Positions 1 through 64,000 of a stretch of 64,000 nucleotides of DNA are shown here, one piece after another. The notes below the pieces were generated by a model, which worked only from the letters and a program-made list of their open reading frames with translations, made no database searches and had not been told where the DNA came from. The position numbers were made by a program, and so were the translations under genes. Position 1 is the first letter of the stretch, and each line of letters starts with the position of its first letter. This DNA is from Candidatus Aminicenantes bacterium (GTDB lineage: Bacteria > Acidobacteriota > Aminicenantia > UBA2199), in contig JAUWQW010000002.1 in the NCBI GenBank assembly GCA_030610885.1, positions 7,375 through 71,374 of the forward strand, in the 5' to 3' direction.

Positions 1-209
1 AAACCTGACAAATTTCTTTTTAATTTAAGCTGATCTATTTCATTTAGTTTTACAGGTTGTTGTGTTTCTTTATCTGTATTGAAAGTTTCATCTGGAGATT
101 CCTTGACTTCAATCATAGAATTCCAGTTGTTACATTTAGGACATTTACCATAATATTTAGGACTTTGATATCCACATTCAATACATTCAAAAATAGTTTT
201 GTGTTTCAT
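1..209 (-). CDS. radA: DNA repair protein RadA/Sms, N-terminal fragment (gene runs off window start)
   Basis: Reverse-strand ATG at 207-209. Translation MKHKTIFECIECGYQSPKYYGKCPKCNNWNSMIE carries the CxxC...CxxC zinc ribbon typical of the RadA N-terminus. ORF continues beyond position 1. Confidence 0.45.
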   Translation of the reverse strand, partial: MKHKTIFECIECGYQSPKYYGKCPKCNNWNSMIEVKESPDETFNTDKETQQPVKLNEIDQLKLKRNLSG

Positions 210-263
210 TATTTTATGATTTTATAAATAAAAGATAATGATAAGGGTTTCATAAATAAGTGG

Positions 264-2354
264 CTAATTTGATTCAATTATTAATGAGAAGTCTGTAATT
301 TTTGATAACAGCTCATCCAATTTTTGTAATAATGCAATTCTGTTCTCTTTTATTTTATTATCTTCTGCCATTATCAGAACCTTTTCAAAATAATTATCTA
401 TAACAGGTTTCATCTCTATAATTTTTGAACATGCTTGAATATAATTGTCACTAAGGATTAATTCTGTAATCTCAGTTTTTGATTCCTTATAAATCTCAAA
501 AAGGATCTTTTCTTCATCTCCCATAAGAAGATCTTCAGATATGAAAAAAGTATTAAATCCCTTTATTATGTTTTTTAGTCTTTTATGAAGAGTAATTAAT
601 AGGTTAATAGAATCTGTTTCTACTATTTTTGAAACATCTTTTGCTTTTAAGAAACTTTTATAGGCAAATAAGATATCATGTGAATTTATAATTGAATTAA
701 CTACATCATATCTGAAATTTAAAAGATCTCTAAAAATATTTTCTATTCTTGATAAAAATAGTTTCTGTAATTGACTTACAAGTTTTTTTTGGTCTCCTTC
801 ATTTTCAGTAAATTTTTCAGCTGCAAGTTTAATTAATTTATAGAGATCAAAATTCATTTTAAAATCGATTATTACCTTAATTATAGCATTAGTATCTCTT
901 CTTATTCCATAAGGATCTTTTGAACTTGAGACTTTTATACCTTTTGAAACGAATCCAGCAATGTTATCAATTTTATCTGCAATTGACAAGATACCAGCTC
1001 CGATATGGTCTAATTTTTTGTCAGTGAACCCCTTTGGTTCATAGTGTCCATAAACAGATTTCCATAAGTCTTCTTCTGAATCCATCTCCTTTAAATAGAG
1101 TCCTCCCATTATTCCCTGTAATGAAGGAAATTCTCTGACCATTCTTGTTACCAGGTCATTTTTACATAAACAGGAAGCTTGTTTTATATTTTCATACATG
1201 TGGTTGTTATTTGTTTCTTTTACTAGCAATTCAATTAAATAATTCAGCCTTTCTGTTTTATCAAAAAAGGTACCAAGATCATTTTGAAACTTTACTTTTT
1301 TCAAATTTTCTCTTAAGTTAATAAAATTATCTTTTAAGTCATTGTCCCAGAAAAATTTCGCATCTTCAAAGGTTGCCTGGATCACTTTTTCATTTCCATT
1401 AGAAACAAAATGATTCTCATCAGGGATGTTTGAAACACCCACAAAAGTATTTAGAAGGTTATTATTTTTATCATATACAGGTAGTAATTTTTTTTCTTTT
1501 ATCATAAATGTTGAAATTATTTCACTTGGTAATTCCAAATATTTTTTATTAAAGTTGCCTGTGAATACAACTGGGTATTCATTATTATAAATATAGTAAT
1601 TAAGCATTTCGTCATCAATTTTTACATCTACATCAAGATCATACTCTACCTCAGTTATCTCATTTATAATTTTTTCGTCTCTTTCTTTTTCCTTTACAAT
1701 TACAAAATTTTTGTTTAGTTGTTCAATATAATTTTTAAATGAACTAATTTCAATTAAGCTTTCTGATAAAGTAGTATGTCCATTAATAAATTTTGAAGAC
1801 TTAATTCCTGCAAATTCTAATTCAATAAGTTGATTATTAAGTAAACATAGAATGTTTCTTATTGGTCTTATAAAAGGAACTCTTGATTCATTCCATAACA
1901 TTGTTTTCGAGAATGTCAGTTTTCCAAGTATTTCAGGGATGATGTTACAAAGTATATCATAAGCTTTTGGGCCTTCAGTTACTTTATGTATGCAAAGGTA
2001 TAATCCCTTTTTAGTCTCTATTTCAACAATATCTGAGAGTATAACATTGTTAAATTCCATGAATTTTTTTAAAGCAATGGTGGGTTGCCCGTTTTCATCA
2101 ATTGATATTTTTTTAGATGGTCCCAGTATTTGTTCCTCTTTGTCATCAGCCTTTTCACTAATCTCAGAAATATAGATTATAAATCTTCTGTTTGTAGCAG
2201 AGATTTCAATTGATTTGAATTTAACCAGGGTTTCAGCCAATTTTGTTTGAAAATTATCCTTGAGCTGAAAAACTATATTTTTTATTTCAGAAGCTGGTAC
2301 TTCTTCAATACCTAACTCAAATAAAAAATCAGCCATTTTTTTTCTCTGCACCAT
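264..2354 (-). CDS. glyS: glycyl-tRNA synthetase beta subunit
   Basis: 696-aa ORF starting MADFLFELGIEEVP. Length and N-terminus are typical of GlyS. Overlaps the upstream glyQ by 26 bp, as in glyQS operons. Confidence 0.85.
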   Translation of the reverse strand: MVQRKKMADFLFELGIEEVPASEIKNIVFQLKDNFQTKLAETLVKFKSIEISATNRRFIIYISEISEKADDKEEQILGPSKKISIDENGQPTIALKKFMEFNNVILSDIVEIETKKGLYLCIHKVTEGPKAYDILCNIIPEILGKLTFSKTMLWNESRVPFIRPIRNILCLLNNQLIELEFAGIKSSKFINGHTTLSESLIEISSFKNYIEQLNKNFVIVKEKERDEKIINEITEVEYDLDVDVKIDDEMLNYYIYNNEYPVVFTGNFNKKYLELPSEIISTFMIKEKKLLPVYDKNNNLLNTFVGVSNIPDENHFVSNGNEKVIQATFEDAKFFWDNDLKDNFINLRENLKKVKFQNDLGTFFDKTERLNYLIELLVKETNNNHMYENIKQASCLCKNDLVTRMVREFPSLQGIMGGLYLKEMDSEEDLWKSVYGHYEPKGFTDKKLDHIGAGILSIADKIDNIAGFVSKGIKVSSSKDPYGIRRDTNAIIKVIIDFKMNFDLYKLIKLAAEKFTENEGDQKKLVSQLQKLFLSRIENIFRDLLNFRYDVVNSIINSHDILFAYKSFLKAKDVSKIVETDSINLLITLHKRLKNIIKGFNTFFISEDLLMGDEEKILFEIYKESKTEITELILSDNYIQACSKIIEMKPVIDNYFEKVLIMAEDNKIKENRIALLQKLDELLSKITDFSLIIESN

Positions 2355-3183
2355 TTATATATTTTTTTGCAATATTATGTGAAAGATCTCTCATTGTTTT
2401 TATCAATGTAGTTCTTTCAGCTGTTGATATTGCTTTTCTTGCATCTAGAATGTTAAAAGTGTGTGAACATTTTAAAACATAATCATATGCAGGGAGGTAG
2501 AGGTTTGATTCAATTAATCTTTCAGCTTCGTTTTTATATTGATCAAATATATTTCTTAGAAAATCTATATTTGCAACTTCAAAATTGTAGATTGAAAATT
2601 GTTTTTCCTCTTCAGTTCTTAATTCTGAATAAGAAACATTATGCCCCCATTTTAAATTATAAATATTATTCCTTTTATCTAAAAACATTGCTAATCTTTC
2701 TAATCCATAGGTTATCTCAAGTGAATTTGGGTTTAGTTCAATACCTCCAGCCTGCTGAAAATATGTAAATTGGGTGATTTCCAAGCCATCACACATTACT
2801 TGCCACCCAACACCCCAGGCCCCAATTGATGGTGATGCCCAATTATCTTCATCAAATTTAATATCATGACTTCTTATATCTATACCTAAATGATTTAAAC
2901 TCTTTAGAAATAAGCTCTGCCCATTGTCAGGAGCAGGTTTTAAGATGACCTGAAACTGGTTATGTTTTTGAACCCTGTTTGGGTTTTTTGCATATCTCCC
3001 ATCATCTGGTCTTCTTGAAGGCTGCCAAAATGCAACTTCCCAGTGCTTTTTCCTTAAAACTTTGAAAAATGTATCAGGTGTCATTGTGCCTGCACCTACT
3101 TCTGTATCATATCCAGAGGCAATATAACAACCATTTTGAGACCAGAATTCTTGTAATTTAATTATAATATTCTGTAAACTCAT
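2329..3183 (-). CDS. glyQ: glycyl-tRNA synthetase alpha subunit
   Basis: 284 aa. Motifs LQEFWSQNGC, EVGAGTMTPDTF, QPSRRPDDGRYAKNPNRVQKHNQFQV closely match the GlyQ family. Confidence 0.9.
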   Translation of the reverse strand: MSLQNIIIKLQEFWSQNGCYIASGYDTEVGAGTMTPDTFFKVLRKKHWEVAFWQPSRRPDDGRYAKNPNRVQKHNQFQVILKPAPDNGQSLFLKSLNHLGIDIRSHDIKFDEDNWASPSIGAWGVGWQVMCDGLEITQFTYFQQAGGIELNPNSLEITYGLERLAMFLDKRNNIYNLKWGHNVSYSELRTEEEKQFSIYNFEVANIDFLRNIFDQYKNEAERLIESNLYLPAYDYVLKCSHTFNILDARKAISTAERTTLIKTMRDLSHNIAKKYINGAEKKNG

Positions 3184-4625
3184 TATTCACCTAAATTTTC
3201 CCATTTTAGAATATGTTTTCTTGCTGCAAGTACCTCATCTAATCTTGAAACAGGGGTTGTATATGGAGCACCTTTAATGTATTCAGGGTCATTTTTTGCC
3301 TTTTCTAATATTTTTTTCATAACATCAATAAATTCGTCTATTGTTTCTTTACTTTCTGTTTCGGTTGGTTCAATCATCATTGCACCATGAACAATCAAAG
3401 GAAAATATATTGTAAATGGGTGTATCCCGTAATCAAGAAGACTCTTGGCAATATCAAGTGTTGTTACGTTTAGATTATTGTCAGAGAATACAACTTCATG
3501 TAAAGTTTTTGATTTATATGGTAGTTCAAGGAAAGGTTCAAGGCTTTTGCGAATATAATTTGCATTTAAAACAGCATCTTCTGCAACCTTTCTGATATAT
3601 TCTTTACCAATAGACATGAGATAAGTAAGAGCCTTTACTATTACTAAAAAATTGCCATAAAAATTCTTTACTCTTCCAATGCTCTTTTCTTCATGATATT
3701 TTACAAAATAGTTGTTATCTTTTTTATATACAATTGGTGTTGGTAAATACTTGATTAGATATGAAGCTACTCCAACAGGACCTGAACCTGGGCCACCTCC
3801 TCCATGTGGAGTAGAAAATGTTTTATGTAAATTTAAATGCAGTACATCAACTCCCAGGTCTCCAGGTCTGGCAATTCCCATAAATGCATTCATATTTGCT
3901 CCATCCATATATAATAAAGAGCCATTTTTATGAAGTATTTCAGATATTTTGCAGATGTTTTTTTCAAAAATTCCAAGAGTGTTTGGGTTTGTCATCATTA
4001 AAGCAGCAACATCTTCATTTAAATATTCTTTTAATGTCTCAACATCAATAATTCCATCCTTGTTTGAAGGTATCTCTATGATTTCATATCCTGCAAAATG
4101 TGCAGAAGAAGGATTTGTCCCATGTGCTGAGTCTGGTATAAGTATTGTTTTTCTTGGATCTCCTTTTGAGCTCAAGTATTTTTTAATTATCATCATTCCA
4201 GTAATTTCACCATGTGCTCCTGCAGATGGTGTGAGTGTAAATGCTGCCATTGCTGTAATCTTTTTTAGCCATTCCTCAAAAGTTGTTATAATCTCAAGGT
4301 TGCCTTCAACAAATTTATGAGGAGAGTATGGATGTGTGGAAAATTCTTCGAAATTGGCAATTTTCTCATTTATTTTTGGGTTGTATTTCATTGTACAGGA
4401 TCCCAAAGGATAAAAACCTGAGTCAACTGAATGATTTAATTGAGCAAGGTTAGTATAATGTCTTACGACTTCTACTTCAGAAAGTTGAGGAAAATCTTTT
4501 ATATCTTCTCTCAGTTTTTTTTTGTCTATTGTTATTAAGTCATCTGAAAATTCCGTTGGGGAAAAAGAATATCCAATTTTACCTTTTCTGCTTTTTTCAA
4601 AAATTGGTTTTTGTAATTTATTCAT
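3183..4625 (-). CDS. gcvPB: glycine dehydrogenase (decarboxylating) subunit 2, PLP-dependent
   Basis: 480 aa, length and composition of the P-protein C-terminal subunit, with LHLNLHKTFSTPHGGGGPG PLP-lysine region. Sits in the gcv gene cluster. Confidence 0.85.
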   Translation of the reverse strand: MNKLQKPIFEKSRKGKIGYSFSPTEFSDDLITIDKKKLREDIKDFPQLSEVEVVRHYTNLAQLNHSVDSGFYPLGSCTMKYNPKINEKIANFEEFSTHPYSPHKFVEGNLEIITTFEEWLKKITAMAAFTLTPSAGAHGEITGMMIIKKYLSSKGDPRKTILIPDSAHGTNPSSAHFAGYEIIEIPSNKDGIIDVETLKEYLNEDVAALMMTNPNTLGIFEKNICKISEILHKNGSLLYMDGANMNAFMGIARPGDLGVDVLHLNLHKTFSTPHGGGGPGSGPVGVASYLIKYLPTPIVYKKDNNYFVKYHEEKSIGRVKNFYGNFLVIVKALTYLMSIGKEYIRKVAEDAVLNANYIRKSLEPFLELPYKSKTLHEVVFSDNNLNVTTLDIAKSLLDYGIHPFTIYFPLIVHGAMMIEPTETESKETIDEFIDVMKKILEKAKNDPEYIKGAPYTTPVSRLDEVLAARKHILKWENLGE

Positions 4626-5971
4626 TCTGTTTCTCCAATTGCATTTATCAATTTATCTATATCTTTCTTTTTGTGTATTTCTGTGAAATTAATAAGAATT
4701 GAGTTTTCGAAATCTGAATAAAAGTATTTTAAAGGAACACCTGCTATAATATTTTTTTCTTCAAGTTTTGCAATAAAATCTTCTACTTTGTTATTTTTTA
4801 TTTCAAGTACGACTTCATTGTAAAAATCTTTTTTATATTTAATATTAATGTTACTTAATTTTGAAGCCTCTTTTACAAAATATGCTGTATTTAAATGGTT
4901 TGTTTTGGAAATTTCCTTAAGCCCTTTTTGTCCCATAGTTGATAGATATATAGCTGCTCTTAATGCACATAATGCTTGATTTGAGCATATATTTGATGTT
5001 GCTTTTTCTCTTTTTATATGTTGTTCCCTTGTTGATAATGTGAGTACATAACCTTTTCTACCTTTTGTATCAACAGTTTGACCAACAATTCTTCCTGGCA
5101 TTTGTCTGAGAAATTCTTTTTTTGCACCTATAAAACCAAGATAGGGTCCTCCAAAACCAATTGGGATTCCAAAACTCTGGGCTTCTCCTACAATTATGTC
5201 TACACCATTTTCTGCAGCAGGTGTTAAAAAAGCGAGAGACATTGCTTCAGCTGTAACCTGAATTGAGAATATTTCTTTGCTGTGAGTTATATCAGAAATG
5301 GTTTTTGTTTCTTCAATAACTCCTAAAAAGTTGGGGGATTGGAATATGAAGCCTCCACAATTTTCATAAGTCTTTTCTTTAAGTTGATTTAAATCTATCT
5401 TTCCGGTTTCTTTGTCAAATTCAATAAATTTAGCCTCAAAGTTCAGGTTTTGAATATAAGTATGAATAATCTCAATATATTCTGGATGAAGGTTAGAAGC
5501 AATAAGAATACGATTTTTTTTAGATTTTCTTAATGCAAGAAGTACTCCCTCTGCTGCTGCTGTTCCGCCATCATAAAGTGATGAGTTTGAAACATCCATT
5601 CCAGTAAGCATAGTAATCATAGTCTGATATTCAAACATTCCCTGTAAACTTCCCTGACTTACCTCTGCTTGATATGGTGTGTATGGAGTTGATAACTCAC
5701 CTTTACTTATTAAGTAATTCACTACTTCAGGAATAAAATGGTTGTAAGATCCTGCACCTAAAAAGCTTAAGTAATTTGAATATTTATTTTTTTTTGCTAA
5801 TTCTCTAAATTTTATTAAAAGTTGATCTTCTGTAAGAGCTGACGGAATATCATTCATAGAAAAATAGGATTTATCTTTGGGTATATCTGAAAATAACTCT
5901 TTTGTATCTTTTATTCCCAGAAAATTTTTAATTTCTTCCCTTTCAGAATCTGTAAGAGGGAAATATCTCAT
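4622..5971 (-). CDS. gcvPA: glycine dehydrogenase (decarboxylating) subunit 1
   Basis: 449 aa N-terminal P-protein subunit. 4-bp overlap with gcvPB and position between gcvH and gcvPB. Confidence 0.85.
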   Translation of the reverse strand: MRYFPLTDSEREEIKNFLGIKDTKELFSDIPKDKSYFSMNDIPSALTEDQLLIKFRELAKKNKYSNYLSFLGAGSYNHFIPEVVNYLISKGELSTPYTPYQAEVSQGSLQGMFEYQTMITMLTGMDVSNSSLYDGGTAAAEGVLLALRKSKKNRILIASNLHPEYIEIIHTYIQNLNFEAKFIEFDKETGKIDLNQLKEKTYENCGGFIFQSPNFLGVIEETKTISDITHSKEIFSIQVTAEAMSLAFLTPAAENGVDIIVGEAQSFGIPIGFGGPYLGFIGAKKEFLRQMPGRIVGQTVDTKGRKGYVLTLSTREQHIKREKATSNICSNQALCALRAAIYLSTMGQKGLKEISKTNHLNTAYFVKEASKLSNINIKYKKDFYNEVVLEIKNNKVEDFIAKLEEKNIIAGVPLKYFYSDFENSILINFTEIHKKKDIDKLINAIGETE

Positions 5972-5980
5972 CTATTACTC

Positions 5981-6376
5981 CTAAGAAATTCCATTGAGAA
6001 AGTCGTTATATTGATTGTTATTCATTAAATTTTCAATCTCTTTATTATCTTCAATTTTGATTTTAATGATCCAACCCTTTCCATTTGGATCTTTGTTTAT
6101 ATTTTCCGGGTTATTCTCTAATTCTTCATTAACTTCGATAATTTCGCCTGATATAGGCGTATATATATCATCAACTGCTTTAACAGATTCTATATTTGCG
6201 CAAGCGTCACCTTTTTTGACTTTTTTACCAACTAAGGGTAATTCTACATAGACGATATCTCCGAATTCTTTTTGAGCAAAATCTGAGATACCTATTATTC
6301 CGATATCTCCTTCAACTTTTACCCATTCATGTTCTTTTGTAAATTTAAAATCATCTAAATTCATTTTTTCCTCCAA
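5981..6376 (-). CDS. gcvH: glycine cleavage system H protein (lipoyl carrier)
   Basis: 131 aa. Lipoyl-lysine motif ESVKAV and overall GcvH fold signature. Confidence 0.9.
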   Translation of the reverse strand: MEEKMNLDDFKFTKEHEWVKVEGDIGIIGISDFAQKEFGDIVYVELPLVGKKVKKGDACANIESVKAVDDIYTPISGEIIEVNEELENNPENINKDPNGKGWIIKIKIEDNKEIENLMNNNQYNDFLNGIS

Positions 6377-6382
6377 TTAATT

Positions 6383-7477
6383 TTATTTATCTCTTTTATA
6401 AAATGGGGTTTCCACTACTTTAGCAAGAACTTTATTATTTCTTATTTGTATTTGAAATTTTGTACCTATTTCTGTTCTCTCAACAGGTAGATATGTCATA
6501 CCAATTGCTTTTTTTAAATAAGGTGCATAAGTTCCGCTTGTAACTGTTCCATATTCTTTATTGTCAACATATATAGGATAGCCATGTCTTGCTATGCCTC
6601 TGTCTATAAGCTCAAATCCAATAAGTTTTCTGTTTATACCCTCATTTTTTTGTTTTAAAAGAATGTTTTTCCCTATAAAGTCTCCTTTTTTTAATTTTAG
6701 TATCCAGCTTAAGTTTGCTTCCAGAACAGTATGAGAGTTATCAATATCGTTCCCATACAAAGCCATACCTGATTCGAGCCTTAATGTATCTCTGGCACCA
6801 AGTCCAGCGGGTATAACGTTATATTTTCCCCCTTTATCAAGAAGATCTAAAAATAGTTTTGAAGCAGTATCTTCATCTGACTTAATGTAAATTTCAAATC
6901 CATCTTCTCCTGTATATCCGGTTCTTGAGATGATAGAATCGATTCCTTTTACTTCACCTTTTATGAAATGATAATATTTAATTGCGCAAAGGTCTTCTTT
7001 TGTAAATTCAGATAAAAGTTTTTCTGAAACAGGACCTTGTATAGCTATTTGTGAATAATCTGTGCTTTCATTATTTATATCAACATCAAAATGTACTGCC
7101 TTTTCTTTAATCCATTTATAATCTTTGTCTATATTAGATGCATTAACAACTAATAAATATTCATTTTCAGAAAGCATATAAACTAATATGTCATCAACAA
7201 AGCAACCATTTTTTGTGAGTAATGCGGAATATTGGATATTTCCCGGTTTTAGTTTTGCAGCATTGTTTGAAGTAATATATTGAACAGCATCTAAAGCTTG
7301 TTTTCCTCTTAAAAATATTTCACCCATATGGCTGACATCAAAAATTCCTCCATATGTTCTTACTGCATTGTGCTCAGTATTTATACCTGAATATTGAATG
7401 GGCATATCCCATCCTGCAAATTCCACCATCTTCCCATTCAGTATATAGTGCGCTTTGTTTAATTTTGTTTTTTTCAT
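6383..7477 (-). CDS. gcvT: aminomethyltransferase (glycine cleavage T protein)
   Basis: 364 aa, GcvT-like throughout. GGAG Shine-Dalgarno 8 nt upstream of the ATG at 7475-7477. Confidence 0.85.
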   Translation of the reverse strand: MKKTKLNKAHYILNGKMVEFAGWDMPIQYSGINTEHNAVRTYGGIFDVSHMGEIFLRGKQALDAVQYITSNNAAKLKPGNIQYSALLTKNGCFVDDILVYMLSENEYLLVVNASNIDKDYKWIKEKAVHFDVDINNESTDYSQIAIQGPVSEKLLSEFTKEDLCAIKYYHFIKGEVKGIDSIISRTGYTGEDGFEIYIKSDEDTASKLFLDLLDKGGKYNVIPAGLGARDTLRLESGMALYGNDIDNSHTVLEANLSWILKLKKGDFIGKNILLKQKNEGINRKLIGFELIDRGIARHGYPIYVDNKEYGTVTSGTYAPYLKKAIGMTYLPVERTEIGTKFQIQIRNNKVLAKVVETPFYKRDK

Positions 7478-7628
7478 TTAGAATCTCCAGTTCCAAAATT
7501 GTAAATTTATAAATAACATATAAAGCTATAAAAATCAATAATAGATTACAGCTAAGCTATTATGATACCTTTTATTACAAATAGTTTTAACATGTTAAAG
7601 GAATTATTTTTTTATTAAATATCAAAGC

Positions 7629-7658
7629 TTGACAAATAGTTAGTGTTTTATTTATAAT
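7629..7658 (+). promoter_or_regulatory. sigma70-type promoter (TTGACA-N18-TATAAT) for the 7729 gene
   Basis: TTGACA at 7629-7634 and TATAAT at 7653-7658, ~70 nt upstream of the ATG. Confidence 0.4.
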
Positions 7659-7728
7659 CTTTTTTTATATAGAGACTATTTTAGGATAAGTTATTATATA
7701 AAAGAGATACTTAAGTGGAGGAAATCTA

Positions 7729-8730
7729 ATGAAAAAAAAGATTCTTATATTATTAATTACTTTATTTGTTAGTTCATTGTTTTTATTCTCAGATGAGAAA
7801 CAGAGTTCTTGGAAAAATGCCATTTCTGAACAAAATATAGAATTGAGAATGTCCCTACTTGAACAATATGCTGAAAAATATGCACAAGAAGGGGGTTCAA
7901 ATTTAAAAGATCTTTATTATCAATTATCTCTGGATTCATTCAACCTTAAGAAATATGAAAAAACGATCACTTACGGTGAAAAGGCATTGAATTTGAAAGA
8001 TATTAAAGATAGAAATAAACTTCAATTGAATCTTTTACTTGCAAACTCTTATAATGTTACAAAAAAGGATCTTGATAAAGCTTATCATTATGCTGATTTA
8101 GTTCTTGAATTGGCAAAAACAATGAAAGCTAATGAGAATAATACAGACAAATATGATAAAAAATATATTGTACCAGCATTGAGAATTCAGATATTTATTC
8201 TGTATTCAAAAGGTAGAAATAATCCTGAAATGATGGAAAAAGCAGCAGGAAAAGCTACTGAGATTTTTAATAATTATGATAAATCGACAAAATCATCCAA
8301 TATGATTGTTACTCTGGCTAATAATTTGTATAAAATGAAAAAAATCAGAAGTGCTATTAGTGTGTTTGAGCATGTTTGTAATGTTGAAAGACCAAATTAT
8401 AGGTACTTAAGTATGCTTGCTAGCTGGTACAGTAAGATAGATGATAAGGAAAAAGCAGTAAATTGTCTTGAGAGATCTTATAGAATAAGGAAAAATGCAA
8501 AAACTGCTTATAACCTTGGTGTGATGCTTCAAAAGAGGGATATAGATAGAGCCATTAGATATTTAGCTGAAGCTCATATTATGAGACATGAAAATAAGGA
8601 AGCAAAGGACTATAAGTTATTAAGACATTTATATTATAATGTTAAGGCTTCAAAAGACAAAGCCAAAGAAGAATTGGATGCAGGTTTTCAAGAGATAATT
8701 AATTCTGCCAGATCAAGGTTAGGAAAATAA
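7729..8730 (+). CDS. secreted TPR-like repeat protein, function unknown
   Basis: N-terminal signal peptide MKKKILILLITLFVSSLFLFS. Helical repeat composition. AGGAGG-like RBS (GGAGGAAATCTAATG). Confidence 0.5.
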   Translation: MKKKILILLITLFVSSLFLFSDEKQSSWKNAISEQNIELRMSLLEQYAEKYAQEGGSNLKDLYYQLSLDSFNLKKYEKTITYGEKALNLKDIKDRNKLQLNLLLANSYNVTKKDLDKAYHYADLVLELAKTMKANENNTDKYDKKYIVPALRIQIFILYSKGRNNPEMMEKAAGKATEIFNNYDKSTKSSNMIVTLANNLYKMKKIRSAISVFEHVCNVERPNYRYLSMLASWYSKIDDKEKAVNCLERSYRIRKNAKTAYNLGVMLQKRDIDRAIRYLAEAHIMRHENKEAKDYKLLRHLYYNVKASKDKAKEELDAGFQEIINSARSRLGK

Positions 8731-8812
8731 ATAATAAGAGCATTTCCTTTTAAGTTGAAATAGAATAAAGTAAATTTTGTTAATCAAATAGCTTTTTTGT
8801 CTAGAGAAAGGT

Positions 8813-9868
8813 TTACACTACAAGTAGTATTTTACGTTTATCTTCAGTTCGGATTGTGATGTTTTGAGAATCAAAATATTCAAGGACAGGTATTGTATAT
8901 TTCCTTGTTAATGAAGTTAAGTCTTTAAATGATTTTATATCGATTTCTTCACCTTGATTTCTTTTATATTTTTTTAATCTATTTATAATCTTTTTTAATT
9001 CCTCTGAAATAATAAAGTATTTTTCATTTAATTGGACAATCTTTTCTATATTTGTTAAATACCAGAGAGAATTATTTATCTCTCTATTAGATAATGCTGA
9101 TAATTTCAGGATGTTATCTATTGAAAAAATATTTAACCTATTCTTTTTTACGATCAATTCAATTTTTTCTATTGCTATTTTTTCACTTTCAGTTAATGCA
9201 AGTTCCTGAAATATAAGCCTGTCTTTTACTATTTTAAACGAGAAATTATTTGAAACTGAGTTTAGAAGATATCTGAAAAAAATAGATAATTGAGGTATTT
9301 TTAATTTTGACTCTAATTCTGAAAGTTTTATAGTTTTTATTCTGTTTTCATAATAATGAGAAAGTAATGACTTTAAATTCAATAAACAATCCTTAAAGTT
9401 TTTATAAGAAGTTATATACAGGGTATTGTAGTCAATTATTTTAATCTTTTTTTCAAGTTCTTTTTCAATTAAGAGGTCAATAGTCTCTTTTTTATCTAAA
9501 TAGAAGAAGTAAAGCAATTTTTCTACCCTTAAAAAATTTTCAATTTCTAAAAACTCAAATAGTATATTGGTAATTTCCCCTTTTTTTTCTTTCATATCAA
9601 TTCTAATTATAATATCTAATATCTTTCTTACTTTTCTTTTATTATATTTTGATAATAATGGTAATAATATAACTATTTCTTTATTATTGTTTTTGAATTT
9701 GATTTTGTCAAGGAATTTGAGTTCAACTTGATTTTTGAAATATGCTATATATAGATCTTTTTCTATTTTTATGAAGTTTGCACTTCTTGTTTGATCAGAA
9801 ATGGTTAAATTCCCGGTAAAATTTATTTCAGAGTGATTCAATCTAACAAAATAGGAATTAAATTTCAT
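8813..9868 (-). CDS. SelB C-terminal winged-helix-like protein lacking the EF-Tu-like GTPase domains
   Basis: C-terminus LTRKYTIPVLEYFDSQNITIRTEDKRKIL resembles the last winged-helix domain of elongation factor SelB. No G-domain motifs; 351 aa only. Confidence 0.4.
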   Translation of the reverse strand: MKFNSYFVRLNHSEINFTGNLTISDQTRSANFIKIEKDLYIAYFKNQVELKFLDKIKFKNNNKEIVILLPLLSKYNKRKVRKILDIIIRIDMKEKKGEITNILFEFLEIENFLRVEKLLYFFYLDKKETIDLLIEKELEKKIKIIDYNTLYITSYKNFKDCLLNLKSLLSHYYENRIKTIKLSELESKLKIPQLSIFFRYLLNSVSNNFSFKIVKDRLIFQELALTESEKIAIEKIELIVKKNRLNIFSIDNILKLSALSNREINNSLWYLTNIEKIVQLNEKYFIISEELKKIINRLKKYKRNQGEEIDIKSFKDLTSLTRKYTIPVLEYFDSQNITIRTEDKRKILLVV

Positions 9869-9973
9869 CTTTATTTAAGATATTTATATATTAATGAGTT
9901 TATACTTGTAGAAATTGAGTAAGTAAAAGTAAATATCAATTCAATTGAAGAAATCATTTTTCTTAATCTTATG

Positions 9974-10049
9974 TGGGGTGAGTGAGGGGATTTGAACCCC
10001 CAACATTCGGTTCCACAGACCGATACTCTACCCTTGAGCTACACTCACC
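9974..10049 (-). tRNA. tRNA-His (anticodon GTG) with genome-encoded G-1 and CCA
   Basis: Reverse complement folds as a cloverleaf: acceptor GTGAGTG/CACTCAC, D-stem GCTC/GAGT, anticodon stem TCGGT/ACCGA with loop CTGTGGA (GUG), T-arm GGGGG-TTCAAAT-CCCCT. Extra 5' G pairs with discriminator C; CCA encoded. Confidence 0.85.
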
Positions 10050-10197
10050 ACAGAAAACATTCTATATTATTATAGGATGTCTGTCAATATCTCCTGTACA
10101 ATAGAAAATCAGCTTGAGATTAAATTGTTCAATGCTTGGTTTTTTTATGTCATATATGTTATATTTTTGTTTAAATTTAAATTAAGGAGAAATAGTC

Positions 10198-12360
10198 ATG
10201 AAACGGATTTCCTCTTATATATTATTCCTTTTTGTGTTTTTAAGTTCTTGTTTTAACATTTTTACAGATGAGGGTATGTATCCTCTTAGTGAGATTTACA
10301 AACTTGATCTTAAGTCAAAAGGTTTTCAAATTAATGCAAAGGAATTATACAATCCTGATGGTATTAGTTTGGTTGATGGTATTATTAATTTGAGCGGATG
10401 CACAGCATTATTTGTTTCTTCAGATGGACTTATTTTAACAAATTATCATTGTGCTTTTCGTGCAATTCAAGGAGTAACAACAAAAGAAAGAGATTATATG
10501 CATTCTGGTTTTTTAGCAAAAAACAGATCTGAAGAATTACAAGCCAAGGGGTATACTTTACGTATTATTGAATCATACAAAGATGTTTCCAGGGAGGTAC
10601 TAAGTGCTGTAAGAAGGAAGATGAGCTTTGTAGAACAGACAAAGGCAATTGAAAAAAAGATAAAGAAGATTGTTGTAAGAACTGAAAAAAAACATCCTGG
10701 AAAACGAGCAGAAGTTGCAGAGATGTTTAAAGGAAAGACTTATGTTTTATTTATATACACCTATATAAAGGATGTTCGCCTTGTTTATTCTCCGCCTCGT
10801 TCAATTGGTGAGTTTGGAGGAGAGATTGATAATTGGATGTGGCCTCGCCATACAGGTGATTTTTCATTTATGCGTGCTTATGTAAGCCCTTATGGAAAAT
10901 CAGCTGACTACTCTTTAGAAAATGTGCCGTTTCATCCAAAAAAATATATAAAAATTGCTCCACAAGGTGTAAATAAAGGGGATTTTGTCTTTATGCTTGG
11001 ATATCCAGGTAGAACTTATAGACATAGTACTTCATATTTTTTTTCCTTTGAAGAAAACGTTCGTATGCCCTATGTTGTCGAATTATATAAAAAGATGATT
11101 TCAATTATGGAAAAAATGAGCAAAAAAGGTCGTTCAATTGCAATAAAGCTTGCACCTCGAATTAGAGGTTTATCAAATGCAGAAAAAAATTATAGAGGAA
11201 AATTAAAAGGCATGAAAAGATTAAATTTGGTTAAAAAAAGAAGAGAAGAAGAAAAAATGTTGCAAAACTTTATTAATGCTGATAAGAGGCATAAACATAG
11301 ATATGGTCATATTCTAAATAAGATATGTGACATTTATATAGAGAAAAGGATTTATGCAGAATATGATCAAGTGATGAAATACCTTTTGAGAAATTCAAAT
11401 TTACTTAATCTTGCTTTTAAGGTTTATAAATCCTCAATTGAACGAAAAAAACCTGATACTGAAAGAGATTCAGTATATATGGAACGCAACTTCTCTAGAA
11501 CAAAGGAGTTCATGCTTCTAAGTTTGAAAAATTTTCATGAACAAACCGATAAGATTATTTTTAAAGAGATGTTATTGCGAGCTTTTAATTTGAGAGGAAA
11601 TAAACGAATTCCAGCAGTTGATGAAATCGTAAGAAATGTAGAACCCGAAAAAGCTATTAATGCTTATATAGAAAATTCTTATAAGTTAACAAAAATAAAA
11701 AATAGAAATTTTTTGATCGGACTGTTTGGGAAATCTAAAGAACAATTAGATAAAATGGGAGACACATTTATTGTTCTGGCTAAGAATCTATATCCTGCTT
11801 ATAAAAAATTAAAAAAAAGAGAAAAAAGATATAAAGGGGCTCTTGATAATTTATTAGCTAAACTTATAGATGTAAAGAAACAATTCTTGGGAGGAGATTT
11901 TATTCCAGATGCTAATAGTACGTTACGCTTAACTTATGGCAGGATTAAAGGGTATTCACCTTCTGATGCTGTTTATTTTAGTCCATTTACAACCTTAAAG
12001 GGAATATTTGAAAAGAATACAGGAGAAATTCCTTTTTCTGTTCCACAAAAGGTTTTAGATCTTTATTATGAGAAAGATTTTGGATGCTTTAAACATAAAG
12101 ATTTAAATGATGTCCCAGTTGCAATGCTTTATGATATGGATACTACTGGGGGTAATTCAGGAAGTCCGGTCTTTAATTCTAAAGGGGAACTCGTTGGGCT
12201 TAATTTTGATCGTGTGTTTGAAGCAACGATAAATGATTACGCCTGGAATGAAAGTTACAGCCGCTCAATTGGAGTTGATATCAGATTTATACTCTGGTTC
12301 ACTCAAAAGTTTGGAGGAGCTGATTATATTTTAAAAGAAATGGATATAAAAAACATATAA
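10198..12360 (+). CDS. S46 family peptidase (dipeptidyl-peptidase 7/11-like), secreted
   Basis: Signal peptide. Catalytic-triad contexts LTNYHCAF, ...D..., DTTGGNSGSPVFN (serine) are typical of peptidase S46. AAGGAG RBS. Confidence 0.8.
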   Translation: MKRISSYILFLFVFLSSCFNIFTDEGMYPLSEIYKLDLKSKGFQINAKELYNPDGISLVDGIINLSGCTALFVSSDGLILTNYHCAFRAIQGVTTKERDYMHSGFLAKNRSEELQAKGYTLRIIESYKDVSREVLSAVRRKMSFVEQTKAIEKKIKKIVVRTEKKHPGKRAEVAEMFKGKTYVLFIYTYIKDVRLVYSPPRSIGEFGGEIDNWMWPRHTGDFSFMRAYVSPYGKSADYSLENVPFHPKKYIKIAPQGVNKGDFVFMLGYPGRTYRHSTSYFFSFEENVRMPYVVELYKKMISIMEKMSKKGRSIAIKLAPRIRGLSNAEKNYRGKLKGMKRLNLVKKRREEEKMLQNFINADKRHKHRYGHILNKICDIYIEKRIYAEYDQVMKYLLRNSNLLNLAFKVYKSSIERKKPDTERDSVYMERNFSRTKEFMLLSLKNFHEQTDKIIFKEMLLRAFNLRGNKRIPAVDEIVRNVEPEKAINAYIENSYKLTKIKNRNFLIGLFGKSKEQLDKMGDTFIVLAKNLYPAYKKLKKREKRYKGALDNLLAKLIDVKKQFLGGDFIPDANSTLRLTYGRIKGYSPSDAVYFSPFTTLKGIFEKNTGEIPFSVPQKVLDLYYEKDFGCFKHKDLNDVPVAMLYDMDTTGGNSGSPVFNSKGELVGLNFDRVFEATINDYAWNESYSRSIGVDIRFILWFTQKFGGADYILKEMDIKNI

Positions 12361-12431
12361 ATTATATAAAAAAATATATTTAATTACGTAAATTTGTCCA
12401 TTTATTTAAGGTCTGATTTTGTATAAATAAG

Positions 12432-12460
12432 TTGCATTTTATAAGACTTATTTGTATAAT
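12432..12460 (+). promoter_or_regulatory. sigma70-type promoter TTGCAT-N17-TATAAT upstream of serC
   Basis: TTGCAT 12432-12437, TATAAT 12455-12460. AGGAGG RBS before the ATG at 12495. Confidence 0.45.
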
Positions 12461-12494
12461 TAATTTTAATTAATATGTAGGAGGATATATTATT

Positions 12495-13568
12495 ATGAAT
12501 AAAAAATACAATTTTTATGCAGGTCCAGCTATTCTTCCCTTAGAAGTTATAAAAAAGGCTCAGGAAGAATTGTTGAATTTAAATGGAATTGGGCTTTCCA
12601 TTTTAGAGATCAGTCATAGGTCAAAAGATTTTGATGATATTATAAACACAGCAAAAGATAAGATCAGAAATATATTAAATATACCTGATAATTATTCAAT
12701 ATTATTCTTACAGGGTGGAGCTAGTTTTCAGTTTGCTATGATCCCAATGAATTTACTTAAGGGTGGAAAAGCTGATTATATAAATACTGGAGAATGGGCA
12801 AAGAAAGCAATTAAAGAAGCAAAACTTTTTGGAGATGTAAATATAGCTGGAAGTTCAGAAGATAAGAATTTTAATTATATTCCTGAAAATTTAAGCTTAA
12901 GTTCAGATGCATCATATGTACATTTAACATCTAATGAGACTATTGGAGGTATTCAATGGTCAGAATTTCCTGATACAGGTGATGTACCTTTAATAGCAGA
13001 TATGTCTTCAGAAATTTGTAGTAGGAGAATTGATGTCTCAAAATTTGGTTTGATATATGCGGGTGCTCAAAAGAATATAGGACCTTCTGGTGTGACTTTA
13101 GTGATTATAAGAGATGATCTTATTGAAAAAGGTGCAGATAATCTTGCTACAATGTTAAAATATAAAACTCATGCTGAAAAAAATTCAATGTTTAATACTC
13201 CCCCTTGTTTTGCAATTTATATAATAAAATTGGTTATGGAATGGATTGAAACAAAGGGTGGAATCACAGCATTAGAAGATATAAATGAAGAAAAAGCAAA
13301 GATTTTATACAATTTGATTGATAAAAGTAATTTATATAGAGGCACTGCTGAAATTAAAGATCGTTCAAGGATGAATGTGACTTTCAGGTTATCAACAGAG
13401 GAATTGGAAAATAAATTCTTACAAGAAACAGTTAAACAGGGGTTTCTTGGGCTAAAAGGACACCGTAGTGTTGGAGGGTGTCGTGCTTCTATATATAATG
13501 CCATGCCTATTGAATATGTAAATAAATTGGCTGATTTCATGGAAAATTTCGAAAATCATAATACATAA
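12495..13568 (+). CDS. serC: phosphoserine aminotransferase
   Basis: 357 aa. N-terminus YNFYAGPAILPLEVIKKAQEEL and overall class-V aminotransferase SerC pattern. Confidence 0.85.
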   Translation: MNKKYNFYAGPAILPLEVIKKAQEELLNLNGIGLSILEISHRSKDFDDIINTAKDKIRNILNIPDNYSILFLQGGASFQFAMIPMNLLKGGKADYINTGEWAKKAIKEAKLFGDVNIAGSSEDKNFNYIPENLSLSSDASYVHLTSNETIGGIQWSEFPDTGDVPLIADMSSEICSRRIDVSKFGLIYAGAQKNIGPSGVTLVIIRDDLIEKGADNLATMLKYKTHAEKNSMFNTPPCFAIYIIKLVMEWIETKGGITALEDINEEKAKILYNLIDKSNLYRGTAEIKDRSRMNVTFRLSTEELENKFLQETVKQGFLGLKGHRSVGGCRASIYNAMPIEYVNKLADFMENFENHNT

Positions 13569-13712
13569 TATTTATTTTATATTAAAGAAAGTATTTTTAG
13601 AAAATTTATTGTTAATTCTTTTTTAACTTATAAAAAAAGTTGACTTTTATCTAAAATCACACCATAATTAAAATAAGAGTTTCTTCAGAAATGAAAGAAG
13701 CTCATTTATTAA

Positions 13713-14633
13713 ATGAATGAGGAAGGAAATAAATTGGCCAATATACTGATTGTTGATGATGAAAAAGAGATACGTTCATATTTAACAGATCTTCTAACTG
13801 AAAATAATTTTAATGTTTTTACTGCTGGAAATGGAATGAAGGCGCTTGAAATAATTGATAAAAAAAAAATAGATATTGTTTTAGCTGATGTTGTGATGCC
13901 TAAAATGGATGGGATTGCATTAACACGTTCAATAAAGGAGATAAATCCTGATATACCTGTTATCTTAATGACAGCTTATGCATCAATTGAATATGCTGTT
14001 GAGTCAATGAAGGCAGGAGCTGCTGATTTTATAAGTAAGCCTTTTAAGATCAAGTATGCACTCTTTATTATAAAAAAGGTATTGGAAACAAAACGATTAA
14101 AAGAGAAAGCAAAAAAGACTGAATACTATAAAGAGCTTTCAAATATTGATGCTTTAACATCTATTCATAATTATCGTTTTTTTAAGGAAATGTTAGAAAA
14201 TGAGATAAAAAGACATAAGAGATATAAACGTGATTTAAGCTTTCTTCTGATTGATATAGATGATTTTAAGAGTATTAATGATACTTATGGGCATTTAACC
14301 GGTGATGTTGTGTTAAAAGAGATTGCTGAGTTACTTGATAATACAGTCCGGAATTCTGATCTTTTAGCTCGGTATGGAGGAGAAGAATTTGCAGTTATTC
14401 TTCCAGAAACCTCAGAAAAAGAAGCACTTATATTAGGTAAAAGGATTGTTTCTGTTATTGAGAATCATAAGTTCAAATCAGTTGCAGATGAACCTATTAT
14501 TAAAATCAGTGTAACTGTAGGGCTTACTTCTTTTCCAAAGAATGCTTCTAATTTAATACAATTAATTGAAAATGCTGACCAAGCTCTTTATGAAGGTAAG
14601 CGTTTAGGTAAAAACCGTATTACTGTTTTCTAA
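13713..14633 (+). CDS. response regulator with receiver and GGDEF (diguanylate cyclase) domains
   Basis: REC motifs ILIVDDE, phospho-acceptor context VLADVVMPKMDG. GGDEF active site RYGGEEFAVIL. Confidence 0.85.
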   Translation: MNEEGNKLANILIVDDEKEIRSYLTDLLTENNFNVFTAGNGMKALEIIDKKKIDIVLADVVMPKMDGIALTRSIKEINPDIPVILMTAYASIEYAVESMKAGAADFISKPFKIKYALFIIKKVLETKRLKEKAKKTEYYKELSNIDALTSIHNYRFFKEMLENEIKRHKRYKRDLSFLLIDIDDFKSINDTYGHLTGDVVLKEIAELLDNTVRNSDLLARYGGEEFAVILPETSEKEALILGKRIVSVIENHKFKSVADEPIIKISVTVGLTSFPKNASNLIQLIENADQALYEGKRLGKNRITVF

Positions 14634-14688
14634 CAGAATAAAAAACCTGGGGTCATAAAAACTCCGGTCCCATATCCTAAATCCAAAA

Positions 14689-15636
14689 TCACAAATGTAT
14701 TGTTGTTCCTTCTTTATTATCTAATGCAGCTTCTATACTATCTGCATTTGTAATAATGGCTGATCCATTTGTTTTTTCTACAAATTCAATTGCTGCTTCA
14801 ATTTTTGGTCCCATTGAACCAGGCGGGAATTGATTTTCATTCAAATATCTTTTTGCTTCCTCAACATTTATGTTGAATAAACTTTTTTCATCATGCTTTC
14901 CATAATTAAGACAAACATGAGGAACTCCAGTGAGTAGAAAAAAATGAGTTGCTTTGATTTTGAGTGCAACAAGACACGCAGTTCTATCCTTATCAATAAC
15001 AGCATCGACTAGCTCAAATGTATTATCTGGGTTTCTTTTTACTGGAATACCACCTCCACCTCCAACAATAATTACATTTGTGGTTTTAAAGGCATCCGGG
15101 ATGCTTGATGCTGAAAAAATTTTTATTGGTATAGGGGAAGGTACAACTCTTCTATATCCTCTTCCAGAATCTTCAATAAATGTCCAATCAGGAAATTTAT
15201 TTTTCATATCATCAGCTTCTAATTTTGTATAAAATGGGCCAATTGGTTTTGTGGGGTTTTTAAACGCGGGATCATTCGCACTTACTTCCACTTGACTTAC
15301 TATTGTTAAAACTTCCAATCTATTAATCTTTCTATTTATAGTATTGATAATTGCAAGTTCCAGCATTGTCCCTATTTCTGCCTGGGTTATTGCATCACAT
15401 AAAGCTAAACTTAAAGGAGGAATATCTTCTTTTTGTCCAGCAAGCTGTCTTAAATATACAATACCTACCTGTGGACCATTTCCATGTACAACAACAATAT
15501 TAAAATCTCTTTCCATAAGAATTTGTATAAGGTCTGCTGCTTTGTATGCTCTTTTCATCTGTTCATTGATCGGGGTTTTACCATCTGAAAGGAAATTTCC
15601 ACCAATAGCAACCACTACTACTTTTTTCTTTTTCAT
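14689..15636 (-). CDS. arcC: carbamate kinase
   Basis: 315 aa. KVVVVAIGGN and VVHGNGPQVG motifs of carbamate kinase. Confidence 0.8.
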   Translation of the reverse strand: MKKKKVVVVAIGGNFLSDGKTPINEQMKRAYKAADLIQILMERDFNIVVVHGNGPQVGIVYLRQLAGQKEDIPPLSLALCDAITQAEIGTMLELAIINTINRKINRLEVLTIVSQVEVSANDPAFKNPTKPIGPFYTKLEADDMKNKFPDWTFIEDSGRGYRRVVPSPIPIKIFSASSIPDAFKTTNVIIVGGGGGIPVKRNPDNTFELVDAVIDKDRTACLVALKIKATHFFLLTGVPHVCLNYGKHDEKSLFNINVEEAKRYLNENQFPPGSMGPKIEAAIEFVEKTNGSAIITNADSIEAALDNKEGTTIHL

Positions 15637-15720
15637 TTAGATACTCCTTTTAAGAAAAGATTGTTATTATAACCGATTATGAGTTCTTTAGTCAAATAAA
15701 ATAATATACTATTTACCATT

Positions 15721-15753
15721 AAAAGGCAGGGGTCCCCCATTTAACGGGGGACC
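15721..15753 (-). terminator. rho-independent terminator-like hairpin (8-bp GC stem GGTCCCCC/GGGGGACC, 7-nt loop), U-run on minus strand
   Basis: Perfect stem 15731-15738 / 15746-15753. Minus-strand continuation reads CCUGCCUUUUAAUGG. Lies 55 bp downstream of the FmdB-acyP-iorBA gene string. Confidence 0.45.
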
Positions 15754-15808
15754 TGTAATTTAGAGATGGGGGAGATATATTTATATTAAGGGGGGAGAGA
15801 TGGAAAGG

Positions 15809-16081
15809 CTATTTATGTGAAACATTTTTATTATTTTTAATTTTGTTATTTTTATTTTCAAGGTTTATGCTTTTTTTCGGATCAGGTTTAGAATTTGGAT
15901 TTTTCTTTTTATAATCAGTTTCATACCATCCTGTTCCTTTTAATTGAAAGGATGATATTGAAATCAATTTTTTTACATTACCGCTGCAATAAATACATTT
16001 TTTTAGAGGTTCAGAATTTATTTTTTGTAGAAGTTCAAAGGTTTTGTTGCATTTTTCACATTTGTATTCATATATAGGCAT
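15809..16081 (-). CDS. FmdB-family zinc-ribbon protein
   Basis: [16 protein letters not shown]...CIYCSG: two CxxC pairs at the N-terminus typical of the FmdB putative regulatory zinc ribbon. Lys/Asn-rich tail. Confidence 0.55.
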
Positions 16082-16158
16082 TTTTTTCTCCCAAAACCTT
16101 ACGTATAATATTTTATATCACATACATTAAATATAGTCAATAAGCTACATCTATAAAT

Positions 16159-16431
16159 TTAAAAAATTATTTTAAAATCTGAGAATCTTTCTTTATAATC
16201 AAATTTATCTTTTATAACCTTCATTACTCTTGAAAGAGAGGGGCCATTATTCAGGAATTTTTCAAATTTTTTTATATTTTCTTCATCACCTTGAGCATAA
16301 ATCTCAACATCTCCATTAAAAAGATTTTTTACAGTACCATTGATAGACAGTTCTTTTGCACTTTTTTTTGCATAATATCTATAACAAACTCCTTGTACTC
16401 TTCCTTGAATAATATAATGTAAGGTTGTCAT
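16159..16431 (-). CDS. acyP: acylphosphatase
   Basis: 90 aa. IQGRVQGVCYRYYAKKSAKELSINGTVKNLFNGDVEI matches the acylphosphatase signature (VQGVxFR, GxVxNxxDGSV). Confidence 0.75.
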   Translation of the reverse strand: MTTLHYIIQGRVQGVCYRYYAKKSAKELSINGTVKNLFNGDVEIYAQGDEENIKKFEKFLNNGPSLSRVMKVIKDKFDYKERFSDFKIIF

Positions 16432-17003
16432 TTATTATAGTTATAGCCTCTTTCAAAAGCCTTTAAATTAAGGTCAATAAACTTAGGGGGCACATTTTTC
16501 TTAATTGTTTCAATCCATATTTTTTTGTTTATGTCCATATTAGAAGCAAGAACTCCAATAAGTACGATATTTGTAGCTTTAGAGTTACCTAACTCCTGAG
16601 CTATTTTTGTTGCAGGAATAATTATAAGTTCATTTGAATATTTTTTAAGATTTTCTATAATATCTTCAGGGTATTTGGCAAAACCTGCTGCAACTGTAAG
16701 AGGTTCCCAAATAAAATCATTCACCATAATTACGCCATTTTCACTTAAATAGTTTATATTTCTTAAAGCTTCAAGTTTTTCAAAGGATAATATATAATCA
16801 GTATTGTTTATTGAAGGTAAAGGTGATAATACCTCTTTTTCATCATACTTTATTGTAGCTATTACATCACCGCCTCTTTGGCTCATTCCATGTACTTCAC
16901 TCTTTTTCACATTAAACCCTGCTTCAAGTAAAACATCTGAGAGAAGATTGCTTGCGGTTAGAACACCCTGTCCTCCAACTCCACATATTATAATTGACTT
17001 CAT
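16428..17003 (-). CDS. iorB: indolepyruvate:ferredoxin oxidoreductase subunit beta (2-oxoacid:Fd oxidoreductase gamma-type)
   Basis: 191 aa. CGVGGQGVLTASNLL and MSQRGGDV motifs of the POR/KOR gamma family. 4-bp overlap with iorA. Confidence 0.75.
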   Translation of the reverse strand: MKSIIICGVGGQGVLTASNLLSDVLLEAGFNVKKSEVHGMSQRGGDVIATIKYDEKEVLSPLPSINNTDYILSFEKLEALRNINYLSENGVIMVNDFIWEPLTVAAGFAKYPEDIIENLKKYSNELIIIPATKIAQELGNSKATNIVLIGVLASNMDINKKIWIETIKKNVPPKFIDLNLKAFERGYNYNK

Positions 17004-18808
17004 TTTTTACCTCCATCTAAATATTCCTGAATGCTTACATCAGCTATATGTAATCCATTATTGTCTGTAAATTTAATTGCATCTACAGGACATACCTGAG
17101 AGCAGACTGTGCAACCTGTACATAGGTCTTCCACTATAAAAGCTTTTTCATTTTTAGTTGTTATTGCTGGACAACCTAATTTAAGACACATATTGCATTT
17201 TATACATTTTTCAGAATCTACTTGCATAGGTGACCATCTTGCTTTCTTATATAGTAAAATGCATGGACGTCTAACAATTATAACTGAAAGTTCTTCTCTA
17301 TCCAGTTCTCTCTTTAACAGGTCTTTTATGCCTTTAACATCATAACCATCTACTTCATATGTATGTTTAAGCTCAAGCCCATCCTTGATTAATTTAACCA
17401 GGTCAATCTTGTGTGTTTCTTCTCCCATGAGAGTTTTCCCTGTTCCGGGGTTATCCTGATGCCCTGTCATAGCAGTTATAGAGTTGTCTAATATTATTAC
17501 AGTTGATTTTCCCTTGTTGTAAATTATGTCATTTAAACCTGTTATCCCTGAATGGAAGAAAGTTGAGTCTCCGATGACTGCTGCCTGTTTTATCTTTTTG
17601 CCAGCTTTTTCAAGTGCTTTTTCTATTCCAAGTCCTACTGAAATGCTTGCACCCATACAAACACACGTATCCATTGCATTCAATGGAGGTAGTCCCCCGA
17701 GAGTGTAACATCCGATATCTCCAGTAACATATACTTTTTGTAGGTTCAGGTTGTAAAAAGTTGCTGTGTGAGGGCATCCTGCACATAAAGATGGAGGACG
17801 AATAGGTAAGGTTGAAATATCGAATTTTGGGGTTAAATCTTTTTTACCAAGTGTGGACAAAATAACATCAGGCATCATTTCACCATTTAGAGGAAACAGG
17901 TCTTTTCCGATAATTTCTTTTTCAGGAGCAGCCAATCTTGCAAAATTTTCAATAATTGGGTCATTTTCTTCTATAATGTAAATTTTGTCTACATTTTTTG
18001 CAAATTTAAGAAATAGTTTCTCTGGAAATGGGTATGGCATTGAAATTTTCAGGAACCATGCATCTTTAAACACTTCTCTTGCATATTGAAATGATATGCC
18101 AGAAGCTACAACTCCAATCTTTGAGTTACCCTTTATAATATAATTATATTTGAAGTTATTGCTGAATTCTTCAAGTTTTTTTTGTCTTTTCTCAACTTCA
18201 ACATGTTTCACTCTTGCCCTTGCAGGTAAAAGCATTCTCTTGATTGCATCCTTCTTGTATTCAATCTCAGGTATAGCTACTCTTTTGCCTAATTCTACGC
18301 TAGATTTTGAATGATCTACTCTTGTTGTCATTCTAAGCATGACTGGAGTGTTGTACTCTTCACTTATTTTTATCCCTTCAATAACAAAGTCTTTTGCTTC
18401 CTGTGAATCTGAGGGTTCAATAACAGGCATTTTTGCTGCAATTGCATAGTTACGGTTATCTTGCTCATTTTGAGAACTATGCATACCAGGGTCATCTGCA
18501 GAAACTATAATAAAGCCACCTGTTGTTCCTATATAACTTGCTGAAAATAGGGGGTCTGCAGCTACGTTTAAGCCTACATGCTTCATTGCTACAATTGATC
18601 TTGCTCCAGCAAAGCTTGCTCCTAAGGCTTCTTCCAGAGCTGTTTTTTCATTTGAGCCCCATTGGCAATATATATCGTCTTTGTACTTTGATATGTTTTC
18701 TAATATCTCAGTACTTGGTGTTCCAGGATATGCAGAAGCAAAAGTTATTCCTGCTTCATATGCACCCCTGGCTACTGCTTCATTCCCTGAAAGTAGTTCT
18801 TTTTGCAT
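17000..18808 (-). CDS. iorA: indolepyruvate:ferredoxin oxidoreductase subunit alpha
   Basis: 602 aa. N-terminus ELLSGNEAVARGAYEAGITFASAYPGTP, TPP-binding GDIGCYTLG, C-terminal 2x[4Fe-4S] CIKCNMC...CPAI and CTGCTVCSQVCPVDAI. Confidence 0.85.
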   Translation of the reverse strand: MQKELLSGNEAVARGAYEAGITFASAYPGTPSTEILENISKYKDDIYCQWGSNEKTALEEALGASFAGARSIVAMKHVGLNVAADPLFSASYIGTTGGFIIVSADDPGMHSSQNEQDNRNYAIAAKMPVIEPSDSQEAKDFVIEGIKISEEYNTPVMLRMTTRVDHSKSSVELGKRVAIPEIEYKKDAIKRMLLPARARVKHVEVEKRQKKLEEFSNNFKYNYIIKGNSKIGVVASGISFQYAREVFKDAWFLKISMPYPFPEKLFLKFAKNVDKIYIIEENDPIIENFARLAAPEKEIIGKDLFPLNGEMMPDVILSTLGKKDLTPKFDISTLPIRPPSLCAGCPHTATFYNLNLQKVYVTGDIGCYTLGGLPPLNAMDTCVCMGASISVGLGIEKALEKAGKKIKQAAVIGDSTFFHSGITGLNDIIYNKGKSTVIILDNSITAMTGHQDNPGTGKTLMGEETHKIDLVKLIKDGLELKHTYEVDGYDVKGIKDLLKRELDREELSVIIVRRPCILLYKKARWSPMQVDSEKCIKCNMCLKLGCPAITTKNEKAFIVEDLCTGCTVCSQVCPVDAIKFTDNNGLHIADVSIQEYLDGGKK

Positions 18809-18965
18809 TTTACCTCCTTTGGGTTTTTTGATAATATTTTTGTAAACAATACCTAAATTTAGGGGTTTTTTAACATTTTGTCAAGAAAATATTTCTATTT
18901 TGATTATGATAAAAGTCTTACATATATAATCAACCAGAATAAGTAATTGATTTCATGTAAGTTTA

Positions 18966-19637
18966 TTGATAAAATATTTTCAGAAACGGCTAATGAAAAA
19001 AATAATTTTTATTATTGTCATTTTTAATATTTTTAACTATTCAATCTTCTGTAAACAGAATAAAGTAAACTTTTCAATAAAAATAGAAGGATTTTATACA
19101 AAAATCACTGATGAATACTCTTGTGACCAATGGGAGGAAAAATTCACTTATAAAGGTAGCTTAGATGCAAAACCATATGTAATTTATGGGCTTTCTGTTA
19201 ATTATGGATTATATGGAAAAATATCTTTTCATATTGGATATAATTATGGAAAGAAAAGAATATCTAATTCATTTGAATTTCAAATCCCTAATCCCTGGTT
19301 TTATGATAAACAAAAAAATTATAAACAGGAAAACGAACCAATAGATTATAGAACACATATAATTGATTTAGGAGTAAGATACACTTTTTTGGAAAATAGA
19401 AAAATGTCATTTTATTTGCAAGGTGGAATATCATATTTTATTGTTAAATTTAGTACTTTTGATAATTGTGAATTTATATGGGAATATCCGGAAGGATTTA
19501 CAGTAAATAATTTTGTTTGTAAAAAATATTCTCCCAAAACTATTGGAATTAATCTTGGAACAGGAGTTATATACAATGTTTTAAAATTTAATGCTGGAAA
19601 TTTCTACCCATTTTTATGTTTAATAATAAAAATATAA
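18966..19637 (+). CDS. secreted hypothetical protein, possible outer-membrane beta-barrel; likely true start ATG 18993 (MKKIIFII...)
   Basis: Signal peptide after the internal Met. Alternating aromatic/hydrophilic pattern and C-terminal aromatic-rich end. Confidence 0.45.
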   Translation: MIKYFQKRLMKKIIFIIVIFNIFNYSIFCKQNKVNFSIKIEGFYTKITDEYSCDQWEEKFTYKGSLDAKPYVIYGLSVNYGLYGKISFHIGYNYGKKRISNSFEFQIPNPWFYDKQKNYKQENEPIDYRTHIIDLGVRYTFLENRKMSFYLQGGISYFIVKFSTFDNCEFIWEYPEGFTVNNFVCKKYSPKTIGINLGTGVIYNVLKFNAGNFYPFLCLIIKI

Positions 19638-19641
19638 GAAA

Positions 19642-20856
19642 ATGATTAAAATAAAAAAGATCAATATATTCATTATTCTTATAATATTGCTGATGAATTC
19701 CAATCTATTATTAAATGGTCAGATGTTTAGAATAATAATGCCTCAGCCTCAATTAGATGTAGATATATATTCTTATAATAAAATTTTTATAAAATGGGAT
19801 GAAATTAATATTGAGAAAAAAAAATTCGAATTTATAATCAGGATTATAAGAATTACAGGTATAAATGAAGAAATAATATCAGAATCAAATATTGCTGACA
19901 AAATATATATAGATGAAGATCTTGAACAAGGGATTCAATATAGTTATAAAGCGCATTTTATTTATCAGGGAGAAAAAATAAGTGATAATTCAGAAACTAT
20001 AAAAATAAGCTTACCTGTAACAGAATATAGTTTTTATGTAGCTGGTCATGTTTATGGAGTACCGGGTGTAAATAGTGATGGAGTTTATCATCCTTTTAAA
20101 AATAAATTTGATTATATAAATTATCATCCTTATATTGAATTTGGTGTGTTTACAGGAGATATTGTGATTACTTCCAATATATATAATTGGGATAAAATTG
20201 ATATAGATTTAGAATTATTAAATAAGCCAGTATATTTTTCTTATGGAAATCACGATTACACTGATCCCTCTTTATTAATTTCAAGATATGGTCCTACTTA
20301 TAAAAGCTTTATATATAATAATGATCTGTTTTTAATATTAAATAGTGAAATAGGTCCACACAATATAAAAGGTGATCAATTAAATTTTATAAAAAATGAG
20401 CTTGGTTCAGCAAATAATTTTCGAAATATTTTTGTTTTTGTTCATAGATTAATATGGATATCTGAGAATACTAAATATAAAATATTAGAAAAAAAAATTA
20501 ATAGTACTGTTGGTTATGATTTTAATTCTAATTTCTGGAATGAAATTGAGCCTTTATTTCATGGATTAAAAGCACAAGTTTATTTTTTTGCAGGTGACCT
20601 GGGTGTTTCATGGGCTCTTCCTGCTTTTTATGATCATTATGATAATATTTGTTTTATTGCCAGTGGTATGGGAGGAAATCCAGAAGAAAATTTTTTAATT
20701 GTAAATGTAACTAATGAAGATTTAATTATTGAAATGATAAGTTTGCAGGATATTCAATTTAAATTTAGTTCTATAAAAGACTATAACCTAAAAAATATAT
20801 CTAAAATAAAATTAGCAGAGCCTATTTTTCTTGAGGAACACGAATTAATTGATTAA
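19642..20856 (+). CDS. calcineurin-like metallophosphoesterase with N-terminal Ig/FN3-like region
   Basis: Metallophosphatase motifs GHVYG, GDIV, YFSYGNHDY, VFVHRL, GDLGVSW. Confidence 0.6.
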   Translation: MIKIKKINIFIILIILLMNSNLLLNGQMFRIIMPQPQLDVDIYSYNKIFIKWDEINIEKKKFEFIIRIIRITGINEEIISESNIADKIYIDEDLEQGIQYSYKAHFIYQGEKISDNSETIKISLPVTEYSFYVAGHVYGVPGVNSDGVYHPFKNKFDYINYHPYIEFGVFTGDIVITSNIYNWDKIDIDLELLNKPVYFSYGNHDYTDPSLLISRYGPTYKSFIYNNDLFLILNSEIGPHNIKGDQLNFIKNELGSANNFRNIFVFVHRLIWISENTKYKILEKKINSTVGYDFNSNFWNEIEPLFHGLKAQVYFFAGDLGVSWALPAFYDHYDNICFIASGMGGNPEENFLIVNVTNEDLIIEMISLQDIQFKFSSIKDYNLKNISKIKLAEPIFLEEHELID

Positions 20857-20935
20857 ATTAACTAAGAATAATAAATACCTGATCTTATTTTTCTCCTAAA
20901 AAAATTAAATTTTTTTATGAATTTGTTCGATCCAT

Positions 20936-21949
20936 TTAATATCTCATTATACTTTTTTTGTAAATTTCAGAAATGATTTTATCTCTTTTTTTAATTAATT
21001 TTTTATTGATTGGAGAAAAGCCTTTATTTACTGAATTTTTGTCTAAAATCCCCATATATTTTCCAAAAAAATCTGCAGTTAAGGTTTTTGCATTGTAAAG
21101 AGACCAGTATATTTTTTTTCTTAAAGGGATCTTTAGCTTAAAAAAGGCTATAAAAGTTCTTTGAATAATCCTTATTAATATTGATTTTAAAACACCGAGT
21201 TTCCTTCTTACATAGTATATTCCAAATTCATCTATGCTTAAATATTGATCAATACACATTCTTTTCATCAAATAACTGAAACTTACTTTATGCCAGTGAT
21301 AAAATTTTGCTTTCTTGGATATTGCAATACTCTGGTTGTTGAGTATCAACTTTTTTGCAAATAACATATCTTCACCATAAGGCACATCAGGAAATTTTAA
21401 ATTTAGTAACATTTCTCTATCAATACAGGAAGAACAATTATCAAAGTTACACAGCCTTCTTCTTAATTCCGGAGGAAATTTGTTCCAGCAAAATTTCGAA
21501 ATAGGTTCTGTTATGTCATCAAAATCTTTATACCACCCATTATGTAAATAGGCATCAACAGGATCGCAAGTTTTGCTGTCAACCTGACATACTCCATATG
21601 AAGCAAGGGCTTGATTCTTAAGTACTGGTTTTGTCAATTCTGAAAGGAAGTTCTCTCCAATGGGAATAATATCATCCGTAAAAAAAATAATGTATTTACC
21701 TTTTGCAATCTCTGCTGCTTTCATTCTTGTTCCACTATGACTGAATTCCCCTTCAGGCACATTTATAATCTTTTTGTTTTTTAGCTTACTCTTTTTGAAA
21801 TAATCAATAGTCTTGTCTTTTGAGCTGTTATCCATAAAAATGATCTCATACTCATGCTCAAATTTTTGATCTAATATAGAATTAACGAGTCTTTCAATAA
21901 CTCCTATTGAATTTTTTGTAAGTACAATAATAGAAAATAGAACTTTCAT
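20936..21949 (-). CDS. family 2 glycosyltransferase
   Basis: N-terminus FSIIVLTKNSIGVIERLVNSILDQKF and FFTDDIIP (DxD-like) are typical of GT2. Confidence 0.65.
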   Translation of the reverse strand: MKVLFSIIVLTKNSIGVIERLVNSILDQKFEHEYEIIFMDNSSKDKTIDYFKKSKLKNKKIINVPEGEFSHSGTRMKAAEIAKGKYIIFFTDDIIPIGENFLSELTKPVLKNQALASYGVCQVDSKTCDPVDAYLHNGWYKDFDDITEPISKFCWNKFPPELRRRLCNFDNCSSCIDREMLLNLKFPDVPYGEDMLFAKKLILNNQSIAISKKAKFYHWHKVSFSYLMKRMCIDQYLSIDEFGIYYVRRKLGVLKSILIRIIQRTFIAFFKLKIPLRKKIYWSLYNAKTLTADFFGKYMGILDKNSVNKGFSPINKKLIKKRDKIISEIYKKSIMRY

Positions 21950-21959
21950 TTTTTTTGCC

Positions 21960-23264
21960 TTATATAGAAATATAATCTTTTAAGATTTTATAAAAAAAGG
22001 ATTTTATCTTTATATCAAATGTCTCTCTTGTAAAGAGTTTGCTCCTTTTATATGAGTTTATACTCATATCTTTAGTTATATCCTGTTTTGTGATAAGCTT
22101 AATTGAATATATGATCAATTCAGATATTGATTTAACTCTGAAGCCAGAAATATCATGCTCAACAATCTCTCTTTGGCCTCCTCCATCAAATACTATTGGA
22201 ACAAGTTTATTCTGCATGGCTTCAACAATAGTCATACCAAAATGTTCAATTAAAGAAGGATCTGTTTGATCAAGACCACAAAGATGCCAGAAAATTTTTG
22301 ATTTATTGTATAAAGATTTTAATTCATTTGCTGATGTATTAATTATTATTTCAATGTTTGTTGCTTTATTGGATTTAATAAAATCTTGAATCTTTTGTAA
22401 GTATTGATTATCTTTTTGACTCCCTCCTGCTAAAATAAGTTTCCAATTTTTTAATATTTCAGGGTACTTTTTATTTAATTTTATAAAAGCTCTTACCATT
22501 TCCATCTGTTTTTTACTTCCACTTATTTCAAAGCGTGCAACTGACAGGATAATATTTTCTTTATCAGTTTTATCAAATGATGTTTCCATATCAACAGGAG
22601 GGTAAATATGCTTGTTAGGTTGAAATTTCCATTTCTTCTTTATCCACTCTGCAGTGTATTTACTATTAAAGATTACATGTGAGTATTTATCAGCATAAAA
22701 ATAACTGGTTGCCCTTCTTTCAGGAAAATGACATATTATCATTGAGATGTTTGATAGGGGATAAACCATCTCATTCATACTGTTATTAATAAAAATATCA
22801 TAATTCCCTGTTTCCTTACTTATTACATGAAATGGGTTCTCAATTCTCTTTGAAACCATTCCAGGGTCAATATGTGATAAGTTTTTTTCAAAAAATGGAA
22901 TTTTTATGATTTTTATTTTACAATTCGAGAGATCTAAATCGTACCATTTTAAAATGTTCTGGATACTAATTTCTCTATTAGAGATCAAAGTAATGTCAAA
23001 ATCTTTCTGAAGGGCATTTGCAACTGTAAGACCATATTTTTGACCCCCACCTATAACATGAAAAGTGTGATCATAAATGGCAATAGATGGCTTTCTTATC
23101 TTTAAAACAACTTCAGTTCTCAAAATAGTATTAAATGCCCCTTGAATTCCTGATTTTTCAGCAATTTTATATATCTCTTTTTTAAATTCTGTAAGTTCTT
23201 TGGAAGGATTATTGATTATATTTTTTATTATTTCTCTCTGTTTATCATTAATATTTATTTCCAT
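21960..23264 (-). CDS. group 1 (GT4-like) glycosyltransferase
   Basis: C-terminal EHFGMTIVEAMQNKLVPIVFDGGGQRE matches the GT-B/GT4 E-x7-E region. Confidence 0.7.
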   Translation of the reverse strand: MEININDKQREIIKNIINNPSKELTEFKKEIYKIAEKSGIQGAFNTILRTEVVLKIRKPSIAIYDHTFHVIGGGQKYGLTVANALQKDFDITLISNREISIQNILKWYDLDLSNCKIKIIKIPFFEKNLSHIDPGMVSKRIENPFHVISKETGNYDIFINNSMNEMVYPLSNISMIICHFPERRATSYFYADKYSHVIFNSKYTAEWIKKKWKFQPNKHIYPPVDMETSFDKTDKENIILSVARFEISGSKKQMEMVRAFIKLNKKYPEILKNWKLILAGGSQKDNQYLQKIQDFIKSNKATNIEIIINTSANELKSLYNKSKIFWHLCGLDQTDPSLIEHFGMTIVEAMQNKLVPIVFDGGGQREIVEHDISGFRVKSISELIIYSIKLITKQDITKDMSINSYKRSKLFTRETFDIKIKSFFYKILKDYISI

Positions 23265-23284
23265 TTAACTCTTGCTTTAAATCA

Positions 23285-23779
23285 TTACTGTTTATTCTTG
23301 TTTTTATCAAGAATCGACTCAATTTTTTCATGCATTATATCCTGGTTTTGTTCTATTTCTTTTATTTGTTTTTCGATATCTTTCAATTTCTCTTCGTTTT
23401 TCCTGAAACGAATAAAGGATGCAAGATGAAAAGCAACCAGTTCTTCATTAAATTTTCTCTGTTTTTCCAGGATCGTATTTGTATAAATATTCGATAATTT
23501 CATAAATAATCTTTTTACAAAAACAATTGGTTTACCAAGTATTTTCCTATGTGAAGATATTGATCGTTTATCAGGTCTTGGGTCAATATCTTCATTTAAA
23601 AATGATAGGCGGTTTCCCATCTCATTATCAAGTTCTTTTTCAGATAATTCCCATAAGTTAATTTCAAAATCTCTATCAATATCCTCTTTTATAAGTTCTT
23701 TAATATCATTGATTTCTTTTTTTTTATTATAAATTTCTTGTTTTATATCCTTTATTTCATCTTTTATCTTTTTTTCCAT
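23285..23779 (-). CDS. hypothetical coiled-coil protein
   Basis: 164 aa, Lys/Glu-rich heptad-like ends. No recognisable domain. Confidence 0.35.
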   Translation of the reverse strand: MEKKIKDEIKDIKQEIYNKKKEINDIKELIKEDIDRDFEINLWELSEKELDNEMGNRLSFLNEDIDPRPDKRSISSHRKILGKPIVFVKRLFMKLSNIYTNTILEKQRKFNEELVAFHLASFIRFRKNEEKLKDIEKQIKEIEQNQDIMHEKIESILDKNKNKQ

Positions 23780-23848
23780 TATAAAATCTCAGAGAGATAT
23801 ATATCATTTTTCTATTATTTTAACAAGTATAAAAAATGGGATGCTATT

Positions 23849-24655
23849 TTAGTCTAATTGTCCTTGAAGTTGCACTATTCCCACAAGGGAATCATTGTAA
23901 CGCTCTTTATATTTTGAGAAGATCTCAACATCTTTTCTTGTGTAATATGGCTTGGCTTTGAGTTCTTTTTTAAGGCCTTCAATACCTTCTTTTGCAGCTT
24001 GTTTTGCAACTTCAGCCATTTTCCTCATACCCTCTTTCTGTTGTGATGTTAGATAGGTTTCCTTAGTTAAATCTCCTAAATCTGCAGTTTTAAGGCTTGT
24101 TTCAATGCTCATAAGTAATTTATATAAAAAGTCAACCTTAGGTGCACGTTTAGCAATTTCAACAGCTTCTTCTAAGTTCTCAAAACCAGCTTCTTTTACA
24201 AGCGCTTCTATTTGTTCTTTAGTTGGACGTGCAGCATCGATTTTCTTTTTTATCTCTTCCTGCATTTTGTTTATTTTCTCTTCATCTTTTGTGCTCATTG
24301 CTTCTATTTTTTTCCCCATTTCGTTCGAAAGTGTTCCCATGGTTTTTCCAAATTCATTAAAGATTTTTTCTACCTGTGGAGCAGCTTTAAGCAATTTTTT
24401 CCAGGATTCTTCACTTACATATGGTTCTCCTTTACTTAAAACATCTTCGAATTCAGCAATAGCATGTGTTGGAAAATATTTATCTTTATTACTTTTCGTG
24501 GTGGCAACCTCTGTCTTGCTTTCTTTAACTTCTGCAACTTCCTGAGTCGTTTTCACATCTTTGGTTACTTGTTCATCCTTTTTTGTGGTTGAACCATTTT
24601 TAGAACAATATACTGATAAAAAAACAAAGAGTATAATAATTAAAAATTTTTTCAT
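23849..24655 (-). CDS. hypothetical lipoprotein
   Basis: Signal peptide with lipobox LSVYC|S. Lys/Glu-rich mature part. Confidence 0.45.
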   Translation of the reverse strand: MKKFLIIILFVFLSVYCSKNGSTTKKDEQVTKDVKTTQEVAEVKESKTEVATTKSNKDKYFPTHAIAEFEDVLSKGEPYVSEESWKKLLKAAPQVEKIFNEFGKTMGTLSNEMGKKIEAMSTKDEEKINKMQEEIKKKIDAARPTKEQIEALVKEAGFENLEEAVEIAKRAPKVDFLYKLLMSIETSLKTADLGDLTKETYLTSQQKEGMRKMAEVAKQAAKEGIEGLKKELKAKPYYTRKDVEIFSKYKERYNDSLVGIVQLQGQLD

Positions 24656-24720
24656 TTTCCCCTCCAGATTTATACTAAAAGCCTTAAATTAAAATGTCAA
24701 CAAATATTTAAAAAAAAATC

Positions 24721-24766
24721 AAAAAAATTAGTCTATTTTATTGACAATTAACTTCTAATGGATGAC
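24721..24766. repeat. 46-bp direct repeat copy A (AAAAAAATTAGTCTAT-N4-TTGACAATTAACTTCYAATGGATGAC), 42/46 identical to copy B at 30581-30626
   Basis: Direct visual alignment of the two copies; they bracket the 5.8-kb Avs-containing block. Confidence 0.8.
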
Positions 24767-27700
24767 CCCAGAATTCACACGCCCCCGTGCGGGAGGACAA
24801 CAGCCATAGGCTTTTAGTGAAATTTACCTGCTAGATTTTCTTATATATTTACCAGCGGTCATGTGCGGTTACTATGCTATCTACTCCGTAAATCTCATGG
24901 GAAAGCATAAGGTCGATCAAATCGAGAATTTTTTTTCTCGCCTCCGCGTTCGATTCAGATGATGTGTATTCGCGCTTCAGAAGATCCTGGAGCTGATGCA
25001 CATCGGTACTGAGCCGTCTATGTTGATCGCCTTTCTCCGTAATATCTGTGATGACTTGTTGAGTCGCTTCAATAACAAGATCAAGCACGTCACAAGTAGC
25101 ATCTTCCAGCATGTGCAAAATAGAGAACCCGTTATCCGGGAAAGCTGGTGATTTCAAAAACACAGCCGCGAGCTCTCGATATAACTCAACTTCTTTTGCT
25201 TGAACATTTCTGAATGCGTTTGCAGCTTTATTGCGAACTTGCTCATCTTCATCGAAGAAAAACTCTTTTAAAAGGGCTTCGGTGCGATGCCTATTCTCAG
25301 CCCAATTTATTGCATCACCTGTAACAGCAGACAAAAGCCGTCGATGATCAATGCTTACAGAAGTCAGATTATCGGCTTTGTCAATGTAGGCTTCGTTTTG
25401 AAAGCTTTCGCAGAACACAAGCCATGCTCCTATTAGTTCTTTTGTTTCGTCCCCGCTTTTTAACAGTTTTGTGACAAGTTCGTCAGCGAGTTCTGGTAAC
25501 CAATAGAAAATATACGGAAATAAGTGAATACCAGTATGGGTAATGAGTGGAGAAAGGCGCGTTGCATCGTATTGGTGTGGCGTACCATCCGGAAGGATAA
25601 TCAACCTGCGAATTGAATCAGAAAAACGCTTCTTGTTCATATTGAATAAAGGTGTCAGCGGTTTCATCATACAGCATCGCACACTGATTAGTGTCTCTTT
25701 CTCAAGAGCGATTTCAATTGCTTTCCAGACTCGGATCTCTGTCTTTGGAACTTTCCACAGAATAGAACCCAATGCTTCCCACGCCCTACCACGCGCATTG
25801 ATACCACGGATATGAAAACACTCACCTCGTTGAACGAGCATATTGATGTCTATTGTTTCGCGTTCTGTATTCTGTTCATCTGAATCTTCATTCTCATTCG
25901 CTTCTCCGTTCAGGGCATACCAAACCAATATTTCTAGTATTTCAGAATCGCCAGCGACATGAGGATGTCTTTCGAGTAACCGAGCGATATCACTGCCAAA
26001 AGGCTTATCTGGATGCTGGTGAGCACGTTTAATTGCTTGAGTTAACGATATATCAGAAGGAGCTTCCGCCTCTGCCAAACCCCATAGAATATTTTCGGTA
26101 TATGAGTGGTGAGCTGTGTCAGGGATTTTCAGACTTAAATCTGAGAACCGAATTGGGTCTTTTTTGGTAGCTTCCTGAAGTTCTCTAGCGAGCTCTCTCG
26201 CTCCGCCATCAATAAAATTGCGACCTCGACGTCTATCTTCATCATTGTCGTAGCGTTTTATTACAGACAACCAATGATGGTCTTTCATCCTATCACATTG
26301 TGCCCGCTTGATTGGAGAACCAACACAATGCAACTCCATATGGTTTGGCTCCGCAATTTTTTCTTTTGGAAATTTTCGGCGGAGTCCATACAGGCGTGAC
26401 TGAGTAACCGAATTGAGCAACTCTTCACCTATTGTTTCGAGAATACACCATTGCTTGTATCCTGAGAGATTAAGGTAACGTATGACTCTCTTTTTTGTCC
26501 GAAAGGGTTCTGTTTCGCCCTTCTGATTGATTTCTCTAAGAAGGCGAATAGCAAGATCGATTTCCGGGGTATGGTCGAGAATAGCCTGTTCAACAACCTT
26601 CTTCTCTCCAGAATTTAGATGCGGCAACGCCACATGGCAAGTATGGGCAAACGACAACCAATCAGCTCCATCCCAACCGGCACCAAAAACCATTTCGTTG
26701 GTTACAAGCGTGGATAAACGGTTCCCAAAAACAGTTGGGTTGGCTTGAATTATTTCTAAATGCAAATGCATCAGGCATTCATGCTTATAGGGATCAAGTT
26801 TTTCAAGATAGATGGTTGCTGTCTCTGGATCTTCTTGAGCAATTTTCTTGAGAGATGTACGGTACATTCCCAGAAATTCATCAAATCCGAAACGATGTCC
26901 CGAGTATGTTCTATAATTAAAATTGTACCAGCTTCCCCCGGTTTCACCTTCCGCAATCACCATGTCAATCGAACGGACTATTGCGTCAGTCGTCCCTAGC
27001 AAAAATGTTTGCGGTGTTTTTTTTGCAATCTCGGCAAGAGAGTGGGTGTCAATCGCTTTCAACTCGTCGTGCTCAAACGGATTACACCCGGGATTAAATG
27101 CAAACCAAGCCTCGAAAAGCGAATAAAGAATGCGCCCACAACGCTCAGGTGATTTTTTTCCCCATGTATGTAGCAACATCATAATGCGATGCCCTTGATC
27201 CTGGAACAGATCGTTGGGGTGCGAATTGATTACATCTTCGCATAATTGCAGAAGATCATCATCAGGTTTTCCACGTCTAACAAAACCGAACCAATTTAGG
27301 AGTCGTTTTGCACGTTCCGTATCGCTGCCCCACCAAGAACGTAATAGACTTGCGACTTCTGCTGGCCGTTCCCCTGCAATATTGGAAAGCCACCACAACA
27401 CCATTTCAGCACGTTCTTTGTCGTCACCGTCAATTTGCTTTGGAATCCAACTTTTTTCATTCAGCAAATCAAACCATGCATGAGTGGACAAAACCGCATT
27501 ACGGAAAAGCAGATGGAACTTTCCGCTTTGCTCATCAAATCGAGAAATTATCTCAAATTCCTGTTCACTAGGTTTTTCGACAGAGTTTAACCATTGGCAG
27601 ATAGCAGTCTTAATATGAAAGCGAATATCGTTACTTGAAAGAACCGACGAAAGTTCGATGAGATAACGCTGAAAATCATTTTGCCTTAAAGCTTCAAGAA

Positions 27701-29580
27701 TCTGCCGTACTTGTGTCCGCCGAAAAAGATGCTGTTCTGTTGCTGTAAGCAGATCAACTAAGCTCACGTCTTGATTTACAAATGCTCTTGCATAGATATG
27801 ATCAAAAAAGCTCTCGTGGAAAAAATTAACTTGACCACGAGACGAAATAATCAATCCTTCGGATGTCAAAATATCGACAGCGCCTAGAAAGGCATCCAAA
27901 ACCGAAACTGGAGCACTCAATTTTTGCCGCTCGCTCATCCAATTACACATGACTGTCAATGGCTGGACCAGTGACCAAGGCGGTTTTCGTTCTTTTGTTA
28001 TGGTGCGCTGTTTTTTCTCGATCAGTTTTTCGTGCAAATTTGATCGGGAATAAAATGAAAATTCCGAATCATCGATTTCCAGAAAAACTGCAAGATTAAT
28101 AGGTAAGCGAAGCAATTGGCGTTGTGGTTCATTTAACGAAGATGCATCAACGTCTTTATTTTTCAGAAGCGGCTCGATATCTGCTTTCCAATCAAGTAAG
28201 GGGACATCAATCGTTTTTGCTCGATTAGCCTCTTTCAGTCTCTTTAACCTCGGATCACTATCCAGATCAAATGTTCGGCACACAACGACAATTCTAACAC
28301 CTCCGAAATTGTGCGCATCGGTAATCAGCCGAAATATAACTTCTTTAACCTGTCCATCACGGCCCGATACCTCGCTGACAGCATCAACTTGATCAATAAA
28401 CAGAATGGAAGGTGTGGTTGGGAATGTCCCCTTCAGAGTGCTGACAGGGCCTTCTTCTCTGCCTGTCAGTTTCTTTCCGAGTTCCTCCCTTGTGCCGCAC
28501 GATAAATAGTGGTCAACTCTAAGTGCTAAATGAGGAACGTTGAGTTCACGGAGTTGCTCGATTACACCACGTACAATACCCGATTTTCCAGAACCAGCAA
28601 TACCCGTCAACAACACTAATTCTGGACCATCAGATTTGAGTATTTCATCGACAAGAGTGCCTGATTGACCCCTGGGAATCGTCTCTCCACCTGCGCCAAA
28701 AGGTGTATATGTTTGAAGATATGCTTCGGTTTCATCTTTCAACCGCTGTTGAATAGTAGGGTCAAACGCCCATTCCTTAAACTTCAGCACCCCTTGTAAT
28801 TTTATAGCATTTCGTGCAGATTCTGACGTAAGGGTTTTATTAAAATTATTTTCAAGGATATCTCGAAGATTAGGATAAGCAGCTTTCCCGCCACTTTGGA
28901 AGTATAGATCATCGTGAGATTCAATAAATAAGTCCAGGTCTATTTCAGAAATGATTCTAACATAGCTTCGTTTAAGCCAGTCGAATGCGACTTCATCGGG
29001 CTGCTGCCACTCATTTTTTAATTGCTGAAAGGAACCATTTTGATCCCCAGAAAGTATTTCCGCATATTGTTCATGTGAGTTTGAAATCCGCGCTTTTTCT
29101 GTAAGGGTTCTAAAATCTTTAGCATTGTCTTGAGAGACAAAATAGCAATATGCCTTCTTATCTGCCAATAACCGATTAGCAAATGCTTTTAATACTCCCT
29201 CTTTCTTAAGAGCATTTATTGTCCAGTTTCCTTTTGGAGCATTAACCTTGGTTTGATGCCACTCTGTAATTTCCCCACGAGCAATCGCAAATTCGAAACC
29301 TTGATATTCTGTTTCAACACCTTCGAAATTCAACCAATGTGCCTTGTCAGCAATTACATCCATTAGAGATCGGACCAGCCACTTCGCTTCGTATCGATTT
29401 CCGAGTTTATCTGCTATTCCACCTGGTATCATTTTAGGTCAGTCCAAATATTAGTTTTCATCCTAATGGGAAAAGACAATTTTATTTCACTCATATGCTC
29501 TTTATTGGACGACTGCATTTGCTGCCACAACAGAATACATAACGGTGGAAGTGAGAAAAAAAATAGAGTCATCCATTAGT
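24755..29580. mobile_element. compositionally foreign (visibly GC-richer) ~4.8-kb cassette bounded by a perfect 12-bp inverted repeat CTAATGGATGAC (24755-24766 and 29569-29580), carrying one gene (Avs-like STAND NTPase); no transposase/integrase inside
   Basis: Sharp base-composition shift coincident with the inverted-repeat ends; both terminal repeats read directly from the sequence. Confidence 0.5.
24849..29432 (-). CDS. antiviral STAND (Avs)-like NTPase: N-terminal Cap4/DUF4297-like PD-(D/E)xK nuclease domain, P-loop NTPase, long C-terminal helical-repeat sensor region
   Basis: 1527 aa. N-terminus GG...G.RYEAKW...D....EGVETE...EFAI..GEITEWHQTKV fits the D-E-QxK nuclease pattern. Walker A LLTGIAGSGKSG, Walker B-like SILFIDQVDAV, then ~1100 aa of helical repeats. 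Foreign GC content. Confidence 0.7.
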   Translation of the reverse strand: MIPGGIADKLGNRYEAKWLVRSLMDVIADKAHWLNFEGVETEYQGFEFAIARGEITEWHQTKVNAPKGNWTINALKKEGVLKAFANRLLADKKAYCYFVSQDNAKDFRTLTEKARISNSHEQYAEILSGDQNGSFQQLKNEWQQPDEVAFDWLKRSYVRIISEIDLDLFIESHDDLYFQSGGKAAYPNLRDILENNFNKTLTSESARNAIKLQGVLKFKEWAFDPTIQQRLKDETEAYLQTYTPFGAGGETIPRGQSGTLVDEILKSDGPELVLLTGIAGSGKSGIVRGVIEQLRELNVPHLALRVDHYLSCGTREELGKKLTGREEGPVSTLKGTFPTTPSILFIDQVDAVSEVSGRDGQVKEVIFRLITDAHNFGGVRIVVVCRTFDLDSDPRLKRLKEANRAKTIDVPLLDWKADIEPLLKNKDVDASSLNEPQRQLLRLPINLAVFLEIDDSEFSFYSRSNLHEKLIEKKQRTITKERKPPWSLVQPLTVMCNWMSERQKLSAPVSVLDAFLGAVDILTSEGLIISSRGQVNFFHESFFDHIYARAFVNQDVSLVDLLTATEQHLFRRTQVRQILEALRQNDFQRYLIELSSVLSSNDIRFHIKTAICQWLNSVEKPSEQEFEIISRFDEQSGKFHLLFRNAVLSTHAWFDLLNEKSWIPKQIDGDDKERAEMVLWWLSNIAGERPAEVASLLRSWWGSDTERAKRLLNWFGFVRRGKPDDDLLQLCEDVINSHPNDLFQDQGHRIMMLLHTWGKKSPERCGRILYSLFEAWFAFNPGCNPFEHDELKAIDTHSLAEIAKKTPQTFLLGTTDAIVRSIDMVIAEGETGGSWYNFNYRTYSGHRFGFDEFLGMYRTSLKKIAQEDPETATIYLEKLDPYKHECLMHLHLEIIQANPTVFGNRLSTLVTNEMVFGAGWDGADWLSFAHTCHVALPHLNSGEKKVVEQAILDHTPEIDLAIRLLREINQKGETEPFRTKKRVIRYLNLSGYKQWCILETIGEELLNSVTQSRLYGLRRKFPKEKIAEPNHMELHCVGSPIKRAQCDRMKDHHWLSVIKRYDNDEDRRRGRNFIDGGARELARELQEATKKDPIRFSDLSLKIPDTAHHSYTENILWGLAEAEAPSDISLTQAIKRAHQHPDKPFGSDIARLLERHPHVAGDSEILEILVWYALNGEANENEDSDEQNTERETIDINMLVQRGECFHIRGINARGRAWEALGSILWKVPKTEIRVWKAIEIALEKETLISVRCCMMKPLTPLFNMNKKRFSDSIRRLIILPDGTPHQYDATRLSPLITHTGIHLFPYIFYWLPELADELVTKLLKSGDETKELIGAWLVFCESFQNEAYIDKADNLTSVSIDHRRLLSAVTGDAINWAENRHRTEALLKEFFFDEDEQVRNKAANAFRNVQAKEVELYRELAAVFLKSPAFPDNGFSILHMLEDATCDVLDLVIEATQQVITDITEKGDQHRRLSTDVHQLQDLLKREYTSSESNAEARKKILDLIDLMLSHEIYGVDSIVTAHDRW

Positions 29581-29592
29581 TATTAGTTTATT

Positions 29593-29949
29593 TTAAGAAT
29601 TAATCCGAATTTGCGATAAAATGCTATGAATTAAGGAAGATCCTATTTGTCCAGGACTTACATTTATTCCATCCTTTTTTTTATAATTTTCTGCTATTGA
29701 TTCTAATTTTTGCCAATCCCCTTCAATTAAAGGTATTTTATTACGCTCCTTTGTTGCTCCTCTTAATTTTGGGCGTCCTCCTGTTGAAATTAACCTTTTT
29801 AAAATAAACTTACGTAAAGTAAACAAAGAAATAGGATTCCTTTTAGGGTCTATTTTAATCCCGATTTCTTTTGCCCCTAAAGTATCTGCAATAAGTCTAT
29901 GACTGATCCTTTTCTGATTTTTAGTTGTATCTTTAATTGTTTTTGTCAT
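29593..29949 (-). CDS. hypothetical small basic protein (possible DNA-binding; GGRPKL motif)
   Basis: 118 aa, AT-rich unlike the adjacent Avs gene. Second gene of a two-gene unit with its own promoter. Confidence 0.4.
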   Translation of the reverse strand: MTKTIKDTTKNQKRISHRLIADTLGAKEIGIKIDPKRNPISLFTLRKFILKRLISTGGRPKLRGATKERNKIPLIEGDWQKLESIAENYKKKDGINVSPGQIGSSLIHSILSQIRINS

Positions 29950-29966
29950 TTTTCCAAACCTCCTTA

Positions 29967-30413
29967 TTATTTCTTATCAAAATTTGAAATTCTAAAAAAT
30001 TTTCCATCAAACTCAAATACAATTTCTCCTTGATTACTTTCACGACCAAAACAGTGTAAAAATTCTCTGAGGGATTTTAAATTATCCAAAAAATTGTCCG
30101 CTTTTATATATGTGTAAACTATTGTAGTTTTTTCCCAAATTATATCCTCATCTCTTAAAGATGAAATGTCTTTATCATTCTTCTGAGGTATTAACCAACT
30201 CCCATCTGCCGGTGGTAATGAGGTTGCCCCCCCTCCTATGATTGTAAGTAAAGCTCTGGCCCTTTTTATCCAAGCATCAAGTTTTTTTATTTTATTTCCA
30301 TTTTTATCTTTGTTTGGAATATATAATGCTAATTGTTGAGTCGAGGGTTCTTCATCAGCACCCAAAATTTTTGCTAAGCTTAATTTGATTGTATCTAATA
30401 TTTTATCTACCAT
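29967..30413 (-). CDS. hypothetical protein; start refined to ATG 30413 (MVDKILD...)
   Basis: The longer ORF from 30470 would run through its own promoter. GAGGTGA RBS 5 nt upstream of ATG 30411-30413. Confidence 0.45.
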   Translation of the reverse strand: MVDKILDTIKLSLAKILGADEEPSTQQLALYIPNKDKNGNKIKKLDAWIKRARALLTIIGGGATSLPPADGSWLIPQKNDKDISSLRDEDIIWEKTTIVYTYIKADNFLDNLKSLREFLHCFGRESNQGEIVFEFDGKFFRISNFDKK

Positions 30414-30438
30414 ATTTCTCACCTCATTCTCTAATATA

Positions 30439-30467
30439 AATATAATACTTTTGGGGTCAAATGTCAA
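30439..30467 (-). promoter_or_regulatory. sigma70-type promoter TTGACA-N17-TATATT driving the 29967-30413 / 29593-29949 genes (and possibly the Avs gene)
   Basis: Minus-strand TTGACA at 30467-30462 and TATATT at 30444-30439, followed by RBS GAGGTGA. Confidence 0.45.
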
Positions 30468-30580
30468 CATAAAAAATAAATAATTAAGATATCTCTTTTT
30501 AAAACAAATGAGAACGGTTGAAATGTTTAAAAATATAACAGCAGCTAAAGTTGAATATTTTTTTAAAACCAGATAAAATA

Positions 30581-30626
30581 AAAAAAATTAGTCTATCTAC
30601 TTGACAATTAACTTCCAATGGATGAC
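30581..30626. repeat. 46-bp direct repeat copy B (partner of 24721-24766); also contains AATGGATGACTCT shared with the inverted right end of the Avs cassette
   Basis: Direct alignment: 4 mismatches in 46 bp versus copy A. Confidence 0.8.
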
Positions 30627-30764
30627 TCTTATAGTCCTCCTAGGAGGAAGGAAGGTAATTCTTCCATTTTTTCATCTCACCTATTGACATTCAGGTAACT
30701 TTTACCTATATTTAGATCAAAGGATGTAAAACGATTTTCCTATTTTGTGTTAAAGGGGGTTGGT

Positions 30765-31346
30765 ATGAAATGTCCAGAATGTGGGAAAAATTTTCCTCAA
30801 GATAACAAATTTTGCCCTGGCTGTGGGAAGAAAGTGTCGGATTTTATTTGTAATGCAGTTAATCAGTCAAAAAACAAAAAAGGAGTATATTTAACAAAAG
30901 AAGAAGAAAAAAGAAAAGCTGAATTATTGAAAAAGGGTACACCTACATGGCAAATGATTTTGTTATTAATTATATTTGTGGGTGGATTTTATGCAACTTT
31001 CATTTATGATTCACCGAGTGATAAAAAACCTGTTTCGGTTCAAAAACCCAAACGTCCCGAAATGAATGCATTTGTAAGATATTACCAAGGAATGATTGAA
31101 GTCACTAATAGAAACAATTACGACTGGACGCCCAAAGAAACATGGGAGGGTAAGGCTATCAAATTGGAAATAAACGATAAGTTTACATATTACTATAGGG
31201 GTAAAATGAAGGCAGGACAAACTTACAAAATACCAATTCTCAGCTTTTCTAAAAAAGATGGCACAAGGTTTAATATATTGATTTATAAACTTAAAGTAAT
31301 TTTGATAACAGGCAGTGAAGGTATAGAGATTTTGAATTGGAATTAA
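30765..31346 (+). CDS. zinc-ribbon membrane protein, function unknown (start refined from the GTG at 30747 to ATG 30765)
   Basis: MKCPECGK...CPGCGK zinc ribbon, one TM helix (ILLLIIFVGGFYATFI). RBS AAGGGGGT before ATG 30765. Upstream CTATTGACA-N17-TATATT promoter at ~30683-30716. Confidence 0.5.
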   Translation: MKCPECGKNFPQDNKFCPGCGKKVSDFICNAVNQSKNKKGVYLTKEEEKRKAELLKKGTPTWQMILLLIIFVGGFYATFIYDSPSDKKPVSVQKPKRPEMNAFVRYYQGMIEVTNRNNYDWTPKETWEGKAIKLEINDKFTYYYRGKMKAGQTYKIPILSFSKKDGTRFNILIYKLKVILITGSEGIEILNWN

Positions 31347-31381
31347 AAGTTAGAAATAAATAATTAAAATAAGGAAGACCT

Positions 31382-32320
31382 ATGAAAAAAAGTAAATTTA
31401 TATTGTTATTTGTTATGGGAATTTTATTATTTTTCTGTAATACCAACAAAATTGATGAAATCATTAATATACCAAAGGACTTCAAGCCCCAATATTCAAT
31501 TGTTGAGACAGAGGATTTAAGCTATCAGTATGTCAAAAGGATTTCGGTAAGAATAACCGTTCCTAAAGGTTTATCAAAACCAATACTTGAAAATAACATT
31601 AAGCATGCAATAAAAAAGGCATACAATGATCAGGAACCTAAACCAAAAGTAATTTGTGTTTTTGCTTATGAACTGGGCACCAATACTAATGACTATTATA
31701 CTGCCGGCAAATGTAATTTTGCTCCCTTTGGAGATTGGTCAAAGGCAGATCAGGATGTTCCTATGGATCAGTATGACTTGAAGTTTGAATTTTATGATGA
31801 ATATTTTGGAAAAAAACCAAAACCTAAAAAAGTAAAAGTAACCAAGGAAACAGCGAAAGAATACAATGTTGATCTTAATATAAGGAAAATTGCATCGAGA
31901 ACCTTTGTGGTTAATGCTAAAACCAATTTTCCTGATGGTACTATCTTACTTGTATCAGTTGGTAGAGTCCATTACTTGAAAGGAAGAAGTTCAAAATACT
32001 CGGGAGATTTATTTTCTAAAGATATAAGGGTCAAAAACGGGCTTATTAGTACAAAAATAATAATTAATGATAAGAAATGGTACAATGAACATTATTCAAA
32101 GCAAAAGAAATTAGGAAAAGACCTGATACCGGATATTGTAAAAATTTCTAAAAAAGTCAATTTTGATGTTTTGTTTTCACCTAAAAGGCAAAAATCCGAA
32201 GATATCCTTAGAATACTCGGGAAAGATGGTGAGTTTATTAAAGGGAGAGGAATTGATAAATCTTATTCATTTAATACGATGAGGGTATCCAAAGAGATCA
32301 GTATTGCTTTTTTTATTTAG
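31382..32320 (+). CDS. hypothetical lipoprotein
   Basis: Signal peptide with lipobox LLFFC|N. No recognisable catalytic motif. Confidence 0.45.
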   Translation: MKKSKFILLFVMGILLFFCNTNKIDEIINIPKDFKPQYSIVETEDLSYQYVKRISVRITVPKGLSKPILENNIKHAIKKAYNDQEPKPKVICVFAYELGTNTNDYYTAGKCNFAPFGDWSKADQDVPMDQYDLKFEFYDEYFGKKPKPKKVKVTKETAKEYNVDLNIRKIASRTFVVNAKTNFPDGTILLVSVGRVHYLKGRSSKYSGDLFSKDIRVKNGLISTKIIINDKKWYNEHYSKQKKLGKDLIPDIVKISKKVNFDVLFSPKRQKSEDILRILGKDGEFIKGRGIDKSYSFNTMRVSKEISIAFFI

Positions 32321-32408
32321 ATCATTTACTTATTTTTAAGTTTGCCTATTGGCATTATATAAAGTAGCCCTTCTCCTTTTTCAGAAATGTGTTCATCATT
32401 TTTCCTAA

Positions 32409-32487
32409 ATCTATTGACAATGAACAATAATTCTCCTAATATTTCATTAAGATGAAAAAAGGATTTTCCTATGGTGTCTTCCGTTGA
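32409..32487 (+). promoter_or_regulatory. conserved promoter-leader module copy C: TTGACA(32414-32419)-N17-TAATAT(32437-32442), leader, AAAAAAGGA RBS-like tract, ATG; short uORF MKKGFSYGVFR (32452-32487). ~90% identical over ~65 bp to copy D at 46948-47017
   Basis: Direct alignment of the two copies, which sit upstream of unrelated genes. Confidence 0.55.
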
Positions 32488-32593
32488 AGAACATTCACAA
32501 TCTTGAAAGAGAGAGATTAACTTGTATATATTAAAAAATGTATAAGGATGAGTTAAAGGAAGCATTATACGAAAGAGATGGAGAAAAATAAAT

Positions 32594-34015
32594 ATGATAT
32601 TTAAAAGGTTAAAGGAAGAATATGATTCCTACGAAAGTTTAAAACAGATCTGGGAAAAAAGGTCAACAATATTTATTTTAGAATTAATCTGGGTCATATT
32701 CATTTTATTTATATTTGTTGTAAAATATATTGATCTAAATTTCAAATCCATAAAGGGGATTATAACAAATTACATTGCGCTTCGAAATTTACTGGCAATT
32801 TATGTTTTAATAGCATTATTGATATTTGTGATATGGTATTTTAAGAGAAAAATCCCAAATATCCCTAAAGATAGAATTGGTATAATTTTTGCGATATCCA
32901 CAAAAAATCTAAGAAAAAAAAACATAATCAAAGAAGATTTTATCAGGAGAATGAAAACAGAGATTGCTTCTATTTCAACAGATAGATATGTTGTTGAAAT
33001 ACTTTCTGAATATCGATCATCTTTAATAATTGAGCCAGAAAATGAATCGGATGTATTAAAAGAGACAAACAAATATCTTAAAAGATCTAATGCTAAATTA
33101 TTAATTTTTGGAATTGCTCAAGAAAGGAATATGGCAGGGAAAGAGTATTACAATCTTATTTTAAATGCAGTCATCTCTCACCCAAATATTGACAAATCTA
33201 TAAGTGTACGGATCGGACATGATATGAGATTGGCATTACCAGAAGAAACTAGAATACCTATAGAAGACGAGTTAAGAGGCTTTGAAATTGTATCTTCACT
33301 ATATGGAATTTCGGCGAAGTTGTTTATTGGAATTGCAGATTATATTTCCCAAGATTATAGAAGGGCAATAAAAATTCATAAGTTGGTGCTAAATGAATCT
33401 GAAAACAAACCTGTAACCACTGAACTAGAAAAAACAGTACTTTTAAATATAAAAAATATTTCTAAAAAAGCTCTAATTGGCGAATGTATAGAACTTGTTA
33501 TTAGTCATTATAGAAGGACAGGTGATTATGAAGGTATGTCTGATGTATTGGACTTAGCGAAAGAAATTGACCCCAAAAATAAACCGATGGCGCTAAGCAG
33601 GGCCATTTATTATTTTCTAAATGGAAGAAATATCAAAAAGTCATTAAAAGAACTTGAAATTGCCAAAAACACAAAAGATTATACATGGGCTTATAGCATG
33701 GCATTCATAGAGGGATATGTAGGCAATTTAGATGAAGCATACAAATTATATCGAAGGGCATCTGAAAAGAAGTCAGTTCTGGATTCGTATATTCAATGTG
33801 AAGAATTTATATATAAAATCATTGAGGAGGAACCAGATAAAATCCAGTTATATTATTGCCTGGGACTGCTTATGTATATGTCAAGGGAAGACATGAAGCT
33901 TGCTAAAGAGAATTTTGAAAAATTTATAGAGCTAGCTGAAGAGAGAAAATTATTTAATGAACACGTAAATCATTCGAAAAATTATTTAAACAAAATAGAA
34001 TTAATAGGAAAATAA
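32594..34015 (+). CDS. membrane protein with two N-terminal TM helices, a cytoplasmic alpha/beta-like domain and a C-terminal TPR-like helical region; candidate partner/effector of the downstream TIR protein
   Basis: TM helices IFILELIWVIFILFIFVV and LLAIYVLIALLIFVIWYF. 27-bp gap to the TIR gene, same strand. Confidence 0.5.
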   Translation: MIFKRLKEEYDSYESLKQIWEKRSTIFILELIWVIFILFIFVVKYIDLNFKSIKGIITNYIALRNLLAIYVLIALLIFVIWYFKRKIPNIPKDRIGIIFAISTKNLRKKNIIKEDFIRRMKTEIASISTDRYVVEILSEYRSSLIIEPENESDVLKETNKYLKRSNAKLLIFGIAQERNMAGKEYYNLILNAVISHPNIDKSISVRIGHDMRLALPEETRIPIEDELRGFEIVSSLYGISAKLFIGIADYISQDYRRAIKIHKLVLNESENKPVTTELEKTVLLNIKNISKKALIGECIELVISHYRRTGDYEGMSDVLDLAKEIDPKNKPMALSRAIYYFLNGRNIKKSLKELEIAKNTKDYTWAYSMAFIEGYVGNLDEAYKLYRRASEKKSVLDSYIQCEEFIYKIIEEEPDKIQLYYCLGLLMYMSREDMKLAKENFEKFIELAEERKLFNEHVNHSKNYLNKIELIGK

Positions 34016-34042
34016 TAAAAATAAGTATGAAAGTGATATACA

Positions 34043-35032
34043 ATGAGCTATATGTCAGATAACTCTGAATCAATTATCTCTTTATTAAAAAAGAAATTAG
34101 ACCTTAAAGGATTAGACAAAGAATATCGTGTACTTGAAATTGGAAGAAGTGAAATTATAGAAGTAGAATACGACAGTTGGGGGCGGGGACAGTATTATAA
34201 TAATTTATATATTGAAATTCCGATTGAATTTTTTATTGAAATTGAGGTTGAAATTTCAAAAATTGAAGAACTTTTAAAAAAAGAACTGGAATCATTAAAC
34301 AGAGGTGATACAGGCGAGCATATCAGTTCAATCACAATAAATGCATCAAAAGAAACATCTCCTGCAGGAATTCCTTTATCAAAAATAAATAAAACTAATG
34401 GAGATTCTCTTTGGGAAAAAGGGAATTTTAGACTCTTTCTTAGTCATGTTTCAACTTCAAAGAAATTAGCACATGAATTAAAAGAAGATCTTCTTAAATA
34501 TGGGGTGTCAGCATTTGTAGCACATGATGATATAGAACCTACTTCTGAATGGCAACTAAAAATTGAGGAAGCACTTCAAAGTATGGAGGCACTTACTGCA
34601 ATAATAACCAAGGACTTTCAGAGTAGTTTTTGGTGCGATCAAGAGACTGGAATTGCAATAGGATTAAAAAAACTAGTTGTTCCTGTCCGTATGGGTGCGG
34701 ATCCACATGGATTCTTAGGAAAGTATCAGGGACTATCTGGTTTTGATAAAGAAGCTATCCAAATTTCAAAAGAAATCTTTACTGCATTGACCGGACATGA
34801 ATCTACAAGAATTAAAATGGCATTAGCGGTAATTCAACTTTTTGTTCATTCTGATTCATATTCCAATGCCATATTTAACATGAGTCTTCTTGAACAACTT
34901 CCTGTAATAACTCCAGATATGGCAGAGCAACTAAAAAAATCAGTTAATGAAAATTCACAAATAAATGGGGCTTTTGGTATTTCTGAACGTGTATCTCAAT
35001 TACTGAATAATAAGGGCTATAAAACTAGGTGA
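34043..35032 (+). CDS. TIR-domain protein (bacterial TIR_2-like, ThsB-like), with ~125-aa N-terminal and ~100-aa C-terminal extensions of unknown fold
   Basis: aa ~128-225: FRLFLSHVSTSKKLAHELKEDLLKYGVSAFVAHDDIEPTSEW...ALTAIITKDFQSSFWCDQETGIAIG...LVVPVR matches the TIR pattern (FISH/SY start, I.PG..W loop, S.WC..E with conserved Glu). Confidence 0.65.
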   Translation: MSYMSDNSESIISLLKKKLDLKGLDKEYRVLEIGRSEIIEVEYDSWGRGQYYNNLYIEIPIEFFIEIEVEISKIEELLKKELESLNRGDTGEHISSITINASKETSPAGIPLSKINKTNGDSLWEKGNFRLFLSHVSTSKKLAHELKEDLLKYGVSAFVAHDDIEPTSEWQLKIEEALQSMEALTAIITKDFQSSFWCDQETGIAIGLKKLVVPVRMGADPHGFLGKYQGLSGFDKEAIQISKEIFTALTGHESTRIKMALAVIQLFVHSDSYSNAIFNMSLLEQLPVITPDMAEQLKKSVNENSQINGAFGISERVSQLLNNKGYKTR

Positions 35033-35365
35033 TTATTTTCTTAAAATGTTTTAAAAATCTTATCTGCAGTAATAATCGAACTTTTTGGAGAATTTTCCAC
35101 AGTAGGGGAAAGCTAAAGGGGACAGTTAATTTATCTTACCTATGTTAACCTGTTTTTTCTGGGGCTGTCATAAATTGCCAAAATTTTCATTTTTACACAA
35201 ATTTTTGATTTCTAAATGTATCAGTACAGATTATATTTATCAAGGATGATAATAACAGAAAATTAAATATCCAAGGAGCGGATATTTTAAGATTTTAAGT
35301 TTTATTAAAAATATGATATAAATTTATTTTATATTGGTTTTTTAAACAGAATCAGGAGATTTTTA

Positions 35366-36436
35366 ATGAAAAATAAAAATAAGTCAGAAAAGATGAAACA
35401 TGCAACTGATATGTTACTAAAAGAACGTAATTTTATTTCAGCTATTCTGGAAACTACTGGTGCACTGGTTGTCCTTTTTGATAGTCAGGGGAGATTTATT
35501 CGAACCAATGAAGCGTTTGAAAGAATCACAGGTTTTGAAATAATTGATATTGTTGGCAAAACATTTTGGGAAGTTTTGTTAATACCGGACGATGTGGAAC
35601 ATATAAAGGGAATATTAGATAAAATAATGTCAGGAGAATTCCCCGTTGAATATCAGAGTAAAATTGTTACCAGAGGAGGCAAGACACGATCGATTGTATG
35701 GTCAATAACTGCACTGAAAGATGGTAGAGGGACTATTGAATATATTATTGGATCCGGAATTGATATTACAGAAAGCATGGTTGTTAAAGAGCTATTAAAA
35801 GAGACCAGTCAGAACCTTATTCAGAGTGAGAGGAAGTACAGAAGCCTTATCGCCAATATGCCGGGTGCCGTATACCGCAGCAGATTAAGTAGTGAGGATT
35901 CAGTAGAGTTTTTAAATAACCAGATTGAAGAAATTTCGGGATATCCGGCATCCGATTTTTATCAGGATCGGAAGAGATCGTTTAAAAGCATTGTCTATCC
36001 AGATGATTATGAATGTTTAATGAAAACCATTCAGAAGGGAATTGATAAAAAAGAACCCTATAGAGTTGAATATAGGATCTTACATGTTGATGGTTCGGTT
36101 CGATGGGTATCTGAGAGAGGTCAGGGCATTTTTGATGAAGATGGACAGGTTTTATGGATTGATGGAATGATTTTTGATATTACTGAACGAAAGAATCTTG
36201 AGAAAGAGAGAGAGGTAATGATCAGGGAACTGACCGATGCATTGAATAAGGTTAAAACACTTCGAGGGCTTTTACCCATTTGTTCGAATTGTAAAAAAAT
36301 CAGGGATGATAAGGGGTACTGGAATCAGATTGAAGAGTATATAAAGGAGTATTCAGATGCGGAATTCAGCCATAGTATTTGTCCGGAGTGTGCTCAAAAA
36401 TTGTATCCTGAGTTTTATAAAAAAAAATCGGAATAA
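35366..36436 (+). CDS. PAS/PAC sensor protein with C-terminal Cys-rich zinc-ribbon-like tail; no kinase or GGDEF output
   Basis: Two PAS-like segments (FISAILETTGALVVLFD..., NMPGAVYRSRLS...). C-terminus LPICSNCKKIRDDKGYWNQIEEY...FSHSICPECAQ. Confidence 0.6.
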   Translation: MKNKNKSEKMKHATDMLLKERNFISAILETTGALVVLFDSQGRFIRTNEAFERITGFEIIDIVGKTFWEVLLIPDDVEHIKGILDKIMSGEFPVEYQSKIVTRGGKTRSIVWSITALKDGRGTIEYIIGSGIDITESMVVKELLKETSQNLIQSERKYRSLIANMPGAVYRSRLSSEDSVEFLNNQIEEISGYPASDFYQDRKRSFKSIVYPDDYECLMKTIQKGIDKKEPYRVEYRILHVDGSVRWVSERGQGIFDEDGQVLWIDGMIFDITERKNLEKEREVMIRELTDALNKVKTLRGLLPICSNCKKIRDDKGYWNQIEEYIKEYSDAEFSHSICPECAQKLYPEFYKKKSE

Positions 36437-36470
36437 TCAAAATGAATCAGATTTTTCTAAAAACATATAA

Positions 36471-37937
36471 ATGAAAGGAGATTATAGGATGAGAAAAGAA
36501 ATAAAAGTTATTTTTGTTTTTGTTGCAGTTATTATTATTTTGTTTTTATATTCATGCTCGGGAAAGGGAGAAGAGAAGAGAGATGCTCAAATAAATTCTT
36601 CTGAAAAGATTTATGAAAAAAAAGAACTAGGAGAACCAGCAACTCAACCCTCAGGGGAACAGAAAGTTCAAGAAAAATCGGTTAATAAAGCTGTTTGTGT
36701 AAATATAGTTCGGTTTTCATTTACAGATGAAGTGGCTAAGGTTAAAGCTCCTGCAGGTAAAATATTTCTGGTTCTTGAAACCAAATGGGAAAATATTCAT
36801 CCAAAACAGAAGATTGAGAAAAGCAAGCTAGAAGGAAAAAGAGATCACACAATGGGAATGAAAAAATTAATGCAGGGTGGAGAAGAGAAAAAAGAGGAAT
36901 ATGTAGATGCTGATGTAGCATACATGGTAAGAGAATTTGTAAATCATGCTTATATATTAGCTGATGGAAAAAGTTTCAGTATGGATAAAACCACAGCTGA
37001 GATTCCAGAAGGAATTAATCCCAAAGGTGATTTCATCCTTCCAAAATTTGGTGATACAAAAAAAGTTAAATTTGTTTTCCTGCTTCCAGGTGATCATGAG
37101 AATTTGGCATTCCATTTTTTTGATTATAATTACGGACATATTCTAATTCCAATCAAAGGGGATCCACTCATTGCAAGAGGTAAGGATCAACTGAAGGGAA
37201 AATTTCTTGGTGAAATTAAAAGTGATTTTGTCAATATCAATGCTCTTGAGATCAGATTTTCAAATGAATATAAAGGTAAAAAAGCACCTGACAGCTGGCA
37301 TTATGCTCTGGTTGATCTGGCAGGAAAGAGCCTCTCAGGACAAAGGGTGAAAGACATAGTTCAGATTAAGCCAGAATCTTATGTCTGGGTCAGTACTGAA
37401 GAGGGTTATCTTTACTATAGCTGTGGCGGAAGCACAACAGATGAGGGATTTATTCGCTTTACACCTGAGGTTTATCAGCAACAGAGCGTGGCTTTTCTAT
37501 TGCCTGATATAATTAAAAATATTAACCTGGGTATCCGGATACGCAATCAAGTGTTTGTTTTGAATCTTAGTAAAGATTTTAAAAAGAAGATTCCCAATCC
37601 TATTGAGTCACATCGGGATGGAGATGTGATGGAGGTAATGGTCTATGGGATTGAAAAGAGAGATAATAAGATTATCCTTAATCTTGGGATTCAATCTCTG
37701 GCCAAGAGCGGAGTGGAGATACAGAGAAAACAGCAGTTTATTCTGATTGCCAATGAACAGAAAATTTATTTGAATGATGATGAAACCAATTCAGGTCTTT
37801 TTCGTCCGCCTTCTCCCTTTGTAATTCCTCCAGGATTTTTTGTTCGTTTTGAACTTATATATACTTCTGATATATCTCCAGAAAAGCTTTATTTCAGGGG
37901 ATTTAAAAGTGAAAAATATTTTATATTAAAATTTTAA
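36471..37937 (+). CDS. hypothetical lipoprotein
   Basis: Signal peptide with lipobox LFLYSC|SG. 488 aa, no recognisable motif. Confidence 0.45.
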   Translation: MKGDYRMRKEIKVIFVFVAVIIILFLYSCSGKGEEKRDAQINSSEKIYEKKELGEPATQPSGEQKVQEKSVNKAVCVNIVRFSFTDEVAKVKAPAGKIFLVLETKWENIHPKQKIEKSKLEGKRDHTMGMKKLMQGGEEKKEEYVDADVAYMVREFVNHAYILADGKSFSMDKTTAEIPEGINPKGDFILPKFGDTKKVKFVFLLPGDHENLAFHFFDYNYGHILIPIKGDPLIARGKDQLKGKFLGEIKSDFVNINALEIRFSNEYKGKKAPDSWHYALVDLAGKSLSGQRVKDIVQIKPESYVWVSTEEGYLYYSCGGSTTDEGFIRFTPEVYQQQSVAFLLPDIIKNINLGIRIRNQVFVLNLSKDFKKKIPNPIESHRDGDVMEVMVYGIEKRDNKIILNLGIQSLAKSGVEIQRKQQFILIANEQKIYLNDDETNSGLFRPPSPFVIPPGFFVRFELIYTSDISPEKLYFRGFKSEKYFILKF

Positions 37938-37969
37938 TTAAAACATTTTAAAACTAAGAGAGGAGTTAA

Positions 37970-40900
37970 ATGGGGTTTAAACAAATTTTTAAAGATGGTT
38001 TTGGGGAGTTCAAGAGGCGTTCCAAAATAAAAAGATTAAAAAGAAAACTGACAATCAGAGAGAAAATATTTTCAGATGAATTAACTCTCCTGGGGCAGAA
38101 AGCCTGGGAATTAAAATTGGATTTAAGTGAATATAGTTGTATTACTGAACATATTATTTCTTCTCAAAATGATCTTGACAGTATTACTAAAAGACAGCAG
38201 GAACTAGAGAATCAGAGGGTACGGATTGAACAGAAAAGAGGATCAGAAAATGATAATTTTAATTCTCAGCTAAATGCAATTGAGGCTCGAAAAAAGGAGA
38301 TTGATTTAAAATTAGTTGAATTGAATAAGGAGTCCAGAGAGATACAGAAAGAAATTGATAGGATTCAAGATCGCCTCAACCAGATAAAACGAGAGAAGGA
38401 AAAACTTGAATTAAAGATTTCGGATAACCAGACGACAGATGAAGAAAAAGTTCCTATTGAGAAAAAAATACAGTCTATAGAAGAAGAGAGGAATAATCTT
38501 GAATTAAAACCAGAAAAATCATCTAAAAAAAAAGATGAACTTCTGGAAAGTATGATGCCCTTTGAGGATCAGTCAAGCAAATTCCAGGCAAAAATTGATG
38601 AAATAAGAAAAGAGCAAAAAACTATATCAGAAAAATATGACCAGGAACTGAAAAAAACACAAAGAGAGATTTCTGATTGTCAGAAGGAGCAAAAAAAGGC
38701 AAATAGAGAAAAAATTGGTTATTTTCATAAACTTGGAAAGGCCCTTTTCTCTTCAAATTTTGTGAATAAATCGGTTAATACAGAATTGAGTACTGTAAGG
38801 AATGCAAGCAGTGAAATAAAGAATCAGGAAATGGATATTAAATCCCTTGAAGAGAGTGGAACTCCGGAATCAAAGAGGGCATTGTGGAAGTTGACGGGCC
38901 TTGTGGTTTTATTATTTGTTTTAGTCGCTGGGATTGTTTTTGTGGTAAGGATGATATCCCCTCAGGAGAATGGTAAAGAGAGAGATAGAATCAAGGAAAG
39001 GCAGGTGGCTTCTTTAGCGGAGAGAGGTATTAAATCAACATTGAACAAAAGGGAATTTGCAAAGGATTCTCAGGAGCAAGTGATAAACAAAAATGTACAG
39101 ATCGATTGGAGTGATCTGGAAATATCAGAGCATACGCTGGAAGGATTAAACCAGATATCTTTTAAACTTGAGAATTTATTTCAGGAATTTGAAAATTCTG
39201 TTTCCAATTCAAAAAAAGAAATTTCAAGTGCTCAAAGAATTATGAGTGATATTGGGAAAGATAGTCCAGAAAAACTGTTTGGATGGGTTCGGGATAATAC
39301 ATTTTTTATTCCATATCAGGGATCTCTGAGAGGCTCTGAAGGGGTGTTAATAGATAGATTGGGCAATAGCTTGGACAGAGCGATTTTACTGCACAAATTA
39401 TTAAAACTGGCTGGATATAACACCCGCCTGGCCAATGGGAGATTGACATCTGAGCAATCAAAAGAAATAATAGAAAAAATAATACCACCTCCGGATATAG
39501 ATTCCTTTATAGATGGCATTCCCATCTTAGAATCGACCAGGGAGCTCATAAAAAGGTGTTCTCATGAATACGGTATTCCCCAAGATGAGTTATTTAAAAC
39601 AATAAAAGAGAAAAAAATAGAAAAACAGCAAACAGTTGCAAAGATATCTGAAAGGGTGAATAAACTGACACCTCAACTGCTGGATCTTGTTAGAAATTTT
39701 CAGGACACAGATGTCAAAAAGATGAGACGAACCATGCTTGAATCTATCCAGGATCACTGGTGGGTGCAGTTTCAAAAGGACTCCAACTGGGTTGATTTGG
39801 ATCCAACCTCACCAGATTCTTTACCAGATGAACGTTTAACTCAAAGTGAAAGATATATTCAGCCAGAAGAACTAAACGATTCTCTCCTCCACAGGATTAC
39901 AATAAGGGTAATCATTGAACAATGGAAGGATAAACAGTTAAAGGAGTTTGTGGTGCTGAGCCAAGAGTTGCAGCCCTCAAAATGGATTGGTAAACGGATT
40001 GCGCTGGGACATCATCCTGCAGAGTGGCCAAAGTCTATAAATCTCTTTAAAGAGAAAAAGCCTTTAAGTGCCTTGAGAAAAAAAATACTGGATCAGAAAA
40101 TATGGACCCCAGTATTGGTTATGGGATCAAAAAATGTAACGAGTTTGAGTTTCTCAGATACAGGAGAAGTAAGAAAAAAGGCTTTAAAGCGTAAAAAAGA
40201 TGTAAGGAGTATTTTAAAGACATTCTCACTATCTGGCAGAGCCATGCCTGGGGAGGATTTGAAAAAAGATCATAAAGGAAAATCCCAATTAACGGCAGAG
40301 TGGATCGAATACGAGATTTTCTCGCCGGGAAAGCCAACCAGGAAAATACGGAGAGAGGTGTTTGATTTAATAGGACCCGGTTCCCGTTTCAAAAAGGAGA
40401 TATCTATCCCAGTAATCTCTTTAAAATTGCAGATGGAAAGAAATCTGGCTCTCATGGGCCAAACTGAGATTCTGCCATTGTGCTGTCAGTTGTCAAAAAC
40501 CTTTGTTGGGAATTTGATAAATGGAATCTTTCTATCCACCAAGAAAAACTTGCTTTCTATCTTAAAGGAGAAAAATTTAAAAAATATCGATTTTGTAATA
40601 GATAAAATGAATCAGTTACAGATGAAACAGATTCAACTTTATAGGCTGGCTCTTGAAAGATACAGTAAGGATAACATAATTGTTACTCCGAATATTTTAA
40701 GTTTTCATTCTTTCCTCAAAGAAAGCCATGATGAATTTTTTAACTTATACAATGCACTTGATATTGTGTCCAATGAGGTCTATCCTATCCTGAATAATAA
40801 ACCTGAAAATTTTTTTCAGGTTCGATTGAGACAAGGAATACGTGATTCTATCACCGAATTAGTAGTTATGTCTCGTTATGGGGGTAAGGAGAATTTAGCT

Positions 40901-41443
40901 GAGTTGTGCAGAGAAATGGAAAGGAATGGCGTTATATGGCTGGCAGCAGATTCTTCTAAAAATATATCTTTACTTGAATCAAACCTTCCTGAAGATATTG
41001 TTGCCCGTATGAAAAAACAATTAAATCAAGGATTTGTTGTTGTTGCCCCAGAAAAGGTTGTTTTTATAAATAGTAAACCGGTTGTTATATGGTGGCGGAT
41101 AGATCCCAGAACTGGAGATACACTGATTATAGGAGAAAAGGGATGGGGCCAGGCTATGGTCGAATATGTCGAAGAGGTAAACATTGTTATTCAGATGAAG
41201 GATATTGTTGGGTTTTATTCCAATCTCATGAAATGTGTTTATATGTCATCCGCTTCCTTTATGACAGGCGGTAAGGCAAATCGAAATCTCTTTTACAGGT
41301 GCGTTTTAGAGTTGATTTGCAGTAAGGTAAACAGCGCTGTCGAGTCATTTTTGGATATTGAAGCCGACTGGACCAATTTTATTCTTAAGCAGACAATCGG
41401 GTATATCTGGGGAGAATTTTGCAAAGCACTTTTTGGGAATTAG
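37970..41443 (+). CDS. large single-pass membrane protein: N-terminal coiled coil, TM helix, transglutaminase-like (papain-fold) domain with Cys replaced by Ser
   Basis: 1157 aa. TM LVVLLFVLVAGIVFVV. TGase-like motifs GNSLDRAILLHKLLKLAGYNTRLANG (G-x-S in place of G-x-C), HWWVQF...NWVDLDPT (His and Asp motifs). N-terminus paralogous to the next gene. Confidence 0.6.
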   Translation: MGFKQIFKDGFGEFKRRSKIKRLKRKLTIREKIFSDELTLLGQKAWELKLDLSEYSCITEHIISSQNDLDSITKRQQELENQRVRIEQKRGSENDNFNSQLNAIEARKKEIDLKLVELNKESREIQKEIDRIQDRLNQIKREKEKLELKISDNQTTDEEKVPIEKKIQSIEEERNNLELKPEKSSKKKDELLESMMPFEDQSSKFQAKIDEIRKEQKTISEKYDQELKKTQREISDCQKEQKKANREKIGYFHKLGKALFSSNFVNKSVNTELSTVRNASSEIKNQEMDIKSLEESGTPESKRALWKLTGLVVLLFVLVAGIVFVVRMISPQENGKERDRIKERQVASLAERGIKSTLNKREFAKDSQEQVINKNVQIDWSDLEISEHTLEGLNQISFKLENLFQEFENSVSNSKKEISSAQRIMSDIGKDSPEKLFGWVRDNTFFIPYQGSLRGSEGVLIDRLGNSLDRAILLHKLLKLAGYNTRLANGRLTSEQSKEIIEKIIPPPDIDSFIDGIPILESTRELIKRCSHEYGIPQDELFKTIKEKKIEKQQTVAKISERVNKLTPQLLDLVRNFQDTDVKKMRRTMLESIQDHWWVQFQKDSNWVDLDPTSPDSLPDERLTQSERYIQPEELNDSLLHRITIRVIIEQWKDKQLKEFVVLSQELQPSKWIGKRIALGHHPAEWPKSINLFKEKKPLSALRKKILDQKIWTPVLVMGSKNVTSLSFSDTGEVRKKALKRKKDVRSILKTFSLSGRAMPGEDLKKDHKGKSQLTAEWIEYEIFSPGKPTRKIRREVFDLIGPGSRFKKEISIPVISLKLQMERNLALMGQTEILPLCCQLSKTFVGNLINGIFLSTKKNLLSILKEKNLKNIDFVIDKMNQLQMKQIQLYRLALERYSKDNIIVTPNILSFHSFLKESHDEFFNLYNALDIVSNEVYPILNNKPENFFQVRLRQGIRDSITELVVMSRYGGKENLAELCREMERNGVIWLAADSSKNISLLESNLPEDIVARMKKQLNQGFVVVAPEKVVFINSKPVVIWWRIDPRTGDTLIIGEKGWGQAMVEYVEEVNIVIQMKDIVGFYSNLMKCVYMSSASFMTGGKANRNLFYRCVLELICSKVNSAVESFLDIEADWTNFILKQTIGYIWGEFCKALFGN

Positions 41444-41485
41444 AATAAAAAAGTAAACTATTGAATTATATTGTTAGGAGGTAAA

Positions 41486-44400
41486 ATGGGAATAAAAAAG
41501 ATTTTTAAAGATGGTGTAAATGAAATCAAAAGAAAAGCAGAATTTCATAGAGCAAGAAGGAATCTTAAGGAAAAAGAGAATATTAAAAAAGAAAAATTAA
41601 TACTTCTGGGTAAAAAGGCCTGGGAGTCAAAATTGGATTTAAAAAACTTTCCAGACCTTTATGAATTACTATCCAAGACTCAGAAAAACCAAGATGAGCT
41701 GGATGAAAAAGTGACTGGAATGAATCAACGAATGCAAGAGTATGAGAATAATAAAAAAGTTAAGAATTCAGATTTTGATAACCAAAGAAAAAGAATTGAA
41801 GAAAAGAAATCAAAGGTGGATTCAAAATTGAATGATGAGCAAAGTACTCTAAAAAATACCCAACTGGAAAAAGAAAAAGTTCAGAAAAGACAGAAACAAA
41901 TTGAAAAAGAAGAAGAAGAAGAACAATTAAGTACAAAGATGTCTGATGCTCAAGCGACCTTAGAGGAAAAAACCGAATTTGAAAAAAAGCAAACACAATT
42001 AATAAAGGAAAAGAAACAACTTTCTGAAAAAATTGAAAAATCTTCTGAAACAATAAAATTATTGGATGAAAAAATTAAACCACTGAAAGAACAATCAACC
42101 CAGTTTGAGAATGAAATCAATATTATCCGAGAAAATCAGAAAGAGGAAATTGGAGAGTTTGATACACTAATATCCGAAGAACAAAAAAAACTTGATGAAT
42201 GCAGGAAAAAACAGGAAGAAGTAAGCAAGCAGCAAAAACAGAATTTTTATCAATTGGGAATACAGCTTTCATCTGCCAGTACTGCAGATAAAATGGTTGC
42301 ATCTGAATTTTCAGAAATAAAGAACATAGAAAAAGAAATTGAATCTATTAAACAGGAAATTCAATCTCTGGAGAACCGGGCTTCTGAATCAAAAGGGGCA
42401 ATCTGGAAAATGGTTGGTCTGGCAGCAGCATTCCTGATTATGATTTTTGGAATTGTTTATACTGTTGGCGTTCTGTCAAAACAAAAAGTAACCAAACAAG
42501 ATACTGTTAAAGAGGACAGAATAACAGTTTCAGAGATAGATAAAAGTGAAAAAAAGGAGATTCCTGTTTCTGATAAAGGTTTAGAAGAAAGTGAAAAAAT
42601 TATGGAACCAAAGGAAGTAAACATACCTGTTGCTATCGGGGGGGCAGAGAATATGCTCTCCTCCCGCTCAAAATGGGAAGTGTGGGATAACATTAAGGAA
42701 AAGAAACATGAGGGGAAGTGGGAAATGAGATTAACTGAGATTTCAGGTGTATCCATAGGTGGAGAAAAAATTGCAACCATGCTTTTGGCCGGCGAAAAGG
42801 ATTGGAATAACTATCGGATAAATACCACAGCTCTAAGAATCGGAGTGGGTGGAGAGAAAGGATTTCTGGCTGGTCTCATCTTTGGTTATCTGGATTCCAA
42901 ACATTTTTATTTTTTAGGGTACAATTCCTCTGAGAATTGCTTTCAGATGAGTTGCAAGACCCCCGAAGGTTATCAGGTTCTGGAAACCTTCGAAGTAGAA
43001 TTCCCGCCAAATAAAGAGATCTCCCTTCAGCTTGACTTTGCAGACTCCCGGGTAATTTTTATGGCTAATGATGAAGTTATTATTGATAGGTATGATAGCC
43101 GTTTTTCAAAAGGAAAATTCGGACTTGGTGCTTCCAATATGAAAACAGATAAAATACTTTTTGATAAGCTAAGCGTTCAATCAATCAAACCAGAGGATTT
43201 GCCTGCAAAATCCTTTTTAGATTTACTATCTTCCAAGAGGGGAGCAAAGCTCATTTCACCGTCAAACGGAATTTTTAATACTCTTATTGACCATGAAACA
43301 AACTTAAAAAACAAAAAAATGAATCCCAAAGGCAGCTTTGTTATTAATCTAAAAAAAGATAAACTCCCTTCAGAGGCAGTTTATACATTTTTCAACAATA
43401 TGGAAGCAGAAGTGCACAAAGTAGGTGTCCAGCTGGGCAATTTTTTTTTCCCAAAAAATATTGAGTTCCTTATTTCAGAAAAGAGCGCAAAAAAGGGATT
43501 TAAATCCCTTGGCGTATTTAAAATAAAACCTGAAAAAAACGGCTACCAAGAATTTGCAATAGATCCGACAACTGGAAGATTCTTCAAGATTCGAATTCTA
43601 TCTGCAGGCCCATCTGGCATGGATTCTCAGATGGAAAAGAAATTTATAGAGAAAATGGGGAGGCAAATTCTGATTGCTGAAATCTTTGTTTATGGATATC
43701 AGAAAGTCAAACATAAACCATCTGTGGATACTTTAAATGTTGAAAATAAAAAGGACAGAAACAAAGATATCCATTTTATAGAAGATTTTTTATCAGGAAA
43801 CCTAAACAAATGGGAAGTATGGGTGGATCCAAAGGCAGATTCACCTAAAAGTGAATGGGGAGTGAATGTTTTAAGATTTTCTCCTGTATCATCCATGCTA
43901 ATCAATGGAGAAAAGGAATGGAAAAACTATTCCTTTAAGACAAATATATTCCCTCTTTCTCCAAGAAAGGGAAGAGATGTACATGATTATGGGATTGTAT
44001 TTGGCTACTTGGATCCAGAGCATTTTTATATTGTTTCCTACAATAAAAGATTGAAAAGGTTTGAGCTTAAAGCCAATTCACCCCAGGGATTTGAACTTCT
44101 TTCATTTGCAGAGATTAAGGGCCCAAAAGGAAAATTGGTGCCACTCCAGGTTGATTTTTTCTCAGGTCGAATAGCTTTTAAAGCCGATAATCAGACTATT
44201 TTTGACATTGATGAGAGTCGATATACATCGGGTAAAGCAGGTATCTTTACCTCTGGATCTACTCCCTATAAGCAGGGAAGAGGCGCTGTATTATTCAAGG
44301 ATTTTAAAATGATCCCTCTGAATTCAGAAACATATCCACAGAGGGATTTTCAGGATCTTTTATCTTTTAGAAGGGGAGCCAGTGTTATTTATAGGTCTGC

Positions 44401-46600
44401 TCCTCCTGCAGGGCACGAGATGCAGAGGTTGATCAATCATTCATTAACAGAAGGAGACTATAAAGAAAGTGCATATATCCTGAGATTATCAGAAACCAAA
44501 CTTCCCGAAGAAGCAGTATTCTGCTTTCCTCAAGGAAGATTTGCTGAAATTCATAAGATAGGATTTAAACTTGCGGGTGATTATTTTCCAAAAGAGATTA
44601 AATTTTTTACTTCCAACGAAACTCCCAAAACGGGGTTTAAACCCCTCACAACCATAACTCTTGAACCAAAAGCAAACAGCTACCAAGAATTCGAAACCCC
44701 TCAAAAAATTGCCAAGTACTTAAAAATTCAGATCACTGAAGGATACAATGCCAAGAAGATTTTTGTCCCGGAGATTTATGTAAAGGGTCATTTCAAAGAG
44801 CTTTCTCGTTTAAGGGAGACCAAAGAAATGTATAAGAAAACAGGGATTCGAGAAATTGAACCCAATAATTCCATAAAAGAAGCCCAAAAACTTCCCCTGA
44901 ATATTTATCTGACTGGAGATGTTTCTCAGAAGGATGATGATTATTATTTTGTCTCTCTGTCAAATAAAAATGAAAAAGATGTGGTTTTGGTAGTTACCAT
45001 CAAAAGAATAGGGATGATTAAACCAGGATTTACTCTGGAAACAGGTAAAGGAACCGCTATTTCTCCATCAAATATCCAGAGTGAAGGTGATACAATTACA
45101 TATTTTTATGATGTAAAACCAGATGATTATTTTCTGAAACTGGTTCAGCCTGAGACTTACCTGACCATAGTTTATGATGATAGTGGAAGTATGAAAGAGA
45201 GCGTTCCAGTTGTTAAACGGGTTTTGAAAGGTTATCTGGATAGTCTAAAAGAGGGGATATTCCTCAAATTGATAAAATACACAAATAAGGTTTTTAATCT
45301 ATCTGATTTTACCAGTGAGCCGGCGCTCTTAAAAAAGGCTGTTGAAAGTGAAGTTCTAGGCAGAGGTAATACAGATACTTTCAAAGGTTTGATGGCTGCC
45401 ATTGAAAGCATCAAGATAAAAGACGGAAATCGTGCAATTATCGCAATTCTGGATGAGCTGGTTTGTCAAACCCGTGAATGCAAGCAACAGTATATCGAGC
45501 TATGGGATGCTATTCTGGATACAGGGATAGTCTTTTCCACAATTGGTGTTCAGTCTGGATGGCACGGAAAAACACGATATTTTGGAAACACCAACTATCA
45601 AATATTCAGTGAGTTTGCCTATGCAACAGGAGGAGAGTTTTATCATTCTCCATCGGATGAGTTAATTAAAAAGAGTGTAGACAGAATTTTTAAACAGATG
45701 ACATCCCCTGTCCAGTATCTGGTAAAAGCAGCAATTGAGGAGAAAAAGGAGGAGGTTAAGAAAGAACCGAAAGTGAAAAAACCAGGGTCTATTCAGGTGC
45801 TATTTGAAAAAGGGGCAGAGAAAGAGATAGAGAAAAATATTGAATTGATTCTGGATGCGTCTAATTCAATGTGGGGACAGATTCAGGGTCGTAGTAAAAT
45901 CGAAATTGCGCGCGAGGTTCTGATAAAGCTGGTGCGCGGACTGCCCGATAAAATAAATGTTGGTTTGAGGGTCTATGGACACAGATATAAACTGAAAGAC
46001 AGACGGGCCTGTAAGGACTCAGAACTTATTGTTCAGATTGGAAAACTGAATAAAGATAAAATGATCCAGATAGTTAATCGAATAATCCCGAGAGGAAAAA
46101 CTCCATTGGTTCATTCAATCCTTCAAACACCCGGTGATTTTGAAAACATTGGCAAAGGGACAGTAATTCTAATTAGTGATGGAATTGAGAGCTGCAATGG
46201 GGATATCAATTCTGTGGCATCGATTCTTAAAAAATCAGGACTCGATTTAAAGGTTCATATTGTTGGTTTTGATATCAAGGGGCGGCAGGCTCGGAAGCAG
46301 TTGGAGATGATAGCTGAATCCACTGGCGGACGATACCTTGATGCAAAAAATTCAAAGGAACTGCTTTCATCACTGGAAAAAACTCTCCAGTTTGAATATC
46401 GTCTACTGAATGATAAAGGAAAGATTGTGGTAAAAGGTTATGTTGGGGAAAAGGAGATTGAGGTAATGGAAGGAAGTTATACACTTCGCCTGATGGTTGA
46501 TCCAGTCTTTTTGGAGAAGACCGTCGTTATTAGCCCTGAATCAAAACAGAGTTTTATTTTAAAAAGAGAGAATAATAAATGGATTGTCAATAAAGAGTAA
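41486..46600 (+). CDS. large single-pass membrane protein: N-terminal coiled coil, TM helix, two tandem LamG/DUF1080-like beta-sandwich modules, two vWA domains (start refined to ATG 41486 after AGGAGGT RBS)
   Basis: N-terminus MGIKKIFKDGVNEIKR paralogous to MGFKQIFKDGFGEFKR of the upstream gene. TM MVGLAAAFLIMIFGIVYTVGV. Internal repeats WEVWDN...GYLDSKHFYFLGYN / WEVWVD...GYLDPEHFYIVSYN. MIDAS motifs VYDDSGSM and LDASNSM. Confidence 0.65.
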   Translation: MGIKKIFKDGVNEIKRKAEFHRARRNLKEKENIKKEKLILLGKKAWESKLDLKNFPDLYELLSKTQKNQDELDEKVTGMNQRMQEYENNKKVKNSDFDNQRKRIEEKKSKVDSKLNDEQSTLKNTQLEKEKVQKRQKQIEKEEEEEQLSTKMSDAQATLEEKTEFEKKQTQLIKEKKQLSEKIEKSSETIKLLDEKIKPLKEQSTQFENEINIIRENQKEEIGEFDTLISEEQKKLDECRKKQEEVSKQQKQNFYQLGIQLSSASTADKMVASEFSEIKNIEKEIESIKQEIQSLENRASESKGAIWKMVGLAAAFLIMIFGIVYTVGVLSKQKVTKQDTVKEDRITVSEIDKSEKKEIPVSDKGLEESEKIMEPKEVNIPVAIGGAENMLSSRSKWEVWDNIKEKKHEGKWEMRLTEISGVSIGGEKIATMLLAGEKDWNNYRINTTALRIGVGGEKGFLAGLIFGYLDSKHFYFLGYNSSENCFQMSCKTPEGYQVLETFEVEFPPNKEISLQLDFADSRVIFMANDEVIIDRYDSRFSKGKFGLGASNMKTDKILFDKLSVQSIKPEDLPAKSFLDLLSSKRGAKLISPSNGIFNTLIDHETNLKNKKMNPKGSFVINLKKDKLPSEAVYTFFNNMEAEVHKVGVQLGNFFFPKNIEFLISEKSAKKGFKSLGVFKIKPEKNGYQEFAIDPTTGRFFKIRILSAGPSGMDSQMEKKFIEKMGRQILIAEIFVYGYQKVKHKPSVDTLNVENKKDRNKDIHFIEDFLSGNLNKWEVWVDPKADSPKSEWGVNVLRFSPVSSMLINGEKEWKNYSFKTNIFPLSPRKGRDVHDYGIVFGYLDPEHFYIVSYNKRLKRFELKANSPQGFELLSFAEIKGPKGKLVPLQVDFFSGRIAFKADNQTIFDIDESRYTSGKAGIFTSGSTPYKQGRGAVLFKDFKMIPLNSETYPQRDFQDLLSFRRGASVIYRSAPPAGHEMQRLINHSLTEGDYKESAYILRLSETKLPEEAVFCFPQGRFAEIHKIGFKLAGDYFPKEIKFFTSNETPKTGFKPLTTITLEPKANSYQEFETPQKIAKYLKIQITEGYNAKKIFVPEIYVKGHFKELSRLRETKEMYKKTGIREIEPNNSIKEAQKLPLNIYLTGDVSQKDDDYYFVSLSNKNEKDVVLVVTIKRIGMIKPGFTLETGKGTAISPSNIQSEGDTITYFYDVKPDDYFLKLVQPETYLTIVYDDSGSMKESVPVVKRVLKGYLDSLKEGIFLKLIKYTNKVFNLSDFTSEPALLKKAVESEVLGRGNTDTFKGLMAAIESIKIKDGNRAIIAILDELVCQTRECKQQYIELWDAILDTGIVFSTIGVQSGWHGKTRYFGNTNYQIFSEFAYATGGEFYHSPSDELIKKSVDRIFKQMTSPVQYLVKAAIEEKKEEVKKEPKVKKPGSIQVLFEKGAEKEIEKNIELILDASNSMWGQIQGRSKIEIAREVLIKLVRGLPDKINVGLRVYGHRYKLKDRRACKDSELIVQIGKLNKDKMIQIVNRIIPRGKTPLVHSILQTPGDFENIGKGTVILISDGIESCNGDINSVASILKKSGLDLKVHIVGFDIKGRQARKQLEMIAESTGGRYLDAKNSKELLSSLEKTLQFEYRLLNDKGKIVVKGYVGEKEIEVMEGSYTLRLMVDPVFLEKTVVISPESKQSFILKRENNKWIVNKE

Positions 46601-46636
46601 ATGGGTGGATGTGGAAGAAACTTTCAGCAAAATAGT

Positions 46637-46690
46637 TTTGAGTTGATGGGTAGATGTGTAAATGGGTAGATGGGTGGATGACAAGTGAAA
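46637..46690. repeat. direct repeat copy 1 of a GGGTAGATG-rich ~45-bp element (AGTTGATGGGTAGATG...GGTAGATGGGTGGATGA); partner at 47908-47960
   Basis: Direct alignment. The copies flank the HEAT-lipoprotein cassette. An 11-bp inverted repeat ATGTGGAAGAA (46608-46618 / 46754-46764) brackets the low-complexity tract. Confidence 0.6.
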
Positions 46691-46947
46691 AGGCAAAAGT
46701 AAAAAGTAGGGTCTGGGATTTGGGGGTTGGGATTTGGTGAAAAAGCTGAATGCTTCTTCCACATGAACTTGCACTTGAACATGAACTTAGACTTAAACTT
46801 AAACTGATAAAGGAAATACCATTTAACCAATCAACAATTAGTTCATTCAACTATTTAAACAAGTGTTTAGTTTTGAGTTAAAAAAAACGATACTAAAAAC
46901 TATCTATTCATAAAGATTTGTACAAAATTTTTAATGATCCAATTCGG

Positions 46948-47046
46948 TCTATTGACAATTAACAATAATTTCACTAATATTTCATTGAGATGAAAAAAGG
47001 AATTTCCTATGTTGTTATTTTTAAACAAAATATAACATTCAAATGA
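46948..47046 (+). promoter_or_regulatory. conserved promoter-leader module copy D: TTGACA(46952-46957)-N17-TAATAT(46975-46980); uORF MKKGISYVVIFKQNITFK (46990-47046) ending 8 nt before the main ATG
   Basis: ~90% identity to copy C (32409-32478) including the uORF start MKKG(F/I)SY. Confidence 0.55.
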
Positions 47047-47054
47047 GATTATAA

Positions 47055-47816
47055 ATGAAAAAACGACTGATTCTTTTTTGCGTATTTCTTTTTTTTATTT
47101 CTGCGTGTGGAGTCGATGAAGATGAAATTAACGAACTCGCCGAAGAATGTGCTGCAGGTGATCATGATGCCTGTTCAGAACTAGCCGACATTGCAAGGAG
47201 CGATAAAGATTGTAAAGTACGCTGCGTTGCAGGCGAGAAATTGACTGATCAAAAGATTATAGCCGGCATTGCAATGAGCGATAAAGATTGGGGAGTAAGC
47301 TTCGTTGCAGTCGAGAAATTGACCGACGAGGCTGCGTTAGCAAGTATCGCTCTTGAGGGTAATTTTCATAACAGTGCTGCCCTTAAAAAGCTGGCGGATC
47401 CAGCCGCACTTGCTAAAGTTGCTGTGGATGATAAAAACTGGAGAGTCCGCCTGATTCGTAAGTTTATAGCCGCGTTTGATTCCGTGCCAACTGAGCACAG
47501 AGAACGTCTCATGTTGGCCGTTTTTCCGGCTATTCGTACATTAAGCTATCCAGCAGTTTCTTCTAAAGTCGGAGATATAGTTTCAATCAAAACAAACTGG
47601 GATGGCACGAGCCAATATTACACCGGGGTTTTTATAGGACATAAGCCCGGCGAAATGTTCACATTTTCGATTAAAGTTCGAAAACTGACTGAACCTCTGT
47701 CGCATACATGGGGCACAAACTTTCCATTCAAAACCTCAAGTTTGTCATTTTTGCCTGCTGACATTAATGCCTCTGATCTCTATCAAAAAGCATTCGATAA
47801 GCTGACCGACAAATAG
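47055..47816 (+). CDS. HEAT-repeat (PBS-lyase-like) lipoprotein, visibly GC-richer than flanks
   Basis: Lipobox FFISAC|G. Repeated D(K/D)DxxVRxxAxEKLTD / DKNWRVR units typical of HEAT-like repeats. Confidence 0.55.
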   Translation: MKKRLILFCVFLFFISACGVDEDEINELAEECAAGDHDACSELADIARSDKDCKVRCVAGEKLTDQKIIAGIAMSDKDWGVSFVAVEKLTDEAALASIALEGNFHNSAALKKLADPAALAKVAVDDKNWRVRLIRKFIAAFDSVPTEHRERLMLAVFPAIRTLSYPAVSSKVGDIVSIKTNWDGTSQYYTGVFIGHKPGEMFTFSIKVRKLTEPLSHTWGTNFPFKTSSLSFLPADINASDLYQKAFDKLTDK

Positions 47817-47907
47817 ATTCTCACCGACATCACAAGGAACGATAAATGTGAAAAGGGGTCAGGTCTCAACATTAGACATTCAATGTAAAAGGCAATATTA
47901 GTTCTAA

Positions 47908-47960
47908 GTTTTAAGTTGATGAGTAGATGGGTAGATGGGTGGATGAGTAAAGAGTGAATT
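47908..47960. repeat. direct repeat copy 2 of the GGGTAGATG-rich element (AGTTGATGAGTAGATGGGTAGATGGGTGGATGA)
   Basis: Direct alignment with 46637-46690. Confidence 0.6.
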
Positions 47961-48191
47961 GAAGAGAAGTTAAATAGTTAATTAGAGTAATAGTTAAATG
48001 GTAAAAAACAATTAGATATTCTTGGGGTCATGGCTTTCATTTTAGTACTGCACTCAAAATGCATGTGAATTTACATTCTATAGAAAGGATATGTTTTCTG
48101 TAAAATTTACAAAAGTTTATTGACATTAGAAATTTTTTGTATCAATATAATATTATATATAAAAGTATAAAAGGGAGTTAAATTAATTAAA

Positions 48192-48824
48192 ATGGATGAA
48201 GAATATAATGATAAGAATGTTGAAAAAAATTTTGATCTTGACTTGACTAGAATCTGGCGATTAGCAAAAGGCAATAATGTTAGTTGTTGGTTACTTTCAA
48301 CTAGGGAATTATTAAGTGCAACTAATTTATTGGATATTAATATAAAAAAATTAAGTGATAATTATCCTATTTTGTTTGATGATAAAAGTAATTATCCAAA
48401 ATCCTTATTTGCTATTGAACCTAATAGAATGTTAAAGGGAATGGTTGTTGAAGCAGTATTTAAGGCTTTATGGTTAGACAAAGGAAATGAAATACTTGTT
48501 GAGGAAGAAAAAAACGGCAATAAAAAATTGGTTTATAAGAAAATACCAGGTGTAAATGATCATGATTTATTAAGCTATTTAAACATATTAGATTTATCAT
48601 TTAATGTGGAAGAAAAAAATTATTTAATTATTCTATCCGATCATATTGTTGCTGATGGAAGATATCCAATTCATAAAAAAGAAAAAGAAACAACATTATC
48701 TAGTAATTATATTAAAGATGAATATAATTACTTAAAAAATATCTTCGTCAAAATACTTAATAAATTTAAAAAAGATGATCCAGAGGTTATTTCAGAAATA
48801 GATAAAATCATTAAATTGCTATAA
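48192..48824 (+). CDS. hypothetical protein (possibly the orphaned target-recognition portion of a degraded DNA methyltransferase)
   Basis: 210 aa with no recognisable motif. Lies immediately upstream of the MTase C-terminal relic. Confidence 0.35.
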   Translation: MDEEYNDKNVEKNFDLDLTRIWRLAKGNNVSCWLLSTRELLSATNLLDINIKKLSDNYPILFDDKSNYPKSLFAIEPNRMLKGMVVEAVFKALWLDKGNEILVEEEKNGNKKLVYKKIPGVNDHDLLSYLNILDLSFNVEEKNYLIILSDHIVADGRYPIHKKEKETTLSSNYIKDEYNYLKNIFVKILNKFKKDDPEVISEIDKIIKLL

Positions 48825-48881
48825 AGGATAGGGGGATAGTCTTTTGAAGGTTCATCTGTTCTTTCTTCTCTTGAAACATAA

Positions 48882-48995
48882 TCAGCTCTCTGGGCGGGGT
48901 TTGATAATATAGGCAACAAAATCGACAAATTAGTATATAAATTGTATAATTTAACAGATGAAGAGATAAAGATTGTTGAAGGTGAAAAAAAGTAA
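48882..48995 (+). pseudogene. C-terminal relic of an Eco57I/PglX-type (type IIG RM or BREX) N6-adenine DNA methyltransferase
   Basis: Start-less 37-codon frame SALWAGFDNIGNKIDKLVYKLYNLTDEEIKIVEGEKK*. The tail IDxLVYxLYxLTxEEIxIVEG is the characteristic C-terminal end of this methyltransferase family. Confidence 0.5.
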
Positions 48996-49009
48996 AATAA
49001 CAAAAAGAA

Positions 49010-50320
49010 TTAATATGTTTTTATCAGAAATAAAATTATTCCTTCTACCATATAAAAAAGACTTTCTAAGTGTTTTTCATCAAAATATTCAAGAGAGTGC
49101 TTAGGGTTATTTAACAATTTATGAATTTCGCTAACATTTCTACAGAAAAATTCGATAATTTTTTTATCCGATCTTCTTGAGTTTAATATATATTCAATTC
49201 TTTGACTTCTTGTAATCTTATCTTTTTCTTCAATGTTAAAATGTGCTTTCACTACATTATCAGGAGCAAGCTTCCGAGGGGTCCAATCCAAAAATTCTAT
49301 CATTGAAGTAGCACTTTGACGACATTTATCTGGATTATCTGAATACAAAGTCTCCCAAGCTCCTTCTCGCATTCTATCCAAATTTGGATCTATTGAAATT
49401 AATATCTTTTTCAACTTCCTATTTTTAACAGCTTCATTAGAAAAATCTATTTCAAAGTCTTTTATTTCAGGATGTTCTTTTCCTATTGGATATGGAATTG
49501 AATAAGATAAATTTTTATAAATTAAAGAAGAAGCTTCCAATTTAAAAAAATTTTTATCTATTATCAAAAGTTCCTTTTCTTTCATAATTTTTTGAATTCT
49601 CTCAAAAGAATAATCCTGAAAATATTTAGTAGTATTTAATACACTACTCATCAAAGGTTTTATGTCAGTCTTAAATATACTATTGAGAGATAAAGAATTC
49701 AAAGACGAAATTTTTGAGGATATCAACTGAGATGCTTGCAGGTTTTTGCTAAATAATGAAAAAGTTTCACTGAGCTTTTTTGTTGAACCTAAGAAAGAAT
49801 CATGTGTAGACTTTATCTTCCTTGTAATTTCGGCCATCGAAGAAAATTTAGACATCGGCTCTAATGCCATTTTCATTTCTTCTTTCATTTTAATAATAGG
49901 TTCTGATGTTATTCTCATGGTTTTAGCAATTTCTCCATAAGAAGGCCCTAATGCTCTTCTCATTACATCCATTTCTTTTATATGAGATTTATTCATTTCT
50001 CTTATCATTCTTTCTATTCCTGAATGATAAGGATATAATCTTTTTCGATCCTGCATTAGATTTTCCCCTAAAGAAATTGCAAAATTGCCTGTCATTTTTG
50101 ATAAATCTAATGCTTTTATCTCCTCTTTATATTTAGATGTTAAAAAATATCCTGCATCATTCTTTCTTACTAAATTTTCCTTTATCAACAATTTTATTGA
50201 ACGGTTGATAGATGAAGGGCTTTTATTTAAAGAATCAGCTATTCCCTTTTGAGTTCTAACTTTATTTCTTTCTAAAATATTAAGAATTCCTTTTTGAAGC
50301 TTTGATCTTCTTTTATTCAT
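49010..50320 (-). CDS. winged-HTH protein with C-terminal HEPN-like Rx5H motif (Abi-like candidate); start refined to ATG 50320 (MNKRRSKLQ) after GAGGT RBS
   Basis: N-terminal MarR/ArsR-like wHTH GILNILERNKVRTQKGIADSLNKSPSSINRSIKLLIKENLV. C-terminal CRNVSEIHK (R-x5-H). Confidence 0.45.
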   Translation of the reverse strand: MNKRRSKLQKGILNILERNKVRTQKGIADSLNKSPSSINRSIKLLIKENLVRKNDAGYFLTSKYKEEIKALDLSKMTGNFAISLGENLMQDRKRLYPYHSGIERMIREMNKSHIKEMDVMRRALGPSYGEIAKTMRITSEPIIKMKEEMKMALEPMSKFSSMAEITRKIKSTHDSFLGSTKKLSETFSLFSKNLQASQLISSKISSLNSLSLNSIFKTDIKPLMSSVLNTTKYFQDYSFERIQKIMKEKELLIIDKNFFKLEASSLIYKNLSYSIPYPIGKEHPEIKDFEIDFSNEAVKNRKLKKILISIDPNLDRMREGAWETLYSDNPDKCRQSATSMIEFLDWTPRKLAPDNVVKAHFNIEEKDKITRSQRIEYILNSRRSDKKIIEFFCRNVSEIHKLLNNPKHSLEYFDEKHLESLFYMVEGIILFLIKTY

Positions 50321-50620
50321 AATAACCTCATAAATTGATTTTAAGATTAACATTAAATCACAAATTACGGTTATTGTCAATACTATTGTGAATTAAAAGC
50401 GTAGTAAAATTTAAGAGCTTAAAGTGAACTTGGTGCTAGGCCTATATCTTTGACAATTAAAAAATAAAATTTATTATAAAAAACATTGCAAAAAACAAAA
50501 CCTGATCCCAAAATTTACATTTTAGTATGATTTCGTGTAGATTTTTTAATGAGGCAACGATACCTGTTTCATATAGATTTTTAATGATTCAACCCAAATA
50601 ATCAAGTAAGGCCATTTATG

Positions 50621-50683
50621 GGTGAGCAGGGTGACAGCAGGGTGACGGTGCATGACGGTGACAGCAGGGTGACGGTGCATGAC
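50621..50683. repeat. GC-rich 27-bp tandem repeat (GGTGACAGCAGGGTGACGGTGCATGAC x2 plus a partial unit)
   Basis: Units at 50630-50656 and 50657-50683; partial GGTGAGCAG at 50621-50629. Confidence 0.8.
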
Positions 50684-50726
50684 AATTTGACATTTTTGTT
50701 ATAAAAGATATTTATGCGTAAAAAAT

Positions 50727-50993
50727 AAAAGGGACGGTCTTTTGAAGTATTGATTTTCTTTCATTGTTTCTTTCTTCTCTTTGTATGAAAATACAAACTC
50801 CCTAAAGAACCAAAAGACAAATCGCTAAATAAATCAAATTCTATGACCTCCCCATATGTCAATCCACTTAAATCTTTTAATAATACCAAAAATTCTCCTC
50901 TCAGCCTTTTGCCTTCATGTGTAATGGTGTTTATATCTTCTAACTTTATTCCATACTTCTGTTCAAATTCAAATATTATTTTCTCAACAGGCT
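50727..50993. repeat. older partial tandem copy (~95% identity, ~263 bp) of the left inverted repeat plus the 3' end of the HUH transposase element
   Basis: 50731-50993 aligns with 51005-51267 at a constant offset of 274 bp, with a few substitutions and small indels. Confidence 0.75.
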
Positions 50994-51002
50994 CATAAAT
51001 AT

Positions 51003-51980
51003 AAGGGACGGTCTTTTGAAGTATTGATTTTTCTCACCGTTTCTTTCTTCTCTTTGTATGAAAATACAAACTCCCTAAAGAACCAAAAGACAAATCGCTA
51101 AATAAATCAAATTCTATGACCTCCCTATATGTCAATCCACCTAAATCTTTTAATAATACTAAAAATTCTCCTCTCATCCTCTTGCCTTCATGTGTAATGG
51201 TGTCTATATCTTCAAACTTTATTCCATACTTCTGTTGAAACTCAAATATTATTTTCTCAACAGGCTCAAAGTAGCGATCATCAGTCCGCTTGTTCTCTCT
51301 CACTGATCTCTCTTTCCTTCGATCATACTTCTTTTCTGCTTCCTTTATAAACTCTTCATCACCAAATATTTGCCCATACTTTGATCGTTTAACTACATAC
51401 TTCTGCTTATGAGCACTTTGTAAGGACATAAAAAAATTTTCTTTTATGCCAAAAAGATCTTCAACAAAATTCTTATCAATAAAACTCTTATTGTCTCCTG
51501 AGAAATATAATGATCCGCTTGACCAAGAATAGTTATCAAATCTATCCACAAGGTTTGCTCTTACTGGATTTTGAATAACATATACTATAGCCTGGACCAG
51601 ATATGGCTCATTCTGAATCAATGTTGATTTAAACCGATCCTGGAACACATACCCCTTTCCTCCTATAACCCTCCTGTAGTAAAATCCATACTGGCTATTC
51701 AGATTTCTCATAAACTCAGAGAGCCTACCACTACTATTTTGCAATAATAAATGGTAATGGTTGTCCATAATACAGTATGCCAATATGCGCATTCTGTAAA
51801 TCACTGACTTTTCAGCAAGTAATTCAATATATTTTGATTTCAGTTCTGCACTTGAGAATATTTTCTCTTCATTGACTCCCCTGTTCATAATATGGTGAAA
51901 AGCACCTTCCCATGTTAGTCGTGCATGTCTCATACTATAATTATAATATAATATTTCAATACTTCAAAAGACCGTCCCTT
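51003..51980 (-). mobile_element. small HUH-transposase element (IS200/RAYT-like) bounded by perfect 25-bp inverted repeats AAGGGACGGTCTTTTGAAGTATTGA (51003-51027 / 51956-51980)
   Basis: Inverted repeats read directly; a single HUH transposase ORF lies between them. Confidence 0.65.
51034..51933 (-). CDS. HUH Y1 transposase (IS200/IS605 TnpA / REP-associated tyrosine transposase-like) with C-terminal extension
   Basis: HUH motif in CIMDNHYHLLLQ; N-terminal ~140 aa fits the Y1 transposase fold pattern; 299 aa. Confidence 0.65.
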   Translation of the reverse strand: MRHARLTWEGAFHHIMNRGVNEEKIFSSAELKSKYIELLAEKSVIYRMRILAYCIMDNHYHLLLQNSSGRLSEFMRNLNSQYGFYYRRVIGGKGYVFQDRFKSTLIQNEPYLVQAIVYVIQNPVRANLVDRFDNYSWSSGSLYFSGDNKSFIDKNFVEDLFGIKENFFMSLQSAHKQKYVVKRSKYGQIFGDEEFIKEAEKKYDRRKERSVRENKRTDDRYFEPVEKIIFEFQQKYGIKFEDIDTITHEGKRMRGEFLVLLKDLGGLTYREVIEFDLFSDLSFGSLGSLYFHTKRRKKR

Positions 51981-52038
51981 TTTCCTTGTATAATTAATAA
52001 TATTTTATTATATTTTAACTCTCTCATTTTAATAACCT

Positions 52039-53016
52039 TTAGAATTCCTTATATATCTCTTTTTTTTCATTTGGTTTTATTTTGATATAAATATCAAAGT
52101 TGAATTTTTTCCTTGTATTTACTCCACTTCCATATACACTTAATTCAAATGTTCCAGGTTCAAATCCCCCAATCCAGAATTCTCCGTTTTTATCTGTCCA
52201 TAAATTCATCACTTCAAAATCCTTGCCCGGTTCATCAATTTTTACAAAAGTTACATCTGCCATATACAAAGGTTCTTTTGTATCTGCGTATTTTATCACT
52301 CCATGAAGAACCTGACCAGTAGTAAAATCTGCCACATATTCAATTGTTTTTGTTTCTCCGCTTTCTAACAAAACATCCTTATAGGTTTTTGTTTTATAAC
52401 CCTCAGGTTTTATTTCTATATCAACTACTCCCTTTTTGAAAAGGTAGGTTTCAAACTCACCTCCATCTATATAGTGTTCTTTAATCACATCAATAAATCC
52501 GGGGTGTTTGATCTTAAAGCGGACCAGCTCATTATATCGTTCCATTCCTCTGGGAATTTTCCCAAGAACTTTTATTATTAGTTTGGCTTCCTTTTCTAAT
52601 TTTATTTTGAAATGTTTAATCTCTCCCTCTTTTACGGAAATTCTCTCGATTTTAAAAGTATCAGTACTATTCCCTCCTTCACCAATGATTTGGAGTGTTT
52701 CCTTGTTGTAAGCATAAATCGGGCCGAATGTGGAATAACCCTCTTTAAAAATTGATAAAAAATATATACCTTTTTTTACATCATCAATTTTAAAATAACC
52801 TTTTGTGTCTGTTTCCACTATATCAAAAGCTGAGTAATCAACTGTATTGTTGTAGAAATCGCATTCAAATAAATAAACACATGCTCCTTTAATTGGTTGG
52901 CCTGTATCTTTATCAACAACCGTGCCCTCAACTCTACTTGTAATCAATGAATATAAATTAAACTGAAACAAACTTAATACAAAAACAACTAAAATAAATA
53001 ACTTAATTCCTTTCAT
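52039..53016 (-). CDS. secreted hypothetical protein with carboxypeptidase-regulatory-like beta-sandwich N-terminus
   Basis: Signal peptide MKGIKLFILVVFVLSLF. GTVVDKDTGQPIKGACVYL resembles a CarboxypepD_reg-type domain. Confidence 0.45.
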   Translation of the reverse strand: MKGIKLFILVVFVLSLFQFNLYSLITSRVEGTVVDKDTGQPIKGACVYLFECDFYNNTVDYSAFDIVETDTKGYFKIDDVKKGIYFLSIFKEGYSTFGPIYAYNKETLQIIGEGGNSTDTFKIERISVKEGEIKHFKIKLEKEAKLIIKVLGKIPRGMERYNELVRFKIKHPGFIDVIKEHYIDGGEFETYLFKKGVVDIEIKPEGYKTKTYKDVLLESGETKTIEYVADFTTGQVLHGVIKYADTKEPLYMADVTFVKIDEPGKDFEVMNLWTDKNGEFWIGGFEPGTFELSVYGSGVNTRKKFNFDIYIKIKPNEKKEIYKEF

Positions 53017-53257
53017 TTTTTAACCCCCCATTTTAATGATTTCATATAAAACTTCCTTTTAAATTTAAATTATTTTTAAAGTTACTTTTTATTTAACACA
53101 TAAAAAAAAGATTGTGAATGTTTTTTAAGAAAAATAATTTTTTTATTCATACAATTTGCATATTAATTATCAATTTTTTTACCTTCTATATTTTAAATAA
53201 ATTAGATCAAATTATTTGACACTTCAAGCTTTTTAGTATAAAAAATAACCTTAATTA

Positions 53258-54250
53258 TTGAATAGAAAAAACATGAAAAAAGAAAATAACAAATTAATTG
53301 CAATAACGGGTGCTTCAGGTTTTATAGGAAGTCACCTTGTCAACTTTATGAAAGATAAAGGCTTTAGTGTTAGAGTATTAATAAATAAAACTGACCTGAA
53401 AAGAGATGATATAGAAAAATTTTATGGATCAATAAATAATCAAGGTATCATTAAAAAATTCCTTAAAAATGTTAATATAGTGTTTCATCTGGCATCAGCT
53501 TTAGGAAATAGAATTATTTCAAATGAAGAGTTCCTGAATATTAATAAAAATGGAACAGAAAATTTACTGAAAATTGCAGTAGAACAAGGAGTAGAAAAAG
53601 TTGTACATTTCAGCTCTGCAGGAGTATATGGTAAATCATCTGGATTAACCCCATTAAAGGAATATGATACTTTGAACCCTGTTGATATTTATGAAAAGAG
53701 TAAACTTGAAGGAGAAAAAATTGTATCCTCATATACTGATAAACTCAATATTAGTATTATCAGACCTGGATGGGCTTACGGAGAAGGTGACAGAAGAACA
53801 TTCAAACTCATAAAACAGATAAATTCAGGACTATTTTTTATTGTGGGTAAAGGTAATAAACTTCAATCTCCCATTTATATTGATGATCTTATAGAAGCTG
53901 CGTATAAAATTTCTTTAAATGGAAAAAATGGAGAGATTTATAATGCTGGGGGAACCCCGATACAAATAAAAAAAATGGTTGATCAAATTGTCAGATCACT
54001 TAAAAAGAAAATTTTACCCTTTAAAATGCCTTTGTTTTTAATATATCCGCCTGCTTTCATACTTGAAAAACTCTTCTCCTTTTTTAATAAAGAGGCACCT
54101 TTAACAACCTCAAAATTGGCTTTTTTTATAAGAGGTAAGCCATTAAATTCAGATAAATTGAATAATGAACTCAACATAAAGTCAGAAATATCATTTTCAG
54201 AAGGAATAAAAAAAGCAATCAAATGGTATAAAAAAATGAATTGGCTATAA
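53258..54250 (+). CDS. NAD-dependent sugar epimerase/dehydratase (extended SDR)
   Basis: Rossmann motif ITGASGFIGSHLV; YxxxK context YEKSK. Confidence 0.8.
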   Translation: MNRKNMKKENNKLIAITGASGFIGSHLVNFMKDKGFSVRVLINKTDLKRDDIEKFYGSINNQGIIKKFLKNVNIVFHLASALGNRIISNEEFLNINKNGTENLLKIAVEQGVEKVVHFSSAGVYGKSSGLTPLKEYDTLNPVDIYEKSKLEGEKIVSSYTDKLNISIIRPGWAYGEGDRRTFKLIKQINSGLFFIVGKGNKLQSPIYIDDLIEAAYKISLNGKNGEIYNAGGTPIQIKKMVDQIVRSLKKKILPFKMPLFLIYPPAFILEKLFSFFNKEAPLTTSKLAFFIRGKPLNSDKLNNELNIKSEISFSEGIKKAIKWYKKMNWL

Positions 54251-54325
54251 TCTTAGACTTTAGCCTAAATACCTAGTATAAATCATTATATTCAAGTTGA
54301 CAAAAACCTATAATATTAGTAAAGT

Positions 54326-55189
54326 ATGAAATCAAAAAAGGAGATATATTATATAATGAACAATAAATTAAAAAAAGAAGCGATTGTCCAATTTTCAGGT
54401 GGAATTGATTCATTATACACTGCATACCTCCTTGGTCAAAAATACGATAAAATACATCTTTTGACTTTTTACAAAGGTTATCTTCATTTTGGCTTAAATT
54501 TCAGTAAGTCAAAAATAGATAATCTAAAAAAAATATTAGGCAATGAAAATGTAATTTCTAAAGTTATAGATATGAAGGGTCTTTTCAAAAAAATGACAGT
54601 TAAAGATTTTTTTAAAAACTCAAAAAAGTATGGAAATGAAACTTCATGGTGTATTCCATGCAGAGCATCTATGGCAATAATGAGCATAATATATGCTCTT
54701 GAGAACAACATTCCTGATTATACAGATGGAGCAAACTGGGAACAAGCACCCGACCAGGAGAATTTACTGGTTACTGCTGACAATTTTCCTGGTTATCTTA
54801 ATTTGATAAAAGAATTATCAAATTTATACAAAGTAAACTATTTTTCACCTGTTTATAAATTAAATACAAGAGAAGAGAGAAGAGAGCTTCTTTTAGATCT
54901 TGGCTTTAAAATAGACTGGAACAGTCTGGATGTTGATAAACCAAAATCATTAACAAATATATTTAACAGAGATTTTTACAAAAGATACCAACCAATGTGT
55001 ATTTCAGGCTGGCTTATTCATTGGAAAAGAAACTTTTTAAACAAAAAAGTTAATACAAGCGAAGAGCAAGTATTGGGATTTATTAAACCTAAACTTGACT
55101 TATTCGGAAAAAATTATATAGAGACACATTTTAAAGATAGAGGTAAAAATTTAAAAGAAATTTTAAATAAAAGAAATCAATTTAAATGA
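54326..55189 (+). CDS. PP-loop ATP pyrophosphatase family protein (N-acetyl-sugar amidotransferase / QueC-like)
   Basis: PP-loop SGGIDS; Cys-containing WCIPCRAS region. Located in a polysaccharide-modification gene cluster. Confidence 0.55.
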   Translation: MKSKKEIYYIMNNKLKKEAIVQFSGGIDSLYTAYLLGQKYDKIHLLTFYKGYLHFGLNFSKSKIDNLKKILGNENVISKVIDMKGLFKKMTVKDFFKNSKKYGNETSWCIPCRASMAIMSIIYALENNIPDYTDGANWEQAPDQENLLVTADNFPGYLNLIKELSNLYKVNYFSPVYKLNTREERRELLLDLGFKIDWNSLDVDKPKSLTNIFNRDFYKRYQPMCISGWLIHWKRNFLNKKVNTSEEQVLGFIKPKLDLFGKNYIETHFKDRGKNLKEILNKRNQFK

Positions 55190-57708
55190 ATGGAAAATCA
55201 AAAACAAGGCTACTCTTAAATTCAAGAATACTACTGAATTCTATTCTATATGTTGACTTGATTCTTATCATTTATTCTTTTTTTTATCCTTCATTGCCAA
55301 AATTACATATAATTTATTTACCAAAAAAGTTCTTAATTCTAAACCTTGCATTTATATTATTAATCTATATCATTAAATATAAAAATAAAATCATAAAATA
55401 TCTAATTAGCAAAACATTCAAAAAAAACATAAAAATTTATATTATAATTCTATTTCTGATAGTTTTAACGAGAATTCCTTTCCTCATCTATCACAACGCT
55501 TTTTTAAATTCAGACAGTTGTGTAACACTCCTTATGATTAAAAATATCTCAAAGGGAGAGAGTTTTCCTATATATTTTTATGGTCAATTATATCAAGGCT
55601 CTTTAAACAGCTATATTTCTTCTATTTTTTACTTTTTAACAAACAATTTGAAATTGTCAGTTATTATTTTCAACATCTTGTTTTTTTCTCTATTTGTTTT
55701 TCTTAGTTTATCTTTAATTAATAAGATAACAAATTCTACACAAAATTTCTACACTATTTCAATTCTATCACTTCCAATTACAATATTGCTTTTTTATTCT
55801 TTAGAATATATAAGAGGTTATGCATTAATTATATTTCTTGAAATTTTACTGGTTTTTTATGTTTATCAAATTATTTCTAATAAAAAAACCAACTTTTTTG
55901 GAGCTGGATTGACCGCAGGTATCTTGTTCTGGATATACCAGCCATCTCTTTCTATCATATCTATTTCTTTAATATCAATTGCCATATTCTCTCTTTTTCA
56001 AAAGAAAATAAAACTATTTATTAGTTCAATTTCCTGTATTCTCCTCGGTTTTATATTTGGAAATTTTGTTCATATTCTTGCTGAAATAAATAATGGATTT
56101 ATAAATACAAAGGCAATTTTTTTACCAAAAGATAACGTTAATATTTCAGCTTTTTTTAAAGGAATCCCTTTTTTTAAGATAATATATATTCCTGTAACAG
56201 ATTTAGATGCAAATATTATTATCTCAACTTTTTTATCAATACTTTTTATTTCAGGACTTTTGATTTTAATCTATCAGTTTTTAAAAGAAAAATCATTTAA
56301 ATGGCTTTTTTTGCCTTTGATTTTTTTCACAATTCTTCTTTTAACTTCTCTCTCAGGATATCCACCAACACCAAGATTTATCATTCATTATAAGTGCTAT
56401 TCTTTTTTTACTATCTTGATTATTGCTCTATCTTTCAAAAAAATAAATATATTTAACAAAAAAGGCTTTAAAATACTATTTTTGGTCTGTTTCATTATTT
56501 TTTCTATCTTTAAAACAAATGCTTCGCTTCTATTTCTAAAAAAACCGCATAAAAATAACACCAATGATATTAGATCAATAAATAAAATAAAAAATAATAT
56601 AATTGTTGGAAATTACTGGAATACTAGCAGAATCTCCCCGTTTTTAGATAAGAGTAAAATCATTACTCCTGCACCTTATTTTTTTTCAAAAAGTGGAATG
56701 TTTAAATTTTCTAAATATCATTTCAACAATCTACGGGTTGGAGATATATGGAGTAAAGAGAAAAAAACATTCATTTCTACAAGAAAAAAAGAAAAATCAA
56801 TAGATGAATTTTTAGACCATTTTGATATAAATTTTACAAAAATGACTTTACCTTCAAAAAAGTATATTCTTTACTCAAATTTTTCAAAAAAATTATCCCC
56901 ATACTTTTACTCGATTCTTACTCTGAAATTAAATACACATTTTGTAAAAACAATAGTAGATTCATATACAAATATAAAAAACACCTTCTCTAAAAAACCA
57001 GAAATTAAAATAAAGAACAATCAAGTTATCTTATCTATTGATGACTTTGTCACACGCGTTAAATCTAAAGAAGATCAAAAACCAATCAAAGACTGCAGGT
57101 TTGTATTAATTAATAAAAAATCCAGTCTAAGCTTCCCAATAACCTTAAAAAAAACAAGTTACTCTATACCGGATGGAATGGCCTTTGAAACCGGAAAATT
57201 CAAAAAGTACATTTATTTCTTAAACATCCCAATAATTTATTTAGGTGAATCTGTGATGAAATTCGATATAAACAAAGGAACAATTCTAACATCAAATTTA
57301 AGTGATTCTTTAATATTCGGTGATCCTGCAAAACGTAATAAAAATGTATTAAGAAGAGGAATTCCAATTAATAACATAAAATTTAAAATTTTAAAAGATA
57401 ATATTGATTATCTTGAGTTCGAACTATACTCTTTTTTTAATTTCGCATCAGCAATTTGGACAAACACCTATAATCAGTATATCTTTATTAATAATACTCC
57501 TTTTTATATGAAATATGGAAAAAACAATATTAAGTATAAAGTTAAGATCGGTGAAAAATTAATTTTAAACACAAAGTATAAGACTTTCTTTCGTGCAAAG
57601 GATTCTGCTGATAATATAATTTTTGTAAATACAGGTGTAATCCTTGAAAGAATCATTATTCACAGAAAGGATTCATCAATTAAAATAATCAAACCTTTTT
57701 TAAACTAA
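55186..57708 (+). CDS. large polytopic membrane protein (>=10 TM helices) with ~390-aa soluble C-terminal domain; possible polysaccharide polymerase/glycosyltransferase C-type
   Basis: Hydrophobic helices throughout aa 20-450; 4-bp overlap with the upstream gene. Confidence 0.5.
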   Translation: MNGKSKTRLLLNSRILLNSILYVDLILIIYSFFYPSLPKLHIIYLPKKFLILNLAFILLIYIIKYKNKIIKYLISKTFKKNIKIYIIILFLIVLTRIPFLIYHNAFLNSDSCVTLLMIKNISKGESFPIYFYGQLYQGSLNSYISSIFYFLTNNLKLSVIIFNILFFSLFVFLSLSLINKITNSTQNFYTISILSLPITILLFYSLEYIRGYALIIFLEILLVFYVYQIISNKKTNFFGAGLTAGILFWIYQPSLSIISISLISIAIFSLFQKKIKLFISSISCILLGFIFGNFVHILAEINNGFINTKAIFLPKDNVNISAFFKGIPFFKIIYIPVTDLDANIIISTFLSILFISGLLILIYQFLKEKSFKWLFLPLIFFTILLLTSLSGYPPTPRFIIHYKCYSFFTILIIALSFKKINIFNKKGFKILFLVCFIIFSIFKTNASLLFLKKPHKNNTNDIRSINKIKNNIIVGNYWNTSRISPFLDKSKIITPAPYFFSKSGMFKFSKYHFNNLRVGDIWSKEKKTFISTRKKEKSIDEFLDHFDINFTKMTLPSKKYILYSNFSKKLSPYFYSILTLKLNTHFVKTIVDSYTNIKNTFSKKPEIKIKNNQVILSIDDFVTRVKSKEDQKPIKDCRFVLINKKSSLSFPITLKKTSYSIPDGMAFETGKFKKYIYFLNIPIIYLGESVMKFDINKGTILTSNLSDSLIFGDPAKRNKNVLRRGIPINNIKFKILKDNIDYLEFELYSFFNFASAIWTNTYNQYIFINNTPFYMKYGKNNIKYKVKIGEKLILNTKYKTFFRAKDSADNIIFVNTGVILERIIIHRKDSSIKIIKPFLN

Positions 57709-57717
57709 TTTTATCTC

Positions 57718-59532
57718 TTATAGATATCCAAGTGATTTAAAAGCATTGATCATATCTTTATCTATTGTGACCTTTTCTCCATCTCTTTTTATATTTATTT
57801 TACCTTTTTTTACTATTATATTAAAAAGGTTTATAAATTTTTTTACCTTCATCATATTTTCAATGTATTTATTATAAAGCTCTCTTGAGTCTTTCAATAA
57901 ATCATAATATTCATATTTACTATATTCAGGAGGAGGAGGAGTAAAAAACGATTTCGTTTTATCAGTATATGGTAGATTATAAATAATCTTATTATTATTT
58001 TCAATAATTGATATTTTAAAAGGCAAAGCTGGAACATAAAAGCCATTCGTAATAGATGAGATAATTATTCTATCTTTTGATTTTCCATTTAAAACCTGAA
58101 TCAGATCCAATCCATCAACTTTTTTTATATCATAAGAAATATTATAATAATTTAAAATCGTAGGCATTATATCTATCAATGCAACTTCTTTTTCTTCATT
58201 TTTACCTCTAAATTCTTCTTTTGGAAATTTAACAATCAATGGGACTTTTATTAATTCATTATAGAGTGAATGACAATGTCCCCAACCTGAATGATCAAAG
58301 AATTCTTCCCCGTGATCAGAGATAAAGATAATCATTGAATTGGAATAAATTTTTTTCTTTTTTAAATAATTAATAAATTTACCAAACCACAAATCAAATT
58401 GCAATATTTCAGCATCATATAAATCTATATACGCATACTTCATATCTTTTGATAGTTTAGCAAATTGTTTTCTGTGGTTTGAACCTACAGTAGGGGCAGA
58501 CAAACTAGTATATTTAGGATTTTTATTGAAAACATTTAAGTGCTTTATTTCAGGATTGTAAGGACTATGAACCTGGTAAGTATGTAAAAAGTAAAATGAT
58601 CTTGGGAAATTATTATTTTCAATATCTTTGATAGCTAAATTAAATAAATTTTTTGAAGCATATGAAGATCCTTGATCATTACCAATACTTTTATAATAAT
58701 CAAATCCACGGAAAAAGCCAAATCTTGAAGAAATATAAATACCCCCATTTAAACTCCTAGTTGAAAATTGCTGAGACATCTCTTCAATTAAAAAATTAAT
58801 CCCTGAAGAAAGCATTGTCCCTCTTTTCATACCATGATTAAATTCATAAAGGGAAGTAAATAAAGACATATGAGAAGGTAATGTCCATGGTGATTGAGAA
58901 TATGCATTTTTAAACACAACGCCATCTTTTGAAAAACTATGTATATTTTTAGCTGTATTTCTCTTATATCCATATGTAGGTAGATGATCCGCCCTTAAAG
59001 TATCAGCACAAATCAAAAATACATATTGCCTTTGCTCAATCGGTTTTGTTTTATAAAAAATTGGCTCTCCTATAATTACTGCTCCATTTCCATTTATTTC
59101 AATATTTATTTTATCTTTTGCGGATAATTTTAATTTCCTTTTTATGGTCTTTTTTCCTGTTTTATAAAATCTTTTTTTTATAATCTTTATATCATTGCGA
59201 TAAACATCAATCAAAATTCTATTATCAATTTTAACAAATAGTTCAAAGTTAAAAATGAAATCACCTTTCAAATTTGGTTCAAGACTAATTTTTTGTCCTC
59301 TACCTTCCAAAACAAGAAGATCACCTTTGATCGTAAGCCCACCCGTTTGATAATATTTTGTTTGGTTAACATTAAAAGATTTTAAATTATAGGTTTTTAA
59401 TATATTGCTATTAACAGACTTAGATACGTTTAGCTCAACTCTCTTGAAATCTACTTTTTTTTTTATACAAATATAAAATATTGAAACACATATAATTAAA
59501 ATAAATAATGTTATAAATATCTTTTTTTTCAT
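57718..59532 (-). CDS. sulfatase-family (alkaline-phosphatase superfamily) membrane-anchored hydrolase/transferase
   Basis: N-terminal TM. Metal/nucleophile region LICADTLRADHL; FISDHGEEF motif. Confidence 0.7.
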   Translation of the reverse strand: MKKKIFITLFILIICVSIFYICIKKKVDFKRVELNVSKSVNSNILKTYNLKSFNVNQTKYYQTGGLTIKGDLLVLEGRGQKISLEPNLKGDFIFNFELFVKIDNRILIDVYRNDIKIIKKRFYKTGKKTIKRKLKLSAKDKINIEINGNGAVIIGEPIFYKTKPIEQRQYVFLICADTLRADHLPTYGYKRNTAKNIHSFSKDGVVFKNAYSQSPWTLPSHMSLFTSLYEFNHGMKRGTMLSSGINFLIEEMSQQFSTRSLNGGIYISSRFGFFRGFDYYKSIGNDQGSSYASKNLFNLAIKDIENNNFPRSFYFLHTYQVHSPYNPEIKHLNVFNKNPKYTSLSAPTVGSNHRKQFAKLSKDMKYAYIDLYDAEILQFDLWFGKFINYLKKKKIYSNSMIIFISDHGEEFFDHSGWGHCHSLYNELIKVPLIVKFPKEEFRGKNEEKEVALIDIMPTILNYYNISYDIKKVDGLDLIQVLNGKSKDRIIISSITNGFYVPALPFKISIIENNNKIIYNLPYTDKTKSFFTPPPPEYSKYEYYDLLKDSRELYNKYIENMMKVKKFINLFNIIVKKGKINIKRDGEKVTIDKDMINAFKSLGYL

Positions 59533-59617
59533 TTTTACTTTTATATCACAATGTCCTCAATATTGTCAATAAAAACGGACTATTGAAATAATGTATAGAT
59601 TATAATAAAATAATATT

Positions 59618-60364
59618 ATGCATGACTACGAAAAAGAAAATATAGGTGAACAGAAAAAGCTATTAGAAAAAAGGAATGGAGTCTTTAAAAAATATAAAAA
59701 TTTATTCCTTGGTGATGTTTCTCTATTATATTTTTTGAAATACGAACTTGTTATAACCCTATTTTCCTCAATCTCAGGGGCTCTGGGGTTTGCCCTGAGA
59801 AAAATGTTTTTCCCAAAATTATTAAAAAAAACTGGCAGAGGTGTGGTATTCGGAAAAAATATGACAATCAGGCATCCGAAAAAGATCGAAATAGGAGACA
59901 ATGTTGTTTTTGATGACAATACTGTAATTGATGCAAAGGGTGACAACAATAAAGGAATAAAAATTGGAAGTAATGTTGTAATAGGAAGAAATACAATAAT
60001 AAGCTGCAAAGGAGGTGATATTGAAATCGGAAACTTTTCAAACATTGGACCAAACAATTATTTGATTTCTGAAAGCCTATTAAAAATAGGTAACTATGTT
60101 TTTACAGCAGGGCAAACATATATAGTTGCAGGAGGAAACCACAGTTTTGAGAAAAGAGATATACCTATCTGGTTCCAGCCATCAGTATCAAAAGGTGGAA
60201 TAATAATTGAAGATGACATCTGGATTGGTGCTTCTTCAACAATACTTGATGGAGTTAAAATTGAAAAGGGCTCTATAATTGGTGCAGCGACTCTTGTTCA
60301 TAAAAGAATTCGCCCATATTCAATAGCACTTGGTGTTCCTGCTCAGGTTATAAAAAAGAGATAA
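59618..60364 (+). CDS. hexapeptide-repeat acyl/acetyltransferase (left-handed beta-helix)
   Basis: Repeating [LIV]G.N..[IV] hexapeptides: IEIGDNVVFDDNTVIDAKG, IKIGSNVVIGRNTII, IWIGASSTILDGVKIEKGSIIGA. Confidence 0.75.
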   Translation: MHDYEKENIGEQKKLLEKRNGVFKKYKNLFLGDVSLLYFLKYELVITLFSSISGALGFALRKMFFPKLLKKTGRGVVFGKNMTIRHPKKIEIGDNVVFDDNTVIDAKGDNNKGIKIGSNVVIGRNTIISCKGGDIEIGNFSNIGPNNYLISESLLKIGNYVFTAGQTYIVAGGNHSFEKRDIPIWFQPSVSKGGIIIEDDIWIGASSTILDGVKIEKGSIIGAATLVHKRIRPYSIALGVPAQVIKKR

Positions 60365-60392
60365 TATCAGATCTATTTTCTATTAATATAAA

Positions 60393-61181
60393 ATGAAATC
60401 CTGGCAAGAAAAACTTTTTAAAATAAGTCTTATGAAAAAAGACAAAGTACGAATAATCTCAAAACTTATAGATTTCTCAAATAAAGAGGTATTTGACCTT
60501 GGGTGCAAAGGAGGCATTGTCTCATACTATTTAAAAAAGAATGGAGGAAATTGGATTCACTCAGATCTTGACTTAGAAAATTTGTTTAATTCTAAAAAAA
60601 TATTAATTAACAACATATTCCAAACATCTGAAAGCACACTGCCTCTAAAAGACAACAAATTCGACATAGCTCTTGTCCTGGATTTTCTTGAACATGTTGA
60701 TAATGATGAAAAGATCCTTAAAGAGATTAGTCGAATATTAAAAAAGAATGGGAAGATTATAATTTCAACCCCAATAAGCGGGAATTTTTTTTCTATAAAT
60801 TGGATAAAAGTAAAATTTGGTTTAACTCCTCAAATTTATGGCCACAGAAGAGAGGGCTACAGCTTATCTAAACTGAACAAAATGCTTGAAAATAATGGTT
60901 TTAAAGTTATATATTCCTCAACCTATTCTAAGTTCTTTGTTGAATTCTTTGAAACTGCTTTGAACATAATGTATATTAAAATGAATAAAGTTAAGACAAG
61001 TAATTTAAGAAGCGGAGCAATATCTCCATCCTCTGAAAAGGATTTAAATAAAAACAGCAAACTTATGAAAATTTATTCTACTTTTATTTACCCGGTAATC
61101 TACTTAATAACAAAAATTGACAAGTTGTTATGGTTTAAAACAGGCTATGCAACATTGGTAATTGCTGATAAAAAAATGTAA
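60393..61181 (+). CDS. class I SAM-dependent methyltransferase
   Basis: Motif I VFDLGCKGG; post-I acidic LDFLEHV; ILKKNGKIIIS. Confidence 0.6.
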   Translation: MKSWQEKLFKISLMKKDKVRIISKLIDFSNKEVFDLGCKGGIVSYYLKKNGGNWIHSDLDLENLFNSKKILINNIFQTSESTLPLKDNKFDIALVLDFLEHVDNDEKILKEISRILKKNGKIIISTPISGNFFSINWIKVKFGLTPQIYGHRREGYSLSKLNKMLENNGFKVIYSSTYSKFFVEFFETALNIMYIKMNKVKTSNLRSGAISPSSEKDLNKNSKLMKIYSTFIYPVIYLITKIDKLLWFKTGYATLVIADKKM

Positions 61182-61252
61182 ACTAACAAGATCATCTTAC
61201 TATTTCTATATATATTGCTTTTTTTCAATTAAAATGATAGACTTTTTTCGCA

Positions 61253-62779
61253 ATGAAAAGAAAAAAAATTACAATAATTTTATTAATTCCTATCATAATA
61301 TTCATTTTAGGGTACTTAATTCTTAAACCTTTCTCAAATAGAGAATCTAATTATGATATACTCTGTATAGGAGATAGCATTACAACAAGCCCCTATGGGG
61401 ATTACACAAAACATCTCGCTGATTTTATTAATACAAAAGATATTAAACTAAAAGTGTATTCAGGCGCAAGACCCGGAAACACAACTGGAGAATATCTTAA
61501 ACACTTGAAAAGATCAAACTTGTTAGAAAAAACCAACCCCAATTATGTGATAGTAATGCTTGGTACAAATGATGTAAGAATAGATAGAGACAATACACCG
61601 ACCAACCAATTCTACAACAATATGAAAACAATCATAAAAATAATAAAAAATCATAAAAATCCAGATGGTTCAAAAATTATTATTTTCATAGCTACAATAC
61701 CACCCATTTTTAACATTGATTTAAATCCATTTAATGAAACATCAAAAACAAGAATTGATAAAGAAATTGTTCCTTCAATAAAGAAAATAGCAAAAGAAGA
61801 AAAAATTAATATTATAGATATATATACTTTTTTTAAAAATAAACCTGAATTACTGCCCGGAATACATCCAAATAAAGATGGATATTTATCTATAGCTAAA
61901 TTTATGTTTAAAAATATTCTTCCATATATAAAGGGGTTGGAATTATTACATAGAAACAAAGAAAAACTTCCATCCCGCTTTAAAGGAAAAATTGCATTTC
62001 AATCAAATAGAGCAGGTAATGAAGATATTTTTATTATAGACAAAGATGGAGTAAGGCAGATAACATATTCTCAAGCTAATGATGGTTACCCATCTTTTTC
62101 TCCAGATGGAAAAAATATTGTATTTAAATCAGATAGATCCGGAAAATTTGAAATCCATGTCACAGACATGAATAGAAATATAAAAAAACTATTTAAATCT
62201 CCAACTGAAGATAAAGCTCCATTCTGGACATATGATGGTAAGTACATATTCTTTTGTAGAATTGTTAAAGGAAAGGAGCAAGTATTTAAATACAGCTTAT
62301 CAACAAAAAAAATAGAGCAAATAACAAATTATAGAGGAAGAAATGCTTTGCCTGCTGTCTCTCCATCTGGTAGATATATGCTTATTACCTCTCACAGATT
62401 CATCGGATGGAATCTTTATAAAGTTGATCTCAAAACAGGTGAACATTATAAATTTGCAACAGGGTATGGTGCATGCAGAGCAAAATATTCACATTCAGGC
62501 AAATCAGTTGTTTTGGTGTCTCATGAGTTTGATAAAAAAGGAGATCTGTTTTTAACACCTCCTGACAAATTCTCACCAATAAGATTAACAATTGACTCTG
62601 AAAATGCCGACTATTTCCCTGCTTTTTCTACTGATGATAGATACATTGTTTATTCATCAGCTCCAAAAACAAAATCAAAGCATTACAATATTAAAATTAT
62701 AGAGATTTCAACAAGAAAAATCTGGGAAATCACATCATCTCAAGCTAATGACAGATTCCCATATTGGGGAAAAGATTGA
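61253..62779 (+). CDS. SGNH/GDSL hydrolase fused to a TolB-like beta-propeller
   Basis: GDSL block ILCIGDSIT, block III MLGTNDV. C-terminal repeated YPSFSPDGKNIVF / FPAFSTDDRYIVYSS PD40-type blades. Confidence 0.65.
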   Translation: MKRKKITIILLIPIIIFILGYLILKPFSNRESNYDILCIGDSITTSPYGDYTKHLADFINTKDIKLKVYSGARPGNTTGEYLKHLKRSNLLEKTNPNYVIVMLGTNDVRIDRDNTPTNQFYNNMKTIIKIIKNHKNPDGSKIIIFIATIPPIFNIDLNPFNETSKTRIDKEIVPSIKKIAKEEKINIIDIYTFFKNKPELLPGIHPNKDGYLSIAKFMFKNILPYIKGLELLHRNKEKLPSRFKGKIAFQSNRAGNEDIFIIDKDGVRQITYSQANDGYPSFSPDGKNIVFKSDRSGKFEIHVTDMNRNIKKLFKSPTEDKAPFWTYDGKYIFFCRIVKGKEQVFKYSLSTKKIEQITNYRGRNALPAVSPSGRYMLITSHRFIGWNLYKVDLKTGEHYKFATGYGACRAKYSHSGKSVVLVSHEFDKKGDLFLTPPDKFSPIRLTIDSENADYFPAFSTDDRYIVYSSAPKTKSKHYNIKIIEISTRKIWEITSSQANDRFPYWGKD

Positions 62780-63750
62780 AAAAAACATTAAGAAATATAA
62801 TTATTCCTCTTATTATTACAATAGGGATCTTATATATTTTTTTTAAGGACATCTCAATAAATGATATAAAAAAAGCCTTTTCAAACATTCCAACTACCTA
62901 TTTGTTTCTGTTTATTCTTCTATATATTATTGGAACTATTTTAAGAGCTATAAAATACAATGTACTTATATCAAAAAAACTCAAGTTTAAAGATATTTTT
63001 TTAATTACTCTGGTTAGAAATTTCTCAGTTGACCTCTTACCTGCAAGATCTGCTGCTTTGATCTTCTATTCATATTTAACAAAAAAGAAAGGGATATCAT
63101 TAGAGGAAGGAGCTTCAAGCTTTATTGTTTCTATGTTCTATGATGCATTAGCCTTATCCCTTTTATTAGGAACTATGTTCTTCTTTGTTAAAACTCAAAT
63201 GAACCAGACTGTTATATATATAGGGCTATGTTTTATTTTTATAGTTTCTATAATCATTATTTTCTTTACTGATAATATAATTAATCTGCTTCTAAAAATA
63301 AAATTAATAAAAAAAATTTCTAAACTTAAAAATATTTTAATAAATATTCATGAATATCTTATTGAACACAAAAAAAATTCAGAAAGACTATACATTTTTT
63401 TTCTGAGTTTTATAATCAGATTCATAAAGTATATCTCAGCATATATATTATTTGTAGGAATTGTTAAAATCACAGGCTCTATTCAATCTCTTTCAATGTT
63501 CAGCTTTGGGCTTGCAGGAACAGAGTTATCATCACTCCTACCCATTCAAGGACTCGGAGGCTTTGGTACATGGGAACTTGCATTCGCATTTGTTTTTAAA
63601 GTTCTTGAAATTCCCGGAAATGTGGACCCACGTTTAACAGGTATTGTCATTCATATAACAACACAGATATGGGAATATTCTATTGGGTTACTTGCTTTTC
63701 TCTATATTTCATTTGAAAGAAAAAAAAGCCAGAACAAAAAAACTATTTAA
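62764..63750 (+). CDS. flippase-like / lysylphosphatidylglycerol-synthase-TM-type polytopic membrane protein (UPF0104-like); non-ATG (TTG) start at 62764 or 62776
   Basis: No in-frame ATG near the 5' end. 8 predicted TM helices. Overlaps the stop of the upstream gene. Confidence 0.45.
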   Translation: MGKRLKKTLRNIIIPLIITIGILYIFFKDISINDIKKAFSNIPTTYLFLFILLYIIGTILRAIKYNVLISKKLKFKDIFLITLVRNFSVDLLPARSAALIFYSYLTKKKGISLEEGASSFIVSMFYDALALSLLLGTMFFFVKTQMNQTVIYIGLCFIFIVSIIIIFFTDNIINLLLKIKLIKKISKLKNILINIHEYLIEHKKNSERLYIFFLSFIIRFIKYISAYILFVGIVKITGSIQSLSMFSFGLAGTELSSLLPIQGLGGFGTWELAFAFVFKVLEIPGNVDPRLTGIVIHITTQIWEYSIGLLAFLYISFERKKSQNKKTI

Positions 63751-64000
63751 AATCTTTCAATTATTGCCGCTCAAAAATACTCTTTTCACTCTCAACTTCT
63801 TTTTCATTATGTTCAGCAGTAACTGTAACTGCGTATTCATATTTTTCAGCATCAGATTGATTTTTAAATCCTGATATAGTATGAACATATTCATAATTAT
63901 TAACTGATTCATTATAATTAACTTTAGTCAAAAATTGCCATTCATCAGCTTCATTTGCCCTAAAATACAAACTAAAATTAACTAATTTATCAAATTTATC

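Follow-up and report, generated by a model that had tools for sequence, protein, structure and literature searches.

Repeats at the edges of accessory DNA have several familiar origins. Insertion sequences (IS) and transposons leave solo ends and MITE-like remnants, and IS ends with outward-facing -35 boxes are a well-known part of IS biology; islands built by integrases hold arrays of cargo between att repeats and carry repeated att fragments. For one family of defence genes, Avs7, extensive horizontal transfer has been reported (bioRxiv 10.64898/2026.01.04.697583). Here we analyse a 64,000-nt stretch of a Candidatus Aminicenantes contig (the window), in which an Avs7-like gene and a two-gene unit lie between two direct repeats. 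A preliminary description had taken the pair for the scar of an insertion whose target or attachment site, a single ancestral site close to a promoter, was duplicated. The repeat, which we call M, proves instead to be a dispersed family in low-GC Aminicenantes, with subfamilies and a sharp outer edge, and it is found in two other metagenome-assembled genomes (MAGs) and at about 20 metagenome loci.

Repeats, cargo and neighbours in the window

M is an oriented repeat of about 60 bp with the form (TTTG)AAAAAAAATCAAAAAAATTAGTCTAT-N4-TTGACAATTAACTTCTAATGGATGAC-YCY. The direct repeat pair that was first described is borne out, as the window contains exactly two occurrences of the 26-mer TTGACAATTAACTTCYAATGGATGAC, at 24741-24766 and 30601-30626, both on the plus strand, where none is expected. 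A repeat finder stretches the pair to 52 nt at 90% identity (47 of 52; 24715-24766 and 30575-30626, spacing 5860), and a profile built from copies elsewhere widens the two same-strand copies to those listed below. The right edge therefore lies about 3–5 nt further out than originally drawn, with GAC-CCC and GAC-TCT at this edge being variants of the repeat tip. The inverted third partial copy is also confirmed: the 10-mer AATGGATGAC is present three times (24757 and 30617 on the plus strand, 29568 on the minus strand) against 0.17 expected. The right inverted repeat, previously placed at 29567-29580, is off by one base and is actually a 12-mer at 29568-29579, which together with TCT(AT) gives a match of 15–17 nt (29563-29579) that we call M'. 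An nhmmer profile search of the window returned no M besides copies A and B, nor any further copy at the right border of the variable island, and M' was the next-best hit, below threshold at E 0.14. The features of the locus are as follows.

24711 to 24769, plus strand: M copy A, a solo copy of the subfamily with N4 = TTTA, tip GAC-CCC (nhmmer E 8e-18)
24770 to 35292, no strand: variable island of about 10.5 kb, from the conserved 268-aa gene to DNA that is conserved again at 35293
24770 to 24806, no strand: GC-rich spacer between the M tip and the Desulfobacterota-homologous DNA, 64% GC over 24771-24806
24807 to 29459, minus strand: imported single-gene module, the predicted Avs7-like STAND/AAA NTPase (ORF 24849-29432, 1527 aa) with some 25 nt of DNA on its upstream side and 42 nt on its downstream side
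29460 to 29562, no strand: 5' spacer of the cassette, without homology to the Desulfobacterota loci; its T-run end (minus-strand reading) lies beside M'
29563 to 29579, minus strand: M', an inverted M tip fragment (CTAATGGATGAC-TCTAT)
29580 to 30570, minus strand: AT-rich two-gene unit, with a 118-aa gene (29593-29949), a 148-aa gene (29967-30413, ORF open to 30470) and a promoter at 30467-30439
30571 to 30629, plus strand: M copy B, a solo copy of the subfamily with N4 = CTAC, tip GAC-TCT (E 7e-17)
30646 to 30750, plus strand: terminator-like hairpin (30646-30665), then the promoter and leader of gene 30765 (TTGACA-17-TATATT, 30684-30712)

The tips of A, B and M' coincide with the edges of the GC-rich gene segment (A and M') or bound the two-gene unit (M' and B). 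Copy A faces right, into the foreign cassette, with its inner A/T-tract abutting the -35 of the promoter at 24700-24672 (minus strand), which serves the 268-aa gene, and M', which is 13 nt downstream of the 118-aa gene, faces left into the same cassette.

The step in base composition at the cassette is real, with 42.5% GC over 24807-29459 as compared with 28–31% in flanking DNA and 29% across the two-gene unit, and the segment is foreign, as had been suggested: it shares 88% nucleotide identity with loci in Desulfobacterota, with the homology confined to 24807-29459. The closest proteins, which are 85% identical, likewise come from Desulfobacterota MAGs. The NTPase module aligns with that of SeAvs7 (PDB 9N00, apo, 1523 aa) over residues 260–638 versus 266–642 (phmmer against the PDB, E 3.7e-15), and the two proteins show no sequence match outside this region. 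Pfam gives AAA and weak nSTAND1 matches, and PADLOC gives only a weak match to a candidate family, PDC-M54A. Judged from its sequence, the gene is an Avs7-like STAND NTPase that was acquired horizontally, and recently, from a Desulfobacterota-like donor. The spacer at 24770-24806 carries small hairpins (GCCCCCGTGCGGGAGG, and AGCCATAGGCT followed by TTTT). Its first bases, AGAAT, recur after the M tips of L044 and L036, and may be part of M.

Neither of the two small genes has a family match in Pfam, PHROGs, NCBIfam or PADLOC. The 148-aa protein is a member of a widespread uncharacterised family, and its structural model (pLDDT 93) has only a weak SAM-lyase-like match (TM 0.52–0.58); the model of the 118-aa protein is unusable (pLDDT 47). 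With no family matches for either gene and a weakly SAM-lyase-like predicted fold for the 148-aa protein, which is not a recombinase, a mobility role for this pair was rejected. The same four resources reveal no recombinase or transposase domain in genes 23849-34015, a span that contains the whole bracketed segment, which speaks against the scar of a site-specific insertion.

Copy B had also been described as lying close to a promoter, upstream of gene 30765 and next to a TTGACA promoter-like motif; this gene encodes a 193-aa protein with only three homologues in all. M does not act as its promoter. The TTGACA of M has no -10 box at 16–18 nt, and the gene has its own promoter at 30684-30712, separated from copy B by the terminator-like hairpin. 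The gene's own promoter belongs, as a diverged example, to another dispersed family, the 'P' promoter module. The likeness noted earlier between M and promoter modules at 32410 and 46948 holds for a shared core, but the core of those modules is GTCTA-TTGACAAT(T/G)AAC, from which M differs by a 5-nt indel.

Along with the Avs7-like gene and the two-gene unit, the island carries a 193-aa and a 312-aa gene, and a P module that drives a TPR gene and a TIR-domain gene. In a relative that is 92% identical (L014), homology is lost at about 24731 and regained only at 35293, with HicAB, a 333-aa gene and DUF2196 at the island position instead. As homology resumes at 35293 and not after copy B, gene 30765 is itself island cargo, and copy B sits mid-island rather than at an edge and is flanked by island DNA, which does not support its reading as the ancestral site. 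Copy A is present in the sister strain L045 and truncated in L014, beside different cargo. Since copy A or its remnant occupies the same place in relatives with other cargo, it predates the Avs insertion and was not made upon the arrival of the Avs7-like gene. The contigs of other relatives at this locus break in repeats (L013 and L046, as does that of L045).

M as a dispersed repeat family

All M copies align over about 60 nt and diverge directly after GAC-CCC or GAC-TCT, and the outer edge is always sharp (...CTAATGGATGAC-YCY), followed by unrelated DNA. Exact-pattern scans place M in the two other species-level Aminicenantes MAGs, and 24 JGI metagenome stretches match M patterns, about 19 of them being true copies. 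The N4 segment divides the family, with TTTA common to copy A, L034, L044 and L023b, and CTAC common to copy B, L020 and a multicopy set that we term class 1. The two tip variants recur among the other copies, unlinked to the N4 type. The differences between A and B thus mark subfamilies common to other genomes, rather than random drift since a duplication. Copy B is identical to the L020 copy over 36 nt and near-identical to the class-1 ends, and M' is identical to copy A over 12 nt and to the tip of the L034 copy over 17 nt.

The class-1 copies number 12 and have differing outer flanks (L023, L025, L026, L029, L032, L033, L035, L037, L038, L040, L041 and L042). Where inward sequence exists, they continue into identical DNA as far as about 127 nt from the tip, which is where the assembled stretches end. 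Many identical copies with unrelated flanks and a fixed boundary, as expected of the ends of a mobile element, are thus found in these 12 copies together with the solo ones. As M at these 12 loci terminates a longer stretch of identical sequence where assemblies break off, a signature of such elements, M appears to cap a multicopy mobile element. Neither a transposase or recombinase nor a second element end was recovered, every class-1 stretch ending about 127 nt inside the repeat. Logan contigs from four runs are interrupted within copy B and where copy A has its tip, even though A and B have no 31-mer in common, which indicates that there are more M copies in the window's own population. One locus, L038, contains a second direct 'tip, 95 nt, M' arrangement that is smaller than the one in the window; its sequence continues past a variant copy to non-coding DNA and a gene that looks HTH/ImmA-like when its translation is judged by eye. 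At a contig end, an IS110-like N-terminus is encoded 150 nt away from the L023b copy.

No inverted tip partner was found within 2–6 kb in the available DNA of L019, L020, L034 and L044, an inverted tip was seen only in the window, and no target-site duplications were seen around solo M copies. The M and class-1 patterns are absent from viral contigs, and a phage origin of M was rejected for this reason. An RNA gene or riboswitch was rejected as well, as Rfam finds nothing in the window except one tRNA-His and nothing in L038 1000-1600, and the M end region folds no better than its shuffles (z -0.93). Inspection showed no matching arms or palindrome, and a Dif/Xer or attC-like site was likewise set aside. 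The literature search returned no relevant work on repeats or IS elements of Aminicenantes.

The solo copies have a polarity, with accessory or defence cargo typically lying inward of M and core genes outward of its tip. On the inner side are a type II restriction-modification (RM) system (L019), a type IIG RM system with a GajB-like helicase (L020), PDC-S01 (L034 and L044) and the start of an IS110-like gene (L023); on the outer side are Pth, an RluD-like gene (read from sequence), a metallophosphatase, an aminotransferase and similar genes. Copy A does not follow this rule, with a core gene inside and foreign DNA beyond its tip. In several genomes the cargo lies beside M with no mobility gene nearby, and the apparent enrichment in defence neighbours rests on about six loci, taken without a genome-wide background. 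The orientation of M relative to its neighbours varies, as it sits between convergent genes in L020 and after gene 3' ends in L019 and L044. The idea of a recurrent sequence context for accessory genes survives in that M recurs beside accessory and defence genes elsewhere, though in a changed form. Many M copies also lie beside ordinary housekeeping genes, and such occurrence of the motif at many loci without foreign genes was what the preliminary description itself regarded as contrary to its proposal. The high conservation that solo copies show between species may also be due to selection for a function.

How the bracketed arrangement may have arisen

As expected of a target-site duplication or an attL/attR pair, copies A and B are direct repeats on the same strand that flank an insert, 5860 bp apart. 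Given the family to which both belong, we infer that their likeness reflects common membership and not the duplication of a target site. On balance we think it probable that A and B are independent copies of M, that M is the terminal module of mobile insertions, and that foreign DNA was joined at the tips. M would then be the conserved terminal module of a mobile insertion family in low-GC Aminicenantes, capping a longer multicopy element in related populations and persisting elsewhere as solo ends. In the window, a variable island of about 10.5 kb would have accreted beside the 268-aa gene, with the left border of the island marked by copy A, an old solo end, the two-gene unit bounded by copy B and the inverted 17-nt M', and the Avs7-like gene placed exactly between the facing tips, A pointing rightward and M' leftward. 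The M tip may be the site at which a putative transposase or recombinase of the element cuts and joins. Foreign DNA could have been inserted into or next to abutted element ends, or it could have been delivered between two copies of the element that later decayed.

An alternative is that M is the att site of a recombinase acting in trans, and that a circular element with a B-type M recombined at a chromosomal A-type tip, leaving 5.86 kb of cargo between attL (A) and attR (B), much as in cargo arrays bounded by att repeats. The pair's geometry and its direct orientation fit this account, as do a cargo that starts a few bases from the tip of copy A, the smaller direct arrangement in L038 and the lack of mobility genes near the cargo adjoining M in several genomes; a crossover at the tip would also predict that A and B differ in subfamily. 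We nevertheless consider it unlikely, as no integrase was found in or near the segment, the inverted M' inside the 'element' is left unexplained, and the right flank of copy B is island DNA absent from L014, so it was not the ancestral neighbour of copy A. Moreover, there is one M per cargo in the available DNA of L019, L020, L034 and L044, and no empty or hybrid site appears in six samples.

A different possibility is that M is an immobile regulatory module under selection (an A-tract UP-like element with TTGACA, or a factor-binding site) which lies at cassette edges only because promoters sit between genes. GTCTA..TTGACAATTAAC is common to M and to the P modules at 32410, at 46948 and at 4423-4479 of L019, the A/T tract of M is directly upstream of the -35 of the 268-aa gene, and many tips are followed within 10–50 nt by an outward-reading promoter-like TTGACA. 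This explanation is very doubtful given the missing -10 box, the inconstant orientation of M and the fact that no RNA family or stable structure was found; furthermore, 12 copies with at least 60 nt of identical extra sequence and assembly breaks imply recent copying, not convergent conservation. To the notion that the inverted 12-mers (24755-24766 and 29568-29579) are crossover sites of an inversion switch we give hardly any credence. A flip, joining copy A to TCTATTTTTTTTCTCAC, would put the Avs7-like gene behind the TTGACA of copy A as a phase-variable defence. The 12-bp inverted repeat is perfect and lies exactly at both cassette edges, and after the flip copy A would read ...GGATGAC-TCT, as copy B does. 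Yet the cassette has a single orientation in two ENA assemblies (ERZ4220366 and ERZ4220937), the M' junction is unbranched and in the same orientation in six samples (these two, ERZ25746585, and Logan SRR12623520, SRR14865926 and SRR12623521), no invertase is nearby, and the TTGACA of M lacks a usable -10 box. The switch was rejected, since contigs run on across the right inverted repeat with no branching and a single orientation was seen.

Once A and B are read as independent copies of M, what looked like the scar of an insertion becomes a lineage-wide family of repeats, which in this uncultured phylum marks the places where accessory DNA meets the core genome. Should M prove to be the working end of an element that carries cargo, its sequence would offer a simple means of locating defence islands, and their limits, in metagenomes of Aminicenantes, and it would point to an undescribed mobility system. 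The window itself records how a lone Avs7-like gene, cut back almost to its ORF, passed very recently from one phylum to another.

Comparison with known systems

M most resembles the ends of IS elements and their MITE-like remnants. It is multicopy, has identical copies with unrelated flanks, a sharp outer boundary, subfamilies and assembly breaks, is truncated or solo in variable regions, and carries an outward-facing TTGACA about 23 nt from its tip. Unlike the case for IS ends, neither a transposase nor an inverted partner nor a target duplication could be demonstrated for M, and its solo copies are of fairly constant length (about 60 nt) with cargo on one side only. This one-sided cargo and constant solo length suggest asymmetric ends, such as those of one-ended, rolling-circle or site-specific elements. 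With islands of cargo between att repeats the locus shares direct repeats around cargo that lacks mobility genes, the stacking of cargo in one hotspot and the presence of defence genes; however, M is not a tRNA fragment, is dispersed over many unrelated loci and has no integrase that could be found, and copy B lies within the island.

Integron cassettes, including integrase-less attC clusters, are similarly small units of a gene with a conserved non-coding site and can carry defence cargo, and a layout of promoter module, genes and then M is seen in both L019 (P, type II RM, M) and L020 (P, type IIG RM and GajB-like helicase, M). By analogy, low-GC Aminicenantes might have a system of defence-gene cassettes, with a P module at the 5' end, an M of about 60 bp at the 3' or terminal end and a putative trans-acting recombinase or transposase that cuts at the M tip; in function it would parallel integron cassettes, although its sites would not be palindromic and its insertions would be dispersed, and the window would be a stack of such cassettes in which the Avs7-like gene was captured tip to tip. 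We regard this wider proposal as quite unlikely. On inspection, the M consensus has neither the imperfect palindrome nor the GTTRRRY core of attC (R''/L'' and L'/R' boxes), and M units are scattered singly rather than in arrays and have their own promoters.

The cargo gene finds its nearest counterpart in Avs7. The alignment with SeAvs7 is limited to the NTPase region and does not extend to the N-terminal effector or to the bilobed sensor, the domain with which Avs7 recognises phage major capsid protein, but the proteins are alike in size (1527 versus 1523 aa), in the position of the NTPase module and in constituting a single-gene system. The extensive horizontal transfer reported for the Avs7 family is also seen for the gene in the window, whose trimmed passage between phyla fits the reported high mobility of that family.

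Repeats and genes around the Avs7-like cassette

The plus strand of the window carries the 26-mer TTGACAATTAACTTCYAATGGATGAC in two places (24741-24766 and 30601-30626; chance expectation 0), and a repeat search gives the pair as 52 nt at 90% identity, spaced 5860 bp apart. These are copies A (24711-24769) and B (30571-30629) of an oriented, ~60-bp dispersed repeat that we call M, its outer edge being the tip. The 10-mer AATGGATGAC recurs on the minus strand at 29568-29577 (0.17 expected), where a perfect 12-bp inverted repeat is found (24755-24766 / 29568-29579); together with TCT(AT), this inverted tip, M' (29563-29579), matches copy B and copies in other genomes over 15-17 nt. GC composition shifts at the repeat positions, with 42.5% in 24807-29459 versus 29% in the two-gene unit and 28-31% in the flanks. 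The repeats that the preliminary description saw bracketing the cassette and an AT-rich two-gene unit are therefore real.

23849-24655, minus: 268-aa protein; promoter-like site 24700-24672 immediately adjoining copy A
24849-29432, minus: 1527-aa AAA/STAND NTPase; weak PADLOC match to candidate family PDC-M54A
29593-29949, minus: 118-aa protein without family matches
29967-30413, minus: 148-aa protein without family matches
30765-31346, plus: zinc-ribbon membrane protein (193 aa) with its own promoter at 30684-30712

Searches with Pfam, PHROGs, NCBIfam and PADLOC detected no domain of an integrase, transposase or invertase in the genes spanning 23849 to 34015. The family of the 148-aa protein is widespread and uncharacterised and has no Pfam entry (373 representative clusters at 50% identity). 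The protein's confident AlphaFold model (pLDDT 93) shows a weak likeness to phage SAM lyases (TM 0.52-0.58); these lyases, together with a CRISPR-associated lyase of SAM-AMP, are the closest solved folds (TM about 0.5, 9-11% identity). The protein is not a recombinase. The 193-aa gene at 30765 is essentially without homologues in a homologue search. Copy B had been taken as a promoter-proximal site for this gene; because the TTGACA of M lacks a -10 box at 16-18 nt spacing, M is not its promoter, and a terminator-like hairpin (30646-30665) separates copy B from the gene's own.

Elsewhere in the window, a 299-aa homologue of IS200/RAYT-like Y1 transposases (51034-51933, minus; motif DNHYHLLL, read by eye) is bounded by 53-nt inverted repeats (50701-50753 / 51956-52008), with a 241-nt tandem-like duplicate of its own 3' part alongside (50755-50995 / 51028-51268).

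A dispersed repeat family and a promoter-leader module

In an exact-pattern scan with one genome per species, two further MAGs of Candidatus Aminicenantes had the M core, the loci being unrelated; a scan of JGI metagenomes yielded 24 stretches, of which about 19 are true M copies, all in ~30% GC DNA. Aligned copies give the oriented consensus (TTTG)AAAAAAAATCAAAAAAATTAGTCTAT-N4-TTGACAATTAACTTCTAATGGATGAC-CCC or -TCT, with flanking DNA that is unlike right from the unit's end. Twelve multicopy examples (class 1) each have a different outer flank; where their stretches extend inward, they are identical as far as about 127 nt inside the tip, at which point the assembled stretch stops. This is how a multicopy mobile element behaves in short-read assembly. 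Logan contigs of four runs from the window's own population break within copy B and at the copy A tip; as A and B have no 31-mer in common, the genome must contain further M copies. M was not found in the viral contigs scanned, matched no Rfam family and showed no stable fold. M, from an uncultured phylum, is new and uncharacterised, whether as a repeat or as a mobile-element end.

In class-1 ends, CCATTGAAGTAAATTAT and CAATTAACTTCTAATGG form an imperfect inverted repeat in subterminal position (about 14/17 matching, spaced about 50 nt), and stretch L038 (1343-1512) has a second, directly oriented ATGGATGAC 155 nt upstream; just inside M there are TTGATT-17-TATAAT hexamers, read by eye, that face inward.

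Neighbours of M copies in other stretches
L019: inner side, type II RM pair; beyond tip, metallophosphatase
L020: inner side, split type IIG RM and GajB-like helicase; beyond tip, RluD-like gene (read from sequence), convergent with M
L034: inner side, PDC-S01 (AAA_14/DUF4143) gene; beyond tip, peptidyl-tRNA hydrolase
L044: inner side, PDC-S01 (AAA_14/DUF4143) gene; beyond tip, unannotated 224-aa ORF
L030 (truncated M): inner side, PIN_8 protein; beyond tip, unannotated 167-aa ORF
L023b: inner side, IS110-like N-terminus 150 nt from M's inner edge; beyond tip, gamma-glutamyltranspeptidase gene

The recurrent link of M sequence with accessory genes that was first proposed is supported in modified form by the solo copies, which have defence cargo on one side. 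Class-1 tips adjoin ordinary genes (e.g. PFK, ClC channel, DUF362). In L023 (4900-5157), 150 nt separate a diverged M copy in inverted orientation from an ORF start, MKHYVGMDLHSTNT, at the contig end; this start resembles the N-terminus of an IS110-family recombinase, and an IS110-type element may have inserted at M's inner edge. In L036, an M copy and a 398-aa gene without annotation are followed, 2.5 kb further on, by a CRISPR array (~12060-12194, repeat GTTTCAATTCCTTATAGGTAGGGTTCAAAG), inside which the contig ends.

A second family of dispersed non-coding sequence, P, consists of a near-consensus promoter, CTATTGACA-N17-TAATAT, and a conserved ~35-nt leader, TTTCATTAAGATGAAAAAAGGATTTTCCTATGGTGT; GTCTA..TTGACAATTAAC is common to M and P.

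Occurrences of P
Window: 32410-32477; 46948-47015; diverged at 30680-30750
L019: 4423-4479
L020: ~7900-7960, minus

Cargo in L019 and L020 starts with P. The accessory genes that P precedes are unrelated (TPR and TIR genes, a 253-aa gene, a type II methylase, a type IIG RM), and P looks like a portable promoter-leader cassette. M is of moderate interest, and of greater interest if the M/P cassette idea is true. The P-driven pair at 32594-35032, a TPR-like 473-aa protein (weak, sub-threshold Pfam TPR) and a 329-aa TIR_2 protein (weak PADLOC SAVED_TIR match), is missing from the relative L014 and is probably a further defence unit within the window's variable island. Low-complexity direct repeats, GTWGATGRGTAGATGG... 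(46642-46681 and 47915-47954), enclose a 1.27-kb unit of P and the 253-aa gene; L014, L036 and the window (50620-50690) have comparable degenerate short-period sequence close to M or cargo edges. A third conserved promoter-like intergenic module, 89-96% identical across ~66 nt, precedes small genes that are unrelated, each time in another genome (window 48114-48179, L038 1845-1912, L030 876-943).

Origin of the arrangement

The preliminary description read A and B as a target- or attachment-site scar duplicated at insertion, a reading that the comparisons do not bear out. N4 is TTTA in copy A, as in L034, L044 and L023b, and CTAC in copy B, as in all class-1 copies and L020, whose copy is identical to B over 36 nt; the A/B differences are subfamily marks. 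Copy A is an old one: L045, a sister strain at 95-99% nucleotide identity, carries it in the same position, and L014 (92%) retains just its inner ~28 nt beside other cargo (HicAB, a 333-aa gene, DUF2196). Homology between L014 and the window ends at about 24731 and returns only at 35293-35390 and 36445-36541, which makes the variable island about 10.5 kb long and puts copy B in mid-island. Because M stands at many loci beside native genes, the single-scar reading is refuted.

At copy A's place, L013 (8-146) and L046 (1-58) have, upstream of their homologue of the 268-aa gene, a different miniature element of ~140 bp, whose terminal inverted repeats, GGGGTCAGGTCTTCATTCTTCACACA, are perfect over 26 bp. 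Its tip, ..TGACCCCAT, is similar to the M tip, ..ATGACCCCAT, and pieces of it are found also in L020 and L036.

M is most likely the terminal module of a mobile-insertion family, with A and B as separate ends stacked within one accreting island. The Avs7-like gene sits between two facing tips (copy A and M'), and the two-gene unit is flanked by outward-pointing ones (M' and copy B). The tip would be the cut-and-join site of a putative element enzyme, where foreign DNA would have been joined, either by insertion where element ends abut or by being brought in between two copies of the element that have since decayed. No partner tip like M' was seen within 2-6 kb for the cargo in L019, L020, L034 and L044, and no target duplications were found around M copies.

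The geometry of A and B would also agree with attL and attR sites served by a trans-acting recombinase, but the island limits conflict with this model and paired M copies are lacking elsewhere. The identical multicopy ends, and an orientation relative to genes that is inconsistent, speak against a purely regulatory M, while inversion switching of the cassette is opposed by the single orientation in every sample covering a junction.

Relationship of the cassette gene to Avs7

The foreign origin claimed for the cassette holds. The nearest proteins to the 1527-aa NTPase are from Desulfobacterota MAGs (85% identity), with remoter homologues in Electrothrix and on rhizobial plasmids, and 88% DNA homology to Desulfobacterota loci is limited to 24807-29459, which is the ORF extended by ~25 nt on its upstream and 42 nt on its downstream side. 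The gene thus came by a recent, gene-sized horizontal transfer. The top solved relative is apo SeAvs7 (PDB 9N00, 1523 aa; E 3.7e-15); the match covers the NTPase region, which has the same location in both proteins. "Avs" is reasonably kept as "Avs7-like", with the match confined to the NTPase module, and extensive horizontal transfer is described for the Avs7 family itself (bioRxiv 10.64898/2026.01.04.697583).

Follow-up and report, generated by a model that had tools for sequence, protein, structure and literature searches.

Described systems and the present module

Putative mobile promoters are similar upstream regions of 50-100 nt whose flanking genes are non-homologous (Matus-Garcia, Nijveen & van Passel 2012, PMC3488235; PMC3575422). 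Such regions recur both inside single genomes and between related ones, the majority being neither IS elements nor MITEs nor riboswitches (PMC3488235; PMC3575422), and they are recognised as upstream regions that align over >50 nt at >=80% identity (PMC3488235). The class is purely operational and comes without a defined anatomy or mechanism. In a stretch of 64,000 nt from a Candidatus Aminicenantes bacterium (assembly GCA_030610885.1, contig JAUWQW010000002.1, positions 7,375 to 71,374 of the forward strand; hereafter the window), two segments, W1 and W2, align over 68 nt at 90% identity. The coding sequences downstream of the two are non-homologous, as are those upstream, and the distance from module end to gene start is 116 nt for W1 (ATG at 32594) and 39 nt for W2 (ATG at 47055), which places both within the class as it is defined. 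Compared with putative mobile promoters in general, the present module has a fixed architecture (promoter, near-leaderless start, AAAGGA tract and CCTAT box) that stops at a sharp common 3' edge; it also has related families in other lineages and offers two direct module replacements at orthologous cassettes. The portable promoter-leader module of W1 and W2 therefore holds as a new, well-characterised member of the class; the concept of mobile promoters is already known, and what is new here is the defined anatomy, the box found across families and the natural module swaps. Judged from sequence comparison, W1 and W2 are probably members of a dispersed family of ~80-nt promoter-plus-leader modules of the putative mobile promoter kind.

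Boxes spread by recombination, and thereby enabling common regulation, are also found in Borrelia, where they lie in synteny on paralogous cp32 prophage plasmids and where binding proteins are known. Each such 'upstream homology box' of the erp (ospE/F-related) genes is a promoter/operator region, sometimes with the start of a leader peptide, that is common to unrelated lipoprotein genes (PMC10016077). The present module is similar in that, at locus L101, a lipoprotein signal peptide begins at the module ATG, which is the sole possible start of the 242-aa lipoprotein (MKKGISYCVFAVCLLVLISGC). Unlike the Borrelia boxes, the Aminicenantes copies are chromosomal and non-syntenic, and they stand before many gene classes.

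Two near-identical copies and a diverged third in the window

The original prediction had placed two copies, about 90% identical, at 32409-32478 and 46948-47017, and a repeat search of the window returned them as a direct repeat with coordinates and sequences as described (Table 1). A degenerate pattern of 64 nt with <=3 mismatches matched only W1 and W2 in the window and had 0 matches in 100 dinucleotide shuffles. Both copies contain the TTGACA-N17-TAATAT that had been reported, and because the 31 nt past the -10 hexamer, searched alone, match only these two sites in the window, the resemblance exceeds a -35/-10 consensus, as had also been claimed. Shared sequence extends further upstream of each copy in one other locus (Table 1), and beyond these extensions the L006 and L008 loci are not syntenic with the window. 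A spurious 79-aa ORF called across the module is explained by the module.

The proteins downstream of W1 and W2 were expected to be unrelated and are so, with a BLASTP E of 0.23 from short patches only and differing Pfam content; those upstream are likewise unrelated (E = 0.088, short patches only). Behind W1 lie a 473-aa TM/TPR protein and then a TIR protein (PF13676, E = 8e-14), so that the TIR domain of the proposed 2-TM/TIR operon is borne out, but the unit is not a fixed one, since the 473-aa gene in L157 has no TIR gene following it. Homologues of the 253-aa lipoprotein behind W2 contain HEAT and HEAT_2 domains, and its segment has ~40% GC against ~30% in the surroundings, in agreement with the GC-rich HEAT-lipoprotein cassette first described; this GC-richer gene may be of foreign origin. 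A search for exact protein matches to 47055-47816, 48192-48824 and 41486-46600 gave no entry.

A third copy, W3, reads TTGACA-N17-TATATT-N20-GATTTTCCTAT, with TTGACA at 30684-30689, TATATT at 30707-30712 and the box TAAAACGATTTTCCTAT at 30727-30743. The three copies lie within 16 kb. The region of the window that holds the modules is defence-island-like.

Table 1. Modules, their parts and the adjoining cassettes in the window
Feature	Position	Strand	Remarks
Module copy W3, diverged 'W3 type'	30676..30748	+	Upstream of zinc-ribbon gene 30765-31346
W1 upstream extension	32370..32409	+	40 extra nt, common to L006 only; total 108 nt at 96%
Module copy W1, family A	32410..32477	+	nhmmer extent 32400-32479; E = 4e-23 against family profile
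W1 sigma-70-type promoter (predicted)	32414..32442	+	TTGACA 32414-32419, 17-nt spacer, TAATAT 32437-32442; hexamers kept across family
W1 mini-ORF 1	32452..32487	+	MKKGFSYGVFR, then stop; ATG 9 nt past -10
W1 CCTAT box	32456..32472	+	AAAAAGGATTTTCCTAT; includes SD-like AAAGGA; last block kept in all module types; module-swap junction
Cassette 1	32457..34044	+	5' UTR and 473-aa TM/TPR gene (32594-34015)
W1 alternative mini-ORF 2	32471..32506	+	MVSSVEEHSQS, then stop; ATG 7 nt past AAAGGA; L157 retains it as MLSSVEEHSQS, then stop
W2 upstream extension	46862..46947	+	86 extra nt, common to L008; total 151 nt at 91%
Module copy W2, family A	46948..47015	+	nhmmer extent 46938-47016
W2 promoter (predicted)	46952..46980	+	TTGACA 46952-46957, 17-nt spacer, TAATAT 46975-46980
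W2 mini-ORF 1	46990..47046	+	MKKGISYVVIFKQNITFK, then stop; stop 8 nt before lipoprotein ATG 47055
W2 CCTAT box	46994..47010	+	AAAAAGGAATTTCCTAT
Cassette 2	46995..47917	+	5' UTR, 253-aa HEAT-repeat lipoprotein gene (47055-47816) and 100 nt

A dispersed family with a sharp 3' edge

To collect the family, a gapped pattern scan was run against one genome per species, which added 8 copies, every one of them from four MAGs labelled Candidatus Aminicenantes, and metagenome contigs were scanned with a pattern anchored on the leader only, which gave at least 14 further distinct copies, full or partial, confirmed by profile with E of 1e-9 to 1e-18. At least 24 distinct copies were thereby gathered from the four MAGs and from sediment and groundwater metagenomes, a total that is a lower bound, covering species-representative MAGs and the listed metagenome matches. 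The search for further copies that the original prediction had called for, with their downstream genes, thus bore it out. The lineage is AT-rich, and all genome matches are labelled Candidatus Aminicenantes. The species-representative collection does not include the window's own genome, which is tied to this lineage here through the modules it shares with the labelled MAGs. Both patterns were orientation-specific; the genome pattern forced CTATTGACA, TA...TT and GAWTTTCCTAT, and the metagenome pattern forced ATTT...AAAAAGGAWTTTCCTAT, so that conservation inside these stretches partly reflects the search.

Alignment of 24 copies gave a mean column identity of 75% and the consensus [TTTTTCATnnAT]CTATTGACAAT(G/T)AACAATAATTCnnnTAATATTTCA(TTGAG/ATATG)AT(G/T)AAAAAAGGA(A/T)TTTCCTAT(GG)TGT(T). 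Common to the copies is an architecture of TTGACA-N17-TAnnAT, a start codon 6-9 nt past the -10 hexamer, an A-rich AAAGGA tract and a terminal box, AAAAASSAWTTYCCTAT (the CCTAT box). Similarity drops sharply after CCTATnnTGT, a few bases past the box, and the sequences beyond are unrelated. The 5' edge is ragged, with L097 and L061b lacking the -35 half, and units common to several loci, 83, 93, 108 and 151 nt long, stop at one and the same 3' position. Loci L009 and L026 contain the same module and downstream gene with unrelated sequence upstream of the -35 hexamer. Copies also occur as pairs in L011, L039 and L061, and short-read contigs break at the module in L003-L005, L135 and L136, as repeats cause assembly breaks.

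Predicted promoter and downstream genes

As a match to the consensus only, the modules correspond to sigma-70 promoters, for which a TTGACA -35 hexamer and a TATAAT-like -10 hexamer 16-18 nt apart are expected. Copies that were found through the leader alone retain TTGAC and the T and A of the -10 hexamer in 80-90%, and among the -10 variants (TAATAT, TATTAT, CATAAT, TATAAT and TACAAT) A2 and T6 are retained. Because conservation of the spacer nearly equals that of the hexamers, much of the identity reflects recent common descent rather than constraint. Promoter activity of the family is predicted from these motifs. Two elaborations were rejected. A second tandem promoter, TTGAGA-N17-TATGGT, proposed for the TAT-NN-T pattern, fits one family-A sub-variant and not W3 or families B and C; an invertible promoter flanked by TTTTTCAT/ATGAAAAA was set aside because the inverted repeat is present in a subset only and the 54-nt segment is too short.

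The next ORF of >=90 aa is co-oriented with the module in 18 of 20 cases, usually at a distance of 0-290 nt, which would occur with a probability of about 2e-4 under random orientation; the exceptions are L006 and L061a, in which the module faces a convergent ORF. Downstream Pfam content is unrelated among loci and includes TPR/TIR, HEAT, FabH-like, Kre9/KNH, DNA methylase-SNase, amidohydrolase, amidase_2, aldehyde dehydrogenase, PD40 and Uma2 classes.

Start codons, mini-ORFs and RNA structure

A short uORF had been predicted for each of W1 and W2, the second ending 8 nt before the downstream ATG, and both are found as such (Table 1). The start codon is kept in all 24 family-A copies in a leaderless-type geometry, and in copies that read GATTAAA or GATTGAA in place of GATGAAA, an ATG or GTG is present 3 nt upstream in the same frame; the mRNA of W1 mini-ORF 1 would thus be leaderless or nearly so. 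Across the 24 copies the mini-ORFs are 11-42 aa long and the peptide is unconserved past residue 7, with codons 8-9 varying by the nucleotide pattern TAT-NN-TGT, which is not codon-like and keeps TGT across a codon border. The second ATG, 7 nt past AAAGGA, is ATG or TTG in 21 of 24 copies and opens long ORFs at some loci, for example the N-terminally truncated Uma2 gene in L049.

Engineered bicistronic designs of the kind described by Mutalik et al. in 2013 place a short first cistron with its stop at or close to the gene start, which reportedly lessens dependence on the downstream sequence. Natural leader mini-cistrons likewise consist of a promoter and then a short first cistron near the gene start (PMC5995908, PMC8601185). 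An alternative reading of the module along these lines is that it is a translation device, whose short leaderless ORF loads ribosomes that open or re-initiate at the next start, or protects the 5' end of the mRNA; this we regard as rather doubtful. The retained start codon is consistent with it, given the compensating in-frame shift in family A and retention in 4 of 4 copies of the sister family C, as are the positions of the mini-ORF stop, which overlaps the next ATG (ATGA) in L007 and L119, lies 8, 11 and 11 nt before the next start in W2, L010 and L039a, respectively, and 24-36 nt before it in L009/L026, L008 and L011b. At L137, moreover, a module of another type also gives an in-frame start, yielding MEVKRIPYVVIFKQNITFK and a stop, with the same C-terminal peptide ...YVVIFKQNITFK. 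Stops near starts are, however, expected in AT-rich leaders, the sample is small, and the coupling geometry differs from that of bicistronic designs in not being conserved, with gaps from -4 to >100 nt (106 nt in W1). In addition, family C, with one A fewer, has its mini-ORF in another frame, W3 reads only ATG-TAA, and the mini-ORF start is missing in L157 and in the GC-rich family B. With a peptide that varies past residue 7 and an ORF missing from these sister types, the mini-ORF does not behave as a leader peptide. The suggestion that the conserved uORF could be a leader peptide coupling expression of the downstream gene is therefore only weakly upheld, by the invariant start and the nearby stops but not by the peptide; translational coupling of the downstream gene by the mini-ORF is possible.

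The conserved leader might alternatively be a structured cis-regulatory RNA or a small RNA gene. Two hairpins can be drawn, TTTCAT-N4-ATGAAA and AGGA-N3-TCCT, and the differences between W1 and W2 fall in their loops. RNAalifold on the 24 copies, however, gave only the invariant 4-bp AGGA/UCCU hairpin, at -2 kcal/mol and with 0 compensatory changes, the TTTCAT/ATGAAA hairpin is broken in 10-12 of the 24, and by explicit pair counting no measure exceeds that of shuffles. Rfam returned nothing relevant at the gathering threshold or at E up to 10, and no terminator follows the leader. A structured RNA, riboswitch or attenuator was rejected because of the lack of covariation and of an Rfam family, and the reading is largely refuted and highly improbable.

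A box common to diverged module types

The CCTAT box is the only block common to four diverged module types, namely family A, the W3 type, the GC-rich family B and family C. It lies 18-20 nt past the -10 hexamer in three of the types and 16 nt past it in the GC-rich one. Family B (L031, L050-L053 and L059) is without a start codon, family C (L077, L084 and L108; ~40% GC) reads TTGAAT-N17-TATTAT-N9-ATGAAAAAGGATTTTCCTAT, and in both, which turned up among metagenome matches that had looked random, similarity is lost right after the box motif. The W3 type, made up of W3 and the modules of L137 and L157, reads ...GGAGG(T/C)AAAACGAWTTYCCTAT.

The box may serve as an operator, as a signal in the 5' UTR or as a site of recombination. 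The first two of these roles underlie a tentative alternative, compatible with the module being a putative mobile promoter, in which the box (~+8 to +24) would be the operator or 5'-UTR site of one lineage-wide regulator, the shared sequence a regulon signal and the likeness of the promoters an effect of co-regulation. Its status as the sole block common to the four types, at a near-constant distance from the -10 hexamer, speaks for this possibility, as does a palindrome in the family-A box, AGGAA-T-TTCCT. The palindrome is lost in the W3 type, however (ACGA...TCCT or CCCT), and co-regulation fails to explain both the 90% identity over spacer and flanks and the sharp common 3' edge. The window outside the three modules contains no box (11 near-matches against 13 expected by chance), and no regulator gene is consistently near the modules. 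A likeness of the box to the CRISPR repeat by the L137 cassette was also considered; CCTAT and AAGGAATT occur there in permuted order and the repeat is absent from the window, and the match was judged unconvincing.

Module replacement at orthologous cassettes

L137 encodes the closest homologue of the lipoprotein behind W2 (98% identical), and its positions 889-1811 are 98.7% identical to window positions 46995-47917. Upstream of ...CCTATGTTGTT, L137 has a W3-type promoter instead, and a CRISPR array beyond it. The 473-aa protein behind W1 has its closest homologue, 93% identical, on L157 and L158, which are 95.4% identical to window positions 32457-34044. Upstream of GATTTTCCTAT these loci again have a W3-type promoter, and the neighbours differ (HNH and EMARD_N genes), with the TIR gene absent. 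The replacement promoters in L137 and L157/L158 consist of TTGACA-N17-TACAAT or CATAAT, then N19, then GAWTTYCCTAT, and the left junction falls inside the CCTAT box in both swaps. That the same cassettes are placed behind different module types is the decisive result, and in this the module behaves as an exchangeable expression part; both examples come from one lineage pair (the window and JGI samples 3300042087/89). Together with the copies before unrelated genes, these two cassettes support the original reading of the repeat as a portable expression module, or the 5' end of exchangeable cassettes, and not a coincidence.

In the putative mobile promoter reading that we favour, each module carries a near-consensus sigma-70 promoter, TTGACA-N17-TAnnAT, and transcription would start ~7 nt past the -10 hexamer, at or 1-3 nt before the conserved ATG or GTG. 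The first ~25 bases of the predicted transcript are conserved and comprise the start codon, the A-rich AAAGGA tract and the box, with the second ATG of family A 7 nt past AAAGGA, and the locus-specific 5' UTR and gene begin after the box. The module would supply the downstream sequence with transcription and probably with early ribosome loading on a short, throw-away ORF, the peptide of which would have no conserved function. Within the window the presumed recipients are the TM/TPR(+TIR) genes, the HEAT lipoprotein and, through W3, the zinc-ribbon gene. Comparison with L137 and L157/L158 shows that modules and cassettes are reshuffled by recombination, with the left junction in the CCTAT box.

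Mode of spread

The edges and neighbours of the modules bear on a further alternative, in which the module would form one end, with an outward promoter, of a mobile element (IS, MITE or HUH-type) or else an integron-like site that captures promoterless cassettes, with crossover at the CCTAT box, a reading that we consider unlikely. Consistent with it are the sharp 3' and ragged 5' edges with the shared 3' end, the location of both cassette/module junctions in the box, the clustering of copies in the window and in the paired loci, and modules that abut 5'-truncated genes (Uma2 in L049 and an RND fragment in L108). In addition, Y1 (RAYT-like) or IS91-like transposase genes adjoin modules in L010, L128 and L011 and lie 4 kb off in the window. 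The clustering, the truncated neighbours and the nearby HUH transposase genes would also be compatible with a one-ended or site-specific mechanism.

Against an element terminus, comparison of flanks gave no signal of a target-site duplication (3.84 against 3.80 +/- 0.17), and no terminal inverted repeats were found beyond the 8-nt TTTTTCAT/ATGAAAAA of a subset of copies; a MITE or IS end was rejected on both counts. Mobilisation by RAYT or IS91 was rejected as well, as the adjacency was seen in three loci and the RAYT unit has its own inverted repeats that exclude the module: in L010 the module lies outside them, and the RAYT-like gene of the window (51034-51933) is flanked by its own REP-like repeats, with sequence unlike the module. 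No recombinase gene is consistently near the modules, and viral contigs contain no module copies, the 15 IMG/VR matches being unrelated coding sequence.

Correia elements of Neisseria and REP/REPIN sequences are short dispersed intergenic repeats able to supply promoters, of which REPINs are mobilised by RAYT (PMC8049555). The present module differs from these: it lacks terminal inverted repeats, has neither a TA nor any other target duplication and does not show the palindromic structure of a REP. A REP/REPIN mobilised by RAYT was rejected because the module is not palindromic and the RAYT genes of the window and L010 are flanked by other repeats.

The module resembles the integron Pc/attI platform in its conserved promoter part beside exchangeable genes, its precise junction and its clustering in variable or defence-type islands. 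Unlike the cassettes of an integron, which share one Pc, those found here are each preceded by a separate promoter module. An integron cassette system was rejected, with no IntI, no attC-like structure and junctions unlike the GTTRRRY core, and no motif is common to the right ends of the two cassettes. No integrase domain was found in 30.7-48.8 kb, which includes 32478-47015, and with many solitary copies elsewhere, the idea that a 14.5-kb element integrated between W1 and W2 had duplicated an att site was rejected too. The spread of the putative mobile promoter is most simply read as homologous or short-homology recombination among modules.

It would be a bolder, and improbable, proposal that the CCTAT box is the recognition and crossover site of an undescribed cassette-exchange system of Aminicenantes and neighbouring lineages. 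The logic would be similar to that of an integron, except for the 5'-terminal position of the conserved site and a separate promoter for every cassette. If this were true, the A, W3, B and C module types would be interchangeable 'expression heads' behind which genes are captured or exchanged precisely, and arrays of individually promoted cassettes would be assembled in defence-type islands.

Meaning for the lineage

Most reports of mobile promoters are statistical, whereas the present family offers a clear unit anatomy, a common end and two natural before/after comparisons. The 17-nt box common to several module types across GC contents has a function that can be tested, and the module itself is a candidate for a compact expression part that works independently of context. 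If the reading of W1 and W2 as putative mobile promoters holds, the family illustrates the way in which an uncultured lineage brings newly gained genes under expression, including genes of defence islands (TIR and STAND neighbours) and a GC-richer lipoprotein gene of possibly foreign origin.

Defence-island-like region and repeat-bracketed segment

The content of the window between about 24.7 and 52 kb, located between glycosyltransferase and epimerase genes, is defence-island-like. Besides the TIR protein and a STAND NTPase that is counted among this content, the region encodes a double-PAS protein, a transglutaminase-like protein of 1157 aa, a VWA protein of 1709 aa, and a wHTH protein carrying a pPIWI-associated nuclease domain. 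The STAND gene lies, together with two small ORFs, in a GC-rich segment (about 43%) flanked by the window copies of a second dispersed repeat family. These repeats are 52 nt long, 90% identical (AAAATnAAAAAAATTAGTCTATnnnnTTGACAATTAACTTCyAATGGATGAC), and end sharply on their 3' side. Judged by this arrangement, the segment looks like an inserted island. Homologues of the RAYT-like gene, a transposase type associated with REP-like repeats, were found in loci L010 and L128 from other assemblies, and its REP-like sequence (AAAAGGGACGGTCTTTTGAAGTATTGA) is present several times in L159. At 5041–5361 of L011 (flipped), a fragment of an IS91-like (HUH, Y2) transposase passes straight into a copy of the module, the portable promoter-leader repeat.

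Coordinates of features in the window and in loci from other assemblies (L-numbers)
Feature	Sequence	Positions	Strand	Remarks
52-nt repeat	window	24715-24766, 30575-30626
52-nt repeat	L007	6437-6507
52-nt repeat	L159	3696-3769
STAND-type NTPase gene	window	24849-29432	minus	1527 aa; inside GC-rich segment
79-aa ORF	window	32326-32565	minus	across module copy W1; gene callers, public assemblies
Second promoter-like site	window	32503-32532		TTGAAA-N18-TATATT
17-codon uORF (MYKDELKEALYERDGEK, stop)	window	32538-32591		stop 2 nt before ATG (32594) of 473-aa gene
TIR protein	window	34043-35032		within ~24.7-52 kb region
AGTTTTNAGTT/(GGTAGATG)n repeats	window	46634-46681, 47907-47954		also in L008, L137, L159
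~100-nt promoter-like repeat	window	48076-48179		upstream of ORF 48192-48824
~100-nt promoter-like repeat	L159	193-289, 3244-3347
wHTH protein with pPIWI-associated nuclease domain	window	49010-50380	minus
Inverted REP-like arms	window	50701-50753, 51956-52008		around RAYT-like gene
241-nt tandem duplication	window	50755-50995, 51028-51268		RAYT-like region
RAYT-like Y1 (IS200-like) transposase gene	window	51034-51933	minus
CRISPR array	L137	40-597		9 exact copies of CTTTGAACTCTACCTATAAGGAATTGAAAC and a degenerate last repeat
GC-rich sister repeats	L031, L050-L053, L059, L068, L113, L116			other metagenomes
Sister repeats of about 40% GC	L077, L084, L108			other metagenomes

Sequences adjoining the module copies

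The uORF downstream of W1 is kept, with one substitution, in L157. The 79-aa ORF on the opposite strand has no counterpart at the second module copy, W2, and since the region is also a non-coding repeat, this call is probably spurious. In L137, from a relative, the CRISPR array lies about 250 nt upstream of a module and its lipoprotein cassette. Its repeat, which is absent from the window, holds the words CCTAT and AAGGAATT in an order permuted relative to the CCTAT box, the block that ends the modules; the common words are probably a coincidence. The AGTTTTNAGTT repeats, followed by 8-nt (GGTAGATG)n units, are situated downstream of genes, and the lipoprotein-cassette homology between the window and L137 ends exactly at 47917, within this motif.

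Sister module families and a further promoter-like repeat

Sister repeat families end, as the modules do, in a AAAAAGGAWTTTCCTAT box, directly after which similarity is lost, and the genes downstream of them are unrelated. In L108, one such copy adjoins a 5'-truncated RND-transporter fragment and another lies upstream of a Phd/RelE-like pair. The last ~30 nt of the module are partly duplicated in tandem at 787–902 of L131. Another dispersed promoter-like repeat of about 100 nt, carrying TTTATTGACATTAG...TATAAT, shows 84–88% identity among its copies and probably represents a further mobile-promoter family of the same lineage.

What the first reader, a model, noticed from the sequence alone, without database searches (positions are those of the whole stretch)
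37970..46600. Tandem pair of giant single-pass membrane proteins with paralogous coiled-coil N-termini but different extracytoplasmic modules
Proteins of 1157 and ~1700 aa start with near-identical heads (MGFKQIFKDGFGEFKRR... versus MGIKKIFKDGVNEIKRK..., both then ...LLGQKAWELKLDL / LLGKKAWESKLDL). Each has ~300 aa of Lys/Glu-rich coiled coil and one TM helix. The first continues into a transglutaminase-like protease fold. The second carries two LamG/DUF1080-like beta-sandwiches and two vWA (MIDAS DxSxS) domains. Together with the preceding lipoprotein (36471-37937) and the output-less PAS sensor (35366-36436), this resembles a multi-component envelope/adhesion or sensing apparatus for which I know no described system of this composition. 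vWA plus a protease-like domain on paired coiled-coil stalks is reminiscent of vWA-dependent ternary systems but without the MoxR ATPase.
Basis: partly seen in the sequence, partly recalled or inferred. Interest (0 to 1): 0.65.

Follow-up and report, generated by a model that had tools for sequence, protein, structure and literature searches.

The report
Membrane-tethered transglutaminase-like and VWA protein trio
The two giant proteins are real paralogues at their cytoplasmic ends and, with the preceding beta-sandwich protein, form an undescribed three-part cell-envelope system found in more than 50 uncultured genomes, whose outward-facing parts differ deeply between near-identical strains.

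Summary
Protein A (37970-41443, 1157 aa) and protein B (41486-46600, 1704 aa) share a 34%-identical, almost gapless N-terminal module of about 335 aa ("HEAD" plus one TM helix; E 2e-46).

B carries two (ConA-like + discoidin/SUN-like) pairs, a PPC-like domain, two MIDAS-intact VWA domains and a C-terminal beta domain.

The pair is a lineage-specific form of a conserved trio. The trio is a three-Ig-sandwich protein (LIPO), the A ectodomain and the B C-terminal VWA module. I found it in about 50 species genomes, mostly Aminicenantes, also Woeseiaceae, Thermoanaerobaculales and cultured Indioceanicola. LIPO and B are fused in three lineages.

Between strains about 97% identical in the flanks, the ectodomains drop to 20-50% identity exactly at the TM helix.

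HEAD is a wider module, also found on unrelated small periplasmic domains. The PAS gene is not part of the core. No MoxR gene turned up in the neighbourhoods whose genes were annotated, so this is not a vWA-MoxR ternary system.

The function is inferred: an extracytoplasmic ligand-capture and processing complex with exchangeable outward-facing modules.

The parts
35366..36436 (+). Tandem-PAS protein (356 aa) ending in a CxxC...CPxC motif. It is a neighbour only in the window lineage and is not part of the conserved core.
   Evidence: Pfam PAS_3 9e-32 and PAS_4 2e-21. Present upstream in L001 and L002-4. Absent from L005, L008-L010 and L064.
36471..37937 (+). LIPO: signal/lipobox-like N-terminus (FLYSC), a disordered linker, then three DUF4352/MPT63-like Ig beta-sandwiches. 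It carries a nearly invariant flexible loop, WENIHPKQK..KLEGK.DRTMG (residues ~106-130).
37970..38890 (+). A HEAD: cytoplasmic N-terminal module, A residues 1-307. It has a conserved ~55-aa N-terminal motif followed by about 250 aa of Lys/Glu-rich heptad-periodic helix with one conserved Pro near residue 197.
   Evidence: RBS GAGGAG before the ATG. 98-100% identical to L002 while the rest of the protein is 20-54%.
38891..38947 (+). A transmembrane helix (residues 308-326). This is the point at which identity to the L002 allele collapses.
   Evidence: Kyte-Doolittle peak 3.09. The blastn match to L002 ends at 38948. Sliding identity.
38948..41443 (+). A ectodomain (~830 aa). It comprises an N-terminal helical bundle, a transglutaminase-like core (about A 435-640, window 39272-39889) with a ~100-aa helical insert, beta-rich middle domains and C-terminal helices. 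Putative triad: S467 in GNSLDR (motif 39362-39379), H596 in DHWW (39752-39763), D611 in DLDP (39794-39805).
41486..42418 (+). B HEAD: paralogue of the A head (B residues 1-311).
   Evidence: RBS AGGAGG before ATG 41486. Orthologues of B elsewhere have a cleavable signal peptide instead.
42419..42475 (+). B transmembrane helix (residues 312-330).
   Evidence: The blastn match to L002 ends at 42422.
42626..45151 (+). B variable ligand-binding array: ConA/LamG-like (381-575), discoidin/SUN-like (576-755), ConA/LamG-like (756-955), discoidin/SUN-like (956-1105), PPC/GBD-like (1106-1222).
   Evidence: Pfam TSP_C 0.015 and 1.4e-4; Sad1_UNC 3.3e-3 and 4.5e-4; GBD_IRG7_N 5e-4. All are below the gathering cut-offs when segments are scanned separately. 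For the whole protein: Sad1_UNC 30.4 bits and TSP_C 29.5 bits. Internal duplication seen in BLAST. The same array with a signal peptide occurs in L008, at 47% identity across the whole B ectodomain (389-1703). It is replaced by PPC repeats plus an alpha/alpha toroid in other genomes.
45152..45760 (+). B VWA domain 1 (residues 1223-1425), MIDAS DDSGS at 45176-45190. It belongs to the variable part.
   Evidence: Pfam VWA 4e-7. Motif coordinates. 46-54% identical to the L002 allele.
45761..46600 (+). B constant module (BCT): VWA domain 2 plus a ~80-aa C-terminal beta domain. MIDAS is DASNS (45854-45868), GKTPL (46094-) and SDG (46175-). Two invariant Cys.
   Evidence: 52-56% identical across all B-type proteins. 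MIDAS and the Cys pair are invariant or nearly so in 48 distinct sequences. 92-96% identical to L002.

Best explanation
The locus encodes a three-component complex on the outer face of the cytoplasmic membrane.

Shown:
- LIPO, the A ectodomain and the C-terminal VWA module of B (BCT) travel together in about 50 genomes. All three carry export signals. LIPO and B occur as one polypeptide in three lineages.
- The part of B in front of BCT is swapped between genomes. It can be lectin-like sandwiches, PPC repeats plus an alpha/alpha toroid, or a beta-propeller.
- In close relatives of the window organism, the A ectodomain and the B variable array are replaced together by alleles of 20-50% identity. 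LIPO, both heads and BCT stay above 89%.

Inferred:
- BCT docks through its MIDAS metal on the constant partner LIPO. The candidate contact is the invariant flexible loop of LIPO with E121 and D125.
- The variable array of B binds an external, strain-variable ligand such as a glycan, a protein or another cell's surface.
- The A ectodomain uses its transglutaminase-like cleft to bind a peptide of B or of the captured ligand. In the Ser-His-Asp majority it probably also cleaves or transamidates that peptide. A's specificity is matched to the variable part of B.
- In the window lineage both A and B are held in the membrane by paralogous, equal-length cytoplasmic coiled-coil HEAD modules. These probably co-assemble, keeping the enzyme-like protein and the ligand-binder together. 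They could also couple the complex to the cytoplasm.
- The adjacent PAS protein may be a local add-on regulator.
For: Paralogy and topology. Orthologues have signal peptides. BCT has an invariant Cys pair. The L056 fusion ends in a stretch I read by eye as PDZ plus a peptidoglycan-binding motif.

Co-conservation of the trio:
- 4-gene block in L001-L004.
- Trio in L005, L008, L009 and L064.
- HMM census of 53 species genomes with gene orders L-A-B, L-B-A and A-L-B.
- B duplicated 2-3 times in several loci.

LIPO::B fusions: L056 3028 aa, L065 1652 aa, and Indioceanicola L067 1957 aa.

Constant against variable parts:
- BCT is 52-56% identical across architectures.
- LIPO is about 50% identical across 285 clusters.
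- A is 26-35% identical.

Allelic mosaic: blastn breakpoints fall at 38948/41486 and 42422/45752. Sliding identity is. dS is saturated in the ectodomains but 0.03-0.27 in the heads, LIPO and BCT. dN/dS is below 0.5 everywhere, so all alleles are functional.

TGL fold and triad geometry. Ser/His/Asp are conserved 96-99%. Ser-bearing TGL domains have been proposed as serine peptidases, and vWA+TGL pairs have been proposed as recruit-and-cleave systems (PMC3495828). The MIDAS is intact.
Against: - No physical interaction was tested.
- No multimer model could be run, so pairing of the heads is pure inference from paralogy and conserved length.
- In a sister A subfamily (~740 aa, 18 loci), 14 loci matched the motif search. 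Their nucleophile position is Pro (6), Ser (5), Ala (2) or a spurious first match (1). It is Ala in Indioceanicola. His and Asp persist. The TGL domain may therefore be a non-catalytic peptide binder everywhere, like menin, Rad4 or Cyk3.
- Alignment of Ser467 with the catalytic Cys rests on motif similarity, Pfam envelope ends and secondary-structure position. It does not rest on a residue-level structural superposition.
- One A homologue (L007) has no LIPO or BCT within 10 kb.
- HEAD also occurs on unrelated small proteins, so it need not imply A-B pairing.
- The domain calls in the B variable array are mostly below Pfam cut-offs.
Confidence: 0.45

Rival explanations
1. LapA/LapG/LapD-like adhesin control. 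B is a surface adhesin. A is its dedicated periplasmic protease, which releases or activates it. The cytoplasmic heads, and perhaps the PAS protein, give inside-out control of cleavage.
Against: The nucleophile is Ser, not Cys, and is lost in a subfamily. No LapD-type GGDEF/EAL/HAMP protein, no type I secretion genes and no RTX repeats appear in any annotated neighbourhood. Most B orthologues are plain secreted proteins, and B is fused to LIPO in three lineages. That looks like a stable complex rather than a released adhesin. PAS is lineage-specific.
Confidence: 0.15
2. A conflict or recognition system, such as surface exclusion of phage or other invaders, or self/non-self (kin) recognition between cells. 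The exchanged ectodomain cassettes would be specificity determinants under balancing or diversifying selection.
For: Ancient, functional alleles are confined to the outward-facing parts, with breakpoints at the membrane boundary, and each module has its own history. At least three allele classes exist in one lineage. Tandem B paralogues carry different N-terminal arrays. In the window the locus lies between a STAND-NTPase/TIR insertion and a pPIWI-nuclease gene.
Against: There are no PADLOC hits for A, B or LIPO beyond a coiled-coil match. The trio is a near-universal locus at a conserved chromosomal position in Aminicenantes, next to adh_short and the aldolase/PfkB gene. It has a highly conserved partner (LIPO). 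Typical defence islands are patchy by comparison. The flanking defence genes are absent from L001 and L002 and are therefore independent insertions. No toxin or effector domain was found.
Confidence: 0.2
3. Glycan handling. The trio captures polysaccharide for nutrition, or takes part in assembly or cross-linking of an exopolysaccharide or S-layer. The lectin-like arrays of B would be carbohydrate-binding modules.
For: ConA/LamG-like and discoidin-like domains are typical carbohydrate binders. Glycosyltransferase genes lie just upstream in the L001/L002 synteny. GH38 and sugar-kinase genes lie near the locus in other Aminicenantes. TGL enzymes can cross-link proteins.
Against: No glycoside hydrolase, lyase or transporter is part of the conserved set. 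The neighbouring sugar genes are on the opposite strand and differ between lineages. Many B proteins replace the lectin-like array with PPC repeats plus a toroid. The binding-domain calls are weak.
Confidence: 0.1
4. The head similarity is a compositional artefact of two unrelated Lys/Glu-rich coiled coils, and the genes are neighbours by chance.
For: Both heads give only generic coiled-coil hits (SMC, Rad50, tropomyosin) in family and PDB searches.
Against: E 2e-46 with composition adjustment. The N-terminal motif is non-coiled and conserved. The alignment is gapless and the TM helix position is conserved. The gene pair is conserved in L001-L004 and L068.
Confidence: 0.01

Closest known systems
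MoxR - vWA(DUF58) - YebA/TgpA-type transglutaminase-like membrane protein operon (Zhang & Aravind 2012, PMC3495828)
   Same: A membrane-anchored TGL-domain protein is encoded next to a vWA protein. Some relatives of A have a 7-8-TM N-terminal domain like YebA/TgpA. The proposed logic, in which vWA recruits and TGL cleaves, may carry over.
   Different: No MoxR AAA+ gene appears in any annotated neighbourhood. The vWA partner is a large exported multidomain protein rather than DUF58. The nucleophile is Ser. There is a third, beta-sandwich partner. The whole trio lies outside the cytoplasm, where no ATPase can act.
LapG (bacterial transglutaminase-like cysteine proteinase) with LapD and the adhesin LapA
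   Different: The match is only 126 aligned residues at 15% identity. A has Ser instead of Cys. There is no LapD, no type I secretion system and no RTX repeats. A is itself membrane-anchored and 800 aa larger.
Ser-containing TGL domains (CCDC135/DRC7 subset, menin)
   Different: These are eukaryotic, cytoplasmic or nuclear scaffold proteins with no shared context. Activity is unproven in both cases.
vWA-MoxR ternary conflict systems (Kaur et al. 2020, PMC7159879)
   Same: A vWA protein carries highly variable appended domains, with architectural diversification between close relatives.
   Different: The defining MoxR and the third component (VMAP, iSTAND, FtsH or beta-propeller) are absent. 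Those systems are cytoplasmic and carry effector domains. None is seen here.
DUF4352/MPT63-like lipoproteins (B. subtilis YjhA, YcdA; M. tuberculosis MPT63)
   Different: There is no sequence-level match. LIPO has three tandem copies and a unique invariant loop. The function of the known proteins is itself unknown.

Membership tests
Transglutaminase-like (TGL / papain-like) superfamily - protein A | Core fold: an N-terminal helix bearing the nucleophile, packed on a beta-barrel | tested here: met
Transglutaminase-like (TGL / papain-like) superfamily - protein A | Cys-His-Asp/Glu catalytic triad | tested here: not met
   The position of Cys is Ser (GNSLDR) in 141 of 147 family representatives. 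His is kept in 145/147 and Asp in 146/147. In the sister subfamily the position is Pro, Ala or Ser.
Transglutaminase-like (TGL / papain-like) superfamily - protein A | Pfam Transglut_core above the gathering score | tested here: not met
   17.8 bits against a cut-off of 23. Relatives score 17-24 bits.
LapG / BTLCP system | LapD-type receptor, LapA-type RTX adhesin and type I secretion genes in the neighbourhood | tested here: not met
   None appears in the annotated neighbourhoods of L001-L010 and L064-L066.
LapG / BTLCP system | Calcium site and di-alanine cleavage specificity | not testable with these tools
   This needs residue-level superposition and biochemistry.
MoxR-vWA-TGL (YebA/TgpA) operon | Adjacent MoxR AAA+ ATPase gene | tested here: not met
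   No MoxR or AAA_3/AAA_5 gene appears in the Pfam-annotated neighbourhoods. The only AAA-like gene in the window, 24849-29432, is a STAND-type NTPase inside an unrelated insertion.
MoxR-vWA-TGL (YebA/TgpA) operon | TGL protein encoded next to a vWA protein | tested here: met
   A-type and BCT-bearing genes are adjacent, or separated only by LIPO, in about 50 loci.
vWA-MoxR ternary conflict systems | MoxR plus a VMAP, iSTAND, FtsH or beta-propeller third component; cytoplasmic | tested here: not met
   These components are absent. The vWA protein is exported, with a signal peptide in orthologues. Definitions are taken from PMC7159879.
von Willebrand factor A domain - protein B | Pfam VWA above the gathering score, and a complete MIDAS (DxSxS...T...D) | tested here: met
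   59.7 bits against a cut-off of 23.8, in two stretches. Motifs: DDSGS at 1231; DASNS at 1457, GKTPL at 1537 and SDG at 1564. The motif is conserved in 48 BCT sequences.
DUF4352/MPT63-like Ig sandwich - LIPO | Fold similarity | tested here: met
Bacterial lipoprotein - LIPO | Lipobox [LVI][ASTVI][GAS]C after the signal h-region | tested here: inconclusive
   The window protein has LYSC. Only 6 of 121 homologues have a lipobox-like motif, and 56 have any Cys in residues 11-45.
Known anti-phage defence systems (PADLOC) | Match to a PADLOC model | tested here: not met
   The only match is a weak coiled-coil hit of the B head to LmuB (E 0.004). A and LIPO give none.

The most novel reading that the evidence does not exclude
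A previously unrecognised, class-wide extracytoplasmic recognition system. It would have a constant docking pair (LIPO plus the VWA module of B), exchangeable ligand-facing cassettes (the A ectodomain plus the B variable array) that recombine at the membrane boundary as ancient alleles, and a new cytoplasmic coiled-coil HEAD module that assembles the exported partners. On this reading it is a specificity-determining surface system for kin or non-self recognition, or for invader exclusion. It would be built on a large unannotated Ser-His-Asp branch of the transglutaminase-like superfamily.
Probability: 0.25. Interest if true: 0.8.

Novelty: new variant of a known kind. Interest (0 to 1): 0.62.

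Why it matters
Three unannotated protein families turn out to form one conserved envelope system in a major uncultured lineage (Aminicenantes) and beyond:
- a TGL branch with more than 7000 cluster representatives and Ser at the nucleophile position;
- a three-Ig-sandwich partner protein;
- a coiled-coil HEAD membrane anchor.

The sharp switch from about 98% to about 40% identity exactly at the TM helix, in both proteins, is a clean natural experiment. It marks which surfaces face a variable outside partner and which face constant partners.

One cultured bacterium, Indioceanicola profundi SCSIO 08040, carries a two-gene version, so the system can be tested experimentally. If the Ser-His-Asp TGL domain is active, it would be a new class of extracytoplasmic serine peptidase or transamidase.

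Tried and rejected
- Sequence-profile searches of the A ectodomain, LIPO and HEAD against PDB sequences found nothing specific: ribosome-recycling-factor noise for A, no hits for LIPO, and generic coiled coils for HEAD.
- Foldseek against the PDB gave no hit with E<1e-3 for the whole A ectodomain.
- The AFDB library was unavailable.
- The word-indexed homologue search made A and B look very rare, with 16 and 8 hits. This was an artefact of coiled-coil words saturating the candidate list. The exhaustive profile search found 7140 representatives.
- PADLOC and NCBIfam gave nothing for A, B or LIPO.
- The promoter and terminator scans were at or below shuffle expectation and say nothing about operon structure.
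- tblastn of the A ectodomain against plasmids found nothing.
- I could not establish the window's taxonomy. Cluster look-ups of housekeeping proteins returned no organism names. "Aminicenantes-related" is only an inference from who else carries LIPO.
- I considered a PspA/ESCRT-III-like nature for the head. No family search listed PspA_IM30 among the hits, so I dropped the idea.
- Literature searches found no description of this gene trio.
Full report
**1. What is in the sequence**

The window is AT-rich (about 30% G+C) and chromosomal; it also encodes glyS, gcvPA/PB/T, serC and iorA. Four tightly spaced plus-strand genes occupy 35366-46600:
- a tandem-PAS protein;
- a 488-aa exported beta-rich protein, called LIPO here;
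- protein A (37970-41443, 1157 aa);
- protein B.

The mechanical ORF for B starts at TTG 41471. ATG 41486 is preceded by AGGAGG and gives the N-terminus MGIKK, which matches all homologues, so B is 1704 aa. Gaps between the genes are 34, 32 and 42 bp.

**2. The paralogous heads are real**

BLASTP of A against B gives 34% identity over 349 residues with four gaps, E 2e-46, and nothing else of significance. The shared module, HEAD, has four parts:
- a non-coiled, strongly conserved first ~55 residues (M-G-[FIL]-K-x-I-F-K-D-G...L-x-L-L-G-x-K-A-W-E...L-D), with 16 invariant columns among nine heads;
- about 250 residues of Lys/Glu-rich helix with significant 3.5-residue hydrophobic periodicity and one conserved proline near residue 197;
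- a conserved juxtamembrane W-K;
- a single TM helix.

Twelve heads from A- and B-type proteins align in 308 columns for 305-residue inputs, so the length is tightly constrained.

The B head is not a recent copy of the A head. It is 38-40% identical to the heads of Aminicenantes A proteins and 34% identical to the window A head.

**3. Domain content outside the membrane**

The family motif is G-N-S-L-D-R...D-H-W-W...D-L-D-P. In the model the Ser is the first residue of a helix, the His sits in a strand, and the Asp follows the next strand. That is the canonical TGL triad layout as described in PMC3495828, with Ser in place of Cys. Among 147 family representatives, Ser is kept in 141, His in 145 and Asp in 146.

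Two cautions apply. First, the Ser/Cys equivalence rests on motif, Pfam envelope and secondary-structure position, not on a residue-level superposition. Second, in a sister subfamily of ~740-aa A proteins that keeps the same gene partners, 14 of 18 loci matched the motif search, and the position there is Pro (6), Ser (5) or Ala (2), plus one spurious match. In the Indioceanicola protein it is Ala, while His and Asp persist. Catalysis is therefore plausible for the window protein but not assured.

*Protein B.* It has two (ConA/LamG-like + discoidin/SUN-like) pairs, a PPC/GBD-like domain, VWA1, VWA2 and a ~80-aa C-terminal beta domain. Both MIDAS motifs are intact. The sandwich-domain calls are individually weak.

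**4. Topology**

The heads lack signal peptides and precede the only TM helix. The following features place the C-terminal parts outside:
- Orthologues of the A ectodomain start with a signal anchor or a 7-8-TM domain.
- Orthologues of B start with cleavable signal peptides.
- BCT has two invariant Cys.
- The C-terminus of one fusion protein reads, by eye only, as PDZ plus a peptidoglycan-binding motif.

The heads are therefore cytoplasmic and everything else is extracytoplasmic. This is inference from sequence, not experiment.

**5. The pair belongs to a conserved trio**

The four-gene block recurs in relatives with 90% (L001) and about 54% (L002-4) identical A and B.

LIPO has 285 homologous clusters at about 50% identity, nearly all from Candidatus Aminicenantes MAGs. 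Searching species-representative genomes with the LIPO profile gave 53 loci. HMMs for LIPO, the A ectodomain, BCT and HEAD showed LIPO + A-ectodomain + BCT together in essentially every locus long enough to judge. The orders are L-A-B, L-B-A or A-L-B, and there are often two or three tandem B genes. The trio also occurs in Woeseiaceae, Thermoanaerobaculales and an uncultured gammaproteobacterium.

Loci reached from A homologues show the same partners. The one exception is L007, where A stands alone.

LIPO and B are fused into one protein in three independent lineages:
- L056, 3028 aa;
- L065, 1652 aa;
- the cultured alphaproteobacterium Indioceanicola profundi, 1957 aa, next to an A-type gene.

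This argues for a physical LIPO-B complex.

BCT is 52-56% identical whatever precedes it. The preceding array is swapped between genomes: a lectin-like array, 1-4 PPC repeats plus a prenyltransferase-like toroid, or a Vgb-lyase-like propeller.

An exhaustive profile search shows that the A ectodomain family is large, with 7140 representatives at E<1e-3 and 2760 at E<1e-30. The earlier impression of rarity was a search artefact.

**6. Heads are an add-on module**

In the census loci, HEAD sits on A only in the window lineage and in a subset of Aminicenantes (L005/6, L015 and others). It sits on B only in the window lineage.

A metagenome scan with the HEAD profile found 38 loci. Their architectures were:
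- A-type proteins within the trio;
- many stand-alone HEAD-TM proteins with an unrelated ~190-aa C-terminal domain (500-534 aa);
- one protein with MORN repeats;
- several that are HEAD-TM only (327-330 aa), one of which abuts a TamB-POTRA-Omp85 fusion gene.

HEAD is thus a portable cytoplasmic anchor or assembly module of unknown function. It has no Pfam model and gives only generic coiled-coil hits in the PDB.

The PAS gene accompanies only the window lineage (against 16, 21-23, 72).

**7. Allelic mosaic**

Against L002 the window is 95-98% identical in DNA through the flanking genes, PAS, LIPO and the A head. The match then stops at 38948, inside the A TM helix. It resumes for the B head (41486-42422, 92%), stops at the B TM helix, and resumes for BCT (45752-46611, 92%).

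| Segment | Amino-acid identity, window vs L002 |
|---|---|
| A residues 1-300 | 98-100% |
| A residues 301-1157 | 20-54% |
| B head | 76-96% |
| B residues 301-1400 | 0-56% |
| B residues 1451-1650 | 92-96% (80% over 1651-1700) |

Against L001, identity is high throughout.

Synonymous divergence between the window and L002 is 0.03-0.11 for PAS, LIPO and the A head. It is 0.20-0.27 for the B head and BCT, and saturated for both ectodomain segments. Between the window and L001 the ranking differs; for example the B head has dS 0.48 while the B variable array has 0.13. Each module therefore has its own history. dN/dS is below 0.5 everywhere it could be estimated (it is undefined where dS is saturated), and there are no disruptions.

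At least three deeply divergent A-ectodomain allele classes (38-48% identity) exist in this lineage.

The A ectodomain and the B variable array changed together, while LIPO, both heads and BCT did not. I read this as follows. The outward-facing, co-varying parts contact each other or a common variable external partner. The constant parts contact constant partners.

**8. Most likely mechanism (inferred; confidence about 0.45)**

- BCT docks through its MIDAS on LIPO.
- The variable array of B binds an external ligand.
- The TGL cleft of A binds, and in Ser-His-Asp members probably cleaves or transamidates, a peptide of B or of the captured ligand.
- In this lineage the two paralogous heads co-assemble under the membrane and hold A and B together. 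They possibly link the complex to cytoplasmic inputs.

Rivals:
- a LapG/LapA-like adhesin-release circuit (0.15);
- a conflict or kin-recognition system (0.2);
- glycan capture or envelope assembly (0.1).

The compositional-artefact reading is excluded.

**9. Relation to known systems**

The closest described logic is the MoxR-vWA-YebA/TgpA TGL operon, and structurally LapG. The defining MoxR, LapD/T1SS and catalytic Cys were looked for and not found. I therefore do not file this locus as a member of either. It is not a vWA-MoxR ternary system. It is best described as a new, extracytoplasmic, ATPase-free variant of the vWA + TGL partnership, with a third conserved beta-sandwich partner and, in this lineage, a novel paired coiled-coil anchoring.

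**10. Limits**

There is no experimental data. The AFDB library was unavailable. The source organism's taxonomy is not established. Several domain calls in B are below curated thresholds.

Noticed in passing
window 24700-35250: A ~10.5-kb block absent from the otherwise syntenic L001 and L002. It separates the glycosyltransferase genes from the PAS gene and contains four notable genes: a 1527-aa AAA/nSTAND1-like NTPase (24849-29432, minus strand, G+C 0.39-0.43 against ~0.30 background), a zinc-ribbon+TM protein (30747-31346), a TM+TPR protein (32594-34015) and a TIR-domain protein (34043-35032; TIR_2 8e-14, weak ThsB-like PADLOC hits). It looks like an inserted defence island.
   Followed up: partly
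window 24684-24769, 30575-30626, 30683-30748: Short sequences repeated elsewhere. The first two match L002 16588-16672, next to an IS110 transposase. The third matches the PAS-LIPO intergenic region of L001 and L002. They may be insertion scars or mobile-element ends bordering the island.
   Followed up: no
window 49010-50380 (-) and 51034-51933 (-): A winged-HTH protein with a C-terminal pPIWI-associated nuclease domain (pP_pnuc_1, 2.8e-16) but no obvious pPIWI gene beside it, and an IS200-like Y1 transposase. The region downstream of B also differs between the window, L001 and L002.
   Followed up: no
window 36285-36436 (C-terminus of the PAS protein): The PAS protein ends in a Cys4-type motif, LLPICSNCKKIRDDKGYW...HSICPECAQKLY, and has no recognised output domain. 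This may be a small zinc-binding output module.
   Followed up: no
window 36786-36860 (LIPO residues ~106-130): A loop rich in Lys, Gln, Glu and Asp (WENIHPKQKIEKSKLEGKRDHTMG) that is nearly invariant across 121 homologues, although AF2 gives it low confidence. It is a candidate MIDAS ligand or TGL substrate/binding peptide.
   Followed up: partly
L078 5992-12905: A HEAD+TM-only gene (330 aa) whose stop overlaps the start of a 1975-aa AsmA/TamB + POTRA + Omp85 fusion protein. This hints that the HEAD module may be linked to envelope-biogenesis machinery more generally.
   Followed up: partly
L070, L071, L073, L081, L090-L094, L096, L097, L101 (stand-alone HEAD proteins): A family of 522-531-aa proteins with the layout HEAD-TM plus an unannotated ~190-aa C-terminal domain ending ...FDLSKLQ. 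They appear to be monocistronic with no conserved neighbours. L105 carries MORN repeats instead.
   Followed up: partly
L067 (Indioceanicola profundi SCSIO 08040 plasmid NZ_CP030127.1, record ~171.5-179.7 kb): A cultured alphaproteobacterium carries a two-gene version: an A-like 762-aa protein (nucleophile position Ala) followed by a 1957-aa LIPO::VWA fusion. The PLSDB gene table lists no genes in this stretch.
   Followed up: partly
P0003 (1077 aa, 93% identical to the window A ectodomain): This close allele of A lacks about 80 residues of the head (alignment columns 122-200). This is either a real in-frame deletion in the coiled coil or an assembly artefact. It would bear on whether head length matters.
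   Followed up: no
window 47055-47816: A 253-aa lipoprotein just downstream of B with an internal repeat (…DKDW.V…A.EKLTD…) that looks HEAT/LRV-like by eye, though Pfam gave no hit. It is not conserved downstream of B in L001 or L002. L065 has a HEAT/LRV protein downstream of its B-type gene.
   Followed up: no
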